From Stegostoma tigrinum (taxonomy: Eukaryota): 64,000 bases of DNA. Location of the stretch: positions 39,781,989 through 39,845,988 of the forward strand of contig NC_081373.1 of the NCBI RefSeq assembly GCF_030684315.1, written 5' to 3'. Within the stretch, counting starts at the first letter, position 1. Each line of letters opens with the position of its first letter. The translations under genes were made by a program, and so were the position numbers. Shown here piece by piece: positions 1-64,000 of the stretch. The notes under the pieces are model-generated. The model saw only the letters and a list, made by a program, of their open reading frames with translations, ran no database searches and was not told the origin of the DNA.

Positions 1-560
1 TTCTCAGCCATAAATATTTTCAATAACTCAGCAGCTGCAAACCTCCAGGGTAGACATTCCAAAGATTTGCAACTCTTTGTGTAAATTCTCCTGATCTCTA
101 TCCTCAAGCTTATTTTCAACCTCACCCTTTTTTTCCAGATTCCCCAGTCGGGGAATCAAACTCTTTGATTACCCTGTCGAATATCTTGAGATTTCTTACA
201 GGTTTCAAGAAAATGACCTTCCATTCTTCTAATGTGAAGGGAACATAGACTTATAGCCTCCCTGTACAAATGTTGCAAGCCTTCTTTTTACTTGTACTCC
301 AATACCCTTGCAATAAGGCCAATGTGCCATTTGTCATCCTAAGTACTTCTTATACCTGCTTGCTAACTTTGTGTTTCTTGTATCAGTATCCCCAAGTCTG
401 TCTGAACAGCAGCATTTACAAGTTTCAAATCTTATTTAAAAAATTCTGATTTTCTAATCTCCTCATCAAAGGGCAGAAGTTTTCACTTCTCTACACTATG
501 TTCTATGTACCACATTGTTGCGCACTTACTTAACTTGTCTATAACTCTTTGCAGCCTTTT
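1..560 (-). mobile_element. Degraded CR1-type LINE fragment (RT C-terminal region)
   Basis: Reverse complement resembles the CR1 ORF2 3' region seen in better copies here (e.g. 15500-16250); no open frame. Confidence 0.6.
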
Positions 561-589
561 TTCCCTTTCATAGCTTGCTTTACAGAGTT

Positions 590-1013
590 ATGAATACAGC
601 CCACTCCATTACAAAAACCAGCCTTCCTTCCGTTGACTTCATTAATACTTCCCAATGCCTTGGGCAAGCGGCAAACATAATCAAAGACCCCTCCCACCCT
701 GGTTATACTCTCCTCCACCCTCTTCTATTGGGCAGAAGACATTAAAGCTTAGAAACACATATGAACAGATTCAAGAACAGCCTCTTCCCTCCTGTTATCA
801 GACCTACAAATAGACCTCTTATACATTGGAGTTGGTCTTCTCTGCACCTTCTCAGTAGCCATAACACGATATTCTGCATTCTGGTCTATTACCCTGATGT
901 ACTTAATAAAGGTTTGATTTGTCTGGCCAGCATGCCAAACAATACTTTTCACTGTATCTCAGTACGTGTGCCAATAACAAATCAATTGAAAATAATAAAT
1001 CAAATCAAATCAA
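590..1013 (+). mobile_element. Rex1/Babar-type LINE 3' end
   Basis: ORF 761.. begins MNRFKNSLFPPVIR, like the Rex1 ORF C-terminal RxxNSFFP motif; ends in AATAAA plus a (AATCA)n microsatellite tail at ~993-1013. Confidence 0.6.
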
Positions 1014-3125
1014 ATTTGTGTCAATCAGCAAATATAGATGTATTTCAGCCTCAACTGTTCAGTTCTAAACACCAGACTTTAGGAAGGATATGAAGGCATT
1101 AGATAGTTTGGCAAATTGGCAGATGGAGGAAAGGTAAAAAATGCAGGATATATAGTGAGTGAAACTCTGTCTCGAGGCATGAGGTGGAATATGTAGGCAG
1201 TGACAGAGTGACAATATCTAATTTCTATTTCATGTGGTGAATGAAAGGAGTGATGGTCTATTTTGCAGTCCCAAGAATTGCATCCAGAAAGTATGAATAT
1301 ATATTCCTTGTCAAAAACTACAGCTGGTCTTGGTGTTCTATACAAACATACAATGAATACATACCATCTTGAAAATTCTCCTGTGCTGGAACTGACCACT
1401 CGTATAAGTCAACATCCCTTTAATGTAGGAACAGTGTTGCTCCTTGAACCCTGACCTAAGCTCTATTCTGTTACTCAATATTTGCAATTATTGGCAGTCA
1501 ACTAGCTGGGTCACATGCGTGGGCAGTGACGATTTGGAAGAATTTCATGACCTAAAAAAGTATTGCTATAATAGTTATGGCAGTGAGAGCAAGCCTGGAT
1601 GCTTCCTGGGGATGCTTTTAAGATATGCCATCCCCAACAGTGATTTGCAGATGCTGTGGGAAATGTGTGTTCTAAATGTAAGTCCCAGTGCATTTAACAC
1701 ACAAATGCCTTTATTTTTCTGATAAGTACTGCTGCTCTTTTCTTCACATTGGGATATGATACCGGAGAGCCTCACAGAGTAAACATTTGCCAAGTGTGCT
1801 CCTATCTATGAGTAATAAAGTCCAAGGTTCTAACTTGATTTCAGATGGTCCTGGTGATTGTAGATCATGGCATCGGCATGAGTATTTATTTTGTTCATTT
1901 TATGCTGTATCACTGGTACTTACGTTTACAGTGTGAAAACCTCAGCCCAGTCTACACCATTGCCAAATTCATGGCACCTGTTTTGAGGCAAGCATCTAAA
2001 ATAGGTGATTGCTTGAAAATGAAATCTGGAGCTTTAAACTCTGTAAATAATCACTTTCTCAAACTGACTACCACAAAAGCAGGGCAGGTAACTGTCATGG
2101 CACAATTTGAATTCTCCAGTGGATGGCAGCCAAAATTAAGTTTCTTGATATGGTTTATCTTGAAAGACAGTCCCAAAAACTGGGAATGTCAGGAGTGCAG
2201 AAGGATGTATTGGACTAACAACTCATTGTCTAGTATAAAGGTAATTGCATTTGTGGAAGGGACATGGACTTCATGATCTTTCATATTATTAAACAGCTAA
2301 TAAAGAAACTATTTGATTTTTAAAAGTACACCTTTAGCAGAGCATTGACTTCAAGTGCTTGTGTGTTCAATTTTCATTTGTCCCGTTAGATAGCATCTGT
2401 ACGTTGATGGAATAATACCTGTTCCTGTTTCTGTAACTTCTGTGGTTCAAAGCTACATGGAGAGTCACATGTGTAAACTAAAGATATCCCAACTTCAAAC
2501 TTTTGGCAGTTATGAAAAACTGTTGTTCGTTACTGTTCAGTGAATTCTAGATGTTTTCTGGCAGCAGTTACAATGAACTTCGATATTTGCTAACCAACTT
2601 TCTCAGAGATGTTATGATACCTGGAAAAAATGGGACTTGATGCCAAGCCTCCCAGTTTTAGAGGTGGGGACACAATCATTGCACAACAAAAACCCATTGT
2701 GTTGGCTATTGTGTGTTTAAACAGAGTGCTGCACTGTGGACTGCACTTTAGTTGAGTTCAGATATATCCCCTGATATGTACTGAAAAAAAAATCCTGATA
2801 CGTAAGGTGTAGTAACTTTGCTATCAGGTTAGCAGCTTTAATTGTTAATTGTGTCTGCAAGTGTGTGCCAACAGCAGCTTCCCTGCTTAACTTGCACCTT
2901 CTTGGGCACTGGGCTGTGGGGAGCTTGTGACAGCTGACCTAGGGGCAGTGTACTTTCTAGCTGGCACGATGTGATGAAACTGTTTTCTATTTGTCCTTTT
3001 GTGATGGTTTCTGCACCTATTGTCACCTTCTCCCTCTCTTCCAGTACTCAACAGAGGTGAGTTAACACTAACTGCTTCTTGCACACTAAGGATGTCCAAA
3101 CCAAGCAATCAGTAATTGACTGCAA

Positions 3126-3346
3126 GATAATAAAATGTGAGGCTGGATGAACACAGCAGGCCAAGCAGCATCTCAGGAGCACAAAAGCTGATGTTTCGGG
3201 CCTGGACCCTTCCAGGCCCGAAGGGTCCAGGCCCGAAACGTCAGCTTTTGTGCTCCTGAGATGCTGCTTGGCCTGCTGTGTTCATCCAGCCTCACATTTT
3301 ATTATCTTGGAATTCTCCAGCATCTGCAGTTCCCATTATCTCTGAT
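3126..3346. mobile_element. Palindromic non-autonomous derivative of the Neptune-like PLE 3' end
   Basis: ~85-bp near-perfect inverted arms, nearly identical to 62631-62718; extra ~38-bp tail on the right arm; exact 15-bp TSD AGTAATTGACTGCAA at 3111-3125 and 3347-3361. Confidence 0.9.
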
Positions 3347-4010
3347 AGTAATTGACTGCAACTTAATTGTGTACAGTTTTACCTGCTCTATTGAATAAGC
3401 TATTGCAAGGGGTGGCAGCTCTGAAAATCATGGAACAAGTGTCACTCTCCTGAACTAAGCAGTGTCTCTTTTGAGTTTCATGCAGAAAAGGCTTGTCCAA
3501 GGAGAAGGAGAATGCCCTAGAATTAAGAGAAAAAGAACTGCAGTAGTTTCAAGGTATGCACTTCACATTATTGGCAGTGTCATAAATTAAGCTTCTGGCA
3601 CATACAAATTCCTTGTTCTTCAGCGATATAACAGAGGGGAAATTTGCCAGACCTTCCATTCTAAAATCATGGGGAGCCTGTCCCAGTGAAATGTGGTCCA
3701 AGTATGTATTGCTTGTTGCTTCTTTGGCTCAGATATCAGGAGCAAATGATAGCTGCTGAAAAATGATCTGTTGCCAAATAAAAAATAAGCAGATGAGAAT
3801 AAAATGCTTTTTGCTGCATCATAGCTTTAAACTTTTAAACCAAGTTTTGAAGTCAGAGCACAGAAAAATTGAGTGACGCATAAAACAGATCACTGACTCA
3901 AACCTACTGGCTGGGTAAGCTAATAATCAGACCCTTAGGTTAGAGCCTTGATGAACCTAATGTTAATCTACTATCAGTAGTAGCTCACTAAAAATGAAGT
4001 GGGTTACCAC

Positions 4011-4221
4011 CGTAGTGATTATAATTAAGTCAACCAAGTGGACCTCCTAGAATGTGAGTTCTCTGATTATGGATGTTAACCTGGTCAAATCAGGGAGCCG
4101 TGGTCTACAGATAAGAACAGGCATGACAGAGGTTCTGGGAGCTGGTTCTGAGGAAGCTGGATCCACGTGTAAATAAAGTGTGACTTATTGACAGGATACT
4201 GGCCTCTGTTGAATTATTTCA
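4011..4221 (+). mobile_element. Solo LTR of the Gypsy family found at 42528-47052
   Basis: Colinear similarity to both provirus LTRs (cagggagcc, gaagctggatc, gtgtaaataaag, tggcctct..tttca); flanks ACCAC/AGCAC form a 5-bp TSD with 1 mismatch. Confidence 0.8.
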
Positions 4222-4261
4222 AGCACTGCCTTTACAATAACTCACCAGACGTTAATAAATG

Positions 4262-4427
4262 AGATGACAAGGTGTAGACCCTGATGAACGCTTTTTCTAA
4301 AGAAGGATCTAGGCCCAAAACGTCAGCTTTCCTGCTCCTCTGATGCTGCTTGGTCTGCTTTGTTCATCCAGCTCTACATCTTGTTACCTCAGATTCTTCA
4401 GCATTGGCAGTTCCTACTATATCAGAG
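4262..4427 (+). mobile_element. Older PLE-end mini-element with a short inverted 5' arm
   Basis: Decayed hammerhead region (ctaaagaaggatctaggcccaaaacgtcagc) plus body and tail; ~30-bp inverted arm at left; TSD GT(T/G)AATAAATG at 4251-4261 and 4428-4438. Confidence 0.75.
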
Positions 4428-5719
4428 GTGAATAAATGTTCTCTTTTGACTGTTAGTTTAATAAGTGAAGTGATACTGTGTATGCATAACATTAATGATT
4501 TGTCAGAAGCCTTTAAGATTTTTAATTGATTGCTGGAATATACTGATGGGTAGAACAAATCAATGCATTTAATTTTCATTTAGGGAAGATTGCTGAATAA
4601 GCCCTTCTGCTGAAGATGGCTTTTAATAAAGACAATGACATACCGCACTTTTGGGGCAAAGAATCTCCCAGGAATGTGCAGTAACATGAAGTGACATGAT
4701 ACTATTGAACAACCTCTCTGGCCCTAAAAAAAAACTCTCAAATCTGGAGTCTCATTCCCCCTGAAGAAAATTTAAATGTTGAAAATTTTAGCTTTTTTAG
4801 AAATTTCTGTTTGGTAGTTGAAGTTTTTCCTTTTACTTCCACACGATTATCTTGATAATTATTTCAACTTCTGTACACTGATTTAATGGTACTTTTTGAT
4901 TCTGTCCTGAGAATCTTCATCTTGATTAGTTAATCAGTTTCCTCACTGCATGCCCTGTTCACAGACCCAACAGATGTTACATAGAGGACACCAATTCCAA
5001 TTTCAAATCCATGGCAGAAAAGCAAAAGCCTCACTCTGAGTCTCGCTACAACTCTGTCAGAGGATTTTTATCAAGGTGAATGACATGTGTCGTGCCTTCA
5101 TCAGTAACCAGAAAACCTGTCTTGTGATGTTTGCACAGCAAAAATGACTTTGCATTACATTCGTGACATTTGGCTGTGAACTTAATCTGTAGCTGAAAGT
5201 TATTTCTGATCAGTGCCTATCCATGAACATAAATGAGAAATTGCTAGTGTTCTCTTTTCAAGGGTCGAGTATTCTTATTGTAACTGATGTATCTGTAACT
5301 GTCTACATTTGGACTAAGAAGTGAAATCTCCAATTTCCATTTATGCATATTGCAATGGATGCTTTACAATCAATTTTGACATTTCTACTTCCTGACTGGC
5401 TTAATAGAGGTGAATTCACAACAAGCCAAGAAACTTTCAATAAGTTGTAAAGACGCTTTGTTTTTGTGTAGTTTTAACTAGCTTTTGTAAACAAGCATGA
5501 TTATGGATTTTTTAAATATTAGCCTAATTATAATATATCCTATTCTGCTTTACAATAACCTGTTGGAGTAATGCAGCTACTTCCTTAAAAAACATTAGGA
5601 GAATGCAATGACAAAGTGCATTTGCTCACTACCAGACCAACCACAGAGAGATGGGTATAAATTTGATTTCCCCACACTGATCCCGCTGACATCAGTGTAG
5701 AGAGCAGCTTCGGAGTAAC

Positions 5720-6951
5720 TGAGCATACCTTAACTGGTGAGTTCAACTGAGGGCTTTATGGTGGAAGATACTTTGAACATTCCCTTAATACTGAAGAATA
5801 TTGAGGAGGAATTAAATACCAGCACCAACAGTATGAGACAAACTAATGGGACTAAAGGCAGATAAAACCCCCAACCTTGATACATCCTAGGATCCTAAAA
5901 GAGATAGCTATGAAATAGTGAAAGTATTGGTTATATTTTTCCAAAATACCTTGGATTCTGAAAGTATCAGAGGAATAGATAACTGCCGATATGATCACTG
6001 AGGTTCCACAGGGATTTGTGCTGAGATCACAATTGTTTACAGTAGATATTAATGACTTGAAATAAGAAACCAAATGTACTGTACCAGATTTGAAGATGAC
6101 ACAAAAATAGGTGGAAAGGCAGGAAACAAGATCGATACAAACAATTTATAGAGAGATACTGATAGGTTAAGTAAGTGAGAAAAAAGTTGGCAAATGGGGA
6201 AATGGTAATGTGGGAAAATGTAAAGGCCTTCATTTTCAAAAAAAAAGAACAGTTTTATTTAAATGGCGAGAAGCCACTGAAAGCTGCAACATAAAGAGAC
6301 TTGATGGTACTTGTGCATGAAACACAGAAAGCTAGCACACAGGTGTATCAGATAATCAGGAAGGCTATTGGAATGTTGGTCCTTATTTCGGGGCGGGGGG
6401 CTCGTGGAGGGATGGTGGTATATAAGAGTAGAGAAGTCTGGAACTTTGAACACCTTTGGTCCCCTTACGGTCCCCAGAGAAGGTTAACAAGGATGATCCC
6501 TAGTATGGAGGCATTGTCTTATGAAGAAAAGCTAAACAGGTTGGAACTCTACTCATTGGAGTGTAGAAGAATGAGAGATGATCTCATTGAAACATATGGT
6601 ATTCTTAAGTGGCTTGAGAAGGTAAATATTGAGGATGTTTCCCTTCATGGGGGAGTCTAGGACCAGATGGCATACTCCTAGTGTAAAGGGATGTCAATTT
6701 GAGACTGAGATGAGGAGAACTTTTTTTTTCTCAGAGGGTTGTGAGCTTTTAGGACTCCTTGCCACAGAGAGCTGTGGGGGCAAAATCTTTATGTATGTCT
6801 AAGGCTCAGATAAATTCTTGATCAGTCAGGAATTGAGGGTTATGAGAATAACGCGGAAAAGTACAGAAATGTCACATTTGCCATGATCCTGTTGAACGGT
6901 GGAGCAGGTTCAGAGCGACTGAACAGCCTGTTCTGGTTCCTGTTTCTTATG
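5720..6951 (+). mobile_element. Degraded CR1 LINE with internal deletions
   Basis: ORF 6301-6660 contains QRRLTRMIPSMEALSYEEKLNRLELYSLECRRMRDDLIETY (CR1 ORF2 C-terminus); CR1-type 3' end near 6900-6951. Confidence 0.8.
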
Positions 6952-9375
6952 GGACCATTTTTGCACATCTCTCAACTGCTGCTTGGGAGTGACATTGAAT
7001 GAGATCCTGGAAGCAAGTTATCTTTTCTAATGGACTGTTGAAATATTTCAATGCTTACGAAAACTGGCATTGGGAAGGCAAGGTTTATTGTCAATTTTTT
7101 TAGTGAAAAATTTCTAAAGAGCAGAATACTTGCGCAATAAACTGTTATGGTTAAGTTGTTTAATAATATTTGTGATATATGGAGTTTAACAGATAACATA
7201 CACCTGTTTTATACCACAGAAATAGCATCAATTTTTTAATGTGCTGGAAGTCATTTTGTAGGCTGTGAATATCCGACAACGCACCCTGTAATCATGCATC
7301 ATCTTGTTGGTATTTTGTGCGTCCATGGAATGTGAAACTGATTTGAAACATTTCACATTATTTTATCAAAGGTAGAAAAAATGTTTCATTTTTAGGATGT
7401 AAGTGATGGTTTGAACGGAGGCAATGCACATAATTTGAAAGAACCACTCCCTAAAACTTTTATTAATCTAATCTTATGATTCACTGTTAAGATAAAAAAA
7501 AATTTAACACAGCAATTCAAGTTCAAACAGCTGAAAAATTGTCAGAGACCAATGTTCAAGCTGGTTCCTAGTTTTAACCGTAGTTATTTATCAGCATATG
7601 TCAAACGATGAAGCAGTAATTCTAAATGTAATGTATGCATCCCATTTCAAGTTCTCAATAGGAAACAAGTTGGAATTATGTTACTATGGTAACACAGATT
7701 TTTTTCCATTTGATGTTGCTTTGAAACACTTTTCTAAAACATTCCTACTGTACCCTAAGGAATTATTTCTTTACTTCTGTGTTTGCTGAAACACAATGAT
7801 TATGTTTATCTTGTGGATATTTGACCAGCTGGAGTTATATATCACTTCTTCCTTTGAATGTATTTTCTTTGAAAATGTATGAGATCCACTTTAGTGTGGA
7901 CAAAACCTCAAAATGCCATTTCCAGTTGTGTGTAAAATAGAACAAGTATTTTACAGTTTGAGCTTAATAGTTTGAAAAACAGAGCATGTGACTTGTTTTG
8001 TTAATCACCTTCTACCATCAAAGATCCATATGAAAATTTATACCACTGCTGGCCTCTCAGCTCTGATATATCAGAAAGTTCTCTCCTCTTTGGCTTCTGG
8101 GTAGCCACCAGCTGCATTGGAGAGCTGTCCAGTGAAGGGCTGCCTACTTCCTTGCAGTTTGAATCAATGCATCTTTCCCAATATGCCTTCCAGGTGTGGT
8201 GATTAGCGATAAATAATTCATTTTCAATTTTCACAATAAAAAGAAAAGGAATACTTGGAGTTCTGGGGACATGTGCTAATGTAGCATTAGGAACTGAGCT
8301 CTCCAGTCACAGCAAAATGGTGGCATGTGTTTGTGCATGCTCACCTTGTTGTTTCCCCAGATCCTGCAATGCTAACTTATTCAAAAACTGTTTGTGTGTA
8401 TGTGTAGGATTGCAATCATTTGAAGAATGTAATCTAATTTAAATTTTGCAAGGGAGTCTTACCCACTGGTTGCAGCTCTCTATTACCTCTGGTGAGAACC
8501 ATCGACACATGTGCAGTTAAATATCAAAATCCCAAAATTAATGATCATACTGACAGATATGCTGTGCTATTTGTAGCTTTGCCAATGGAACTGAAGATTA
8601 AGATGCTAATTTCACATAATTGCCCATTATAATCGTGCAAAAGACCAATAAAAAATTTAAACCTAGCTTGCTCTGGAGTAATACGAGTTGTTGATAACCC
8701 TGTACACAGCAAAACTAATTTTACAAATGTGAAAACCCTAATCAAATTTCATCAGAAAAATAATGTTGCAGATGTTAAAAAAGACTTTTTTTATATAGCG
8801 CTTGTGACTTTTTTACTTTTATGTACTTCTTTTAATGTGTCTATGTTTTAGTTTTTCATTTGCATTGGATGAAATGCTTTGAATTTAACTCCGGTTGCCA
8901 TGTTTTACTTGCTGCTTTTTCATTTGTGATGATTCTTCGGTTTGATTGACTGACTGAACTGCTTTCTAAATGCTAGCCCACTACACAGACATTACTGATC
9001 CCTTGTAGAAGGTGCCAAATTCAAACAAATGTCACGAGTTTAATTCTCCACTGAGAAAAACGAATAAGTTGCTGTGTTCTCCACCTGCAGCAAAAACTTA
9101 GGTTTTAGAACAATTGTTGCCTGAAATTCATTTGTTTTAGACTGTTCGTATCAATAGTGATGACTCAGAGTATAATTAAATCTTCTTATTTAAGTAATCT
9201 ACATTTAATCTGCCTATTTAAATGATCCTCTTTCTTAATTTTCTACAGAGAAGCTGTGAAAATGTGGGTAGTGTTGATAGACTGTGCCTGTACGCAAATG
9301 AAATTTAAAAATAATAAACTGTTTCTCATGCTGTCACTGTTAGTTTCTTATTTAATTTATGTATTTACTTGGCAG

Positions 9376-9574
9376 GAGAATGTGTCCCTTGCTGACATCC
9401 TGTCATTACGAGATAGCTGCCTCAGTGAACAGGATATCTGGGCAGCCTGCCTAGAATGTTGCCTTTCAATGAAGAGCATCTCCCACACTCCACTCTTTCA
9501 TACTCTCTGTATCACCCCAGATACGTTGGCTTTCAATGCTAATGGGAACGTTTGCTTCATGGAGCAGCTGAGTG
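9376..9574 (+). CDS. KNDC1: KNDC1 (very-KIND) internal coding exon, start of KIND domain 1 (probable exon 2)
   Basis: Translates ENVSLADILSLRDSCLSEQDIWAACLECCLSMKSISHTPLFHTLCITPDTLAFNANGNVCFMEQLS, recognised as vertebrate KNDC1 KIND1; acceptor ..ttggcag| at 9375, donor |gtaagt at 9575; 199 nt, phase 0 to phase 1. Confidence 0.95.
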
Positions 9575-11179
9575 GTAAGTACTATGTGCTCTTCAAAAAC
9601 TTTTCTGACACATATAGTACGGAACTGCAGAGAATTTCACATGATGCGATTTCTCATAACTTCAATGTCTGATGTTTCTTTATGTTGTACTATGTTTATT
9701 ATCTTCATTTGCTAATTGGTAAAACGCCTCCTTGCGCATGTTCGGGATCAGAATCTAATCAATCAATTGCAATTTCAGTTTTGGAAAAGCTCCCTTTCAA
9801 TTGAAAGTCCAGGAGATAGTAAAACTTCGGAAACTGTGACAAAAGAAGGCTGTTGCATTTGAAATATTACGCATAGAACCTGAATCATTCCTTAAATGAT
9901 TGGCAGAGACAGAACTTGGCAGTAATAACATAATCAAATCTATAAATCAGAAAAAGTTAACTAGCCATTTGTGGTTTTCATGGTTTAATTGCATTTCCTG
10001 TCGAAACTATCTACAATGTAAACTGTTAGCAGTGGATATACATAGGCTTTTTTAAAATAATGTAGACCTTAGTTTTGGATAGATGTTGACTAAGAACTTA
10101 AATCTGTTAACTACATTCTCTTTTTAGTTTTGAATTATAACATATTAGATTCTTCTTGCATTTCACTCAATGCTATTGAGATGTTCGTAGTCAAGTAGTC
10201 CACGGAGCTCAGTGTTTACATTGAGCACTCACTGCTTTATTCTTTATGAAGTTTGTGGAGCTTAGATCCCACAAAACAGCCATGAGACAAGTGCATCCGT
10301 AAAGCAATTACATCCCCCCATTTCCCCCCAACAATGACGATAACACAATGCAATCCAACAAACAAACATTCCTTTTATGTCCTTACATTGCTCAGTATCA
10401 ATTCATGCCTTCCCATTTTTCCCAGCTGAGAATGCTGCTTTCCTGGCAGAAACCAATAAATAGGCAAGACGGAAATGTAATGGAACACAGCAATCATTGC
10501 GCTTAAAAATGGAACAAACTTAAAAATTAAATGTATATGTAGCTGAATCTGACCTCTCCCTTTTACTACCCATTCTGTGTCCCATTCATATGGGTTCAGC
10601 AGAGATAATGGCAGATTGCTAAGATCCCTGCTGTAGCTGATAACATTCCGTTAGTTTTGGATCCCATAAGGATCCTGCCAAAGACCTTTGCAGGAGCAGA
10701 CTCAGCTACTAAGGTATGAGATAGCATGATTGAGGATGGGCATGAGGGCAGAAGGTGAAGAGGAATTGCTTTGAGTGGAGTGCCCACTTTTAGGTCTGTC
10801 TTCATCATTGTCTCTGTCATGGTCTGTCAGTTAGCCTTGAACTTTAGGAATCACTAATGACTGATGAAGGTGAAATTATTCAGCTTATTTAAGTCATCCT
10901 CAATAAGAGCAAACTTTTAGACAAGGCCTACAATCAATTGATTTTTAAGTTTAATTCTCCATGTCGGTGGACCCTTTCTTCATTGATGAAAGATTTCCAC
11001 ACAGAGGCCTTCAACATTATGCCAGACATGTTTGAGACAGAAGCTTTATAAGCATGCACAGTATGCAAACCAGTACATCAAACATTATTTGCTGATCAGA
11101 ATTATGCGATTCATTGACAGTCCCCAGGCACAGCTTCTGTGTCTAGCTAAATAGAACTTTAAGGCTTCCACCGCCTCCA

Positions 11180-11585
11180 GCATGAGCTGTTCACTGACAT
11201 ATCTCTTGTTCGTCACTTGTCACACTAAAAATGAGGTGGCAGCCCTGCAGTGACTGCATAATCATACACTTGCTATCGAGTGGAAGCAGTATTATGTAGA
11301 CAGAGCTAAGTGATTCGTCGTGACATGTAGTGTGCAGCTTCAACAGAAGACAGTGCTTTCTGTGATCCTTGACATTCAGTGGCACTACCATTTCTGAATT
11401 CACCACCATTAATATATTGAGGCCATAAAAGCAGATCAGAAGTTTAGTATTAGTTGCCTACATGACAAGGACTTTAAAATGGTGCAAGGAGATTAATCAC
11501 CACAACTATCGTAAAGGCTAATTGGAATGGGCATTTAATGCTGGCCTTACCAGTAATGCTGTCATTCTATCCACAAAAGAAAAGT
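11180..11585 (+). mobile_element. Highly decayed LINE fragment with 3' tail shared with the SINE at 53540
   Basis: Tail ggaatgggcatttaatgctggccttaccag..aaaagaaaa resembles the SINE tail ggaatgggtaataagcactggcctagcc..aaaaaaa; clade not determined. Confidence 0.45.
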
Positions 11586-12944
11586 TGTAATACATTATGA
11601 AGTGAAACCCAAGTATCTACCTTATCAGTGCCATTGAATTGTGAGTATCTTGAGCAGTGAATCCTGTGATAGCGAACCCTGGAGGAAGGCATAACCGGCT
11701 GGTGCATCCTCCTGGATCATCTCCTTTGAAATACTTAAAGGCCCGATCGGATGACAATGACATAAATTAGAATGATCGCTGTAAGAATGTTTTAAGTATA
11801 CTTTGTGCACATGATCAGAATTTGAATGTCATATGATTGATGTTGAATCATGTTCCTGGATAGCTGAGAGCTCACCGGCCTTGACAGCTAGCTACACTGA
11901 AACCTCACTAGGGTCCAGCCTCCGCTTCCCTGCAGCGGTGAGATTGTTGGAGGTCTATTTTGAGCTCTCTGCCTCTTGCTTGTGTTTTGTGCTGTTTTCT
12001 TTAAGGGGTAAGTGGTGGAAAGGAAATAAAAATAAGTGAGAGAAATGGCATCTGTTGAATGAATAGATGGGAGGTATTTTTTTGAGAATCACTATGAAGG
12101 CAAAGCATGACAATACAGAAGGATGACGGTGAGTGTCAATTGTGGGTGAACAGATGGCGAATGGATCAAGTGGGTAGGCAAAATATGATGTGCACACTGG
12201 AAGACTAAACTGCTGTGAAGAATGGTGTTCTCAACTAGGCTTCAAAAGAGAAAAAGGTGGTTGGTGTTTGGAGGAGTGTAATTTTACCTGAAAATTCCCC
12301 TCCGAGTTACACACCATTCTGATTTGAAACTCAAGTGCTACTCGGTCATTGTCGCTGGCTTACTATCCTGGAACACCTGGCCAGACTACACCGTAGCTAT
12401 CTTAAAAGACAGGACCTTCAGTGATGTGAGAAGGTGCAGCAGGTTTGCTATTGTCATGTGACCTCTAGCTCTGTAAGTCCCTTTGGGTGCAGTTTACAGC
12501 AGTACTAAACATGCATCACTTGCAACATAGCCTCAGGGATGGTGCAGCTAAAAATGTGTGGATGCCAAGGGTGGAAGATAGCCAGAGATCAAAAGAATCA
12601 GCTGCATGTAAAAAAAAAGCCTGTGACTTTGAATTACTGGGTGTGTTAAAATGGCATGTATTTCCAATCACTAAAGCTTGTGAATCAAAGAAAATATGAC
12701 TCAAAATTGGAACTCATTCCACTCTCAGTGGCAAACTGTGAAATAGTTACAAAATGAAAGTGAAAAGCTTGAGCAATTAAGGATAGCATTGCTGTTACCC
12801 GTGCTGGGGAAAGAGTGCTGTCAGCTGTATTGAAACCTAGATCTCACTGGGGAGCAGAAAAACCAAACAGATTTTGAAAGCTTTGATGTCGCTTTTTAAT
12901 CCCCATATTTATGTTACAAATGAATATATTATAAGTTTGTCAAA

Positions 12945-13460
12945 TTGATTCCAGGGATCAAAGGGCTGTTTCAAGAGGAGCAGTTGAATAGGTTTGGCTT
13001 GCCTTCGCTGGAGTTCAGAAGAATAGGTGGGGGGATCTGATTGAGGCATAGAGAGCACTAAAGAGGATTGATAAGGTGGATGTTGAATAGATGCCCCCCC
13101 CTTGTGGGATAGTTGTGGACAAGAGGGCATATATGTACAGTGAGAGGAGGTAGGATCAAAGTTGAGATGAGGAGAAACTACTTCTTTCAGAGGGTTGTGA
13201 ATCCATGGGTCTCACTGCCCCAGAGTGCAGTGGAGGCAGAATCAATCAACAGATTCAAAAAAGCAATAGATACGTTTCTGACGCATAGCAAGATAAAGGC
13301 CTATGGGGACTCTCATCCACTTTGTTGAAATATTTATAGGGAGCAGGCAGGAAAGTAGACTTGAGACCAGGATATGATCAGCCATGATCATGTTAAGTGG
13401 GCTTGAAGGGAAGAATTGCCTACTCCTGCTTGTATTCTCCATGTTCCTATGCTTCTATGA
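12945..13460 (+). mobile_element. CR1 LINE 3' fragment
   Basis: ORF 13113 has RRNYFFQRVVNPWVSLPQSAVEAESINRFKKAID; ends in a (tt/cctatg)-like tandem tail. Confidence 0.8.
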
Positions 13461-13519
13461 TCTAGAATGAGAATAAAGTGAAATGAACCAATAAAACTGG
13501 TTATAGAATTGTCAGCTAA

Positions 13520-16500
13520 TGACTAACAAATCACACACTATACCAAAGAATAGATTGTTGTTGTCACATCTAAAAGTGATAAAATGTCTGTAACAGTTAG
13601 AATAGTGACAGCCGAAGGAGAGTGATCAACAGATGTGGAAACAATGCAGTGATGTGTTGGATTCATGGACTGTTTAGCAAAGTTCTTGTCTGATATGCCA
13701 TCAGAGTGTGACCCTCCATGCAAGTACCTTGTTTAGTACGTACTGTTAAGGAACAGAACAAGAAGCATCTATCACTAGAATCAGACAAGGAGTGATGACA
13801 AAACAGTGCCAAGGTACTACAGTGTCAATGATGAAGTCACATTGCAGCTTGATGCTAGTGACTTGGAGCAATGTTTATGCAGCATGGACAACTAGTTGTA
13901 TTCACATCCAGGGCATAGGATTGGATTGGGAAATACAACACCGTACATCATCTCCGCACATCCCAGTCATATGGAGAGGCACAGCAGCACCAAAATTGCT
14001 GAAGAGCTCATAAAGATGTTGACTAAGTCCAATACTAACTAGTGTAAGGCACTCTTTGAATGGAGAAACACATGGAAAGTAATCTAATCAAATTTAATGT
14101 CATGACACATCTAAGTTACTTCTCCAATCATGAAGAATCAATTGAAGCCAGAAGTCATATTCGATTTGAGAGATAAAATCAAATGACAGAAAGCCAATTT
14201 CACATCGATAAACTTCTGTTTCATTGCCAGACCTGAATATTGGAGAGCCAGTCAGACTGGGAGCAATTGTGCCATGGTAAGGGCACTATAGACATGTGGA
14301 GACTGTTTAAGGAACAGTTGTTGCAAGTGATGAGTAAATATGTCCCTCTGAGACAGGCAAGAAGGGGTAAGATAAAGGAACCTTGGATGACGAGAGCGGT
14401 GGAGCTACTCGTGAAAAGGAAGAAGGTAGCTTACATAAGGTGGAGGAAGCTAGGGTCAAGCTCAGCTAGAGAGGATCACATGCAGGCAAGGAAGGAGCTC
14501 AAAAATGGTCTGAGGAGAGCCAGGAGGGGGCACGAGAAAGGCTTGGCAGAACGAATTAGGGAAAACACAAAGGCATTTTACACTTATGTGAGGAATAAGA
14601 GAATGGTCAAAGAAAGAGTAGGGCTGATCAGGGATAGCATAGGGAACTTGTGTGTGGAGTCTGAGGAGGTAAGGGAAGCCCTAAATGAGTTTTTTGCTTC
14701 TGTCTTTACGAAAGAAATGAACTTTATAGTGAATGAAACCTTTGAAGAGCAGGTGTGCATGCTGGAATGGATAGAGATAGAGGAAGCTGATGTGCTGAAA
14801 AGTTTGTCAAACATTAAGATTGACAAGTCGCCAGGCCCGGACCAGATTTGTCCTTGGCTGCTTTGGGAAGCGAGAAATGCAATTGCTTTGCCACTTGCGA
14901 GGATCTTTGCATTCTCGCTCTCCACTGGAGTCGTACCTGAGAACTGGAGAGAGGCAAATGTAATTCTTCTCTTCAAGAAAGGAAATAGGGAAATCCCCGG
15001 CAATTACAGACCAGTAAGTCTCACGTCTGTCATCTGCAAGGTGTTAGAAAGGATTCTGAGGGATAGGATTTATGACCATCTGGAAGAGCATGGCTTGATT
15101 AAATGCAGTCAACACGGCTTTGTGAGGGGTAGGTCATGCCTCACAAACCTAATCGAGTTCTTTGAGGATGTGACTAGAAAAGTTGATGAGGGTCGAGCTG
15201 TGGATGTGGTGTATATGGACTTCAGTAAGGCATTTGATAAGGTTCCCCATGGTAGGCTCATTCAGAAGGTCAGGAGGAATGGGATACAGGGGAACTTAGC
15301 TGTCTGGATACAGAATTGGCTGGCCAACAGAAGACAGCGAGTGGTAGTAGAAGGAAAATATTCTGCCTGGAAGTCAGTGGTGAGTGGGGTTCCAGAGGGC
15401 TCTGGGCCTCTACTGTTTGTAATTTTTATTAATGACTTGGATGAGGGACTTGAAGGATGGGTCAGCAAGTTTGCAGATGACACAAAGGTTGGAGGTGTCA
15501 TTGACAGTATAGAGGGCTGTTGTAGGCTGCAGCGGGTCATTGACAAGATGCAGAGATGGGCTGAGAGGTGGCAGATGGAGTTCAACCTGGATAAATGCGA
15601 GGTGATGCATTTTGGAAGGTTGAATTTGAAAGCTGAGGCCAGGATTAAGGATAGGATTCTTGGCAGTGTGGAGGAACAGAGGGATCTTGGTGTGCAGATA
15701 CATAGATCCCTTAAAATGGCCACCTAAGTGGACAGGGTTGTTAAGAAAGCATATGGTGTTTTGGCTTTCATTAACAGGGGGATTGAGTTTAAGAGTCGTG
15801 AGATCTTGTTGCAACTCTATAAAACTTTGGTTAGACCGCACTTGGAATACTGTGTCCAGTTCTGGTTGCCCTATTATAGAAAAGGTGTGGATGCTTTGGA
15901 GAGGGTTCAGAGGAGGTTTACCAGGATGCTGGATGGACTGGAGGGCTTATCTTATGAAGAGAGGTTGACTGAGCTTGGACTTTTTTCATTGGAGAAAAGG
16001 AGGAGGAGAGGGGACCTAATTGAGGTATACAAGATAATGAGAGGCATAGATAGAGTTGATAGCCAGAGACTATTTCCCAGGGCAGAAATGGCTAACATGA
16101 GGGGTCATAGTTTTAAGCTGGTTGGAGGAAAGTATAGAGGGGATGTCAGAGGCGGGTTCTTTACACAGAGAGTTGTGAGAGCATGGAATGCGTTGCCAGC
16201 AGCAGTTGTGGAAGCAAGGTCATTGGGGTCATTTAAGAGACTGCTGGACATGTATATGGTCACAGAAATTTGAGGGTGCATACATGAGGATCAATGGTCG
16301 GCACAACATCGTGGGCTGAAGGGCCTGTTCTGTGCTGTACTGTTCTATGTTCTATGTTCTAATGCAGATGTTCAAAGGACTCAACAAATGTCAGTCCATG
16401 TGAAAACTTGTGGAGCAATTGTGAATGACCAGCTATATTACCAGAAATGCAGACATATGTACATCTAGAGAAGCTGTTCTTTCACGGCAGGTAGCTGATC

Positions 16501-17405
16501 TGGAAGTTGTCATCTCCCCTCTGCACAGAATGTCCAGTGGTCCCAGAGATTCACTGTTTCCAATAACAGATGTGGATCAGCAACAACAGTTTCCATGGCA
16601 ACAACACTCACCACGAGAACAACAGGTACGCTACTCTGGCAAGGAACAGACACCAGATGAACAGCCAATGACATCATGCATGGTCCGATTAGAAGACCTG
16701 CACAATTTCAAGATTATATATGCAGTGCATATGCAGAGACTGATGAATGTGGAACATATGTGATGAATAAGTGGCTTTAATAGATGTATTTTGTTCTGGA
16801 TTTTTTTTGCACAGAGGCTTTGAGCCATAGGTAATGAATTGTCTGCTCTGAGTCAATAAAGTAAACAGTTTGTGAGGCTTGTAGGTTTTTTAATAATTGG
16901 AACAACAGAAACAGCATGAATGAGTGGTGTCAGGGCCCCACAGAACCAGTGTCTTAGTTTAGCTTTCATTAGTTGTTGGGATATTGAAGCTGCCATTCAC
17001 CTCTCACTGCTGCAGCAAAACGCTGTGGTTCTCTCTCTCTTCCAGAATATTGGCTTGATTTTTTTTTCTCCTGGATTGGAGAAACATTGCATGTGAGACA
17101 ACCTATTTTACTGAATTTACCTTTGCCAAGTGTGTCTTTACAGGATATTACTATATTAGAACAGTTGCTGTTTAGTCATTAAAACATCTACTATTCTGTT
17201 AAATTTTCAATAGAGTTAAAGTTTTACCAATTCTTCTTTCTTCTGTTTGTATTTTAACCACAGGGCAAGAATAAAGTGTGTATTTTTTTTTCTTAAAGCC
17301 TTGTAGTGTAACTAATAAACTTACATCTGAAACACAGCACCTTATATTGGCCTCTAAGTAATTTAAATGTTGTCTATTTGAAAGGGGTTTGGTCTGGTCT
17401 ACTAC
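13520..17405 (+). mobile_element. Possible old LTR-element 3' remnant (post-integrase region plus LTR ~16760-17405), interrupted by the young CR1
   Basis: Decayed RRNRRHL-like stretch at ~13750 and an LTR-like block with AATAAA signals ending ..ggtttggtctggtctactaca; by-eye similarity only. Confidence 0.3.
14241..16341 (+). mobile_element. Young 5'-truncated CR1 LINE (ORF2 reverse transcriptase), pseudogenised
   Basis: ORF 14240-15727 and its in-frame continuation 15728-16273 give ~680 aa with NYRPVSLTS, QHGF, YMDFSKAFDKVPH, FADD; one TAA at 15725 and a 6-nt deletion in PQGSVLGP; (TTCTATG)n tail; no endonuclease domain. Confidence 0.95.
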
Positions 17406-17639
17406 ACACTTTCGTATTCATGTAGCCATGGTCATAATTTTTCTTCGATCATCTATTTTGGGTAACTTGTAGTTTCAAATGATTGTTTTACATTTTTGTT
17501 TATGGAAAGGAGGATCTTTGCATCAATGCAATAATACACAACATACTAGCTGGCTTGCCATTATCATCTGACCTCTATCTTCATTGTCAGCGCCGTTAGT
17601 GGCAGCCATTGAACATACATTCTTTGTTGGACAATAAGT

Positions 17640-17880
17640 ACCGTCAGTTGGCCACTGAATTTGGCTTTCCTGTCCTACTCTGTCTGTTAGACCATTTCTG
17701 GCATTGAATCCCCAAGTGTGGCACCACACTCCTGCTGCTGACCTCATGGACAATCTGCAGCCAGGTTTTCTTTGTTTCATTTGCAGGCTTCCTTCTCCCG
17801 TCAGTACAGAAGAGTGTATCTAAATGGAGCCTTTGCAGAAGCATGTCTGGGGAGCTATCGTTAAAATGTGGCACAGACTT
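17640..17880 (-). pseudogene. PIF/Harbinger ORF2-like Myb/SANT DNA-binding protein remnant
   Basis: PHFNDSSPDMLL..LFCTDGRRKP..KKTWLQIVHEVSSRSVV..IQCQKW matches the Myb_DNA-bind_5/MSANTD pattern (PRFS..LF..W..IA..V...R...QC.KKW). Confidence 0.6.
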
Positions 17881-19929
17881 TGAACGTCCTTTTATTGTAG
17901 GATTACCAAATTTAATGTTTGGTTTGCCCCTTTAAATACTTGCATTAAAATGACCTTGTGCAAGTTGTTGTCACCGTTGCTTGTGCTCATAAACTGGAAA
18001 GCCTGAAATGATAAAGATGCATTGGCAGGTTACTGGTAAAAGACAGATAAGAACTGCACTCACTTTTGGATTTCCTTCGCACTACTGCAAGCCTCCACTC
18101 CTAGTGTATCACAAATCTGATATATAACCTATTATCTTAAAAGTGTGCAAACTTGGAGTCCAGTTTCACTATTGTTTAAATTAAAATCAAAATGGTTTTA
18201 GAAGTATGGTAAATGTGTGTAATAGATAACACTTCTGTAATCATTACAGAACTAATCTGAAAAAGAAATGAACTCTTGTCCCAATAGATCTTCCCTTGAG
18301 TCCAATACAAATAAGAGTGTGAAGCTCTGAGTGGTTAATACTGCCAAATTGATGAAGCTACTCATTTAACGATTGTCATTCAATCTGAAGCTTTCATGAG
18401 TACTCTGGAGGAACTGACCACAAACACTGGAGCTCAATAAAAACAAGAGCATGAAATTTTGTCACTCTGCATAAGTTACACACCTCGTATCCAAGCACAC
18501 ACAACTTCATTATTCATATACAGATTTTCTTGTCCTTGGGAAGTAAAGAAATGATTTCTTTGTATAATCGTTGCACTTGCATCTATTCCCAGTGTGTTCG
18601 TTGAGAATAATATATTACATTGCTTCCATATTATGTGCATTGATGAATGATCTGAAATGATTTTAATCAAGTATTTTGGATTTTCTGCTGCCTAGCTCTG
18701 ATTTGCCTTGGAATCCAGGAGTTGATTACAGGAAAGCTAGTATTTGATGAAGTTGATTATATAAGCCCTGAATTATAATAAAAGCAGGATCCATCTTGTC
18801 TTGTTGAATTTGTTCAGGTATTTTCGGGTGTAAATGCCAGTCCATTTACCATTGCTGTAGTGCAGTATTTTGAAGTTGCAATCTTATATATGTTGTTCAC
18901 TTGTCACTGCCATACAGGAAACCACGAGCTGGAAAAAAAACAGATACTGTTTGAGAAAAGATACCGATTGGCATGGCTTGTCCATCTTTTAATTCTGGCC
19001 CATGCCTGGCCGTGCTGAAGTCCCAAGAACGTCACACTCAGCTATGAAACTCGAAGATGCATATTTGAATGTACTTGTAATTTTTTAAATTTGGCCTTCA
19101 GATAGATGAATTTTACATCTTATCTACCTCATTTCCAATGGACACAAATTGAACCATACCCAAAAATAAAGACAATGGAATTTTACAGCTTCAAATCATC
19201 TGTATTTATATTTTTAATTTGCTTGTTTCTTCAGTTGAACATCTGTGGATTTGTTTCCCTAGTAATGGTTAAATCCTAAATCAGAATGTTTGGTTCTGTT
19301 CATTTAACAGCCTGAAAAATCGAGGGAAATCAATGGGAGTACAGATTAAAACTTCATCTGTTTCCTGAGGTTCCACACTATGTCTCCATGTTCACTGCAA
19401 AAGACTGAAGCAAGAACCTTGTTATGTTACAAGTAAACTATAGTAATGAGTGCATATATTAACAAAAAGATTTCTGGAATATCATTGATTATAAACCATT
19501 ATGTCAGAGTTTCAAACTCTCAGGAAGGTCCACATTCATTCCCTAATCTGTAATGTGTCAGCTGGAGCAACAGTCGGGATAACCACGTATGACCTTTGTG
19601 CTCCAAGGCTAGGGAAGGTGGAATGTCAAGCAGGATTTCTGTTCTACATTTCTTACTAGTGTTTGGTGTTGCAAATGCTCACATGAACATTAACTAAAGG
19701 CTGAAGCTTGGTGCAATGGCTCCTGGTATCAAATAGACTGTCAACGATCTCTCTCCTGCACACAGAAATTTCGATATTAAATCATACGGTGGAATTTGAG
19801 GTGAGATGCAACATGTGTAATAGAATGGATGGCTAGCCCACCATCTTCCTGCCCACCTCTGAACTGCCCTTTATAATACCGTGGGCAGGTAAGACATCAG
19901 CCAGACCACTTGCCCTTAAGTGGAGTGGG

Positions 19930-20180
19930 TCAGGCCTCTTCACTAAAATCCAGCCCAGAGAAGTTTTGAACCAAGAAATACATCATTAAGTCTACACGGG
20001 GATGGTCTTTAATAAGCCACCAAAGCTCGTCACTTGCCTCCTGTGAGAATTGTCGTATTCTTTCTGTACCCCCAGTAAGATGACACTGTAGTGTGAGGGG
20101 ATTAAGACCTTGGAGCAACTTTGTGTTGATGTTATGGAGCTGCATATCACTGCGTATAAATACCACAGAATGAGCAATGT
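19930..20180 (-). mobile_element. Possible Harbinger transposase C-terminal remnant
   Basis: KEYDNSHRRQVTSFGGLLKT resembles the YN.SH..TR..IE..FGLLK motif; very decayed. Confidence 0.3.
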
Positions 20181-20624
20181 TAGAATGAGACTTTCTGAAA
20201 GACAGACTGAGAGCGCATGGAAATGAGTACTTGAAGATAGATTAATTATTACCTGTCATAACTAAGTCAGGACCTGTTATATGTTTGCCATATGTAATAG
20301 TAGTTAGTACAAAAGCATGATAAATAATGTTACTTTGAAATTGAAGCCTGAAGACAGAGCTTGATTTTGCTTTATCCGTGACCAGTCTGTCTCAAACCCA
20401 AATTCAGCATGTGGCATCAAACTCTTGACAAAATATTGTCGTGAAGGTGGAGTGCACCATCTGTAAAGGAGAGAGAACCCTTAGGAAGTAAAGGAATGGG
20501 GGAGAAAAAGAAAAGGATCTTGTTAAGGTCTTTAAATGTACATGTCTTAGCAATTCACTGTTATTCAGTACCATAATATTGCTTTTGTACTTTGTGACTG
20601 ATTTTCCTTACTATTTCTTTACAG

Positions 20625-20683
20625 ATGATCCAGAAGGTGCCTTTGTACCCCCTGAATTTGACATTACTGGCAATACCTTTGAG
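20625..20683 (+). CDS. KNDC1: KNDC1 short coding exon (probable exon 3)
   Basis: Polypyrimidine tract plus acag| acceptor at 20624; (G)AT GAT CCA.. = DDPEGAFVPPEFDITGNTFE, continuing the previous exon in phase 1; donor |gttagt; 59 nt. Not in the ORF track. Confidence 0.95.
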
Positions 20684-21350
20684 GTTAGTCAAAATAGTCT
20701 GTAAACATAATAGGAAAGCAGGAAATATTTTCCCTACTGTTTTCCCAATGAATAACATTGAAAATTCAATGAGGAAACCCCGTGTGCCAGAAACCTTTAA
20801 GTGAAATGCCTGGTAAGATTAGATCGCTTTTTGAGAATTGTTATTAATCAAGGCCAATTATCTCAAACTGCAGTAACCTAAAAGGCTTTTCACTTTCTGA
20901 AGTGCTTTAGATCTTCTCTCTTTGCCAAATGTTTAATGTAGCATTATCCAGTACAGATCTGTTGCAGTTTGCAAGCCTGCAAATTGTGCTTTGTGACATT
21001 ACAGTGTGATCTGAAGGACAATGTGCAAATTAATTAAACCGTTTATTTTAATAGAGAAGTAACAGGCCTTGAAATCTGATCAGCTAGTCAATATACCTTC
21101 CAACGTGCTTTCTAATTGAGTTGGCATGGTGTTAGGATATGGCTGAATTGTTTACCTGTGAAGCCCCTTTAAATCTCTTTTGCTAGACCGACATGTGCAA
21201 GACCTTGTGGAAAACTTGGGGTTTTGGCATGGCTGCATATTTTAAAGAAAGCTTTGGAGCTCATTGTTCATCTCCAAGCCTGAATGATGAGACTCGTAGC
21301 AAAGCTTACATTAGAGCCTGGCCTTTTGTTATTGTTAAGCTGGTGAAATC

Positions 21351-21766
21351 GATTAATACTTATGCAAATAATGGGTCAGTGTATTGCAGCTTCCTCCATA
21401 TGACTGGTTTTCCTAGAGATGACTGAAACAAGCTGTGTTTAGGAAAACCAAGTCTGCATTGCGCAAGGGAGCCCTTAAAGAGTAGATTGGAAGATCAGGC
21501 CATGGCAATATTGGCCCTTGGTATTGCCCTGGCTGTAGCAGTGCTGGATAGGTAGTACTAGCAGTAATCAGGACACTTAAATTGAAGGCCGGCCATGACC
21601 CATCTGTATTGAGCATGAGTTCAGGTTGAGCATCCTGTTTAAGGCTTCCCTTGCGCAATGCAGACTTGGCTTTCCTAAGCGCAGCTTGTGTCAGCCACCT
21701 CTAGGAAAAGCAATCTTACAGAAGAAGCTGCAACGCACTGACCCATTATTTGCATAAGTATTAATC
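21351..21766. repeat. Long inverted repeat (129-bp arms, ~158-bp spacer); MITE-like or conserved hairpin
   Basis: Arms 21351-21479 and 21638-21766 align ungapped with ~16 mismatches; outer 31 bp perfect; ATGCAAAT in each outer end. Confidence 0.9.
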
Positions 21767-22104
21767 AGTTTCAGTCCTGGAAACGTCCCTGAAGATGTTT
21801 CATTTGGCCCATAAAGATGTGGCGAATGATGTAATTCTGACTTGCAAAAAAGAAATCACTTGCTGCTTCTCAGGTTGAAGGCTTTAGGACATTGTTTAGC
21901 ACTTGAAGAATAAATGTTGCGTTGTCAAGTTTCTAACCCAAACTATTTGAAATAAATGGAATAAAACCTGAATTTAAATAGCAGGCAAAGTCATCTCATG
22001 CAAGTTTGTTAGGAATTCGGAGTAAGTTTTTTAAACAAGTCATTTGAAGAGATATTTGACACCAAATTGCAGAATAATTTTTAGATCACTTACACGTGGA
22101 CTTT

Positions 22105-22420
22105 ATGCCACCTGGGACCCAGGTTCAGTTCCACCCTCGGGCGACTGTCTGTGTGAATTTTGTGCACTTTCCCCGTGTTTGCATGGGTTTCCTCCAGATG
22201 CTTCGGCTTCTTCCCACAGCCCAAAGATATGCAGGCTACATGGATTGGCCATGCTAAATTGTCCATAGTGTTAAGGGGTATGCCGGCTAGCTGGATTAGC
22301 TACGGGAAGTGCAGGGTTACAGAGAAAGGGTAGAGAGTGAATCTTGGTGGGATGTTTCTTGGAGGGTTGGTGTAGATTCGATGGGCCAAATGGCCTACTT
22401 TCACACTGTAAAGATTCTAT
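22105..22420 (+). mobile_element. HE1-type V-SINE (5' truncated)
   Basis: B-box-like gggacccaggttcagttcc, V-domain (ctgtctgtgtgaattt..ccccgtgtttgcatgggtttcctcc..cccacagcccaaaga..tggccatgctaaattg), CR1-like tail. Confidence 0.85.
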
Positions 22421-23779
22421 GTATAGGTTCCAATTAAATACATTTTTTTTGAAAAGTGCAAATCCTGCGTTAAAAAAATCTTCTGGTAAATGTAGAATAT
22501 CAGATGAGTGCTATCATGGTGTTCTTACATTGGCATTGCCCCAGTCAAGGCAATAGAGGTAATAAATTGAAAGGAAAACAATTCAGTCAGGTTTTAAGGA
22601 GAGGGGAAACTATTCTGTGCACCTGCTTCAGTGGAAATCACTTAAAAGTAACCTTTCATGAATTTACCATTTGATTATCATTCGTTGTTTACTAAGAGAG
22701 TAATGTTGAAAGAAAGTTTGTTGAAATTAGTCGATTGCTTTCAAAACATAATGTTTTTGCACTCTATTGTATATTAATATGAAGTTATTATGATATACAG
22801 TGGACTGTTGCCTCTGTTGTGGGTTAAGTGTATTTAATACATTTTACTCGTTTTCACAACTCGATGTAATTGAATAGGCATAGACAAGCATAGAGAATGG
22901 AATATTTTCTAATTGTTATTCCTTGCTGTTTAGAAAGCAAACCAAGATACTGAGTGCTTTTCGTTATCACCTTCCTTGTAGAATTTATGTCCTTGTAACC
23001 CTGACGTCTGCAATGTATATCCACACGGCTTTCAAATGCAAAATTCTTTTCTTAAAGAGTTTCCTACTTTGTGGGAGAAATTTGATTGCTGCAGTTAATC
23101 TCGCAACCTCATGAATGAGCTGTTATTTTATTTCAGATATGAGGTATATTCATGTAATGTCAACAGAGATTTATTGAACCTTGGGAAAGAGGACAGGAAA
23201 AGATTGAAAGTTGCCTGACAGAGGAATTTATCTTGATTGTTAACAGTGCTGAGTACATTCTCTTGTTTGAAACATAGATCCTGTCTTGGCTTCACATTTG
23301 CAGTTATTAGTTCAAGAGATCCTTCTGGGACATGAAATTTGATCTTCCTTTGTATTTTGATCAATGAACCTATTACAGAATTTACTTTAGAGCTTTAAAT
23401 ACCTTGGTGGATTTTGGGCTGTTACACTAGCTGTTCTGTGGGTTTAGTATCATTTCCAGGGCAGACCGAACGTCACCCATCATTTGAAGTGCATTATTAT
23501 CTGTCAGTTTTTAAGTAAACAATAGAAAGACCAGTAGACTAGAGTGGAACTTTTACCTTGAAAAAACCAGACATTTTTATCTATTGTTGTTCTACCAACT
23601 CTATTTTGTCTAACTCATTCTGTCATGTTCCAATCCTGCTACTCTTTGCAATTACATGTATTACCTAAAACCATGGTCAAGTTATATTGCTGATTAAATT
23701 ATAAATTATAAAGGCTGTTTTCGCCAAACCCATTCTTTGGGTGTCCATTCTTGGTACAAGTCCACTTATAAGCAACAGT

Positions 23780-25990
23780 GGATGGAATCTGATAAACAAT
23801 GAACAGCCTGTGGGCTACAGAAAAAGCGAGTGGTAGAACCAGGTGAGATGGTCAACTCGACAGTGAAATCTCTCACCACAACATCTATGTTTTGCTCAGG
23901 TAACGTGATCAGGTTCTTGACAGGGAGTAGCAAGTTCCCAATTGATGGTCTTCATTGTTTGTTGAATGTCCTGTTAATGGCCCAACTCACCACAGGTTAC
24001 AGTCTTACCAAACTCGAATCCAATGAAAACTCAACATGAAAACCAGAGTGGGTTCCTGGTGGGTTCAGTTTGCTGTTTGCTCCGAGTGACCTGCATGTTG
24101 CCTGTGATCAAACTACAGAGCAGGGCTCAACCTGTGAACGTCAGCCACACCTATCCTTTCACCATGGGCACTGGCACCTGACTTCCAGGAATGCTGTGGC
24201 ATTGCACCCTACACTCCCATATTTGGGAAGTAGGGCACACTGGCTGCCAGTTGTACACATCTGTTGCATCAAGTCAGGTAGCAGCACGGGGATGGCACCC
24301 AGTCAGCAATTTGCACCATGCTATCCACCAAGGTTACTCCTTTGCTATCTCAGAACGTGTACACTTGGTGCCTGCCAGCATGCTCACAGCGTATAATTGT
24401 TCTGCCGTGCCTTACACTAGCACTTGGGGCAGTCATGTAACCTGGCAGATGGCCATGCTGTTTGACAGTGCTCAGTCAAGGGCATTCACATCTTCCCATA
24501 TGTCAGTGAGCAAATCAGGCTACCACCTGCACCACATGGGAGCACCATTCATGCTAAACTCAGTACATTTGCATCTAGCAGTGGTACCTGTCTGAATGTT
24601 TTCAGGGAGTGGTCCTCATCCAATTCCATGTTGGGTTGTCCATTGCAGTTCATCAAGGGCAGCCTCCCACATTGGTCCCAGGCATTGTCTGAGGTGGCTT
24701 TGCACAGAGGGGTTGTGCCTCTATTTTGCAATGAGCGGTCATGATTATTCTTTTGTCTCCACAGGGTCCATGCCAGGAGCTGGGAGTAGGCCTTCTACAA
24801 TTGGAAACTTGTGTGGCCACCAGTCAGGGGTCTTTGGGGGTATCAGCCAGGGCTGGCAGGCAAGCCACCCTAGGGGGCGGCTCATAGTCATTCCATTGCC
24901 ATTGTTCATTGATGTTAAGAGAAAAGAAGGGTTGGGGTTGTTGGGATGGGCTGGAAAGTGAGGCAGGTCTGGGCACATTTACCTGCCTTGGATGATAACC
25001 TGGTGAAGTGTGAAGCCTGGAGGGTTGACCCAAAAGTTGCCTTCTATCCCATACTCCCTTTGACTACCAAGCCCCCGATGTTTCAGTATCAGCGCTGGCT
25101 GGGTGGGTGGGGTAGGAGGGGAGACTGGTCCAGCTTTGCCAACGGTGCCTCCGAGCCTGAATTGACTGTTCCCCTTAGGTTGAGGAAGTCCCCCCCAGGG
25201 GTGATAGCTTCCTCTTGGCTGATGTACTTAGCTCAGTGGCGATACCTGTAGAACACAGAAGGCAGAAGGCGTCACGGCCATTGTTTTGAGGTGGTGCCCA
25301 AAGCAACTCACTGCCCACCTGGCAATGGCAGCATTTTGGTGCTACTACAACACATACCCGTGCTCTGGCAACTGAGAAAGTATCTCTGCATTCCTGCAGG
25401 ACTTGTCACAGCTGAAGCCTTGGTGGGAGATGAGTGCAGTCGTGGAGATAAAGTGAATGGCAAGTTATAGCATGGAGAAGGGCAATGACTTTTTGGCACT
25501 GCTGCCTGGACCTCCGAGGCCTGGATAGGGCAGTGACCCAGGTGGCAATCTCTGATCGGGCAGATATCGTGCAGTGGCACAGCCTCATCTCCTGGAAAGA
25601 GATGGCCTTCCTGTGCAACTCACAAGGACCTCCAGGTACCTATCAGTTCTAACTTGCCCTTGTCAGCCACCTCCATCCAGTGAACAGTCACAAGCAGGGT
25701 TAACACCAGGTACTAGTCCTCCTCCCAGGTACACTGTGGGTTTTTAAAGATGGTGCTGCCAAAAGGGATGTTTTATTGCTGATGTCCAGGGTAGGGTGAG
25801 TTCTTATGGGAACAGCGCATGGTAAGATGGAATGGAAGTACAATGTGGTACTTGCCATTAGGACGACAATGGGAATTAAAACAGCGAGTTTCAGAAGCTA
25901 TGGTGTAAGACTCAGTGGACCATGTGCCTGATTTCTCAATACATGCTTCTGCTCAACCTCTCAGAATGGAAGTTCAGTAAGTTGTCCCTT
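23780..25990 (-). mobile_element. Decayed Harbinger-derived element with Myb/SANT remnant at ~25400-25620
   Basis: Minus-strand HRKAI..SEIATWVTALSRPRRSRQQCQKVIALLH is Myb/SANT-like; GC-richer than flanks; ends uncertain. Confidence 0.45.
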
Positions 25991-26805
25991 ATATCTTCTC
26001 AGTTCAATTTTAGTTGGCCCTGAAATCTGACTTTAAACTTTATTAACTTTCATTATCTCTTGTAGTAATTTTTTTTTATCATATTGTGAATTTCATCCAA
26101 ATCGAAGTGTCTTCTAAACATAATTTTGCTGAAGTAGGTTCATTGCTCTCATGAGGAAGTATGCTGCCTGATGAATAAAGGCTCAGAAATTCACCTCGGA
26201 TGCTTGTGCAAAAGGATTAATTTGAGATAGATTGTCTGTTACAAGCTGCCTAATATTTAGTTACAATAATATCAGGAAATCTAAGGGAATCTTGCCACTG
26301 CAGGCATGCTGATAACCCCCAACATAAACCACCCCCCTGCCATGAAAGAAAAAGAAGACTAGTGTCCCACAGTATCCCTGTCCCAAGCAAAGCTCTTCTG
26401 CACTAAACATCAGTGGCTTTCTCTCACATGAAAATTGTTGTAATCTTCTTTTTGCACATCTCCAATCTTATTTGTTAACAACTTTTATTAAAATAAAGAT
26501 TAAAAAAAATTATTCTCTGGAGACACTCACCTTTTCATGTATGTTGAAATTTCTAAGTTAGAAAGAAGCCTACCTTGAAAATATTTGTGAGATTTTGTAG
26601 AGTATGTCCATCACACATAACTGTTGTCTATTTGTTCGAGTACTAGTCGACTATTGCCTCTGATGACATCTTCCTCAAACTTTTTTCCAAACCCTTTCAG
26701 CAGCCACATGCAATCATTCCAACCCAGGAGGTCTCTTTCAGTCGGATAGGAACAGAACAGGGAATTTGTTAGTCTTTGTAATTATAAAATGAAATGATAA
26801 CTTCA

Positions 26806-27822
26806 TCATCAGTGAGCCTCCGACAAAGCGCTGGTGTTATGTCCCACTTTCTATTTATCTGGTTAGGTTTCGTTGGGTTGGTGATGTCATTTCCTGCATT
26901 GGTGATGTCATTTTCTGTTCTTTTTCTCAGGGGATGGTAGATTGGCTCCAAATCAATGTGTTTGTTGATGGAATTCCGGTTGGAATGCCATGCTTCTAGG
27001 AATTCTCGTGCATGTCTCTGTTTGGCTTGTCCTAGGATGGATGTGTTGTCCCAATCAAAGTGGTGTCCTTCCTTATCTGTATGTAAGGATACGAGTGATA
27101 GTGGGTCATGTCGTTTTGTGACTAGTTGATGTTCATGTATCCTGGTGGCTAGCTTTCTGCCAGTTTGTCCAATGTAGTGTTTGTCACAGTTCTTGCAAGG
27201 TATTTTGTAGATGACGTTCGTTTTATTTTTTGTCTGTATAGGGTCTTTTAAATTCATCAGCTGATGAATTTAAAAGACCCTATACAGACAACAAATAAAA
27301 CAAACGTCATCTACAAAATACCGTGCAAGAACTGTGACAAACACTACATTGGACAAACTGGCAGAAAGCTAGCCACCAGGATACATGAACATCAACTAGT
27401 CACAAAACGACATGACCCACTATCACTCGTATTCTTACATACAGATGAGGAAGGACACCACTTTGATTGGGACAACACATCCATCCTAGGACAAGCCAAA
27501 CAGAGACATGCACGAGAATTCCTAGAAGCATGGCATTCCAACCGGAACTCCATCAACAAACACATTGATTTGGAGCCAATCTACCATCCCCTGAGAAAAA
27601 GAACAGGAAATGACATCACCAACACAGAAAATGACATCACCAACCCAAGGAAACCTAACCAGATAAATAGAAAGCGGGACATAACACCAGCGCATCGTCA
27701 GAGGCTTACTGATGATGTTACCTAGAATGTTGATGAAATGTCTGAAAACTAACCTTCCAGCTCAGCGAGCAAACTCACATCCAGAACCTCAACCTGAGCT
27801 ACAAATCTTCTCAAAACTCGCT
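26806..27822. mobile_element. Poseidon/Penelope-clade PLE 3' fragment as a spacer-less head-to-head palindrome (GIY-YIG endonuclease region)
   Basis: Mirror ORFs 26769-27257(-) and 27264-27725(+) with NVIYKIPCKNCDKHYIGQTGR; 455-bp arms meet at ..catcag|ctgatg.. (27260/27261); 12-bp TSD ATGATAACTTCA at 26794-26805 and 27823-27834. Confidence 0.93.
27709..27742 (+). ncRNA. Degenerate minimal type I hammerhead ribozyme motif (Poseidon-like PLE)
   Basis: CTGATGA-t-GTTACC-tagaat-GTTGAT-GAAA-TGTC; paralogues at 36825-36858(+) and 35023-35056(-) restore GGTGAC-GAAA-CGTC. Confidence 0.6.
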
Positions 27823-29763
27823 ATGATAACTTCAGTTTATCTCGCACTGATTTTCATTTTAAATTGTCACAATGGGTTTTGTAAGCCTTGAATTTTGAAT
27901 TAGTGTCACTTTGGACTCCTGGTCCATGGATCCAAACAGGTCAATTGACAGAATCTACAATATCTAAAAGATGATAATCTAACAGTTTGGGTCTTCCTGA
28001 GTGCAGGGTGCCTAGTTAAAGTTTCAGCTGAGATTTAATGTAACTCTAAAGTATCGCTTTCAAGAAAAATAGTAGGATGATTGAATTTTCTTGCTGGCTC
28101 TCATTCCTTATTGGAACTTATTGTTTCTATATTTGATAAGAGTAGATACAGAATTAATGAAACTAATGGTTGCATTTACTTGCATGGAAAACTATGAAAA
28201 AGTAAATGTGATAGAGAGCTTAATAAAAGTTATTAAAATTTCCCGCCCATGTAATCGGTCGGAGAATATGAAAAGACTCAGGAATCTAATTTCAGGCACA
28301 GCAGATAAGGGGACATCTATGAGAAGGGGTAAATCAATGCAGAACTGAGGATGTTGTACTTAAATGCACGCAGTATGTGATAAAAGGTGTGGTTGATATT
28401 AGCAGGTACGGCGTTGTGGTATCACAGAAAAGTGGCTGCAAGGGGATCGGATGCACATCCTTTGGAAAGGATAGGCAGAGGGGGCGGTGTTGCCTTGTTC
28501 CTAAGAAATGAATTTAAGTTCATAGGAAGAATCATACGGTATCTGAAGGCATAGAATCTGTGTGGGTAGAGTTGAGCAATGACAAAGGAATGCATGACTC
28601 TGATGGGAGCTGTGTGTAGGCCTCCTTGCAGTAGTCAGGATGTAGGGCAGAAAATAAATCTGGCGATAGAAAAGGTATGTAAGAAAGGCACTATTACATT
28701 AATCATGGAGTACTTCAGTAGGCAGGTGAGCTGGGAAAATCAGGTTAGTAGTAGATCCCAAGAAAAGGACTTCATGGAATGTCTACAAGATGGCTTTTGG
28801 AGCAGCTTGTGGGAGAGCCAACAAGGGAACAGGCAATACTGGATTTGGTGATGTGTAATAAGGCAGATGTATTAGGGAGCTTAAGGGGGCATTGTCTGTC
28901 TGATAGAATTCACCCTGCAGTTCGACTGGGAGAAACTGGAATCAGAGGTAACAGTATTACAATTGAATAAAGGTTAACTACAAAAATATGTGGATGGAAT
29001 TGATTGAAGGGGAGCTTAGCAGAGAAAATAGTGAAGCAGCAATGGCAGGTGTTTCTGGGGGTAATTTTGGAGGCTGAGCAGAAATTCATCTCAAGGAAGA
29101 AGATATATACAAAGAAGAACACAACCATGGCTGACAAGGAAGTCAGGGACAGTTTAAAAGCAAAAAAGAAAACACACAAAGTTGTGTAAGTTAGTGGGAA
29201 GTTAGAGAATTGGAAGTCTTTAAAAACTAGCAGAGGACGACTGAAAAAGAAATAAGGGGAGAAGATGAAATATAAGAAATGAAGAACAAAGGAATGGGAG
29301 GAACTGAACAGTCTTCACAGTGGAAGACACCGGTAGTATAGCAAAATGTCAAGAGAGTCCGGGGACGGAGATAGGTGTAAATGGCATTATGAAGGAGAAG
29401 GTGTAGTGAAACTGGAAAGGTCTGAAGGTGGATAAATCACCAGGATTGAATGGACTACACCCCAAAGTTCGGAACAAAACAGCTGAGGAGATTGTGGAGG
29501 CATAGGTAATGATCTTTCAGGAGTGGCTAGAGTCAGAGAGGATCCCAGATGACTGTAAAATAGCTGATGTAGCACCCTTTTTTAAAGGGGATGGAGGTAG
29601 AAGACAAGAAATTACAGACCAGTTAGCCCAACCTCAGTCTTTGGAATTAAATATTAAGGGTGAGATTGTAGAGTACATGGAAGTGCATGGTAAAATGGGG
29701 CTGAGCCAGCATCACTTTGTCAACGGGAGGTCGTGCCTGATAATCTGTTAGCATTATTTGAGG

Positions 29764-30909
29764 TATTGACTGTCGCTGTCCGAGTCAACAGTCAACCCCA
29801 TGAATGTGAATTTAGAAGGTACAGAGTACTCCTTCACAATTCACTCTTATTCTCAAAGGTATCAAGTATATAAATATCAAATATGAAAAGTATCCAAATA
29901 TCAAAATATTCCCAAATACAAATTGTAAACAGTTAAGAGAAACTACGCTAGTCATCCTTCAGCTAACTTATTACCGCACTTGAATCAAAACACATTTACC
30001 CAGAAATGCTCAGCTAGCCAGGTTGCACAATTCTTCACCTCCACCTCCACTTTCACCTGCACCTCCACCTCCACCTGCACATTCACCTGCTCCTCTACCT
30101 CCACCTGCTCCTCCAAATCCGCCTGCACCTGCACCTCTACCTGCTCCTCCACCTCCACCTGCACCTGCACCTCCGCCTCCACCTGCTCCTCCGCCTGCAC
30201 CTCCACCTCAGCCTGCACCTGCAGCTCCACCTGCACCTCCACCTCCACCTCCACCTGCACCTCCACCTGCACCTGCATCTCCACTTCCACCTGCACCTCC
30301 ACCTGCACCTCCACCTGCTCCTGCACCTCCACCTGCTCCTGCACCTCCACTTCCACCTGCACCTCCACCTGCTCATGCACCTCCACTTCCACCTGCACCT
30401 CCACCTGCACCTGCACCTCCACATCCACCTCCATCTGCACCTTGACCTGCACCTCCACCTCCACCTGCACCTCCACTTCACCTGCACCTCCACTTCCGTC
30501 TGCACCTGCACCTCCACCTGCACCTCCACATCCATCTGCACCTGCACCTCCACTTCCACCTGCGCCTCCACCTTCACCTCCACTTCCACCTCCACATCCA
30601 CATCCACCTCCACCTCCACCTCCACTTCCACCTGCACCTAAGGGGTTGCTTATGTGTTGTTATACTAAAGAGTTTAGATGAAACTGGTCTTTATCCCTGA
30701 TCCCTGTTTGATTTCATCCAACCAGAAATCTCCACATTGTGTTGCAAAGTGCTCACCCTCCAAACAGGTACCAGAACTGCTTCCTTTTTTCCTAGATTGG
30801 TCCAGGTAACAGCTATTATGTACATGACTGTTAACTTGTTCACTCATTCAGCTTGAGCAACTCACAGTCTCTCCATTTGAGCCTCAACCCTGGTCACGCC
30901 TGGCCAACA
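29764..30909. mobile_element. Unclassified insertion, possibly a solo LTR, containing a hexamer array
   Basis: Interrupts the CR1 ORF; ends t(a)ttgac.. / ..ccaaca resemble TGTTG..CAACA termini; TSD ambiguous. Confidence 0.4.
30036..30638. repeat. Compound hexamer tandem array (CCACCT/GCACCT variants), ~100 units
   Basis: Direct reading; produces the spurious poly-Pro, Cys/Thr/Ser and Val/Glu/Gln ORFs. Confidence 0.95.
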
Positions 30910-31501
30910 GGTGGTAACAAACAAGTTAAATAAAGGAGACCAATAGATATGATCTATTTAGATTCCCAAAAGGCCTTTGACAAGGTTCCACACGGGAGGC
31001 TGCTAAATAACATAAGAGTGCATTGTGTGAGGGGCAAGGTACTGTCATGAATAGAGGATTGGCTGGCTGGCAGAAGGCAGAGAGTAAGGATAAAGGGGTC
31101 TTTATTTTGGAATGGCAGCTGGTGACTAGTGGAGCTCTGTAGAGACTATATTGGGACCACAATTATTCATGTTATACTTAAACATTCAGGACAAAGAACT
31201 GACGGCATTGTTGCGAAATTTTGCAGATGACACAAAGATAGGAGGAGAGACAGGTAATGTTGAGGAAGCATGGAAGCTACAAAAGGACTTGGACAGTCTA
31301 GTATAGTGGGCAAAGAAGTGGCAGATGGAATAGAATTTGGGGAAGTGTGAGGGTATGCACTTTGGTGGGAAGAATTGAGGCATAGACTATTTTCTAAATG
31401 GGGAAATAATTTGGAAATCTGAAGCAAGTATGTAGGAATCTTAAAGTTGACATGCAGGCTGAGTTGGCAGTTAGAAAGGCACATGGAATGCCAGCATTTA
31501 T

Positions 31502-34500
31502 AGAGTCATGGAGTCATACAGCATGGGAACAACCAGTTGATCCAACAACCCATGCCAACCATAATCTCTAACTACGCTAGTCCCACCTGTCTGCGTTTGA
31601 CCCACATCCCTCCAATCCCTTCCTATTCGTGTACTTATCCAAATGTCTTTTAGACATTGTAACTGTACCTGCATTTATCATTTCCTTAGGAAGTTCATTC
31701 CACACGTCAACCACTCTGTGTTAAAAAAAAAGCCTCTCATGTGAGCCTAAACATCAACTTTCTGCTCCTCTGATGCTGCCTTGCCTGCTGTGATCCTCCA
31801 GCTCCACGCTGTGTTGCCTCTCATGTCTTTTTAAAATCCTTCTCCTCTCAACTTAAATATATGCCCCTTCATCCTGAATTCCCCCAACGTATGCGTTTAT
31901 GCATGATCATCTGTGTGTGATTTAAATGGCAGAAAATAAAAGTATAAAAGGGAAAAGACGCCTGCCATTCAGCTCATCTATACCCTTCATTATTCTATAA
32001 ACCTCTATAAGATCACTTCTCAATGTCTTACACTCCAGTGAAAAACGTCCCAACTTGTCCAGCCTCTCCTTATAACTGAACCTTTCCATTCCCAGCAACA
32101 TCCTGGTAAGTCTGTTCTGAACCCTCTTCAACTTCATAATATCCATTCTATAACAGATGGCCCAAAAGTGGACATGGCACTCCAGAATATGCCTCACCAG
32201 CATCCTGTACGACTTCAACATAGCGTTCCAACTTCTCCATTCAAAGATCTGAGTAATGAAAGCAAGCATGCTAAATGCCTTCTTAACCACCTAATCTATT
32301 TGTGATGCAAGCTCCAAAGAGTTGTGTACCTGAACCTCTAGGTCTCTCTGTTCTGCAATGCTGCCCAAGGCCCTACTTTTAACTGTATAAGCCTTATCTT
32401 TGTTTTACCAAAATGTAATACCTTGCATTTATCCAACTTAAATTCCATGTGCTACTTTTTAGCCCATTGGCCCAATTGATCAAGATGTCTTTGTGATCTT
32501 AGATAACCTCCTCCACCACTATACCACCAATCTTGGTGTTATCTGCAAACTTAATAACAATACTTTCTGTATTGTCATCTAAATCATTTATATAAATTAC
32601 CAGCAAAAGTAAACCCAGTACAGAAACCTGTGGAACACTGCTGGTCACAGGTCTCCAGTCTGAAAACCAGCCCTCCACCATCATTTCTCAGTTTCCTGTC
32701 ATTAAGCCAATTTTGTATCCAATTGGCAAGGTCACCCTGAATCCCATTTTATCTAAGTTTACTAATTAGTCTACCATGTGAAACCTTGTCAAAGGCTTTA
32801 CCAAAGTCCCAAGTAAACAATGTTTATCACTCTGCCCTCATCAATCTTCTTGGTAACTTCCTCAAAAAAACTCAATCAAGTTTGTGAGACACAATTGCCC
32901 TTGCACAAAACCATGCTGACTATCCCTTATTGTTCCTTGCCTGTCCAAATGCATAAAACTCCTATCTTTCAGAATCATTTCCAACAACTTACCTACCACT
33001 GAGGTCAGACTTCTAGGTCTGTAGTTCCTAGGCTTCTCCTTACATCCCTTCTTAAACAAAGGAACAGCATTAGCCACTCTCCAGTCATCCAGCACCTTAC
33101 CCGTAGTAATAGATGATACAAATATTTCCACAAGAGGCCCCACAATTTCCTTCCTAACCTCCCACAAGGTTCTGGGATACACTAGATAAGGTCCTGGCAG
33201 TTGATCCATCTTCATGTATTTTAAGACCTCAACATTTCCTCTTCTTCAATGTAAACTATTTTTGAAATGTCAATGTTTATTTCCCTGAGTTCGCTAGCCC
33301 TTATTTCTTCCTCCACAGTAAAAACTGTTGCAACATATTAAGTTAATATCTCTCCCATCTCCTGAGTTTCAACACAAAAATGACCTTTTTGTCTTTTAAG
33401 AGGCCCTACTCTCTTTCTAGTTGCTCTCTTGTTTTAAAAGTACTTGTAGAATCTCTTTGGATTACCCTTGACCTACCAACCTTACCTTTTACTGTAACAG
33501 GAACATGATAACTCTCATTATTGCTCTTCTGAAACCTTCTCACTTACCTGACGTCATTTTACCTGTCAACAGTCCACTTCAATCAATTTTTGAAAGTTCT
33601 TGTCACATACTATTAAAATTGGCCTTGCTATAATTAAAAACTTTAACTTTTATGTATGGCTTATCCATTTCCATAACTACTTTAAAACCAATAGAATTAG
33701 GATCACCGGTCCCAAAGTGTTCCTGACAATCACTTCAGTCACGCTTCCTGTCTTATTACTGGAGAGAAGGTCAAGTTTTGCCCCTTCTCTAGTAGGAACA
33801 TTTACATATTGATAAAGAAATTTTCTTGAACACAGTTTGCAAATTCTTCACCATCCAAGCCTTTAACACAATGGTACTCCCAACCTTATTATGTTTACAT
33901 ATATCTCAGATGTCCAGACATATTTGCTTCTCAATTTCCCTCTGACTGTTGAGGGGCCTTTAGTACAGTCCCATTAAGGTGCTTATTCCCTTTTTATATC
34001 TAATTTCAACCCATATATTTTCACTGGATGAGTTTTCAGAAGTATCTTCTGTAATCTTTTGCTTCTTTTTCTATCTTTCCTATAGCATCAGAAACCTGGC
34101 ACATTGAGCTACCAGTCCTGTTCATCTCTCAGCCAAATTTCTGTAATAACTAGAATGTCTCAATCCCATTTTCCCAGACATGGTCTGAGTTCATCAACCT
34201 CACCTGTGAGACCCCTTACACTGAAATAGATGCAGTTTCATTCTTCAGAGTTACTTCGCTCTCTGACATACCTGAGTCCGTCTTTTCTAATTAACTTGTT
34301 CTTTTCAGATTCAAAACCATTCTTATCAATCTTTCTGTTTACTCTCCCATTTAAGATCTCTTCACCCCTACTCTCTAAAAGTTTACAGTCTGTCTTCATA
34401 GAATTAGCAAATTTTCTTGCAAGGATATCAGTCCCTTTCCAATACAGATGAAACTCATCCCTTTTGAACAGGTCTTTACTGCCCCAGAAGAGATCCCAGT

Positions 34501-34700
34501 GATCCAAGAACCTCAAACCTTGAATGTTACACCCTCTCTTCAGCCATTGACTTATCTCTTTTATTCTTTCATTCTCTCCCACATTTGAGCGTGGCACCGG
34601 GAGTAAACTACTTTTGAAGTTCTGTTTGTTTAGTCTTCTACCTAGCCCCTTGTGTTTGTTCTGTAGAACTTTAATCTTTACTCTAACTATGTCACTTAGT
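31502..34700 (-). mobile_element. Antisense CR1 LINE, near full length but decayed (ORF1 SGNH esterase remnant plus ORF2)
   Basis: 34238-34747 has LLPVPR..WLKRGC..LRFLDHWDLFWG..DLFKRD.FHL..KG (CR1 ORF1 esterase); 32862-33215 has NYRPRSLTSVVGKLLE..QHGFVQG..CLTNLIEFF; FADN; (GACTC)-type tail at 31502. Confidence 0.88.
31743..31815 (+). mobile_element. Single-arm PLE-end mini-insertion inside CR1
   Basis: Homologous to 62641-62715; exact 11-bp TSD GCCTCTCATGT at 31732-31742 and 31816-31826. Confidence 0.8.
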
Positions 34701-34982
34701 TCAAGACAGCTAGATATGCAAGAGCAGAGATGTACTGCTGAGGCCATATAAGGCTCGAGTCAGACCATGTTTGGAATATTGTGAATAGCTTTGGGCCTTG
34801 TATCTAAGGAAGGATGAGCTGGCATTGTTGGGTTCCAGAGGAAGCTTGGAGGAATGATCCCATGAATGAAGGGCTTGTCATATGAGAAGCGAATGAGAAC
34901 TTTGAGGCTTTACTTGATGGAGTTCAGCATAACGGGGGGGAATGTCACTGAAACTTACAGAATACTCAGAGGCCTGGATAGA

Positions 34983-36935
34983 GATTCTTGACATGCTCGT
35001 CAAGCTGGCTTGTTTTCATTCGGACGTTTCGTCACCATGCTAGTTAACGTCGTCGCTGTGGCCTCTGATGAAGCAATGTTGTTCTACTGCACTTCATATT
35101 TATATGATCAGGCCTGTTAAGTGAGCTTGTGTCATTTCTGGTGTTTTTTGCAAGTGTTTGTATATGGGGTCTAATTCCACATGTGCATTGATTGCATGAT
35201 GGATGGAGTACCAGGCCCTTAGGAATTCCCATGTGTTGGTCACGTCGTCCCAGTTAAATTGATCACCTTCATTGTCCAAGTGCATGAAATGAGGGAAAGT
35301 TTGTTGTGTCGCTTTGCTGCTAGCTAGTGTTTGTGTACCCTGATGGCAAGTTTCCTTTCTGTCTGACCGATGTAATGTTTTTGGCAGACCTTGCACAGTA
35401 TTCTGTACACTCTGTTGGTCCTGCATGGCATGGGTATGAGTCTTTGGTCCTTGTGAGTGTTTGTCATAGAGTGGCTGTGGGCTTGTGTGCTACAGTCATT
35501 CCTCATGGTTATAGGAGTCTTATTGTCAGTTCCGATACGTTCTTGACTTTCGGTATTGTGTCCTGTTGGTGTTGTCTATCTGGTAGGCACGTGTGGATGA
35601 AGTTGGTGGGGTATCTGTTGATAGTCAAGACCTTGTAAAAGTGTTCTTTCTCCTTCTTGAGAAGTTTGGGTTTCTGACAGTGGATGTGGCCAGTTTGAAT
35701 GGTGTCTTTACACCGCTTTGCTATGGAAATTGAGGATTTGGTCAGTGTGGGTTGTCTTCCTGTATGCTGTGGTTTGGAGTTCCCTGTTCACCATTCGTTC
35801 TGACCTGAGATCAAGGAATGGAAGTTGATTGTTGTTTTCCTCTTCTGTTGTAAGTTTCATCCGGGTGAAGGCGTTGTTGATGAGGTGTTGTGTCTCTTCT
35901 AACTTAGTGCACTTAATGATGATAGATGTGTCGTCCTCGTATTGGATCTACCGTTTGACTGTATGTGGGGGAGGGTCATGCGCTCCAATCTCTGTATGAC
36001 TGCCTCTGTAATATGTACTGGGATGGGTGACCCCGTTGGTGTGCTATTGATTTGTTTGTATGCTTGACTGTTAAAGGTGAAGTGTGTGGTGAAGGACAGG
36101 CCCAGTAGTCTGAGTATGTTGTTCTTGCTGATAGAGCCATCATTCCTGTTTCCTCTAGTCAGTGTTTCTATGGCTAGTGGGATGTCAACAGATGTGAATA
36201 GTACTGTGGATTGAAAGGATACCATAATCTCATCGTTGTTGATTTTGATGTTCTGAGGTTATTAAGAACTCCTGGGTTGAGTGGATGGATCGGCTGATCC
36301 GTTGACCGTGTGTTTCAGTCTTTATTGTAGGTCCTTGGCCAGTTTGTGTGAAGATGTGCCCAGTAAGGAGACAGTGGGTCTGAAGAGTTGTCTGGTTTGT
36401 GTACTTTGGGAAGCCCAGAGAAGCAGGGTGGGGGCGTGGGGTGGGGTGGGGTGTGGTGTTTGAGCCTTCTGATTCCATTTTCATGTCGTTTATCTTGGTT
36501 ATTTGTCATGCAGCTTTTTTAGTCTCTTCAGTGTTTGGGTGATTCTATGTTGGTAAGTGTTTGTATATGCAAGCAGTGCCTGCGATTTTTCAATGAAGGC
36601 CATCAATTTAACTGGGACAACATGACCATCCTAGCTCAAGCCAACCATAGACATGCACAGGAATTCCTGGAGGCCTGGTTCTCCACCCATAATAAACATG
36701 TGGAATTAGACCACATATCCAAATCCTTGCAAAAAAGAACTGGAAATGACAGAAAACACCTCAACAGACCGGATCATATAAATACTAAGAGGAGTAGAAC
36801 AACATCGCTTCATTGGAAGCCCCACTGATGATGTTATCTAGCATGGTGACAAAATGTCTGAACTCTAATCAGCCATCTCAGCGAGCAAGTTAACAACCTC
36901 ATCCATAATCCGAGTGAAAATCTTCACGAGAAATT
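34983..36935 (-). mobile_element. Old Poseidon-like PLE (RT plus GIY-YIG, minus strand) with inverted 3' copy at ~36591-36935
   Basis: Frameshifted motifs FSGLPKVHKP, MVSF..LFTS..TTHFTFN..YKQIN.TP.GSPI, VYRILCKVCQKHYIGQT; + arm HQFNWDNMTILAQANHRHAQEFLEAW; probable TSD 34970-34980 / 36940-36950. Confidence 0.85.
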
Positions 36936-38419
36936 TAGAAGGCCTGCATACTGTTGACATGGAGAAGATATCCCTACTAGTAGAAGAAACTAGAACCTGA
37001 ATGCACAGTATCCGAGTGAAGGAATGACCCTTTAGAACTGAGTTGAGGAATTTCTTGAGCCAGAGGGTGGTGAACATGTGGAACTCATTGTCACGGAAGG
37101 CTGTGGAGGCCAAGTCATTGAGTGTATTTAAGAAAAAGATAGATCAGTTCATGGTTAGTAAGGGGATCTGGGGTTACAGGATGAGGGTAGGAGAATGGGG
37201 CTGAGAAGCATATCAGCCACGATCGAATGGTGGAGCAAACTTGATGGGCCGAATGATCTAATTCTGCTCCTATATCTTATGGTCTTATGGTTTTAAGTCA
37301 ATCGCAAAGTTTTCCTCATAACATTTGTGATGATTTTGGGTAGGGTTGAGAGACCAGGATCATATGAGACACACTGTAGGTGTACCATTTTTTTAAAATG
37401 TCATAGACTGAAACTAGGTGTGAAGGTTTTAGCAACATGGCTTACACCGAAGTCTATTTGAAATTGTATACTTCACCACGAGTGAAGCTGCAGAAATCGA
37501 CAGAATTAGGTGACATATTATTTCCATTTCTTCTTTTGACCTAAAAACACAACATCCTAGTTTTTTTCTGTCAGTCTCTTAGGAATGCATGCACAGTTGT
37601 TTCATCTGTGATAAATGATCTTGCAAAAGACCAGGAGCACACTTGGGATTGGAAAAATAAACATTGCATGCAAGACTACTATGCTGAAATCTTCATCTTA
37701 CTTCGAGGTAGATGAGCAACATTAAACGTACCAATTTGTAGCAACATTAAATGAAAATCAGTCCAAGACTGCTTCAGATTATGCTTGTCTTCTCAGCCAT
37801 TCAAGTCTGTGGGCCTGCATCAAGGTTCTTTCTCGGGTCAAAATTTGTAATGAAAATTAAAGCACTATTGTTCATGACAACTGAAGTGTAATGATGTTGC
37901 TACCAACTCCTTAGAAAGAAATGGCCTTAAACTGTCTACTTTGCACACTTCTTAGGCATGCTGTTGGAACATAACATCAAATATTGATTAATTTGTCCTG
38001 TGAATGTGGTGTAATTTTCCTGCAATTAATTCCATCAGAGGCAAGTACTATATTGGCATTCCTTTCCCTGATTTAGTTTTGAACAAAACTAGCCTGATTT
38101 CCACACAAACCTGAAGTTATTGTCTGCAGGCTAGTAGTTAGGTGTGGCAGGAGACTACAAACACAGACAAACAGAATAATTCTTTGAAGAGCGACTAAAG
38201 GGAAGGGTCCAATGCAGTTTTAGGATGCCTGAGGCAGGGGAGGTGTAATAGATTGTGGACTACCTTGGAGACATCTGTACCAGGCCCTGTCCTCACTGGT
38301 GTTGTTAAAATTTGGTTGAGTCTGGAAAGACATCATCAGACTTTTGACTTCTGGGTGAAGGCCTCATCCACCTCCCAAAACACATTTGTTAAATTGCCAG
38401 ACTGCTTGTGGCTCTGGTG

Positions 38420-39990
38420 ATTGCTAGGACACCTGGCAGGGTGGCTAATGTTGTACCACCGTTTAAGAAAGGTAGCAAAGACAAGCCAAGGAATGACAGG
38501 CCAGTGAGCCTGACATCAGGATCAACCAACATTCGGATCGTTAAGATTTGATTAGGGATAGTCAGCACGGATTTGTGCGCAGGAAGTCATGTCTGACAAA
38601 CCTTTCAGTGTTTTTCAGAGAGGTAACCAAGAGGGTAGATGAGGGTAGGACAGTGGATATTGTCGCTATGGACTTTAGTAAGGCCTTTAACAAGGTCCCA
38701 CATAGTAGGCTAGTCATGTAGGTTAGGTTGCATGGGATCCAGGGAGAGGTAGCTAATTGGATTCAAAATTGGCTCAATGGTAGGAAGCAGAGGATGATAG
38801 TTAAAGGTTGTTTCTCAGACTCATGACCTGTGACTAGTGGTTTGCCACAGGATCAGTGCTGGGGCCTTTGTTATTTACATAAATGATGTGGATGTGAGTG
38901 AACAAAGCATGATTAGTAAGCTTGCAGATGATACAAAATTAGGGGGTATCATCGAATACGAGGAAGGTTATCAAAAATTACAGAGGGATCTTGATCAGAT
39001 AGGGAAGTGGGCTGAGGATTGGCAAATGCAATTCAATACAGAAAAGTGTGAGGTGTTGCACTTTGGAAAGTCAAACAAAGGTAGGACTTATATAGGTCCT
39101 GAGGTGTGTTGTGGAACAAAGGGACCTAGGAGTACAAGTATATAGTTCATTGAAAGCGGCATCACAGGTGGACAGGATAGTGAAGATGACATTTAGCATG
39201 TTGGCCTTCATCTGTCAAGGCTTGGGTATAGGAGTTGGGACATTATGTCATAGTTGTATAAGTCATTGGTGAGGCTGCAATTGGAGCATTGTGTACAGTT
39301 TTGATCACCCCATTAAAGGAAAGGCATTGTTAAGCTAGAAAGTGTGCAAAGAAGATTCACGAGGATAACACAGTATGGAGCTGGAAAAACACAGCAGGCC
39401 AGGCAGCATCAGAAGAGAAGGGAAGTCCTCCTCCTCTGATACTGCCTAGCCTGCTGTGTTCTTCCAACTCCATATTGTGTTATCTCTAACTCCGGTGTCT
39501 GCAGTTCTTGCTGTTGCAAATTTACAAGGAAGTTGACAGGTTTAGTAAGCCTGAGTTATTGGGAGAGGTTGGCCAGGACAGGACTTTATTCCTTTGAAGG
39601 TAGGAGAATGCGGGGTGTCCTAGTTGATGTGTATAAAATCATGAGGAGCTTAGATGGGATGAATGCATGTGGTCTTCTTCCCAGGGATGGAGAATTGAAA
39701 ACTAGAGGGCATAGGTTTAAAGTGAGAGGGTAAAGATTTAAGAAGGATCAGAGGGGCGACTTCTGCACACAGAGAGTAGTGTGTAAATGGAATGGGCTGC
39801 CAGAAAACGTGTTTGAAGCAGGTTCAGTAGCAACATTTAAAAAACATTTGGATAGGTACATTGATGGGAGGGGTTTGGAGGGATATGGTCCAAATGTGGA
39901 AATTGGAACTAGCTGAGTGGACACAATGGTCACCATGGACCTGTAAGGGCTGAAGGGCCTGTTTCCATGCTGTATTACTCTATGATTCAA
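38420..39990 (+). mobile_element. CR1 LINE fragment (RT to 3' end)
   Basis: ISKLADDTKLGG..LQRDLDQIGKWAEDWQMQFNTEKCEVLHFG; tail ctgtattactctatgattc. Confidence 0.88.
39364..39517. mobile_element. Palindromic PLE-end mini-element inserted in CR1
   Basis: Inverted arms gataacacagt..gcagcatcag / ctgatactgc..gtgttatc plus a right-hand tail; degenerate TSD agattcacgagga / aaatttacaagga. Confidence 0.8.
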
Positions 39991-40779
39991 TGATAACGGA
40001 ATCTCCTATTCTTGTCAAATGGACAGGGTTAAAATGTCGGCAACCATTTGGAGAACAAGTGAAATTAATGTACACAATAACAGGAACTACAGCTGAAGGA
40101 AATAATCTTTGTTCAAGGCCAAGATGTGCCTTTTGATCTTTATTTGCTGAGCTTGCAATGCATCAGATTTTACAACTATAAGTTTGATGACTTGTACAGC
40201 TGAGAGCTGTACCGTGCTCATTTGATGCTCCAGAAAATTAGCAGCCTTTGTGTAATTTTGATGTTTTGAAGTCCTGGCTGTGATAACTTGGTCTCATCTC
40301 CCACTTGCATTCCGCCTTCAGCTTGGCACAGTTATTCTCTAAATTAATTCATGTTGTCCCTTATACTAGCTTTAAAGCCTAGCTTTAATTCTTTTTGTAC
40401 AAGTTTCCTCTCATCTGAAAATATTATCTCATGCCAGCGTTCCACAGACTATAAAAGTGATTGTGTTTCATGTTTGAGGGTGGGTGAATGTTGCTATGCA
40501 ACTTAACTGTTGTTGGCACGACAGTTGAGACTGAACCATTCTTCAGTGATTGTCCACCTTTTGGATAATAATCAGGAACCAAGCTAACTCCACTCTTAAA
40601 CTGACTGCTCTTTCCAAAACACAGGAGCATTTATAGCACACACTAGCAATCAAACCTAACACCTTCTGGCTGAGATTGCACAGCAGTACACTGTTCTTAT
40701 TAATCGTTAATTACGAGTGAGTAATTCATGGCCCTTCTGTGAAAATAAATGAAGACGTGTTATTTTGAGGTTACGGATT

Positions 40780-41710
40780 ACTTTGTAAAGGATTTGGGAG
40801 CAGAAAGCCACTTGGTACATCAAGTCCGCTACACCATTCAATATAATCAGGGGCTGATTTGCCTGTGGTTTCACCTCTACTTTTCTGTCTGCAGTTCATA
40901 ACTTCCCATTGACTTTCTTTCTATCAAAAATCAATCTGTCACAAACTTTAATAAATCAACCTTCAATGAAGACTCTGCTGCCTCTTTGGAAATGCGAATT
41001 TCACCCTTTGGGAAAAGAAGTCTCCTCGTCTCTGTCTTAAAATGGAGATCTTTCGTTCTGAAATTATGTCCCCTAGCTTTATCCTTTATTACAAGAGGAA
41101 ACATCCACTTGGTGTGCGCCCTGTTCAGCCTGTCAAAACCTGATATGTTTCAATTAGACTGCCTCATTCTTCAGTGGAGGCCATTCAACCTTTCTGTGCA
41201 AGAAGATATCCTTTTGTCTGAGGAATGAGGCAAATAAACCTTCTCTTGTGCTGTTTCTAAAATAGCTTTTTTTAAAAATCAAAGACCAAACTGTTTACAG
41301 TACTCAGATTAGGTCTCAGCAATGCCTTGTATAGCTGCAGCACAACTTTCCTACTCTCATACTCCATTCATCTGGCAATTAACAGCTTTCCATTGGCCTT
41401 CCTAACCATTTGCTGTTCCTACATGCTAACTTTGTGATTCATGATTGACAATTCTCATATCCGTCTGTATTAACAAATCCTGCATTTTCTTCCCACTTAA
41501 ATAGCATACTGTTTTTTCTGTTAGGCTTACTCAATATGAACGCATTCATATTTACGCAAGACGTACTCTACCTGCCAATTTTTCCCCACTCGTCTTGCAT
41601 ATGTATTTTCTTACCTATCTTGGTGTCATTGTCAAGTTTAGCTACAATACATTTGGATCACTCATCCAAATCATTAATGTAGATTATAAATAATTGAAGG
41701 CCTGAGACTG
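40780..41710 (-). mobile_element. Degraded CR1 LINE fragment
   Basis: Reverse-complement similarity to CR1 RT/3' region; no intact frame. Confidence 0.6.
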
Positions 41711-44700
41711 ATTTCCAGAGATGCCTTTCTTGACATCAAGAGCAACTAGTTGTATGTTTCAATTGAGATCATATGCCATGCACCGTGCATCCATGGATGC
41801 TGGCATTAAACATGTGTCAACTTTTCCATACGTATAGTACAGTCCTGTGCTGCCATGCTGCACTTTGAAGTACACTGGTACCCAGCAATGAAGGGGCTTT
41901 TTGCACACAAGGACAGTCACTCAGCTCACAGACCAAAACAGGCTGCATAACAGGGCCGCTTGTTTGCTCATCCTCATAGCATTCACTCTCCTTGCACCTA
42001 CTTGGAAGACCTCGATGTCACAGCCTTATCTTGCCTTGCCTTTTAACATAGACTGAAATCTATAGTTGTTAGCCATCACCAGACAACGGTTGGGCATGAT
42101 GCTGCACATCACCATCATAACTCCATGTGGCTGACGTGGCTGACACTCTGCACATTCTTCAACCAAATGGCTATGTCGCAGAATCAGAGCAGCATAGTGC
42201 TAAGGTCCCTTAATGGAGTCTTCCTTCAGCCAGGGGGTCCCAGCACAGTAAGGGTAGCTTTCAATATCAGCCCAGTAGGTTAGGCATGGTCAGGTGGCTG
42301 AATGGGGAAGACAAGGTCAGGACCCTTCTTGCAAAAGGCCAGGAGCTAAATGTCAGGCATCCCACCATCTGCTTTGGCTGTTGTTGCCCTCTCATGGGCA
42401 ATTTCCTCTTTCAGTGTGAAAGGGAGAGATTGAGTGTGATGAAACTGGATGGAACAGCTGTTAGTGAAGTTGGGAGGACTTGGTGTGGTATTCTGAGTAA
42501 ATAGAGGAGCAGAGGGGATGGAAGGAGTGTAGTTATTGTAATGAGGTCAGCAAGGTGCATCACATAGCGTAGGAGTTCTCTGATTGGGGATGCTAATCAA
42601 GTCCAATCAGGGAGGCCTGGCTGACAGAAAAGGAAAGGACTGTCAGGCATCCTGACCACTGTGAGAGCTGGCTTTCTGGGAGCTGGATCAGTGTCAGGGA
42701 CACTCCGTGTGTAAATAGAGCGTGGCTTGGTGACAGGATTCTGGCCTCTATGAAGTCATTTCAGTGGCAATGAAAGAAGAGCACACTCCTGAAGTAATTC
42801 TCTCAAAACTTTTGAGTCTTTGAGTTGAGGTAATCATTTCTGGCATAATGCTATTATTTGGGAAGCTTGACTTGTTCAATCTTGCCGTCATAGACTGGGC
42901 CCAATATGTGGAAAGAATTTTTTTTTCCAGGAAAGTAACACGGGGGCAGATGAAAAGCAATGAGTAATTCCCCTGACAGTTTGTGGTCCTGCAGCTTTTT
43001 TGCTTATTGGGAGCCTGACTTTCCCTGCGGCACCAGATACTAAAACCTTTCAAGAGCTGACAGATTTAGACAAGGAATATTACAATACCAAGCCTCCCCT
43101 AACTCTGTGACACTGTCAGTTTTACTTGGCATTTTGAGAGCTGGGGAATTCATATCGGGATTTCTGACTTGGTTAAGATGACTGGCAGTGGCATATGACT
43201 TTGGTCTAACCCTTAATGAGAGACTGTTTAGTATATAGGATTAATGACATAACAATGCAAAAGTGCCTACTAGTTGTAGCCCAGTTGGACTTCAGACAGG
43301 CAGGACAACTGGCTTTACCATTGGAAAATGCAGCAAGTGGAGCATATGAGTTGCAGGGTATGCCAAGGGAAGTGCACACCCTCGCAGGGCTGACAGAGCT
43401 TGGGAAAGCCTACCTGAGTGAAGGCAATTGCATAGCCTCACTCAAGACATATCCTGAACAGTGCATCTCGAGGTCAGCCCACAGCAAAACCCCAAAACAT
43501 GGCCAAGCACCAGCCAAATGGTTAAAATTTTCTTTGGGATCCAGGCCACCAAGCCATTGCAGTTCCTGCCAGTAAGCGGACTTGAAACAGCAAAAGGGTT
43601 CCACTGGACCTAAATTGAATAAAAGACCTCACAGACTGGTATCCAGGAGAGTGCACACCATGGAAAGCCCATCTAACATCTGGTTTGGAGCTGTTAAATT
43701 GCTTAGCAACATCCAGATTAGAATCAATCAAAACAAGTGCCTATTTAAATGGTTCCAATGGAGGACAATACCAGTGCGGTCGTTTCAGTGATTGTGGAAC
43801 CAGTCTTTAATAAAATCACTCTGGACTCCAACCCTTAGGTTTGAACAAGATCTTGGCCAGATTGAGAATCAATCCCAGGCAGCCTTTATAGATTAAGGGA
43901 ACATCTTCAGTTCCAGCCTGTTCTGAGAAGTAGCTGGTTCAGTTGTCACTGATTACAGTAAAAAGCTTGGGCCGAAGCTTGATGGGGTGAAATTGGTTGA
44001 GGAAGGTTCACCTAGGTTTGCTCAACATCTTTTCATTAGAAAATGCCTGCCTGAGTGAAGTCCCAGTTAACTACCCAGAAGTTTTTCAAAAGGTCAAGGG
44101 ACTGTCAAAAGTGCCAAGGCCACCTTGCATGTTGACCAGGAAGCAATTCCATGATTCCATAAGGCCTGCCCAGTGCTATTTGCCTTATGGACAAAAGTCG
44201 TGGCAAAAATCAGAAGGCTGGAAAGATATGGAATCATCAAACTGTCCAGTTTATGGAATGGACAACACCAGTCATTGTGAAGTTCAGTGAGTTGGTTCGC
44301 TTTTGTGGGGGACTTTAAACAAATGGTAAACCACTTTTTGCAGCTGGATAAGTAACCAATCCCTCACATAGAGGATTTATACACAAAGTTGGACATGAGC
44401 CATGCAGGTACTTACAATTACGGTTAGTTGAGGATTCCCAGAAGTATGCCACAATTAATACTCATTGGGGTTGGTATACCAGACTGCCATTTAGGGCATC
44501 ACAAGCCTATGCAATTTTTCAGCGAACGATGTAAAACATTTTACAAGGGCTCCCTCAGGTCACTGTATATCTAGATGATGTGCTAGTAACAAGGAAGACT
44601 GATAAAGAACACTTAAAGAACATAAATATAGTCCTTAGACATTTCTCCTAGGTGGCATACACCCTAGAAGGGAAAACTGTGTGATCCTGGCACCCCAGGT

Positions 44701-47225
44701 GAACTTATTGGGGTACAGAGGCAACAAGACTGGGTTATTCCCGTTGTAAGATAAAGTGAGTATAATCGAAGGTGTCCTGGCTCCCACATCATACTGGAGT
44801 TTAGGTCTTTCCTTGGGCTGATGAATTACTACGGAAAGTTCATACATAATCTGCCCTCCATCTTAACATCTTTGCATCAGCTCTCAAAAAAGCACCAGCC
44901 TTGGAAATGGTCGCACAGCCAAGCCATAGTTTTCAGGGAAATGAAGAAGCAACTATCTTCCTCTAAGGTGTTGGCACACACTGATCCCAAGCACAATCTG
45001 GTATTAACATGTGATGTCTCCCCACACAGCATCAGGTTAGTTTATCTCATAGGTGGCCTAATGGAGAGGAACACCCAAAAGCATATGACTTTGGCTAACG
45101 CAGAGCATAAATACGCCCAGATAATGAAGGAAGGTTTGGCATATTTGGGGGCAGAAAGTTCCACCAGTACTTTTAAGGACATAAATTTGCAATAATAACA
45201 GACCACAACCCCCTGCTGGGTCTACGTAAAGAGGATAAGGCAACACTGCCCACAGCTTCAGGTTGATATCACCGGTGGGCTCTAATACTAAGTGTGTATA
45301 ATTACAAGTTGCAATACTGTCTGGAAGGCCAAGTAGCAAATGTGAATGTATTCAGCTGCCTCCTGCTGGCAGATACACCACCAGTGGTACTGCCACTGGA
45401 AGAGATCATAACGGATTTAAATGATCTGGATACACTTCCAGTCACGGCTAGCGATATCAGACTTGGGATGCTGAAAGATCCGGTCCTGGCAAAACTGGTG
45501 GTGATGGGGGAAACCAAAAGGGCCATCACAACCAGAATTAATACCGTTTTTGGATCCAGAGAGACCAGATCATAGGAGAAGGCAGTATCTTATTATGGGG
45601 AGCAAGAGTGATTGTTCTGAGCAAAAGTCATCACCAGATACTGGCTGGACTCCACCAGGGTCATCGACGGGTTCTCCAAAATGAAGATATTGGGGAGAAG
45701 TTACGTCTGGTGGCCAGCATAGGTGGGGCAGTGCCCAGCGTGCCAACAAGGAGAAAAATTACTGCCAGCAGTGCATTCACATTTGTGGGAATTCCCATGT
45801 AAACACAGGAGTCAGTTACACACCCACTCTGCAGGCCCTTTCATGGACTCAGTGTTCTTAGTCATTGTGGACACCCACTCAGAGCAGGTGGAAGTGTGTA
45901 GAATTCAATTGTCAAACTCAGGAGTTATAATAGAAAAGCTGCGTGCACCTTTTGTAATACACGGACTTACAGATGTGTTGGTCACAGATAATGGGCCTTC
46001 GTTTACCAGCCGGGAATTTGAGTATTTCCTAAAGTCAAATGGTATTTGACATATAAGGCCAGCTCCATACCATCCACCATGCAATGGTCTGGCAGAAAGA
46101 GCGGTCCAAACTTTGAAGGCAGCGTGAAAGGAATAGCCCACAGATTCATTCAATACCAAACTGTTCTGCTTCCTGTTTGATAATAAGGTCGCCCCTCTTG
46201 CAACAACAGGGAAAGCTCCAGCAGAGTTGCTAACGGGGCGAAGACTTTGCACCAGGTTAATCTGATCTTCCTGGACCTTGGACAGGGGGAAGGTGAAAAG
46301 GCATCAGGAACACCAGTGCCAGGTACAAGGCTCTGCTAAGCGACAGAGACAGTTTACTACAGGAGACAAAGTTTGGTGTAGGAACCACAGGAATGATCCT
46401 GCATGGGTCAAAGATACCGTAGACACAAGGTCAGGTCCAGTGACATACACAGTTTGGGCAGTTGTGACAGCCCTGAACAAGTATGTGGACCATATGAAAG
46501 CTTCAAACTCACCAACTGTGTGGGAGCAAAACGTGCCCTGCTGTTCGACAGCCATTCCGAAGCTGTGGGTTCTCTCCCTTCGCCAAGCGTTGATGATACT
46601 TTGGAATCTGAGATGGCAACGGCAGATGCACCGCCTAGATGCCTATGCCGCCTGAAGAAGAAACTGCATTTCTTCTGAGATGCTCCGGATACAAGAGGCA
46701 AGCTACTGTGTGTTACGTGCTGCCTGCATCAGAAGCAGAGTTGGCGGAACCTGATCCAGTGCTAAAACGCCCCTGGAGGAGTTACAATAAAAAGAACTGA
46801 CTCAGAGGAGGAGGGATGTAGTGGTTGCAATGAGGTCAACCACGTAGACCTCATAGAGTATGAGTTCCCTGAGTGGGGCTGTTATTCTAGTTCAGTCAGG
46901 GAGCCCTGGCTGAATGATAAGAACATCACTGTCAGACATCCTGTTTACTCTGACAATTCCCTCTGAGGAAGCTGGATCAGGGTCAAGCACTTTCCACGTG
47001 TAAATAAAGGGTGACTTGGTGGTGCGATATTGGCCTCTGTGGTGTTAGTTCAGGGAGGAGGGGGTGAAAGAGATAGTGAGAGAGAGTGGTATATGCAGTA
47101 GTGAGAATGATATCGAATGAGCCTTGGCGGGAGCTGGGTGCGGCAGCCGAGATAGAGTTAGCGTGAGGCAGCAGAGAGAAGACTGCAGAAAAGAAATGGT
47201 CATTGACCGTTTTTCAGCACTGTTG
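41710..47225. mobile_element. Harbinger-derived remnant interrupted by the Gypsy provirus
   Basis: Minus strand at ~47180-47225 reads QQC*KTVNDH (Myb/SANT C-terminal QCRKKVNDL-like); purine-rich sequence continues across the LTR boundaries. Confidence 0.35.
42528..47052 (+). mobile_element. Full-length decayed Ty3/Gypsy LTR retrotransposon
   Basis: LTRs 42528-42763 and 46817-47052 (TG..CA); PBS-like gtggcaatg at 42764; PPT agaggaggaggga 46804-46816; RT YLDD at 44568-44579; RNase H (LVLTCDVSP); integrase (GPF..FLVIVD, VTDNGPSFTS); TSD AGGAG/GGGAG; many stops and frameshifts. Confidence 0.92.
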
Positions 47226-49011
47226 TCTAAACTGAAAAGCAGCTATTTAATTTAATGCCCTCTCTAACATTCTAGTTATATAATGAGTCAAACCCAAGCT
47301 TCAGCGCAGTTCAGGTATAGGCTATTCCAACAATACAGGTCTTACTTTCCTCAGCACTGGTGCCATTGCCCTGTGAACTGAAACCTATTCCTCCCACACT
47401 TGTCTTTGAGTTGAGCATTCACCTCTTTAATCTTATTTATTTACTTAATGTCACTTCTATCAGTGTAACTCGACCAAGTGCACTTCTGAATTGTTTATAC
47501 TTTTAACTCTCCAAATAATGATTGAAAATGCACTATAATTATATTCACATGCATGAGCAGTTCAGTAAAACAAGCAAATTATGTACTTATGCCAAGTACA
47601 AAAACATAACCAGATGTACATTGTGCAGAATGAAAATGAACATTGTATGTAATAATCAAAAGTTCTGATTGGTTTTTGGTGATCATATGACATGCACATT
47701 TTCACAATGACATCTGTATTGATGCTGACACAGGGCCTGTTCATTATAAAGGTTGGCACTGCTTGAGTCGGTTCATCTTTCTGGAACTCCAACATTTGAA
47801 TTTGTTGTTCACTGCTTCTGCCATTGAATAACACACTCTGCATTCTCCCACAAAGCACAATTAGACATAGCAAGCACAAGTCAAGCCTGTCACAGAAAGA
47901 ACAACAGATTCTGATCTGAGGTTTCACGGTACAAGGTTCTGATCAGCACTCACAGCAGTTTACTATCCAAGGGCCAATTAAGGAGACAAATGACACAACA
48001 TAGTACCAATCTTCAAACTAGAGACAATGGGCACTGAAGACTTTTTGGCATCAACTGCCAAGTGTTGTTGGCATGTACTACAACTTACTGTGTGAACTCA
48101 AAGTTGGCTGTAGCCTAGATCAAAATGAAGTAATGTGCAGTGACATTGCTCCTTTAGATGAAGAAAGAACAATAATTTACATGTTGCCACTGGTACAGAT
48201 GACAATGCATACTGATGATATTTTAAGACAATCACTCCGACGAGAATCGGACATCTGTAGTATCTGGAACTGTGTATGTTCAACAAAATGAAGAAACAGT
48301 CTCTTGAAATGAGTAATCTGTTATGTTAAAAATGGATACCAGTGGGTGTTGTGTTGATCTTTCTGTAGTTGGTCACAGTCAGAAAAAACTCTGATGAACT
48401 TTGCCAATTCTGTTCGTATTTGAGGGAACCCTCCCAACTGACCAGCAACTATCCAAAGCAAACTAGATTCCTCTCACACAAATCGAGCAAAATCAAAGCA
48501 TTATTTCAGAAGGAAAACATCAGTATCACTGTGAGGAATGTTTGCCATCGGGAAGAGTGTGCCATCTAATGGATGAAGTTGGTGAACAATCAAGTTACTA
48601 TAGTGCATCTAAAATAAAACAGTAGCTGAGAATTTGTCACAACTTCTTTTCACATTCTGCTGAATTATATTAATTTCTGGGATTTTCACATTGAAAAAAA
48701 ATTAAATCTCAGAAAATAGAATGCTGCACATTCTTTCTTTTGGTGAAGAGATGTGTGAAATTATTGCTGACCGTGTGAGATTCACTGTGGTGAAGGTATA
48801 GCTAAAAAAGCTACACTGAACGTAACAGATAAGATCCAAAGCATGTTAAAGCTTGACAAATTCCTCTTTGTCACAAATCTGTAAATACATGACTAAAAAA
48901 AATATGAATTGTAGGTTTAATTTTGGGATCCAGGAACATACTAGTGACCATTGAGTTAAAGCAGAAAGCAAATGATTTAAACAGAAGTCAAACAAAGGTC
49001 CAGTCCTCTTC

Positions 49012-49186
49012 AGAGATAGTAAGAACTGCAGATGCTGGAGTCAGAGACAAAAAAAAATGTAGAGCTGGAGGAATACAGCAGGCCAGGGCCCAAGGAAGGG
49101 TCCTGACCTGAAACATCAGCTTTCCCTTTCCTCTGATGCTGCCTGGCCTGCTGTGTTCATCCAGCTGCACACTTTGTTATCTCTGA
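49012..49186. mobile_element. Palindromic PLE-end mini-element (tail on left arm)
   Basis: Left arm is antisense tail plus body; right arm starts in hammerhead stem II (gaagggtcctgacctgaaacatcagc) and ends ttatctctga; TSD TCCTCTT(C/T)AG at 49004-49013 and 49187-49196. Confidence 0.82.
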
Positions 49187-49729
49187 TCCTCTTTAGCTGC
49201 TTCACCAATGATCTTCCTTCTATCATAAGGTCAAAAATGAGAATGATCAGTAACAATTGCACAATTTTCCATGCCGTTTGTAACTCCTCAGAGACTGAAA
49301 CCGTCTGTAAAAATAGGTAGTGAAACCAGTTGTCTTTTCTGCACTGTTACTGTCTCTGCCTCATTGTTTTCTCCCAAACAGTGAAAAGGACCTGTATTTT
49401 GTAATATTTTGAGGTAGATTTAGCCAAAGATACCATACGTACAATCATATGGATAAGGAAAGATTTATCCAGCAACTGAAAAGTTCAAGGAGTGCAGAAA
49501 TAAACACATCCGTCTGGACTGATTGAGAGCTGCTTGCTTATGACCATCAGATCGGTACAAAAAGTCCACAGCTAGCTAATTTATCCTGGAACATACTTGA
49601 ATTAGATTCTGTCTCACCCTTCTTGCTTGATTGGGCATAATTCTGTCATATTCTCTTGAATGCCCCAGTCAGTTCCTGATTCTTATGGAATCACTATCAA
49701 TCTTTTACGTCAAGCTTATTCTCTCCTTA

Positions 49730-50640
49730 ATTGGCTATAGTTGTGAAGGATGTAACGTACCACTATGATGCAGCACACCTATTTTGGGCTGTCCAGCAAA
49801 GCCCCTCTAAAGTGATGCAGGCATCAAAACCTCATCTTAAGGAGTCCCAAGGTGTGCTCCACTATGGGCCTGATAGAAGTCTGGTCAGGGTTGCACCACC
49901 GTTATGTGTCCTACTGAAGGATTTGTAAATGTGACTTCAGTCCTGTTTGGAGGGGATAAATGTTCTCTCCCAGCAACCATTTCTGTATAGCCCCAGGGAT
50001 GTGGAAGGAAGCAGCAACCTATGAGTTCTTGAGTACGTTGAGAAGTTAAGAGTCATGGCAGCTCCCTGGATAACTAGCGCAGACTTCCAAAATTTGGCAT
50101 TGATGGTCAAATATATGTTGAACATTGTTAGAGTGGATGTCTTGTTTGTTGACAAACCCTGCATATTGATGACAGAGTGCTGTCAGAGTGATGTGGATAC
50201 AGTCCTTTGTGGTGATAGTAAGCCAGCAGTGTTAGAGAATCCCATTGCTTGGAATTCCCTCATCACAGGGAAACACTCAAAGAGCTGTGCTCTGGAGAAC
50301 ATGCCATCACTTACATTCCAGATGCATTTATAGATTAAGGATTGGGAGCTGCTATACAGGTTCCCAGTGGCTCCCCGGAGCATATGTCCTATCTCAGATC
50401 CATGGGTAGATAATCCGTATGGAATACTGGAAGTAGTACACAGCCTGTCAGCAATGGTATTCCGGGGCCCTCGTTTTAAACACTATGAAGCAATAGTTTA
50501 TTCCTTGACAGTGAATTTTGACTTCTTTGCAAGGAAGCCAATGCCAGGCCTCCCTTTGGAGTTCTGAGCTGTGTAACCTCATCTAGATGTATGCTGCAGA
50601 ACGAAACCATGAATGTTATACGGGAGATACATGTGAAAAG
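49730..50640 (-). pseudogene. Decayed PIF/Harbinger (HARBI1-like) DDE transposase
   Basis: Across frameshifts the minus strand reads GATGNLYSSSQSLIYKCIWNVSDGMF, FVNKQDIHSNNVQHIFDHQCQILEVCASYPGSCHDS, WLLGENIYPL, IVEHTLGLLKMRF*CL..GAL..SP..VC.IIVV.YILHN, colinear with DDE_Tnp_4 motifs. Confidence 0.8.
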
Positions 50641-51039
50641 GCCCCGAACTCCCTGGTCAAAGATTGAGAAAAGATGACGTAGTGCAGGGAAATGATGATG
50701 ACTGTGGAGTTGGATGAAGGCCAAGTGTGATGAGCTGCTGGTGCTACGTAAATGCTCTGGCTTCCATGTAAGGAGTTTGCACCACCTAGTTTGTTAGGGC
50801 AGGAGGGAATTATTTTGAGCTGCTTATAACTGAGACATGATTAGCTCATAATGAGATGCAAATACATGGAAATAAGGTCATCACCACTCAGTAGCAAGAT
50901 TCAAAACTTGCTACTTAAACTGTAAGGTGAAAAACCGTAAGCAGCACCGCCCTGGGCAACGTGTCAAGAATCTGGCTATTCTTTCATTCCTGCCATATTT
51001 TCCTAACTTTCCTACCACTGCCAGTATTGCTCAAGGTAA

Positions 51040-52200
51040 TGGAAAATTCCTTTCATAGCAACATCTCCCTCATCTAGAAGGAGGCAGGCAAGACAGGATC
51101 TCTAAAGGCCATACTTGTGACTACCTTTAAGAAAGGAGTCAAAACTGAATTATAGAGGAGTATCCTGCTGTTTGCCATAGGAGAGGTTATTGCAAGATTT
51201 CATCCTTAGCTGTCTCCTGGAGTTGCAATCCAAATTTCATCCATTGAGATGCATATCATCTTCACAGCGAGAAAGTCTAAGAAAATTGCAGATAGCAGCT
51301 GGAACCTATATGCATGGCTGCTTTCCATCCCACGTTGGCCTTTAACTGTGTCAAAACAGAGAGACTGTGGAATGTTCTCTTCAAATCTGATTGCTGTCAG
51401 AAATTCATCATCATTCTGCTCTTGCTGCATGATGGTATGCAAGCTGTGATCTTCACCCACGGATCTACCGTAAACCCAATATCATTGCAAACAGGCATCA
51501 ACCAAAGTCACCACACAGAATTCTCCACCTTCCTTGCCATAACACTGCATCCCATCTCATCTCCATTAACTTCCCCTCCGCAGTGGAGCAACTGTGCAGT
51601 CTTTCATCTGTCACCTCTGGTTGTTATAAACGAGGAAGAGCCCAACCTCTGTCATCAAGCTGCAATACACAGATAATGTTTGTGTGTGCATGAACTCAGA
51701 CACTGAGCTTCAGACCCATTGATGCATTCATGGAGGCATCTGAAAGAATAAGCTAAACATCTGGAAGACCAAAATCCTACACCTGCTTGCTCCTGCTACT
51801 CAAAACAGGCCCTCTCCTCACAAATCTCTGACAATCATGACAATGACAAGCCATGGCCAGTGTGGAAGATCTTTCATACCTTCGCCACATCCTTTGAGCA
51901 ACAACAGACATTAATGCTGAAACCTGCCCTTACCTCCAGTGTACTCATACAGCCTTCAGCTACCCGCAGAGAAGAATGTTTGATTAAAAATGACCTCAAA
52001 GCCAGCACCCAGATGATGTGCCTGCAGGGCCATCATGTTACCTGCACTCCTATATACAGCAGAGACATGGACAATGTTTTCACCAGCCCACAAGCAAGGT
52101 TCCTCCAATTGTTATGGCTCCGGATGGGATACATCAAACTATTATGGGTACACCAGGGGGCATGCTTGAGGTGCCTTGCTCCTGCAATTGTCCAATAGTT
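51040..52200 (+). mobile_element. Decayed RTE-clade LINE fragment
   Basis: AFNCVKTERLWNVLFKSDCCQKFIIILLLLHDGMQAVIFTHGSTVNPISLQTGINQ matches the RTE/BovB AFD.V.R..LW..L...GCP.KF...LHDGM..GVKQG pattern. Confidence 0.72.
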
Positions 52201-52269
52201 ATGAGGCATTTTTTAACAAGGAAGAGACTGGGGACTACCAGGAGATTCAGCAATTTGACCTTGGCAGCG

Positions 52270-55200
52270 TGATACAGGGCGCTATTTGAGTGAACGGGAA
52301 GGAATAGCACTGTAGTATGGTGCACGATAGTATGATTAAGTGGAAAGACCCATGAGCAAAGGTCCCAAACATTGTGTTTCCTGATTTGCGTCAAGGTTAT
52401 GGATATCTCCTCAGGAGTGGAGAGGACGTTGGAGTGGGAGGGGAAGGATCCACTTGTCATTCACATTGGTACGAGTGGCAATGATTGGATTAAAATGGAT
52501 GTTCTCCTGAAACAGTTTAAGCAGTTAGGGTCTAAATTTAAATTAAAAGTCATTGTATGAGTACTATTACCTGAGCCCCAGGCTAACTAGCTGGATGAAC
52601 AAATTTAAAGCATTAATTATGTGGCTTAACAGTTGTGTAGAGGTACAGGTTTCAGTTTATGGGGTTCTGGCACCAGTACTGGGGCAAAAGGGAACTGGTT
52701 AAAATAACAAAGCAGCAAATTGGATCATGGGGGAAAACTGGCAAAAGGGAAAAATGAGTGGCTCTTAAATGTGCATAGTATTCGATACGAAATAAATGCG
52801 TTAACAGTACAAATAGAGGTTAATTTATTTATCTAATAGCTATGATGGAGACATAGTTACAAGGAAATCAAGGGAGCTAAATATATAAAAATATGTGATA
52901 CAAAAGAACAGAAGGGAAAGGTGGAATAATGGGATAGCCTTGTTCGTACAGGATGGAATAAGTATGACAGCAAGCAATGATTTGGATCTGCAGATTGAAT
53001 CGATATGGGCAGAAATAGGAAATAGTAAGGAGATGAAGATACTTGAGGGCACACTCTACAGGCTCCCTAACAATAGCTATACTGTAGAACAGGGAATAAA
53101 TCAGGTGATATTAAGAACATGTTTAAACAAAAGTTAGTATATTAATAATGAGTGAGTTTATTCTTAATATAAATTGGGGCAAGTCAACTTTTCTGAGGTA
53201 ACTACAAGGAAGAATTCATAGAGGATATTTGGGAGCATTTCCTATTAAAAAATGTGAATCCAAACAGGGATCAAGCTGTTTTGTATCTGGCAATAATTAA
53301 TAAGACAGATTTAATAAATGATCTAAGTGTGAAAGATTCCACTTGGATATAGGTAGCATAGCAGAATTTAGCATTTGGTTTGGATTGAAAATAACTGTAC
53401 TCAACTTAAGTGAGGTAATTACATAGAAATAAGGAGCGAGTTGGCTTGAGTGGATGAGGAAAGTAGTTTAGCAGGTAAGCTGATTGGTGAACAATGGCAG
53501 ATGTTTAATAAAATTGTTTGTGACTTTCAACAAAGATTGGCGGTGGGGGGGTGGGGCGGGGGGCTGATGGCCCAGTAGTATGGCATGGCAGATGGTGGAA
53601 TTTGAATTCAATAAAAATCTGGAAATAACTATCTAATGATGATCATGAATCCATTGTTGATTGCAGGAAAATTCTATTTGGCTCACTAATGTCCTTCAGG
53701 AAAGAAAACTGCCATCCTTACCTGGTCTAGCCTACATGTGACTCCAGACCCAAAGCAAAGTGTGATTGTCTCTTAACTGCCCCCTGGGCATATAGGAATG
53801 GGTAATAAGCACTGGCCTAGCCATGGTACCCTCATCTCATGAATGGATAAAAAAAAATTCCAGTGAGGAAGGAGGATTCTAGGAAGGGGATAAACCAACA
53901 AGAGTATCAAATTGAAATGAATAGCATTACATATAGGAACATTTTAAATGCCAACAAAAGATGGCCGGAAACAGGCAGAAAATGAACTAAATGGGTAAGC
54001 TAACGAGTAAAATAAAAATTGACAGACAAGGCTTCTTTAATTATATAAAATGTGAGACTGACCCCAGAGGAATATAGATCCTTTAAAGAATGGGCCAGGG
54101 GAAAATTATTGGGGAAATCAGAAAATGGCAGAGGAGCTGAATAAATATTTCACCTCAGTCTTCACAGTAGAGGACATTAATACTGTTCCTAAAATACTAA
54201 ACAAAGTGAAAGGTGGGGAAGGTATAAATAGAATAACTGGGAAAGGTATTATGGTAACTAAAGGGGCCAAAGCCAATAAGTCCCCTGGAAACCGCTGGGT
54301 ATTTTCCAGAATCTGGCAGTAATTTTCCAAGAATCCTTAGATTCTGGAAAAGATACGGAAGATTTGAAAATTGCCAATGTATTTCCTTTATTCAAAAAGA
54401 AATAGAGAACAACAGTGGGTAATTATAGCCAGTTAGCTTATTGTGTCTCAATTTAAAATGTTAGAATCTAATGCAAAGAATATAATAGCAGAGCGTTTAA
54501 AAATGTATAATGTAATCAAGCAGAGTAAGCACGGCTTCATGAAGAAAATAATCAGACAAATTTATTAGAAATCTTTGAGGAGGTAACAAACAATATAAAT
54601 CAGGGAGAATTGGGTGATGCAATATGTTTGGATTTCCCAAAGGCAATTCTAAAGAACCGCATGTAAGGCTACTTAAGAGCCCATGGTTGGAGGGAGTCCA
54701 TTAGCATGGATAGTGGATTTTGACAATTGGAGGACAAAGAATCAGGATAAAGGACGCATTTCGAGATGGCACTTTGTAATTAAGCACCAAAGGGATCAGT
54801 GCTGGAACCACTGTTATTTAGAATATATGTAAATGATTTGGATGAGGAAGTGAATGTACTATTGCTAAGTTTGTGGATAATACAGAAATAGGTGGAAAGG
54901 CAAATGGTGAGGATGACACAAAGAGTCTGCAAAGGGATATGGACGGGTTATGTGAGTGGGCAGCAACTGACAGAATATAATGCAGAAAAATGTGAGTTGA
55001 TACACTTGGCAGGAAGAATAGAACAACTGAGCTAAAATTATATAAGGCATTAGTCATAACACACCTGGAATAGTGAACAGCTTTGGTCCCTTTATGTAAA
55101 AAAGATATACAGGAATTGGCAGCAGTCCAGAGAAGGTTCGTTAGGTTGATCTGAGACATTTTCTTGAGAGGTTGAATAGATTGGGCTTGTACTCTTTGGA

Positions 55201-55590
55201 ATTTGGAAGAATGAAAGGTGACCTTGCCGAAGCATGTAAAATTCATAGGGGGCTTGTCAGGGTAGATATGGGGAGGTTGATTTCTTTTGTGGGACAGTCT
55301 AAGAGCATATTTCAAAGTAAACAATCAGCACTTAAGGCAGAATTTGGGATAACTTCCTTATCTCAGAGCATAGTTAATTTGTAAAATTCTTTACCACAAA
55401 GACCTGAGTTGTTTATGTATTCAAGGCTGCGATGGACAGATTTGTAATCAAGAAGAAATCAAGGAATTATGGGAAAACACAGGAAAGTGGAGTGAAGACT
55501 TACCAGATCAGCCAAGATCTCATTGAATGCTGGAATAGATTCAACGGGCTGAGCGGCCTACTTATGCAACTACATCTTATGGCCTTAAGG
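52270..55590 (+). mobile_element. Decayed near-full-length CR1 LINE (ORF1 esterase, endonuclease, RT remnants)
   Basis: ORF1-like DISSGVERTLEWEGKDPLVIHIGT.ND; endonuclease-like GIALFVQ..ESIWAEI..LYRLPN; MAEELNKYFTSVFTVED; CR1 tail at ~55560. Confidence 0.8.
53540..53857 (+). mobile_element. SINE inserted in CR1
   Basis: Interrupts CR1; body gaatttgaattcaataaaaatctggaa..cactaatgtcc..ctacatgtgactccagacc; A-rich end. Confidence 0.65.
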
Positions 55591-56649
55591 AATTAACAAG
55601 AATCAGTTTAATAATTACTAAATGCAAAACAGAGTAGCAACACATGTACATGCAGAGTAGAAATCAAAGGTGGATCAAGCATGATTAAAATTATAACTAA
55701 CAGTGTTGCTGGAATGATGTGTTGAGAGGATAGTTGAGTGCTCTGGCTGTTGCAGTAGATGTCATCAGAAGATTTGACTTTGGTAGTTGAACAAGCGATT
55801 TTGAGATTCGTGGATTTAAATTGTTTGATTTCTTTTGGTCCTGATTCCTTTTGACAGTGGCTAGCTGACAACACTTATAGAGAGAGAGAGAATTTTGCTT
55901 CTTTGCTTTACCTGCAATGCAGGGGTATTTAATTGACTGGTTTCAGAGCTGTGACCTGCGCAGCATACTAATAAATGTTTGCTAGGATGTTAGGTCGCTC
56001 TCCCTCACAGCTCAGGTTTGGAGCTTGCTTTTATCCCCTGCCCCTGTTCATCCTTGAAATGGGGAAAACTCAGGCCCACATTCACGGCATTGAGTCATTG
56101 CTTATAGTTAATTAGCTTAGTGAACTGGGCCACACTGTCCATATCCCTGACACAAGAACTCCAAACCAAGCTTCTAGGCTTTTTCACAGCATATGGGCAG
56201 AGGAAATGCTTCAAGGAGATCCTCCAATCATCCTGAAAAATTGCAATGTCATCACTGATTTGTGGGATTCTTGAGCCCAAGAGAATAAAAATCATCCGCA
56301 AAGGTGCCGACCAATTTGAGTCTCTCCAACAGGCCCAGGTGGAGACCAAGTCCAAATAGCTGAAGAGGTGTGTTAAAACCTGAGCATCCTACCCACCTGC
56401 CTCTTTAGACATCACTTGCTCCATCTGTGTAGACAGTGCTGGTCCAATATCGGATTGTCCAGTCACCCCAGGAACTGCAAGTCTGGAGTGGACAAAATTC
56501 ATCCTCTATCCCAAAGAAATTGACTAGACAGAAGAGATTTTGAATCAGCAGCAGTTCCTGGAGATCACACCAGACAAATTGCTGAAGATCCATAAATATT
56601 GCCAGAATAACATTTGAAGAAGTAAACATTTTAGTATGTGTTGTTTGGA

Positions 56650-57045
56650 TAATACTTAAGAACATTATCTCTTTGTTTTCAAACCTTCCATTGCCCCTTC
56701 CTGTCCCTGCAATCTCCTGCATTCCTACATTCCTTTGAGATCTCTGCACTTCTACACGGTCCAATTTTTTTTAGCATCCACGAACTTGATAATTTCATGT
56801 TTGGAGGCCATGTTTTTAGCTACCTCAGCGCCAAATTCTCGAGTTTCCTTCCGAAGTTTGCTGTATATCTCCCGATCTCTCTTTACAGACTCTTCTGAAA
56901 CCTACTTCTTTGGCCAAGCTTTAATCACCTGGCTGGACATCTTCTTATATAGCCCAGTGTCCAATTTTTTTGGTTAATTTTCCTGTGAAGCACCTTGGAA
57001 TGCTTTACTGTGTTAAACTTACTATACAAATGCAAGTTGTTGTTG
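56650..57045 (+). mobile_element. L2 LINE 3' end
   Basis: Ends tgtgaagcaccttggaatgctttactgtgttaaa..tatacaaatgcaagttgttgttg, typical of L2 3' tails. Confidence 0.65.
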
Positions 57046-58065
57046 AATAATACCAACAACATTATATTTAAGTTCTATAAAAACTTACTAGAGCCACAAC
57101 TTTTGAACATGGTACACAGTGGAAATAACAAGGCACCCTAGAGAAGGTCAATCAAAATGATAACCAAATGTTAGCTTTCCGGGACTTGGAGGTTATTTTG
57201 TTGGAATAGTGCAAAGCTGACGGAAGTTATGATTGGAATATTTGGAGTCTGTTCTATTCGTGACTTTATTTGGCTAAATAGGAGGATAAGGTATTTGTAC
57301 GAAAGAGACTAGAAAGTTAGATATTAAGGAAAATTTGTTTTGTCAAGGGTAATTGACCTATTGAAGATGTGTGCACTGAGTATGGATTTCCTGTGGATAA
57401 ATTGCTAAGCTTGACAATACCTATGAATCTTGTGCAATTACATTTGTGGGCAAGAGGGAACTTGTTGAAATCAGTCCTAAGTTTCTCTTCTGTTCACCTT
57501 CTGGAAGAGATTGCCTGACTCCTTGTGTGTATGTCACATTGGTCATGGTCGACAAGGTGGTACAACATTTTGTTGTGGTGGATTGATCGGATCAGTTCCC
57601 CTTTTCCTGAGCTTTTTCCTAGTAACAGGCAACCATAGAAGTGGCCTGTGATTTTCAGGTTCTGACACCCCCATTTTTAATATTGAAACCACTGACTTTC
57701 AGTGCATAAGAACTTCAAAGCAAGGACTTCAAAGCCCTTCATGGTGTGAAGTAAATGAGCCATTATTTGTGCAATGCTGTTCAGCATCATGAAGCTCTTT
57801 GGGATGAAGATAATTATGTCAAGCAGCCTGATCAAACTTAATGCTACCTACAAGCTACCTGCCTACGAATTTATTTCCACAATTAGTAACATCGGAAACA
57901 AACTTCGGAGCACAGTGACCTGAGACTCAACATCCCTTTCATTAACAAGAACAGATGCGTAAGGAATGAAATTAGTTTGTGCCTGTGATGTTAAATGGGC
58001 TCATAATGGATAGAAATACATGCAGTCCTTTGTGGTCCCTGACTCTGTTACTATAACTTTGATAC

Positions 58066-58340
58066 AGGGCTCCTGTGGCACAATGGTAGTGGCCTACCTA
58101 TGAGCCGGGAGACCTGAGTTCATATCCCACTTGCTCCAGGTGTGTTACAACATCGCTGAACAGATTGATTAAAAATACCTTAAATGGGCTCATAGTGAAT
58201 TGACTGCTCCTATTATAGCATAGCCAAAGTTCTTTCCCAGGACACTTTGTATTTCTATTGGCTATCAGCCATGATTGAAGGGTGGAGCAACCCAATGGAC
58301 CAAACTGCTTAATTCTGCTCCTACATCTTACAGTCTTATG
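58066..58340 (+). mobile_element. tRNA-derived SINE with CR1-like tail
   Basis: A-box-like tggcacaatgg, B-box-like gagttcatatcc, 3' ..aattctgctcctacatcttacagtcttatg. Confidence 0.7.
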
Positions 58341-59897
58341 GCTAGGCAGCCTGTTGACTGAACCTGGCAAGCTGCTTCTGGGTGTTCATGTGAAATGGGC
58401 AGTAATATTTAAATGAGGCTAGGCTGTTACATGGAACAAGCCTCCCTGTGTACCACTTGGTTGGAACATATATGTGTTACATTAGTTGATTATCGGCTTT
58501 TAAAAATTTTTTGCTGTAAGGGAGGTCGGTGCTGTGCTAACACAAAAGCTATATTACGTTTATTGCCACTTGTTTTGATCCCAATAATTGGCTGGCTCCA
58601 TTAAGCTACTGCACATACTCACAATGTCTGAACACCTCCACCTGTGTCATGAAATGCAATCCCAAACTTTTGATGCAAATCAGAATAGAGCAGAAAAGCT
58701 CTTTTCTTTGTAACAAGAACCTTAGCAGGGCATGGCAGATACTATGCTGTATTGACTTGTTTCTCAATATAATGTTCTTGCTGTTGCAAGTTAGGACTTG
58801 TGTATTTGCTTAGTCATTGAAATATAAGCTGTTTGTTTATACAATAGGTCAAATGATGAATGTAATCTTTGGCTCCATCCAATTAATAGATTAACATTCT
58901 CTGAATCACTTGGCCTGCAACTGACATCACCCAATGGTGCAATATGTCAATGTCAAGTTATAGTTTAACTGGCAAATTTCCCATGGCATTGCTCATGGTG
59001 AGTCAGAAGTTAAATAATTTTACTGCTGTGTGGATCGAGGATGTGGACATTTTCGTTGAGCTTGAGCTCAGTTAGCCAAAGAGCTTCTTGATAATTTTAG
59101 CTCATGTTATAATTTCCAACTTCATTCAGACTTCTGTAATCTCAGCATTCAGCATTGGGTCTAGTTTCTGTCATGGCTCAACTGTTCTGACTACTTTCAA
59201 TTTCCTTATCTGCTTGTTCTGTGTAGAGTGAATAATATTCTCACACAGCCTGTTATTGTTGCAACTTCTAAACTAACATCCCAAATGCCCACCATTTGTC
59301 AAGTATCTCATCATGCCAGGAAGAAACTAAGCATGACTATGCAAGACTAGCATGCATTTTAATTTAAATCCAATTAATATTAACCTGTTGTCCCTAGTTC
59401 ACAACACAGTATCTGTATGTTATGTCAGAATAACATGAATAACACAGAATTACAAAGGCAGAGTAAAATCCAGTTTTACCACATGATATTTCATTGTTTA
59501 TCACTGCTCTGCGAATTGTATTCCACAAAATGTAAAAAGCCAAATAGAGACCTGGAGAACACACAATAAAAATTATAGATAGAAGTTAACTAACTGGGAT
59601 TTAGGGTGATTAGTAGAGGTAGGATTTTGCAGTTGAGTGACATGTCAGAAAATCCAATAGGTCCTTTAAGTATACACACTGTGCTTCAATTAGATCATGA
59701 GAATACAGCAGCAATCTTAACAATATTGGGCCTTCAGTTCCCATCTCAATTCATTGAGAAAAGAACCTGTGTCCAAAAAATTATATGGATATGTTTGTAG
59801 CCTTCCCTACTGTGAGCAAATGGAGCTATAGTACTCCTTTGGGCTCCACAATTAAATCCATTCCTGTGAATGCTTCTCCCAAACCACACTTGGCTGT

Positions 59898-62718
59898 GAT
59901 AATGGGAACTGCAGATGCTGGAGAATCCAAGGTAATAAAGTGTGAAGCTGGATGAACACAGCAGGCCAAGCAGCATCTCAGGAGCACAAAAGCTGACATT
60001 TCGGGCCTAGACCCTTCATCAGAGAGAGGGATGGGGTGAGGGTTCTGGAATAAATAGGGATAGAGGGGGAGGCAGACCAAACATGGAGAGAAAAGAAGAT
60101 AGGTGGAGAGGAGAGTATAGGTGGGGAGGTAGGGAGGGGATAGGTCAGTCCAGGGAAGACGGACAGGTCAAGGAGGTGGGATGAGGTTAGTAGGTAGGAG
60201 ATGGAGGTGCGACTTGAGGTGGAAGGAAGGGATGGGTGAGAGGAAGAACAGGTTAGGGAGGCAGAGACAGGCTGGACTGGTTTTGGGATGCAGTGGGTGG
60301 AGGGGAAGAGCTGGGCTGGTTGTGTGGTGCAGTGGGGGGAGGGGACGAACTGGGCTGGTTTTGGGATGGGGTGGGGGAAGGGGAGATTTTGAAGCTGATG
60401 AAGTCCACATTGATACCATTGGGCTACAGGGTTCCCAAGTGCAATATGAGTTGCTGTTCCTGCAACCTTCGGGTGGCATCATTGTGGCACTGAAGGAGGC
60501 CCATGATGGACATGTCATCCAAAGAATGGGAAGGGGAGTTGAAATGGTTCACGACTGGGAGGTGCAGTTGTTTAGTGCGAACCGAGCGGATGTGTTCTGC
60601 AAAGCGGTCCCCAAACCTCCGCTTGGTTTCCTCAATGTAGAGGAAGCCACACCGGCTACAATGGATACAGTATACCACATTGGCAGATGTGCAGGTGAAC
60701 CTCTGCTTAATATGGAAGGTCATCTTGGGGCCTGGGATAGGGGTGAGGGAGGAGGTGTTGTGGCAAGTGTAGCATTTCCTGCGGTTGCAGGGGAAGGTGC
60801 CGGGTGTGGTGGGTTGGAGGGCAGTGTGGAGTGAACAAGGGAGTCATGGAGAGAGTGATCTCTCCAGAAAGCAGACAAGGGTGGGGATGGAAAAATGTCT
60901 TGGGCGGTGGGGTTGGATTGTACATGGTGGAAGTGTTGGAAGATGATGCGTTGTATCTGGAGATTGGTGGGGTGGTGTGTGAGAACGAGGGGGATCCTCT
61001 TGGGGCGGTTGTGGCAGTCCCTCTTCCGCACCTACACAGGCCCCAAACCCCACCTCTTCCTCTGTTACATTGATCCCACTTCCTACAGACTAAGGGGGTG
61101 GCCATGGGCACCCGCATGGGCTCCAGCTATGCCTGCCTCTTTGTAGGTTACGTGGAACAGTCCCTCTTCCGCACCTACACAGGCCCCAAACCCCACCTCT
61201 TCCTCCGGTACATTGATGACTTATCGGCGCCGCCTCTTGCTCCCCAGAGCAGCTCGAACAGTTCATCCACTTCACCAACACCTTCCACCCCAACCTTCAG
61301 TTCACCTGGACCATCTCCAGCACATCCCTCACCTTCCTGGACCTCTCAGTCTCCATCTCAGGCAACCAGCTTGTAACTGATGTCCATTTCAAGCCCACTG
61401 ACTCCCACAGCTACCTAGAATACACCTCCTCCCACCCACCCTCCTGCAAAAATTCCATCCCCTATTCCCAATTCCTCCGCCTCCGCCGCATCTGCTCCCA
61501 CGATAAGACATTCCACTCCCGCACATCCCAGATGTCCAAGTTCTTTAAGGACCGCAACTTTCCCCCCACAGTGATCGAGAACGCCCTTGACCGCGTCTCC
61601 CGTATTTCCCGCAACACATCCCTCACACCCCGCCCCCGCCACAACCGCCCTAAGGGGATCCCCCTCATTCTCACACACCACCCTACCAACCTCTGGATAC
61701 AACGCATCATCCTCCGACACTTCCGCCATTTACAATCCGACCCCACCACCCAAGACATTTTTCCATCCCCACCCCTGTCTGCTTTCCGGAGAGACCACTC
61801 TCTCCATGACTCCCTTGTTCGCTCCACACTGCCCTCCAACCCCACCACACCCGGCACCTTCCCCTGCAACCACAGGAAATGCTACACTTGTCCCCACACC
61901 TCCTCCCTCACCCCTATCCCAGGCCCCAAGATGACATTCCACATTAAGCAGAGGTTCACCTGCACATCTGCCAATGTGGTATACTGCATCCACTGTACCC
62001 GGTGCGGCTTCCTTTACATTGGGGAAACCAAGCGGAGGCTTGGGGACCGCTTTGCAGAACACCTCCGCTCAGTTCGCAACAAACAACTGCACCTCCCAGT
62101 CGCAAACTATTTCCACTCCCCCTCCCATTCTCTAGATGACATGTCCATCATGGGACTCCTGCAGTGCCACAATGATGCCACCCGAAGGTTGCAGGAACAG
62201 CAACTCATATTCCGCCTGGGAACCCTGCAGCCTAATGGTATCAACGTGGACTTCACCAGTTTCAAAATCTCCCCTTCCCCTACTGCATCCCTAAACCAGC
62301 CCAGTTCGTCCCCTCCCCCCACTGCACCACACAACCAGCCCAGCTCTTCCCCCCCACCCACTGCATCCCAAAACCAGTCCAACCTGTCTCTGCCTCCCTA
62401 ACCGGTTCTTCCTCTCACCCATCCCTTCCTCCCACCCCAAGCCGCACCCCCATCTACCTACTAACCTCATCCCACCTCCTTGACCTGTCCATCTTCCCTG
62501 GACTGACCTATCCCCTCCCTACCTCCCCACCTATACTCTCTCCACCTATCTTCTTTACTCTCCATCTTCGGTCCGCCTCCCCCTCTCTCCCTATTTATTC
62601 CAGTTCCCTCTCTCCATCCCCCTCTCTGATGAAGGGTCTAGGCCCGAAACGTCAGCTTTTGTGCTCCTGAGATGCTGCTTGGCCTGCTGTGTTCATCCAG
62701 CCTCACATTTTATTATCT
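59898..62718. mobile_element. Neptune-like PLE: inverted 3' copy (59898-61015, minus) head-to-head with a 5'-truncated copy (61075-62718, plus)
   Basis: + copy: GVAMGTRMG.SYACLFVGY..FLRYIDD (RT; YIDD at 61209-61220), Cys linker PCNHRKCYTCPH, GIY-YIG VVYCIHC..LYIGETKR (ORF 61532-62401); ~1.08-kb inverted arms; pyrimidine-rich 3' UTR. Confidence 0.93.
62626..62653 (+). ncRNA. Minimal type I hammerhead ribozyme motif in the Neptune-like PLE 3' UTR
   Basis: CTGATGA-a-GGGT-ctag-GCCC-GAAA-CGTC: intact core boxes, 4-bp stem II, palindromic ACGT stem III; stem I only ~2 bp locally. Mirror copy at 59995-60022(-). Confidence 0.7.
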
Positions 62719-63257
62719 AGTCATATCTACTGTTAGGTCTTCCCAAGACGTATGACAAACAGACCATTGAGAAAGACTCCTCCTTATGTCCACAATGTAA
62801 CCTTCCTTTCCTACACTTATTCCAGCATTACCTTGTGCTGTCTCACTAAAGGACCACTTACAGATTTCTCATTTATTGCCTTCAATCTTACTGCTGCATG
62901 AGTACTTGTTGAGATACAACAGCTGTTCTTTGAATCTCGTGTTCTCCTGTATATCCTATCCCTGTCCACCACATACATATAGCACATGGCTTAACCTGTG
63001 TTGAAATCTACTTGTGCAATTCCTGATGGTCTACCTACATCTCATTGGAAGAATTTGTCTCGATCATGCTTAGCAAATTTTGTAGTTAATATGTTGTTCT
63101 TTGTAGCAATTTTCTTTTTAAGAGGGACAGTTTGATTTCTGCAAGTTATAGTGATGTTGAGATCTTGTAATTTGAGAAGCAATCCTATTCCAGTTCCACG
63201 CAAATTTTACACATTTTGGGATTTTGATGCAAATTAGTCTGGTAAATTATTTTTGTA

Positions 63258-63466
63258 CAGTGGGTTCCCCAACTTACAAAATCAACTTACGAATTTGAGT
63301 CATTATGATCTTAAAAGCATGTATTAATTTTAGAGATCCGACATACATTCGCTTCCTGTAATTAGAAACATAATTTGTACTGTCCTGTATTGTGCTCTGA
63401 CTTGCATACAAATCAACTTGCAAGTAGACTCAAGAACAGAACCTCTTTGCAACCAGGAACTGCCTA
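63258..63466. mobile_element. Decayed Tigger/pogo-like MITE
   Basis: TA|cagtgggttccccaacttacaaa ... tttgcaaccaggaactgccta|TA: imperfect TIRs resembling Tigger CAGGCAGTCCCCGACTTACG, flanked by TA. Confidence 0.5.
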
Positions 63467-63965
63467 TACAGTTTTTTAAAGTGTTTTTGTTCCACATCAA
63501 TCATTCTTAAGTTTAAGTTTTAACTTGAAAAGGTAACAATAATAACATATCTTTGGTAACCTGGAGTCATGGTGGTTATTGTAAGTGCAGGGACGGGGAA
63601 AACTGTTTAGATTTTGTGCTCGTGTAATAGTTGTTCAATACATTAACACAGTTTATTGTTTGGGCTAGTTGTAATTAATAATATAGTTCTTTAATAAGTT
63701 ACCCAGAAAACATAATTTCTAGTTTTTAAAGTGCCTATCGTATCTATTGCTACTTGATTTCTAATGAAATTACTTTTTAAACAAGAACGTATTGTTCAGC
63801 AATAAATGTAACATTAACCTGAAACAATGTCATTTACTTCTGCTGAGATAATAGCTGGAACGTTGTGAGAGTTACATTAAATAGTGTATATATTTTAATG
63901 TACCAGGATATTCAACAAATATTGTAACACTGTAACTTTTCTATGCATGTTCTTAATATTTTCAG

Positions 63966-64000
63966 GCTCACGTCTATTCTCTGGGGGCTACGCTAGCTGC
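63966..64000 (+). CDS. KNDC1: KNDC1 coding exon start (probable exon 4), truncated by window end
   Basis: Acceptor cttaatattttcag| at 63965, then GCT CAC GTC TAT TCT CTG GGG GCT ACG CTA = AHVYSLGATL, the expected continuation after ..GNTFE (phase 0). Confidence 0.93.

Follow-up and report, generated by a model that had tools for sequence, protein, structure and literature searches.

Penelope-like elements (PLEs) that carry an endonuclease (EN+ PLEs) leave insertion units with an inverted 5′-truncated copy and a tail of 30–40 bp on one side (PMC8557442, excerpt); three sources available as excerpts treat this arrangement as the norm for EN+ PLEs (PMC8557442; PMC3846280; PMC8969392). Target-site duplications (TSDs) of 8–10 bp are given for Pen2a_Av and Pen2 of Adineta vaga (PMC3846280, excerpt). 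In Schistosoma, minimal-hammerhead pairs lying 100–700 bp apart on opposite strands have been ascribed to truncated PLEs (PMC4209133, excerpt). The protein of a lizard PLE, PAc of Anolis carolinensis, cuts and extends both target strands in vitro, starts at two internal positions flanking the tail, has no requirement for hammerhead cleavage and is a predicted dimer; the element belongs to Poseidon, not to Neptune, and its start site showed no strand difference (PMC11167929). Retrozymes, in turn, are built of tandem units, each with a complete type I hammerhead, and are expressed as monomeric RNA in linear and circular form (PMC7229834; bioRxiv 2026.07.22.740005; both as excerpts).

The short hairpin insertions, or stubs, described here are the smallest form of the published PLE insertion layout and are ordinary as a class. 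With EN+ PLE units they share head-to-head arms, a tail on one arm, TSDs of variable length, microhomology at the junctions and a hammerhead in the terminal repeat; they differ in having arms of only 28–130 nt, no coding sequence between the arms and very high numbers. In the open-access literature, supplements aside, we found no account of minimal PLE hairpins in sharks or of arms from two templates. All coordinates below are positions in the window, the 64,000-nt stretch of Stegostoma tigrinum that was analysed (NC_081373.1:39,781,989-39,845,988, forward strand).

The 3111 stub occupies 3126–3346 (221 bp) and is bounded by an exact direct repeat of 15 bp (3111–3125 and 3347–3361, both on the plus strand). 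It opens with a tail-less arm (3125–3212, minus strand), an antisense copy of 88 nt of the PLE 3′ end (62631–62718), followed by a 7-nt spacer (3213–3219, plus strand), a tailed arm with the same 88 nt in sense orientation that begins at hammerhead position G8 (3220–3307, plus strand), and a 39-nt PLE tail found on this arm only (3308–3346, plus strand), which matches 59929–59898 of a large PLE in the same window. The last 3 bases of the left TSD also match the start of the tail, a microhomology between target and template. The two arms (3125–3212 and 3220–3307) differ at 1 base in 88, and the predicted fold has an energy of −187.5 kcal/mol (z −27), which none of 200 shuffles equalled. The spacer sits in a 12-nt re-copy of the right arm (3211–3222 = 3226–3237), of which 10 nt were confirmed computationally and the full 12 nt by reading the sequence; the re-copy extends 2 nt into the left arm and 3 nt into the right. 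As the sequence-only reading had proposed, the hairpin is made of the end of the PLE at 59898–62718: its right arm is identical to 62631–62718 at 87 of 88 positions, and arm plus tail match the inverted arm of the large PLE at 115 of 121.

A contig from organism B runs directly from 3110 to 3347 and contains the 15-mer once, and both flank-element junctions are present in contigs from two samples of organism A. The insertion is therefore real and lineage-specific, with the 15-bp TSD first read from the letters alone, and it is recent. Many contigs depart from the reference at 3311 and at 3345–3347, around the tail. The two arms also share a minority base, about 85–89% of contig depth having the other letter at 3228/3204; together with the single arm difference, this fits one template or self-copying equally well. 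A further 655–779 loose contig ends at 3220 were considered as proof that truncation is favoured at the edge of the hammerhead, a reading that was dropped because the reference ends there and long flank contigs had been selected to end nearby.

The parent element (59898–62718) has the same architecture on a larger scale. Its sense, tail-less arm (61075–62718, plus strand) is 5′-truncated inside the reverse transcriptase (RT) and holds the RT end at 61080–61220, a frameshift, and then an open frame at 61220–62401 whose 393 aa comprise the thumb, a CX4CXXC linker and a GIY-YIG domain; three 39-nt tandem units at 62270–62386 encode a Pro/Ser-rich tail after this domain. A 60-nt spacer (61015–61074, plus strand) re-copies 61158–61217 (58/60), so that in both the large PLE and the 3111 stub the spacer is re-copied from just downstream in the sense arm. 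The inverted, tailed arm (59898–61015, minus strand) covers 61638–62718 plus the tail, is 92% identical to the sense arm, and has one stop and one frameshift in the GIY-YIG/linker frame. No TSD was found around the large PLE (P=0.7 against 1500 random boundary pairs), which may therefore represent two insertions, or one insertion in which an arm was overwritten by gene conversion.

The Pfam GIY-YIG match of the large PLE (E=0.001, 19.7 bits) lies below the 22.6 cut-off. Searching longer proteins yielded 94 relatives; RVT_1 is present in most of them, and the full-length homologs (29–53% identity, again mostly with RVT_1) align over 61080–62260; the EN+ PLE trait of RT followed by a C-terminal GIY-YIG in one ORF is thus seen through the homologs, the window copy being 5′-truncated. 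A CX2-5CXXC motif between RT and GIY-YIG, given for Neptune and Nematis (PMC8557442, excerpt), lies at residue 216 of P0001 and is present in 87 of the 94. By this linker motif, the parent is assigned as a putative Neptune-type PLE. Its terminal repeat contains a predicted minimal type I hammerhead, with an intact core at 62626–62653 (plus strand) and predicted cleavage after 62653. The core has an extra base after A9, a 4-bp stem II, G10.1-C11.1 and a palindromic 15.2–16.2 at the stem III position, which are minimal-hammerhead traits listed in PMC4209133 (excerpt). A second copy of the core, with one change, lies at 60022 on the minus strand, and Rfam gave no match at gathering score anywhere in the window.

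Four other short copies in the window are 68–81% identical to the reference arm. The stub at 4262–4423 (plus strand) is older and two-armed, with a tail-less arm of 28 nt (4262–4289) and a tailed arm (4291–4420) that extends to about element position 62620. The copy at 31743–31819 (plus strand) is a single tail-less arm equivalent to 62644–62718, bounded by an exact 11-bp TSD, part of which lies within the end of the arm. An old two-armed stub at 39364–39512 (plus strand) bears a partial tail on its right arm, both arms stopping near 62655–62664, and a LINE-like repeat lies on its right flank. At 49012–49186 (minus strand), the tailed arm (49015–49085) has the shorter core, reaching 62680, and the longer arm (49095–49182), reaching 62631, has no tail. 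The family was described at first sight as palindromic, which holds for 3111, 4262, 39364 and 49012 but not for the single arm at 31743. Divergence ranges from 1–2 differences in 88 at 3111 to 14–17 at 4262 and 49012, in agreement with the long activity that had been suggested.

Each of the four copies had also been credited with its own TSD of 10–13 bp. The copies exist; measured against 1500 random boundary pairs, the TSDs are 14/16 at 4262 (8 exact, P=0.007), 11/11 at 31743 (P=0.007) and 9/10 at 49012 (7 exact, P=0.04), and the 9/11 match at 39364 (P=0.17) is not above chance. TSDs clearly above chance are thus seen in three of the five short copies only. Empty sites for 39364 and 31743 were sought among paralogous repeats in the window, which bridge neither site. 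The surroundings of the stubs contain other retroelement remains. A LINE fragment at 14237–16273 has a 496-aa open frame (RVT_1, E=1.9e-30), and decayed pieces related to it flank the 31743 and 39364 stubs. An LTR retroelement remnant at 42523–47053 comprises direct repeats of 242 nt (73%) spaced 4289 apart, between which RNase H-like and integrase matches lie; a related solo repeat (4012–4221) directly adjoins the 4262 stub. At several tail-less ends the target matches the element for a few bases (3123–3125, 31816–31821 and 49183–49191), as if the primer paired briefly with the template.

All arms follow the PLE end collinearly, and no two of the five short copies are alike in layout. In element coordinates, the arms start at 62631 and 62631 (3111), 62691 and about 62620 (4262), 62644 (31743), about 62664 for both arms (39364; about 62655 for the left arm in another alignment), and 62680 and 62631 (49012), with 61638 and 61075 in the large PLE. 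All five two-armed insertions (four short, one of 2.8 kb) show the EN+ PLE trait of an inverted 5′-truncated copy with a tail of 30–40 bp at one end; in each, the tail is on exactly one arm and the tail-less arm begins at the tail boundary. Four of the nine short arms, in three inserts, stop within 62620–62631, the upstream edge of the hammerhead. Five of the nine extend 5′ of the predicted cleavage site, so the templates of those arms were not cut there.

These observations suggest that the five short copies are most likely one-off leftovers of normal PLE integration, made afresh each time. For the 3111 stub, we consider it probable that the element arose in a single event, as an inert by-product of integration by the Neptune-type PLE and was not copied from a hairpin master. 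Under the mechanism that we propose, the GIY-YIG endonuclease would cut the two target strands 7–16 bp apart, giving the TSD, and each target 3′ end would prime cDNA synthesis on PLE RNA. One cDNA would begin at the distal end of the 39-nt tail and the other where the tail starts, each on a template of its own. Synthesis of both would end prematurely, in many cases at or slightly beyond the hammerhead's upstream edge, perhaps by run-off from the 5′ end of a transcript or by stalling at stem II. One cDNA would then slip back and re-copy a few bases, and the two would be joined on 1–3 nt of microhomology. Such two-ended priming would yield a TSD, head-to-head arms, a one-sided tail, varied junctions and arms of 28 nt to 1.6 kb. 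The PAc system resembles this scheme in its two start sites bounding the tail, in the cutting and extension of both strands and in its independence of the hammerhead; it differs in belonging to another clade, and the main text of the report describes neither how two cDNAs might be joined to form a hairpin nor arms from two templates (PMC11167929).

The main competing account is that one cDNA folds back and primes its own second strand, resolution of the intermediate then removing the tail from one end. For head-to-head inversions of PLEs whose junctions are palindromic, self-priming has been put forward (PMC3846280, excerpt), and the tail has been ascribed to resolution by the endonuclease (PMC8557442, excerpt). 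The 3111 stub is compatible with such an origin, both arms stopping at 62631 with a single difference and a shared minority base, although only 2 nt would have been available for priming there. The 49012 stub and the large PLE are left unexplained. In these two of the five two-armed insertions each arm holds sequence that the other lacks, because the shorter arm carries the tail, and a simple self-copy cannot give such arms.

The divergence between the arms of the large PLE also bears on the number of templates. Across 253 codons the arms show 57 differences, of which 27 are synonymous; a null matched for base and CpG context predicts 16.7 ± 3.3 (P=0.002), and this test supersedes a first one (P=1.5e-4) that ignored transition bias. 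With the Pro/Ser-rich end removed, 24 of 51 are synonymous (P=0.0035). In a control, the fold-back of a second PLE family at 26804–27717, the corresponding figures are 5 of 16 against 4.4 expected (P=0.47). The excess, absent from the control, suggests that these arms of the large PLE were diverging before insertion, in part under selection, which fold-back leaves unexplained. The arms look like two source lineages, in a comparison that draws on one locus, the large PLE, which has no TSD; nested insertion or gene conversion may be the source of their differences. Taken together, the synonymous excess and the tail on the shorter arm point to two templates. We regard fold-back as an unlikely origin of the stubs, albeit one that deserves attention, and two-ended priming and fold-back may both operate. 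Fold-back suits the perfect 457-bp palindrome at 26804–27717, where divergence is neutral.

The second PLE family is itself a head-to-head fold-back (26804–27820) with arms of 457 bp, 16 differences and no spacer. Within it lie a fragment of GIY-YIG and, at 27709, a hammerhead core; the left arm ends inside this core and the right arm continues for about 100 nt; no TSD was found at the boundaries tried. An older inverted pair related to this family lies at 34975–36905, with arms 71% alike and about 1.3 kb apart and a degenerate hammerhead-like stretch in each arm.

The copies in the window represent a small part of a very large population, as the sequence-only reading had anticipated. Contigs of four runs were aligned to 2900–3600 at 85% likeness, two of the runs (X1 and X2) coming from one study. 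Summed arm depth was 9.7e6 in X1, 2.6e7 in X2 and 4.0e6 in X5, against flank depths of 6.8, 19.5 and 15, so that arms, by summed contig depth, stand at 2.6e5 to 1.4e6 times the flank; this ratio does not give copy number. Allowing for a possible over-count of up to 31-fold by overlapping contigs, organism A would hold roughly 4e4 to 1e6 arms. The PLE end is hugely repeated in three organisms, including organism C, in which the repeat is present and the flanks are not covered. Scans for the arm motif gave no locus in viral contigs and none in prokaryote genomes; a single metagenome locus was rejected as a 21-base chance match in bacterial-looking coding DNA.

Such numbers would also be expected of a self-propagating non-autonomous class, as originally proposed, in which hairpin or solo-end units are transcribed, re-mobilised in trans and multiplied as families with fixed junctions. 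Precedents exist in the non-autonomous PLE MRC1 (PMC8557442, excerpt) and in the mobilisation in trans of pseudo-LTRs (pLTRs) alone (PMC3846280, excerpt), and the four arms in three inserts that stop within 62620–62631 would suit a common unit. The five window copies have no layout common to any two of them, however, and the coding PLE shows the same architecture as the stubs. The start of the tail-less arm at the tail boundary in all five two-armed insertions is what an own priming event for each would produce, and an 88-bp perfect RNA duplex would probably be a poor template.

The contigs contain at least 740 different arm-to-arm joints (four runs, with X1 and X2 under-counted), none of them dominant. 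The best 15 of the 740 all link a left arm to a right arm, and the 3111 junction is absent among them; depth in the 3111 spacer is at most 30–56 times the flank, against 1e6 times on the arms. Some joints do recur, which argues against one-off formation: among the best 15 of 740, 13 in X1 and 14 in X2 stand at 14–229 times flank depth, the highest at about 126–229 times in X1 and 116–154 in X2, and 4 of the 15 are also found in organism B. No layout is shared in the window, and some joints in public contigs recur. A few joints (region 3163–3274), 3172 to 3274 and 3181 to 3245 among them, reach 100–230 times the flank in both organism A runs. Of the 30 arm ends in the same best 15 of 740, all but two (28) fall at 62653 or 3′ of it, a distribution that hammerhead-cleaved templates would explain but that may also reflect alignment bias, as older subfamilies diverge from the reference there and near-centre joints may be scored as gaps. 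The recurrent joints could stem from hot spots of microhomology, from fold-back chimeras in the libraries or from small families that propagate; since X1 and X2 come from one study, such chimeras could supply part of the joint depth. On balance, a self-propagating class is a rather improbable account of the stubs.

A mixed history, in which integration proceeds from both cut strands with two RNA templates and some hairpin stubs then turn into masters for tens to hundreds of fixed-junction copies, is likewise rather improbable. If it were true, master stubs re-mobilised in trans without a working hammerhead would be a retrotransposed counterpart of MITEs.

The stubs had also been called hammerhead-derived and compared with retrozymes, in which a small or circular RNA processed by the hammerhead would be reverse-transcribed. 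Like the non-LTR retrozymes of animals, they are small, non-coding and drawn from a hammerhead-bearing PLE end. The parent end has a textbook minimal hammerhead, and the excerpt of one preprint derives animal retrozymes from PLE pLTRs and reports some in one chondrichthyan genome (bioRxiv 2026.07.22.740005). The term hammerhead-derived fits only in a loose sense: a scan for intact cores on both strands found none in the nine arms of the short copies. The 3111 arms start at 62631 and the core at 62626, and its first five bases are therefore missing; the 4262 stub spans the core in mutated form, and the remaining short arms start inside or beyond it. Moreover, the window copies are inverted pairs with broken cores and include no tandem units, whereas two or more tandem units with complete hammerheads mark a retrozyme, and the five arms that extend 5′ of the predicted cleavage site point the same way. 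The comparison with retrozymes thus fails, and a retrozyme origin is highly improbable. The stubs also resemble the truncated-PLE hammerheads of Schistosoma, sharing the same core type in the parent and the same short inverted pairs. Since most of them stop inside or 3′ of the core, a hammerhead search would miss them, unlike the pairs described there (PMC4209133, excerpt).

MITEs are likewise short, abundant and almost all inverted repeat (PMC8969392, excerpt), and the 3111 stub looks like one in having two long inverted repeats with almost no interior. Its arms, however, come from the 3′ end of an element encoding RT and GIY-YIG, and its ends are asymmetric, with the 39-nt tail at one of them. 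TSD length is fixed within a MITE family. Among the PLE stubs the TSDs are 15, about 16, 11 and 7–10 bp, with neither fixed 2–3-bp duplications nor transposase-type terminal inverted repeats, so retrotransposition by a PLE, as opposed to a DNA transposon, is upheld. A DNA-transposon MITE or an assembly artefact, the latter opposed by the junctions in two organism A samples and the empty site in organism B, can be set aside as extremely improbable. An unrelated imperfect palindrome of about 430 bp at 21344–21773, with 139-bp outer arms at 86% and no match to the PLE ends, could be a true MITE. An array of 6-nt units of about 730 bp (29967–30694) is open in several frames. Pfam searches of 78 further open frames of the window, hand-picked from 160 of at least 75 aa with one shorter RT piece added, gave retroelement domains only, in 3 frames, and no host exon.

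For annotation, these observations mean that PLE hairpin stubs can pass for MITEs. Where transcribed, the stubs would form RNA duplexes of about 90 bp. Three things from this locus deserve to be retained: the organism B empty site, the range of joints, including recurrent junctions that lack an explanation, and the sign of two templates. How PLEs integrate is as yet poorly resolved, and the value of the stubs is as data: with tens of thousands or more short, two-armed, TSD-flanked records in one genome, one could ask whether the arms have two templates, at which points cDNAs stop and whether hammerhead-cleaved RNA serves as a template at all.

Follow-up and report, generated by a model that had tools for sequence, protein, structure and literature searches.

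The 5' ends of a Neptune-type Penelope-like element (PLE) family are unevenly distributed and pile up genome-wide at the 5' edge of the hammerhead core, at about 45 times the uniform expectation; an original prediction made from the 64 kb stretch of DNA analyzed here (the window) had placed a cluster of such ends at the hammerhead. We regard this hotspot as probably real. The reading that we favor, at a probability of about 45%, is that the inner ends collect at the core edge through run-off of the reverse transcriptase (RT) at the 5' end of its RNA, with the ribozyme neither cutting nor blocking. The architecture of these elements is known and the gain is in mechanistic detail: the pattern bears on how PLEs build their inverted pseudo-LTRs (pLTRs) and on what the hammerhead does, and the evidence points away from cleavage and toward the RNA 5' end or the boundary of a protein-bound module. 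The family is present in very many copies, initiates at two fixed sites and has a 5' boundary that it prefers, and so constitutes a large natural data set.

Penelope-like elements in the window

LINE remnants and PLEs are abundant in the 64 kb window of animal DNA, whose repeat seems to resemble sequence of cartilaginous fishes, and the PLEs belong to two families, one Neptune-type and one Poseidon-type. The Neptune-type members are two long arms (copies A and B) and nine short arms distributed across five loci. Copy A (59898-61015, minus strand) is a long inverted arm containing the tail, the 3' UTR with a hammerhead core at 60022-59995, and the end of the EN coding region; copy B (61100-62718, plus strand) is a long, direct, tail-less arm. 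Reference coordinates below are those of copy A, whose plus strand is antisense, with core residues C3 and G8 at 60022 and 60017, the predicted cut at 59995/59994, and the tail-less and tailed 3' ends at ~59928-59933 and ~59898 respectively.

Copy B contains an ORF remnant (61220-62401) carrying the RT thumb, a CxxxxCxxC linker and a GIY-YIG-type EN. Its top homologues are 40-53% identical and carry PF00078, PF26215 and in some cases PF01541, and the FLYIG and HYIG motifs align in its frame, as expected of an EN+ PLE RT with a C-terminal GIY-YIG domain; a direct Pfam scan returned no family for this fragment and missed both PLE fragments. The linker reads CNHRKCYTC, and a zinc-finger-like CX2-5CxxC linker between RT and EN is a Neptune feature (PMC8557442; here and below, published work is cited from the accessible sections of each source). 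On these sequence features we provisionally assign copies A and B to the Neptune type.

At seven of the eight PLE loci tested a target-site duplication (TSD) of 10-15 nt encloses both arms, with two mismatches in each of the imperfect TSDs at the 39364 and 4261 loci; the one exception is the long pair at 59898-62718, where a search found none. Because the TSD encloses both arms, each pair is taken as a single insertion with its 3' ends facing outward and its truncated heads facing inward. Each of the five Neptune-type pairs has a tail of ~36 nt on one arm and none on the other, and a single tail-less arm at 31743, which has a TSD of its own, shows the tail-less end to be an independent start site. 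The inner junction is most simply explained as the joining of two cDNA 3' ends, and a single-strand fold-back would be less simple.

The pairs thus have an inverted 5'-truncated partner, a 30-40 nt tail at one end, a short TSD and, by motif scan, a hammerhead motif inside the terminal repeat. Canonical EN+ PLEs have an inverted 5'-truncated copy, an optional 30-40 bp tail and a short TSD, and those described previously, both Neptune and Penelope/Poseidon, similarly show head-to-head arms, a tail at one end, a pLTR hammerhead and palindromic inverted junctions (PMC8557442, PMC3846280), although the TSDs reported for Adineta PLEs are 8-10 bp rather than the 10-15 nt seen here. This inverted, tailed and TSD-bounded layout has therefore already been described, and the elements are ordinary EN+ PLEs. 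In the accessible sections of these two papers we found no mapping of inner-end positions relative to the hammerhead.

An insertion at 3126-3346 and other short arms

The segment at 3126-3346 is one Neptune-type insertion, composed of two 3' ends placed head to head within a 15-nt TSD (3111-3125, repeated exactly at 3347-3361). The inverted arm (3126-3212, minus strand) is a tail-less PLE 3' end differing from the right arm at one position in 88 nt, and the direct arm (3220-3346, plus strand) has a ~36-nt tail and is 95% identical to copy A over 121 nt; both have their heads at hammerhead residue G8. Between them lies a templated 7-nt spacer, CAGGCCC (3213-3219, plus strand), that is identical to the stem II loop plus its 3' strand, so that its predicted origin from stem II holds. 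Both arms do begin with GAAGGGTC around this spacer, as was noted at the outset, but GAAGGGTC begins at core residue G8, just 5' of stem II rather than within it. The join at 3212-3222 reads TTC-CAGGCCC-GAAGGG, with TC and GAA microhomologies bordering the spacer, and the head position is ambiguous by 3 nt (G8 to G10.1) in that the insert at 3213-3222 is also readable as CAGGCCCGAA. At the inner junction of the long pair (60995-61110) a duplicate of ~60 nt (61015-61074, equal to 61158-61217) precedes the direct arm, and resembles a templated insert like CAGGCCC but larger.

The pair at 4260-4426 consists of a short, inverted, tail-less arm (4260-4289, minus strand), which matches its own right arm at 25 of 30 positions (none of 5000 shuffles was as good), and an older-type direct arm with a tail (4291-4426, plus strand), whose head falls between ~6 nt upstream of C3 and G8 (4291-4302); TSD-like repeats lie at 4251-4261 and 4428-4438. 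The occurrence of CTGATGAA at 4281 is not a ribozyme core but part of the 30-nt left arm. The tail-less arm at 31743-31821 (plus strand), flanked by an 11-nt TSD (31732-31742 and 31816-31826), begins as predicted within stem II, specifically in its 3' strand. At 39364-39512 an old head-to-head pair with a tailed right arm is located inside a LINE remnant; its junction (39425/39426) does lie 3' of the predicted cut, with heads ~3 and ~6 nt 3' of it, positions that were read by eye in copies ~80-85% identical. This pair and a Poseidon-type pair at 34975 are both inserted in LINE-like sequence. Sequence comparison identifies a further old head-to-head pair at 49010-49191, with a 10-nt TSD containing one mismatch. 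Its tailed left arm (49010-49086) has its head ~48 nt 3' of G8 and is followed by a spacer of ~7 nt, and the tail-less right arm starts from G8 at 49095, confirming that it begins at the same base as both arms of 3126-3346. The original prediction omitted several heads that are far from the ribozyme: two belong to short left arms (4289 and 49086), two to the long arms (~61015) and four to the Poseidon-type arms, none of which was included.

Clustering at the hammerhead within the window is by itself suggestive only. Four of the nine short arms have heads within +/-1 of G8 (with 4302 scored as G8), for which simulation gives P values of 0.0002 when heads may fall anywhere in the UTR and 0.012 under a short null that restricts them to 59955-60030 of copy A. 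If the insertion at 3126-3346 (the 3123 pair) is counted once, three of eight short arms are at G8 (P 0.10 to 0.007), and if 4302 is also dropped, two of seven are (P 0.19-0.59, not significant). The proposed test of enrichment within +/-15 nt, which includes seven of nine arms, succeeds against the whole UTR (P 0.0002) but fails against the short range (P 0.39), and five of the nine short arms end well 3' of G8.

Poseidon-type pairs

The first of the two Poseidon-type head-to-head pairs occupies 26806-27822, with a 12-nt TSD (26794-26805 and 27823-27834) and a hammerhead at 27709-27742. Its inner fold is at 27260/27261, inside the ORF, where the sequence CAGCTG forms a palindrome with no loop; such a structure could not arise directly from a hairpin in one strand. 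The second, older pair (34975-36939) has its inner junction at ~36574-36591, also in the ORF, and an 11-nt TSD with one mismatch. The family has a hammerhead but no pyrimidine tract, and none of its four heads is located at its own ribozyme.

The left arm of the first pair does end at CTGATGA at 26806, as had been pointed out, but this is the outer (3', priming) end, beside the 12-nt TSD. Because it is an outer end and the fold is at 27260/27261, neither a fold-back nor a 5' truncation can be scored at this position. A relationship of this end to the ribozyme was rejected, as the end of the TSD (TAACTTCA) matches by eye seven of eight bases of the element antisense sequence TAACATCA, at a location one TCA repeat away; such target microhomology would be enough for internal priming.

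The hammerhead and the adjacent pyrimidine tract

Minimal hammerheads are detected by motif scan at three positions, 62626, 60022 (minus strand) and 27709, in addition to an AT-rich, chance-like match at 4761; an Rfam search gave no hammerhead match at the gathering score. The minimal type I motif in copy B (62626-62655, plus strand) has CUGAUGA, an extra A, stem II and GAAACGUC, with a predicted cut after 62653. It shares with metazoan PLE type I hammerheads (PMC4209133) the CUGANGA core, the extra base before stem II, G10.1-C11.1, palindromic 15.2-16.2 positions and a very short helix I. Helix I of the candidate hammerhead has 2 bp by inspection, as is known for the D. virilis hammerhead (PMC4209133), and the predicted folds pair the core with itself instead. 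Starting from C3, the core also folds as a single 30-nt hairpin (-10.9 kcal/mol, equaled by none of 200 shuffles of a segment chosen post hoc), whose 5' and 3' feet in copy A are at 60022 and 59993.

Immediately upstream lies a polypyrimidine tract (62426-62625, plus strand) of 80% C/T that ends at C3 and has the same layout in copy A; precisely at that residue, pyrimidine content jumps (45% to 95%). Within the tract, TACTAAC occurs at 62459-62465, AG is absent from -186 to -24 (~160 nt), and a CCAG ends at 62603, 22 nt upstream of the core. It looks like a spliceosomal 3' splice site and, judged from these signals, suggests a pLTR intron in the Neptune-type element. The layout recalls an intron of D. 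virilis that terminates on the 5' side of helix I (PMC4209133), although the acceptor-like AG here is 22 nt upstream of the core. The acceptor itself was rejected as the breakpoint, since AG occurs at 60013 or 60045 in copy A and the genome-wide peaks are at 60017 and 60023.

The end of the tail (TTATCTCTGAT) and the ribozyme edge (CTCTCTGAT) have 8 nt in common, and a related motif is also present at the tail-less end (TTATCTYGGA; regions 3297-3346 and 62617-62634). Its occurrence at both 3' ends and the ribozyme edge may reflect a recognition signal for the RT or an aid to template jumping.

Genome-wide positions of element ends

Public sequences were mapped at 85% likeness onto 59875-60264, using four of 19 runs: contigs of X1 and X3 (same organism), contigs of X11 (a related organism), and ~1% of the bisulfite run X14. 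The end figures come from listed entries, chosen not strictly by count (24 of the 1,895 loose ends, 15 of the 319 joints, and 12 of the 437 between-letter entries), and those for X1 and X3 are lower bounds. As a control, X1 shows 3' ends at both expected sites, ~35 nt apart (59933, at least 1433 contigs, and 59929, at least 346; 59898, at least 580, and 59896, at least 374).

The strongest 5' end among those listed is at 60023 (U2.1), one base upstream of core residue C3. It is found in at least 707 of 12,099 partly mapped contigs in X1, at least 675 of 12,130 in X3 and 85 of 1,424 in X11, exceeding the uniform share 43- to 47-fold. A lesser 5' end at 60017 (G8) is present in at least 130 contigs of X1 (~8 times uniform) and is absent from the ends listed for X3. 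The five listed joints of a head to a 3' end all start at 60011-60026 (at least 29, 7, 7, 4 and 3 contigs in X1).

We considered whether the peak is mostly an artifact of aligners clipping where subfamilies begin to differ, upstream of the conserved core, in a set made up largely of short copies, with microhomology of TCTCTGAT to the tail end adding to the effect. Divergence of subfamilies does contribute, and clearly so in X11, where the loose letters upstream of 60023 form a coherent purine-rich stretch for ~15 nt; because older subfamilies whose upstream sequence differs would also be clipped at this base, and because copy A has private changes at 60027 and beyond, the peak is partly confounded. 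The 8 nt shared by the tail end and the ribozyme edge could alone favor tandem joints there, and the window test, as noted, is not significant against the short-range null. In X1 and X3, however, the loose flanks behind 60023 are mixed as well as long (median 255), with an agreement of 0.38 (informative for only ~5 nt) that is like the 0.37-0.44 at true insertion ends. Moreover, the G8 peak is not adjacent to any private change of copy A; in the window, three arms enclosed by TSDs begin precisely at G8 and are preceded by letters foreign to the element; and bisulfite-resistant stems end at the core (see below). An explanation mainly by artifact is quite unlikely. The loose letters behind 60023 do resemble the CTTTT start of the 4291 arm, and older copies therefore likely start up to 6 nt further upstream.

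Read depth gives a view of the copies that pass the core. Summed contig depth falls by ~55% from 59953-65 to 60005-17 and by only ~30% from there to 60135-47, indicating that many copies end or fail to map before the ribozyme and that most of those reaching it pass it. Raw-read depth is level over 60096-60251 (17-23 thousand), and there are therefore few heads in that interval. These data bear on the idea that RT stalls or drops off on leaving the module and entering the C/U-rich tract, the ribozyme being only a neighbor; the cause may be splicing factors or poly-C factors bound there, or a structure formed by G-rich cDNA. The step in pyrimidine content exactly at C3 accords with such a stall, as do the signals resembling a branch point and an acceptor that both copy A and copy B contain, and so does the location of none of four heads at the ribozyme in the Poseidon-type family, which lacks the tract, but four arms are too few for a test and there is no continued drop-off inside the tract. 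We consider this explanation, the main rival to run-off, unlikely.

The location of the peaks is also informative about the ribozyme itself. If self-cleavage made the template's 5' end, at which RT then ran off, ends should coincide with the cut, and one minor tandem joint does start at the first base after it (59994 to 59898, listed in X1 and X3); the heads at 39425 are also within 6 nt of it. However, no 5' loose-end peak at the cleavage site is among the ends listed, and the two peaks at 60023 and 60017 are 22-28 nt upstream of the cut (59995/59994), on sequence that cutting would remove. Helix I is only 2 bp by inspection, minimal hammerheads cut poorly (PMC4209133), and in Anolis cleavage is dispensable in vitro and RNA-seq shows no ends at the cut (PMC11167929). 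Cleavage as the cause is highly improbable.

A block to RT by the hammerhead fold is also a poor fit, because an RT moving 3' to 5' would be expected to halt on meeting the predicted hairpin, at its 3' foot (59993), whereas the main peak is at the 5' foot (60022). The fold could nonetheless act, alone or through a dimer of template RNAs, by stalling both RTs and uniting the cDNA ends. Between C3 and a point 2 nt beyond the cut, the core forms an imperfect palindrome, with a predicted two-molecule duplex of -38.0 kcal/mol in addition to the hairpin; PLE minimal hammerheads have been proposed to act as dimers (PMC4209133) and a PLE protein is predicted to be dimeric (PMC11167929). The heads of the 3123 pair are both at G8, and those at 39425 are at the 3' foot of the hairpin. 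Against this, an RT would reach the main peak only after passing the fold, folding of the region in context is no better than shuffles (z 0.5-1.2), heads are asymmetric or far away in three of the five pairs, and the Poseidon RT read through its own hammerhead in vitro (PMC11167929), which makes stalling of this type decidedly unlikely. In a related model that we judge still a shade less probable, the near-palindromic hammerhead would be a pairing device and not a cutter: template RNAs would dimerize through it, each would be copied from one nicked target strand, and the cDNAs would end and join at the edges of the duplex. If so, the hammerhead would act like a retroviral dimer-linkage signal in building the inverted pLTR. 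Snap-back on stem II was rejected as the main route, a junction centered on its loop being unseen in the window or among the joints listed.

Inverted head-to-head joints are not among the 15 of 319 contig joints listed, and contigs drop such links. The sole inverted joint listed from raw reads, 60005/60021 (140 reads, 74 starts), says only that inverted junctions are common around the ribozyme; its exact position was rejected, as both edges coincide with clip points of bisulfite conversion. The commonest contig joints among those listed connect tailed (59894-59898) to tail-less (59931-59935) 3' ends on opposite strands (at least 57, 39, 7 and 3 contigs in X1; at least 60, 44, 10 and 4 in X3), and these could be tail-to-tail resolutions of a doubly primed target or contigs spanning the interval between two copies.

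The bisulfite run provides an additional observation. Sense-strand depth in X14 is 700-1,880 over 59927-60017, 267 over 60018-60030, 9-30 in the upstream tract and 24-188 in the tail, a contrast that is inflated in that reads from the upstream tract must be better protected if the filter is to retain them. Because fully converted reads could map only at 59985-60021, most of these sense reads must be unconverted. Hairpin stems resist bisulfite conversion; our literature search on this resistance found no papers. The unconverted reads are likely snap-back stems that run from the tail-less end to the core and seldom pass it, and they mark out the section over which inverted pairs are base-paired. 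In bisulfite data from such genomes, false methylation calls are also a likely consequence of PLE palindromes.

Model for the inner junctions

The claim that the ribozyme fold or its cleavage determines where reverse transcription stops can be retained for the non-uniform pile of 5' ends at the hammerhead genome-wide; the cleavage part is unsupported and a block to RT fits poorly. In the run-off model that we prefer, a dimeric RT-endonuclease would nick both target strands and cDNA would be primed from each, one per internal start site. A partial-tandem transcript would hold two copies of the hammerhead-to-tail module, one of them 5'-terminal and the other within the 3' UTR, so that priming in the 3' module would yield long copies, and priming in the 5' module cDNAs of 90-130 nt, limited by the RNA 5' end. 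That end could be the start of transcription or the product of 5'-to-3' trimming that stops at the module, which is protein-bound and forms a hairpin. Joining of the cDNA 3' ends would then proceed via microhomology or short templated inserts, as with TC, GAA and CAGGCCC at 3212-3222 and CAGCTG at 27260, and variable trimming or earlier drop-off before joining would place many heads 3' of the edge. The fold may mark the boundary passively, with catalysis playing at most a minor part.

Several of these steps have been described in vitro for an Anolis Poseidon element, including the dimer, the cutting and extension of both strands and two internal starts, and the length of the RT product there tracks the template 5' end, with the same band in ribozyme-dead mutants (PMC11167929). 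Several observations stand against run-off: the edge is no absolute limit, as contig depth falls only ~30% past it; the two sub-peaks (U2.1 and G8) are unlike one sharp start; and the acceptor-like signal 22 nt upstream argues that the normal start is further up, as does the Drosophila start site upstream of an intron (PMC2377424).

Relationship to known systems

A close comparison is with the Anolis Poseidon element PAc (PMC11167929), in which two RT start sites similarly bracket the tail, the hammerhead is just upstream, cleavage is dispensable, and both target strands are cut and extended by a predicted dimer. PAc differs in belonging to another clade, and its study addresses cDNA starts rather than 5' junctions. 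Palindromes at PLE junctions have been explained by self-priming on an antisense template (PMC3846280), but twin priming and end joining fits better here because there is one start site per arm and a templated insert. Opposite-strand pairs 100-700 bp apart have been noted for the minimal hammerheads of metazoan PLEs, and we found no breakpoint analysis in the accessible sections of that paper (PMC4209133). The function of the hammerhead in PLEs has been called unclear (PMC8557442).

In L1 twin priming both target strands prime cDNA and the inverted junction has microhomology, and the two parts do not overlap on the RNA. The pairs described here differ in that both arms copy the same segment, which implies two templates or two passes. 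The end at 26806 fits an L1-like internal priming by complementarity between target and RNA.

Animal non-LTR retrozymes (bioRxiv 10.64898/2026.07.22.740005) are also short, non-coding, PLE-derived and hammerhead-bearing. They form head-to-tail arrays in which every unit carries an intact ribozyme. The copies here, by contrast, are dispersed inverted pairs; most lack some of the core, and their limits do not coincide with the cut site. No tandem array of intact hammerheads is present in the window, and among the joints listed genome-wide, head-to-tail ones occur in tens of contigs. A 5'-end peak at the hammerhead edge was not found in the accessible PLE, hammerhead and retrozyme literature; the coverage in Fig. 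S2 of PMC11167929 may bear on it.

Other repeats in the window

Pattern scans for relatives gave no match in viral contigs (0 and 0), 0 and 4 loci in metagenomes and 2 in prokaryote genomes; all six loci match over only 22-31 nt and were rejected as chance. A 430-nt imperfect palindrome (74%) at 21344-21773 is single in the window, and searches of it for a TSD and a hammerhead motif found neither. There are two small dispersed repeat families (4012-4221, 42529-42763 and 46818-47052; 37211-37290, 55507-55590 and 58263-58341), both probably SINE remnants (67-81% identity), and LINE RT remnants (PF00078) are present at 14237-16273, 31969-33085 and 38433-39991. Finally, a 600-nt degenerate (CACCTC)n minisatellite at 30036-30639 yields spurious open frames.
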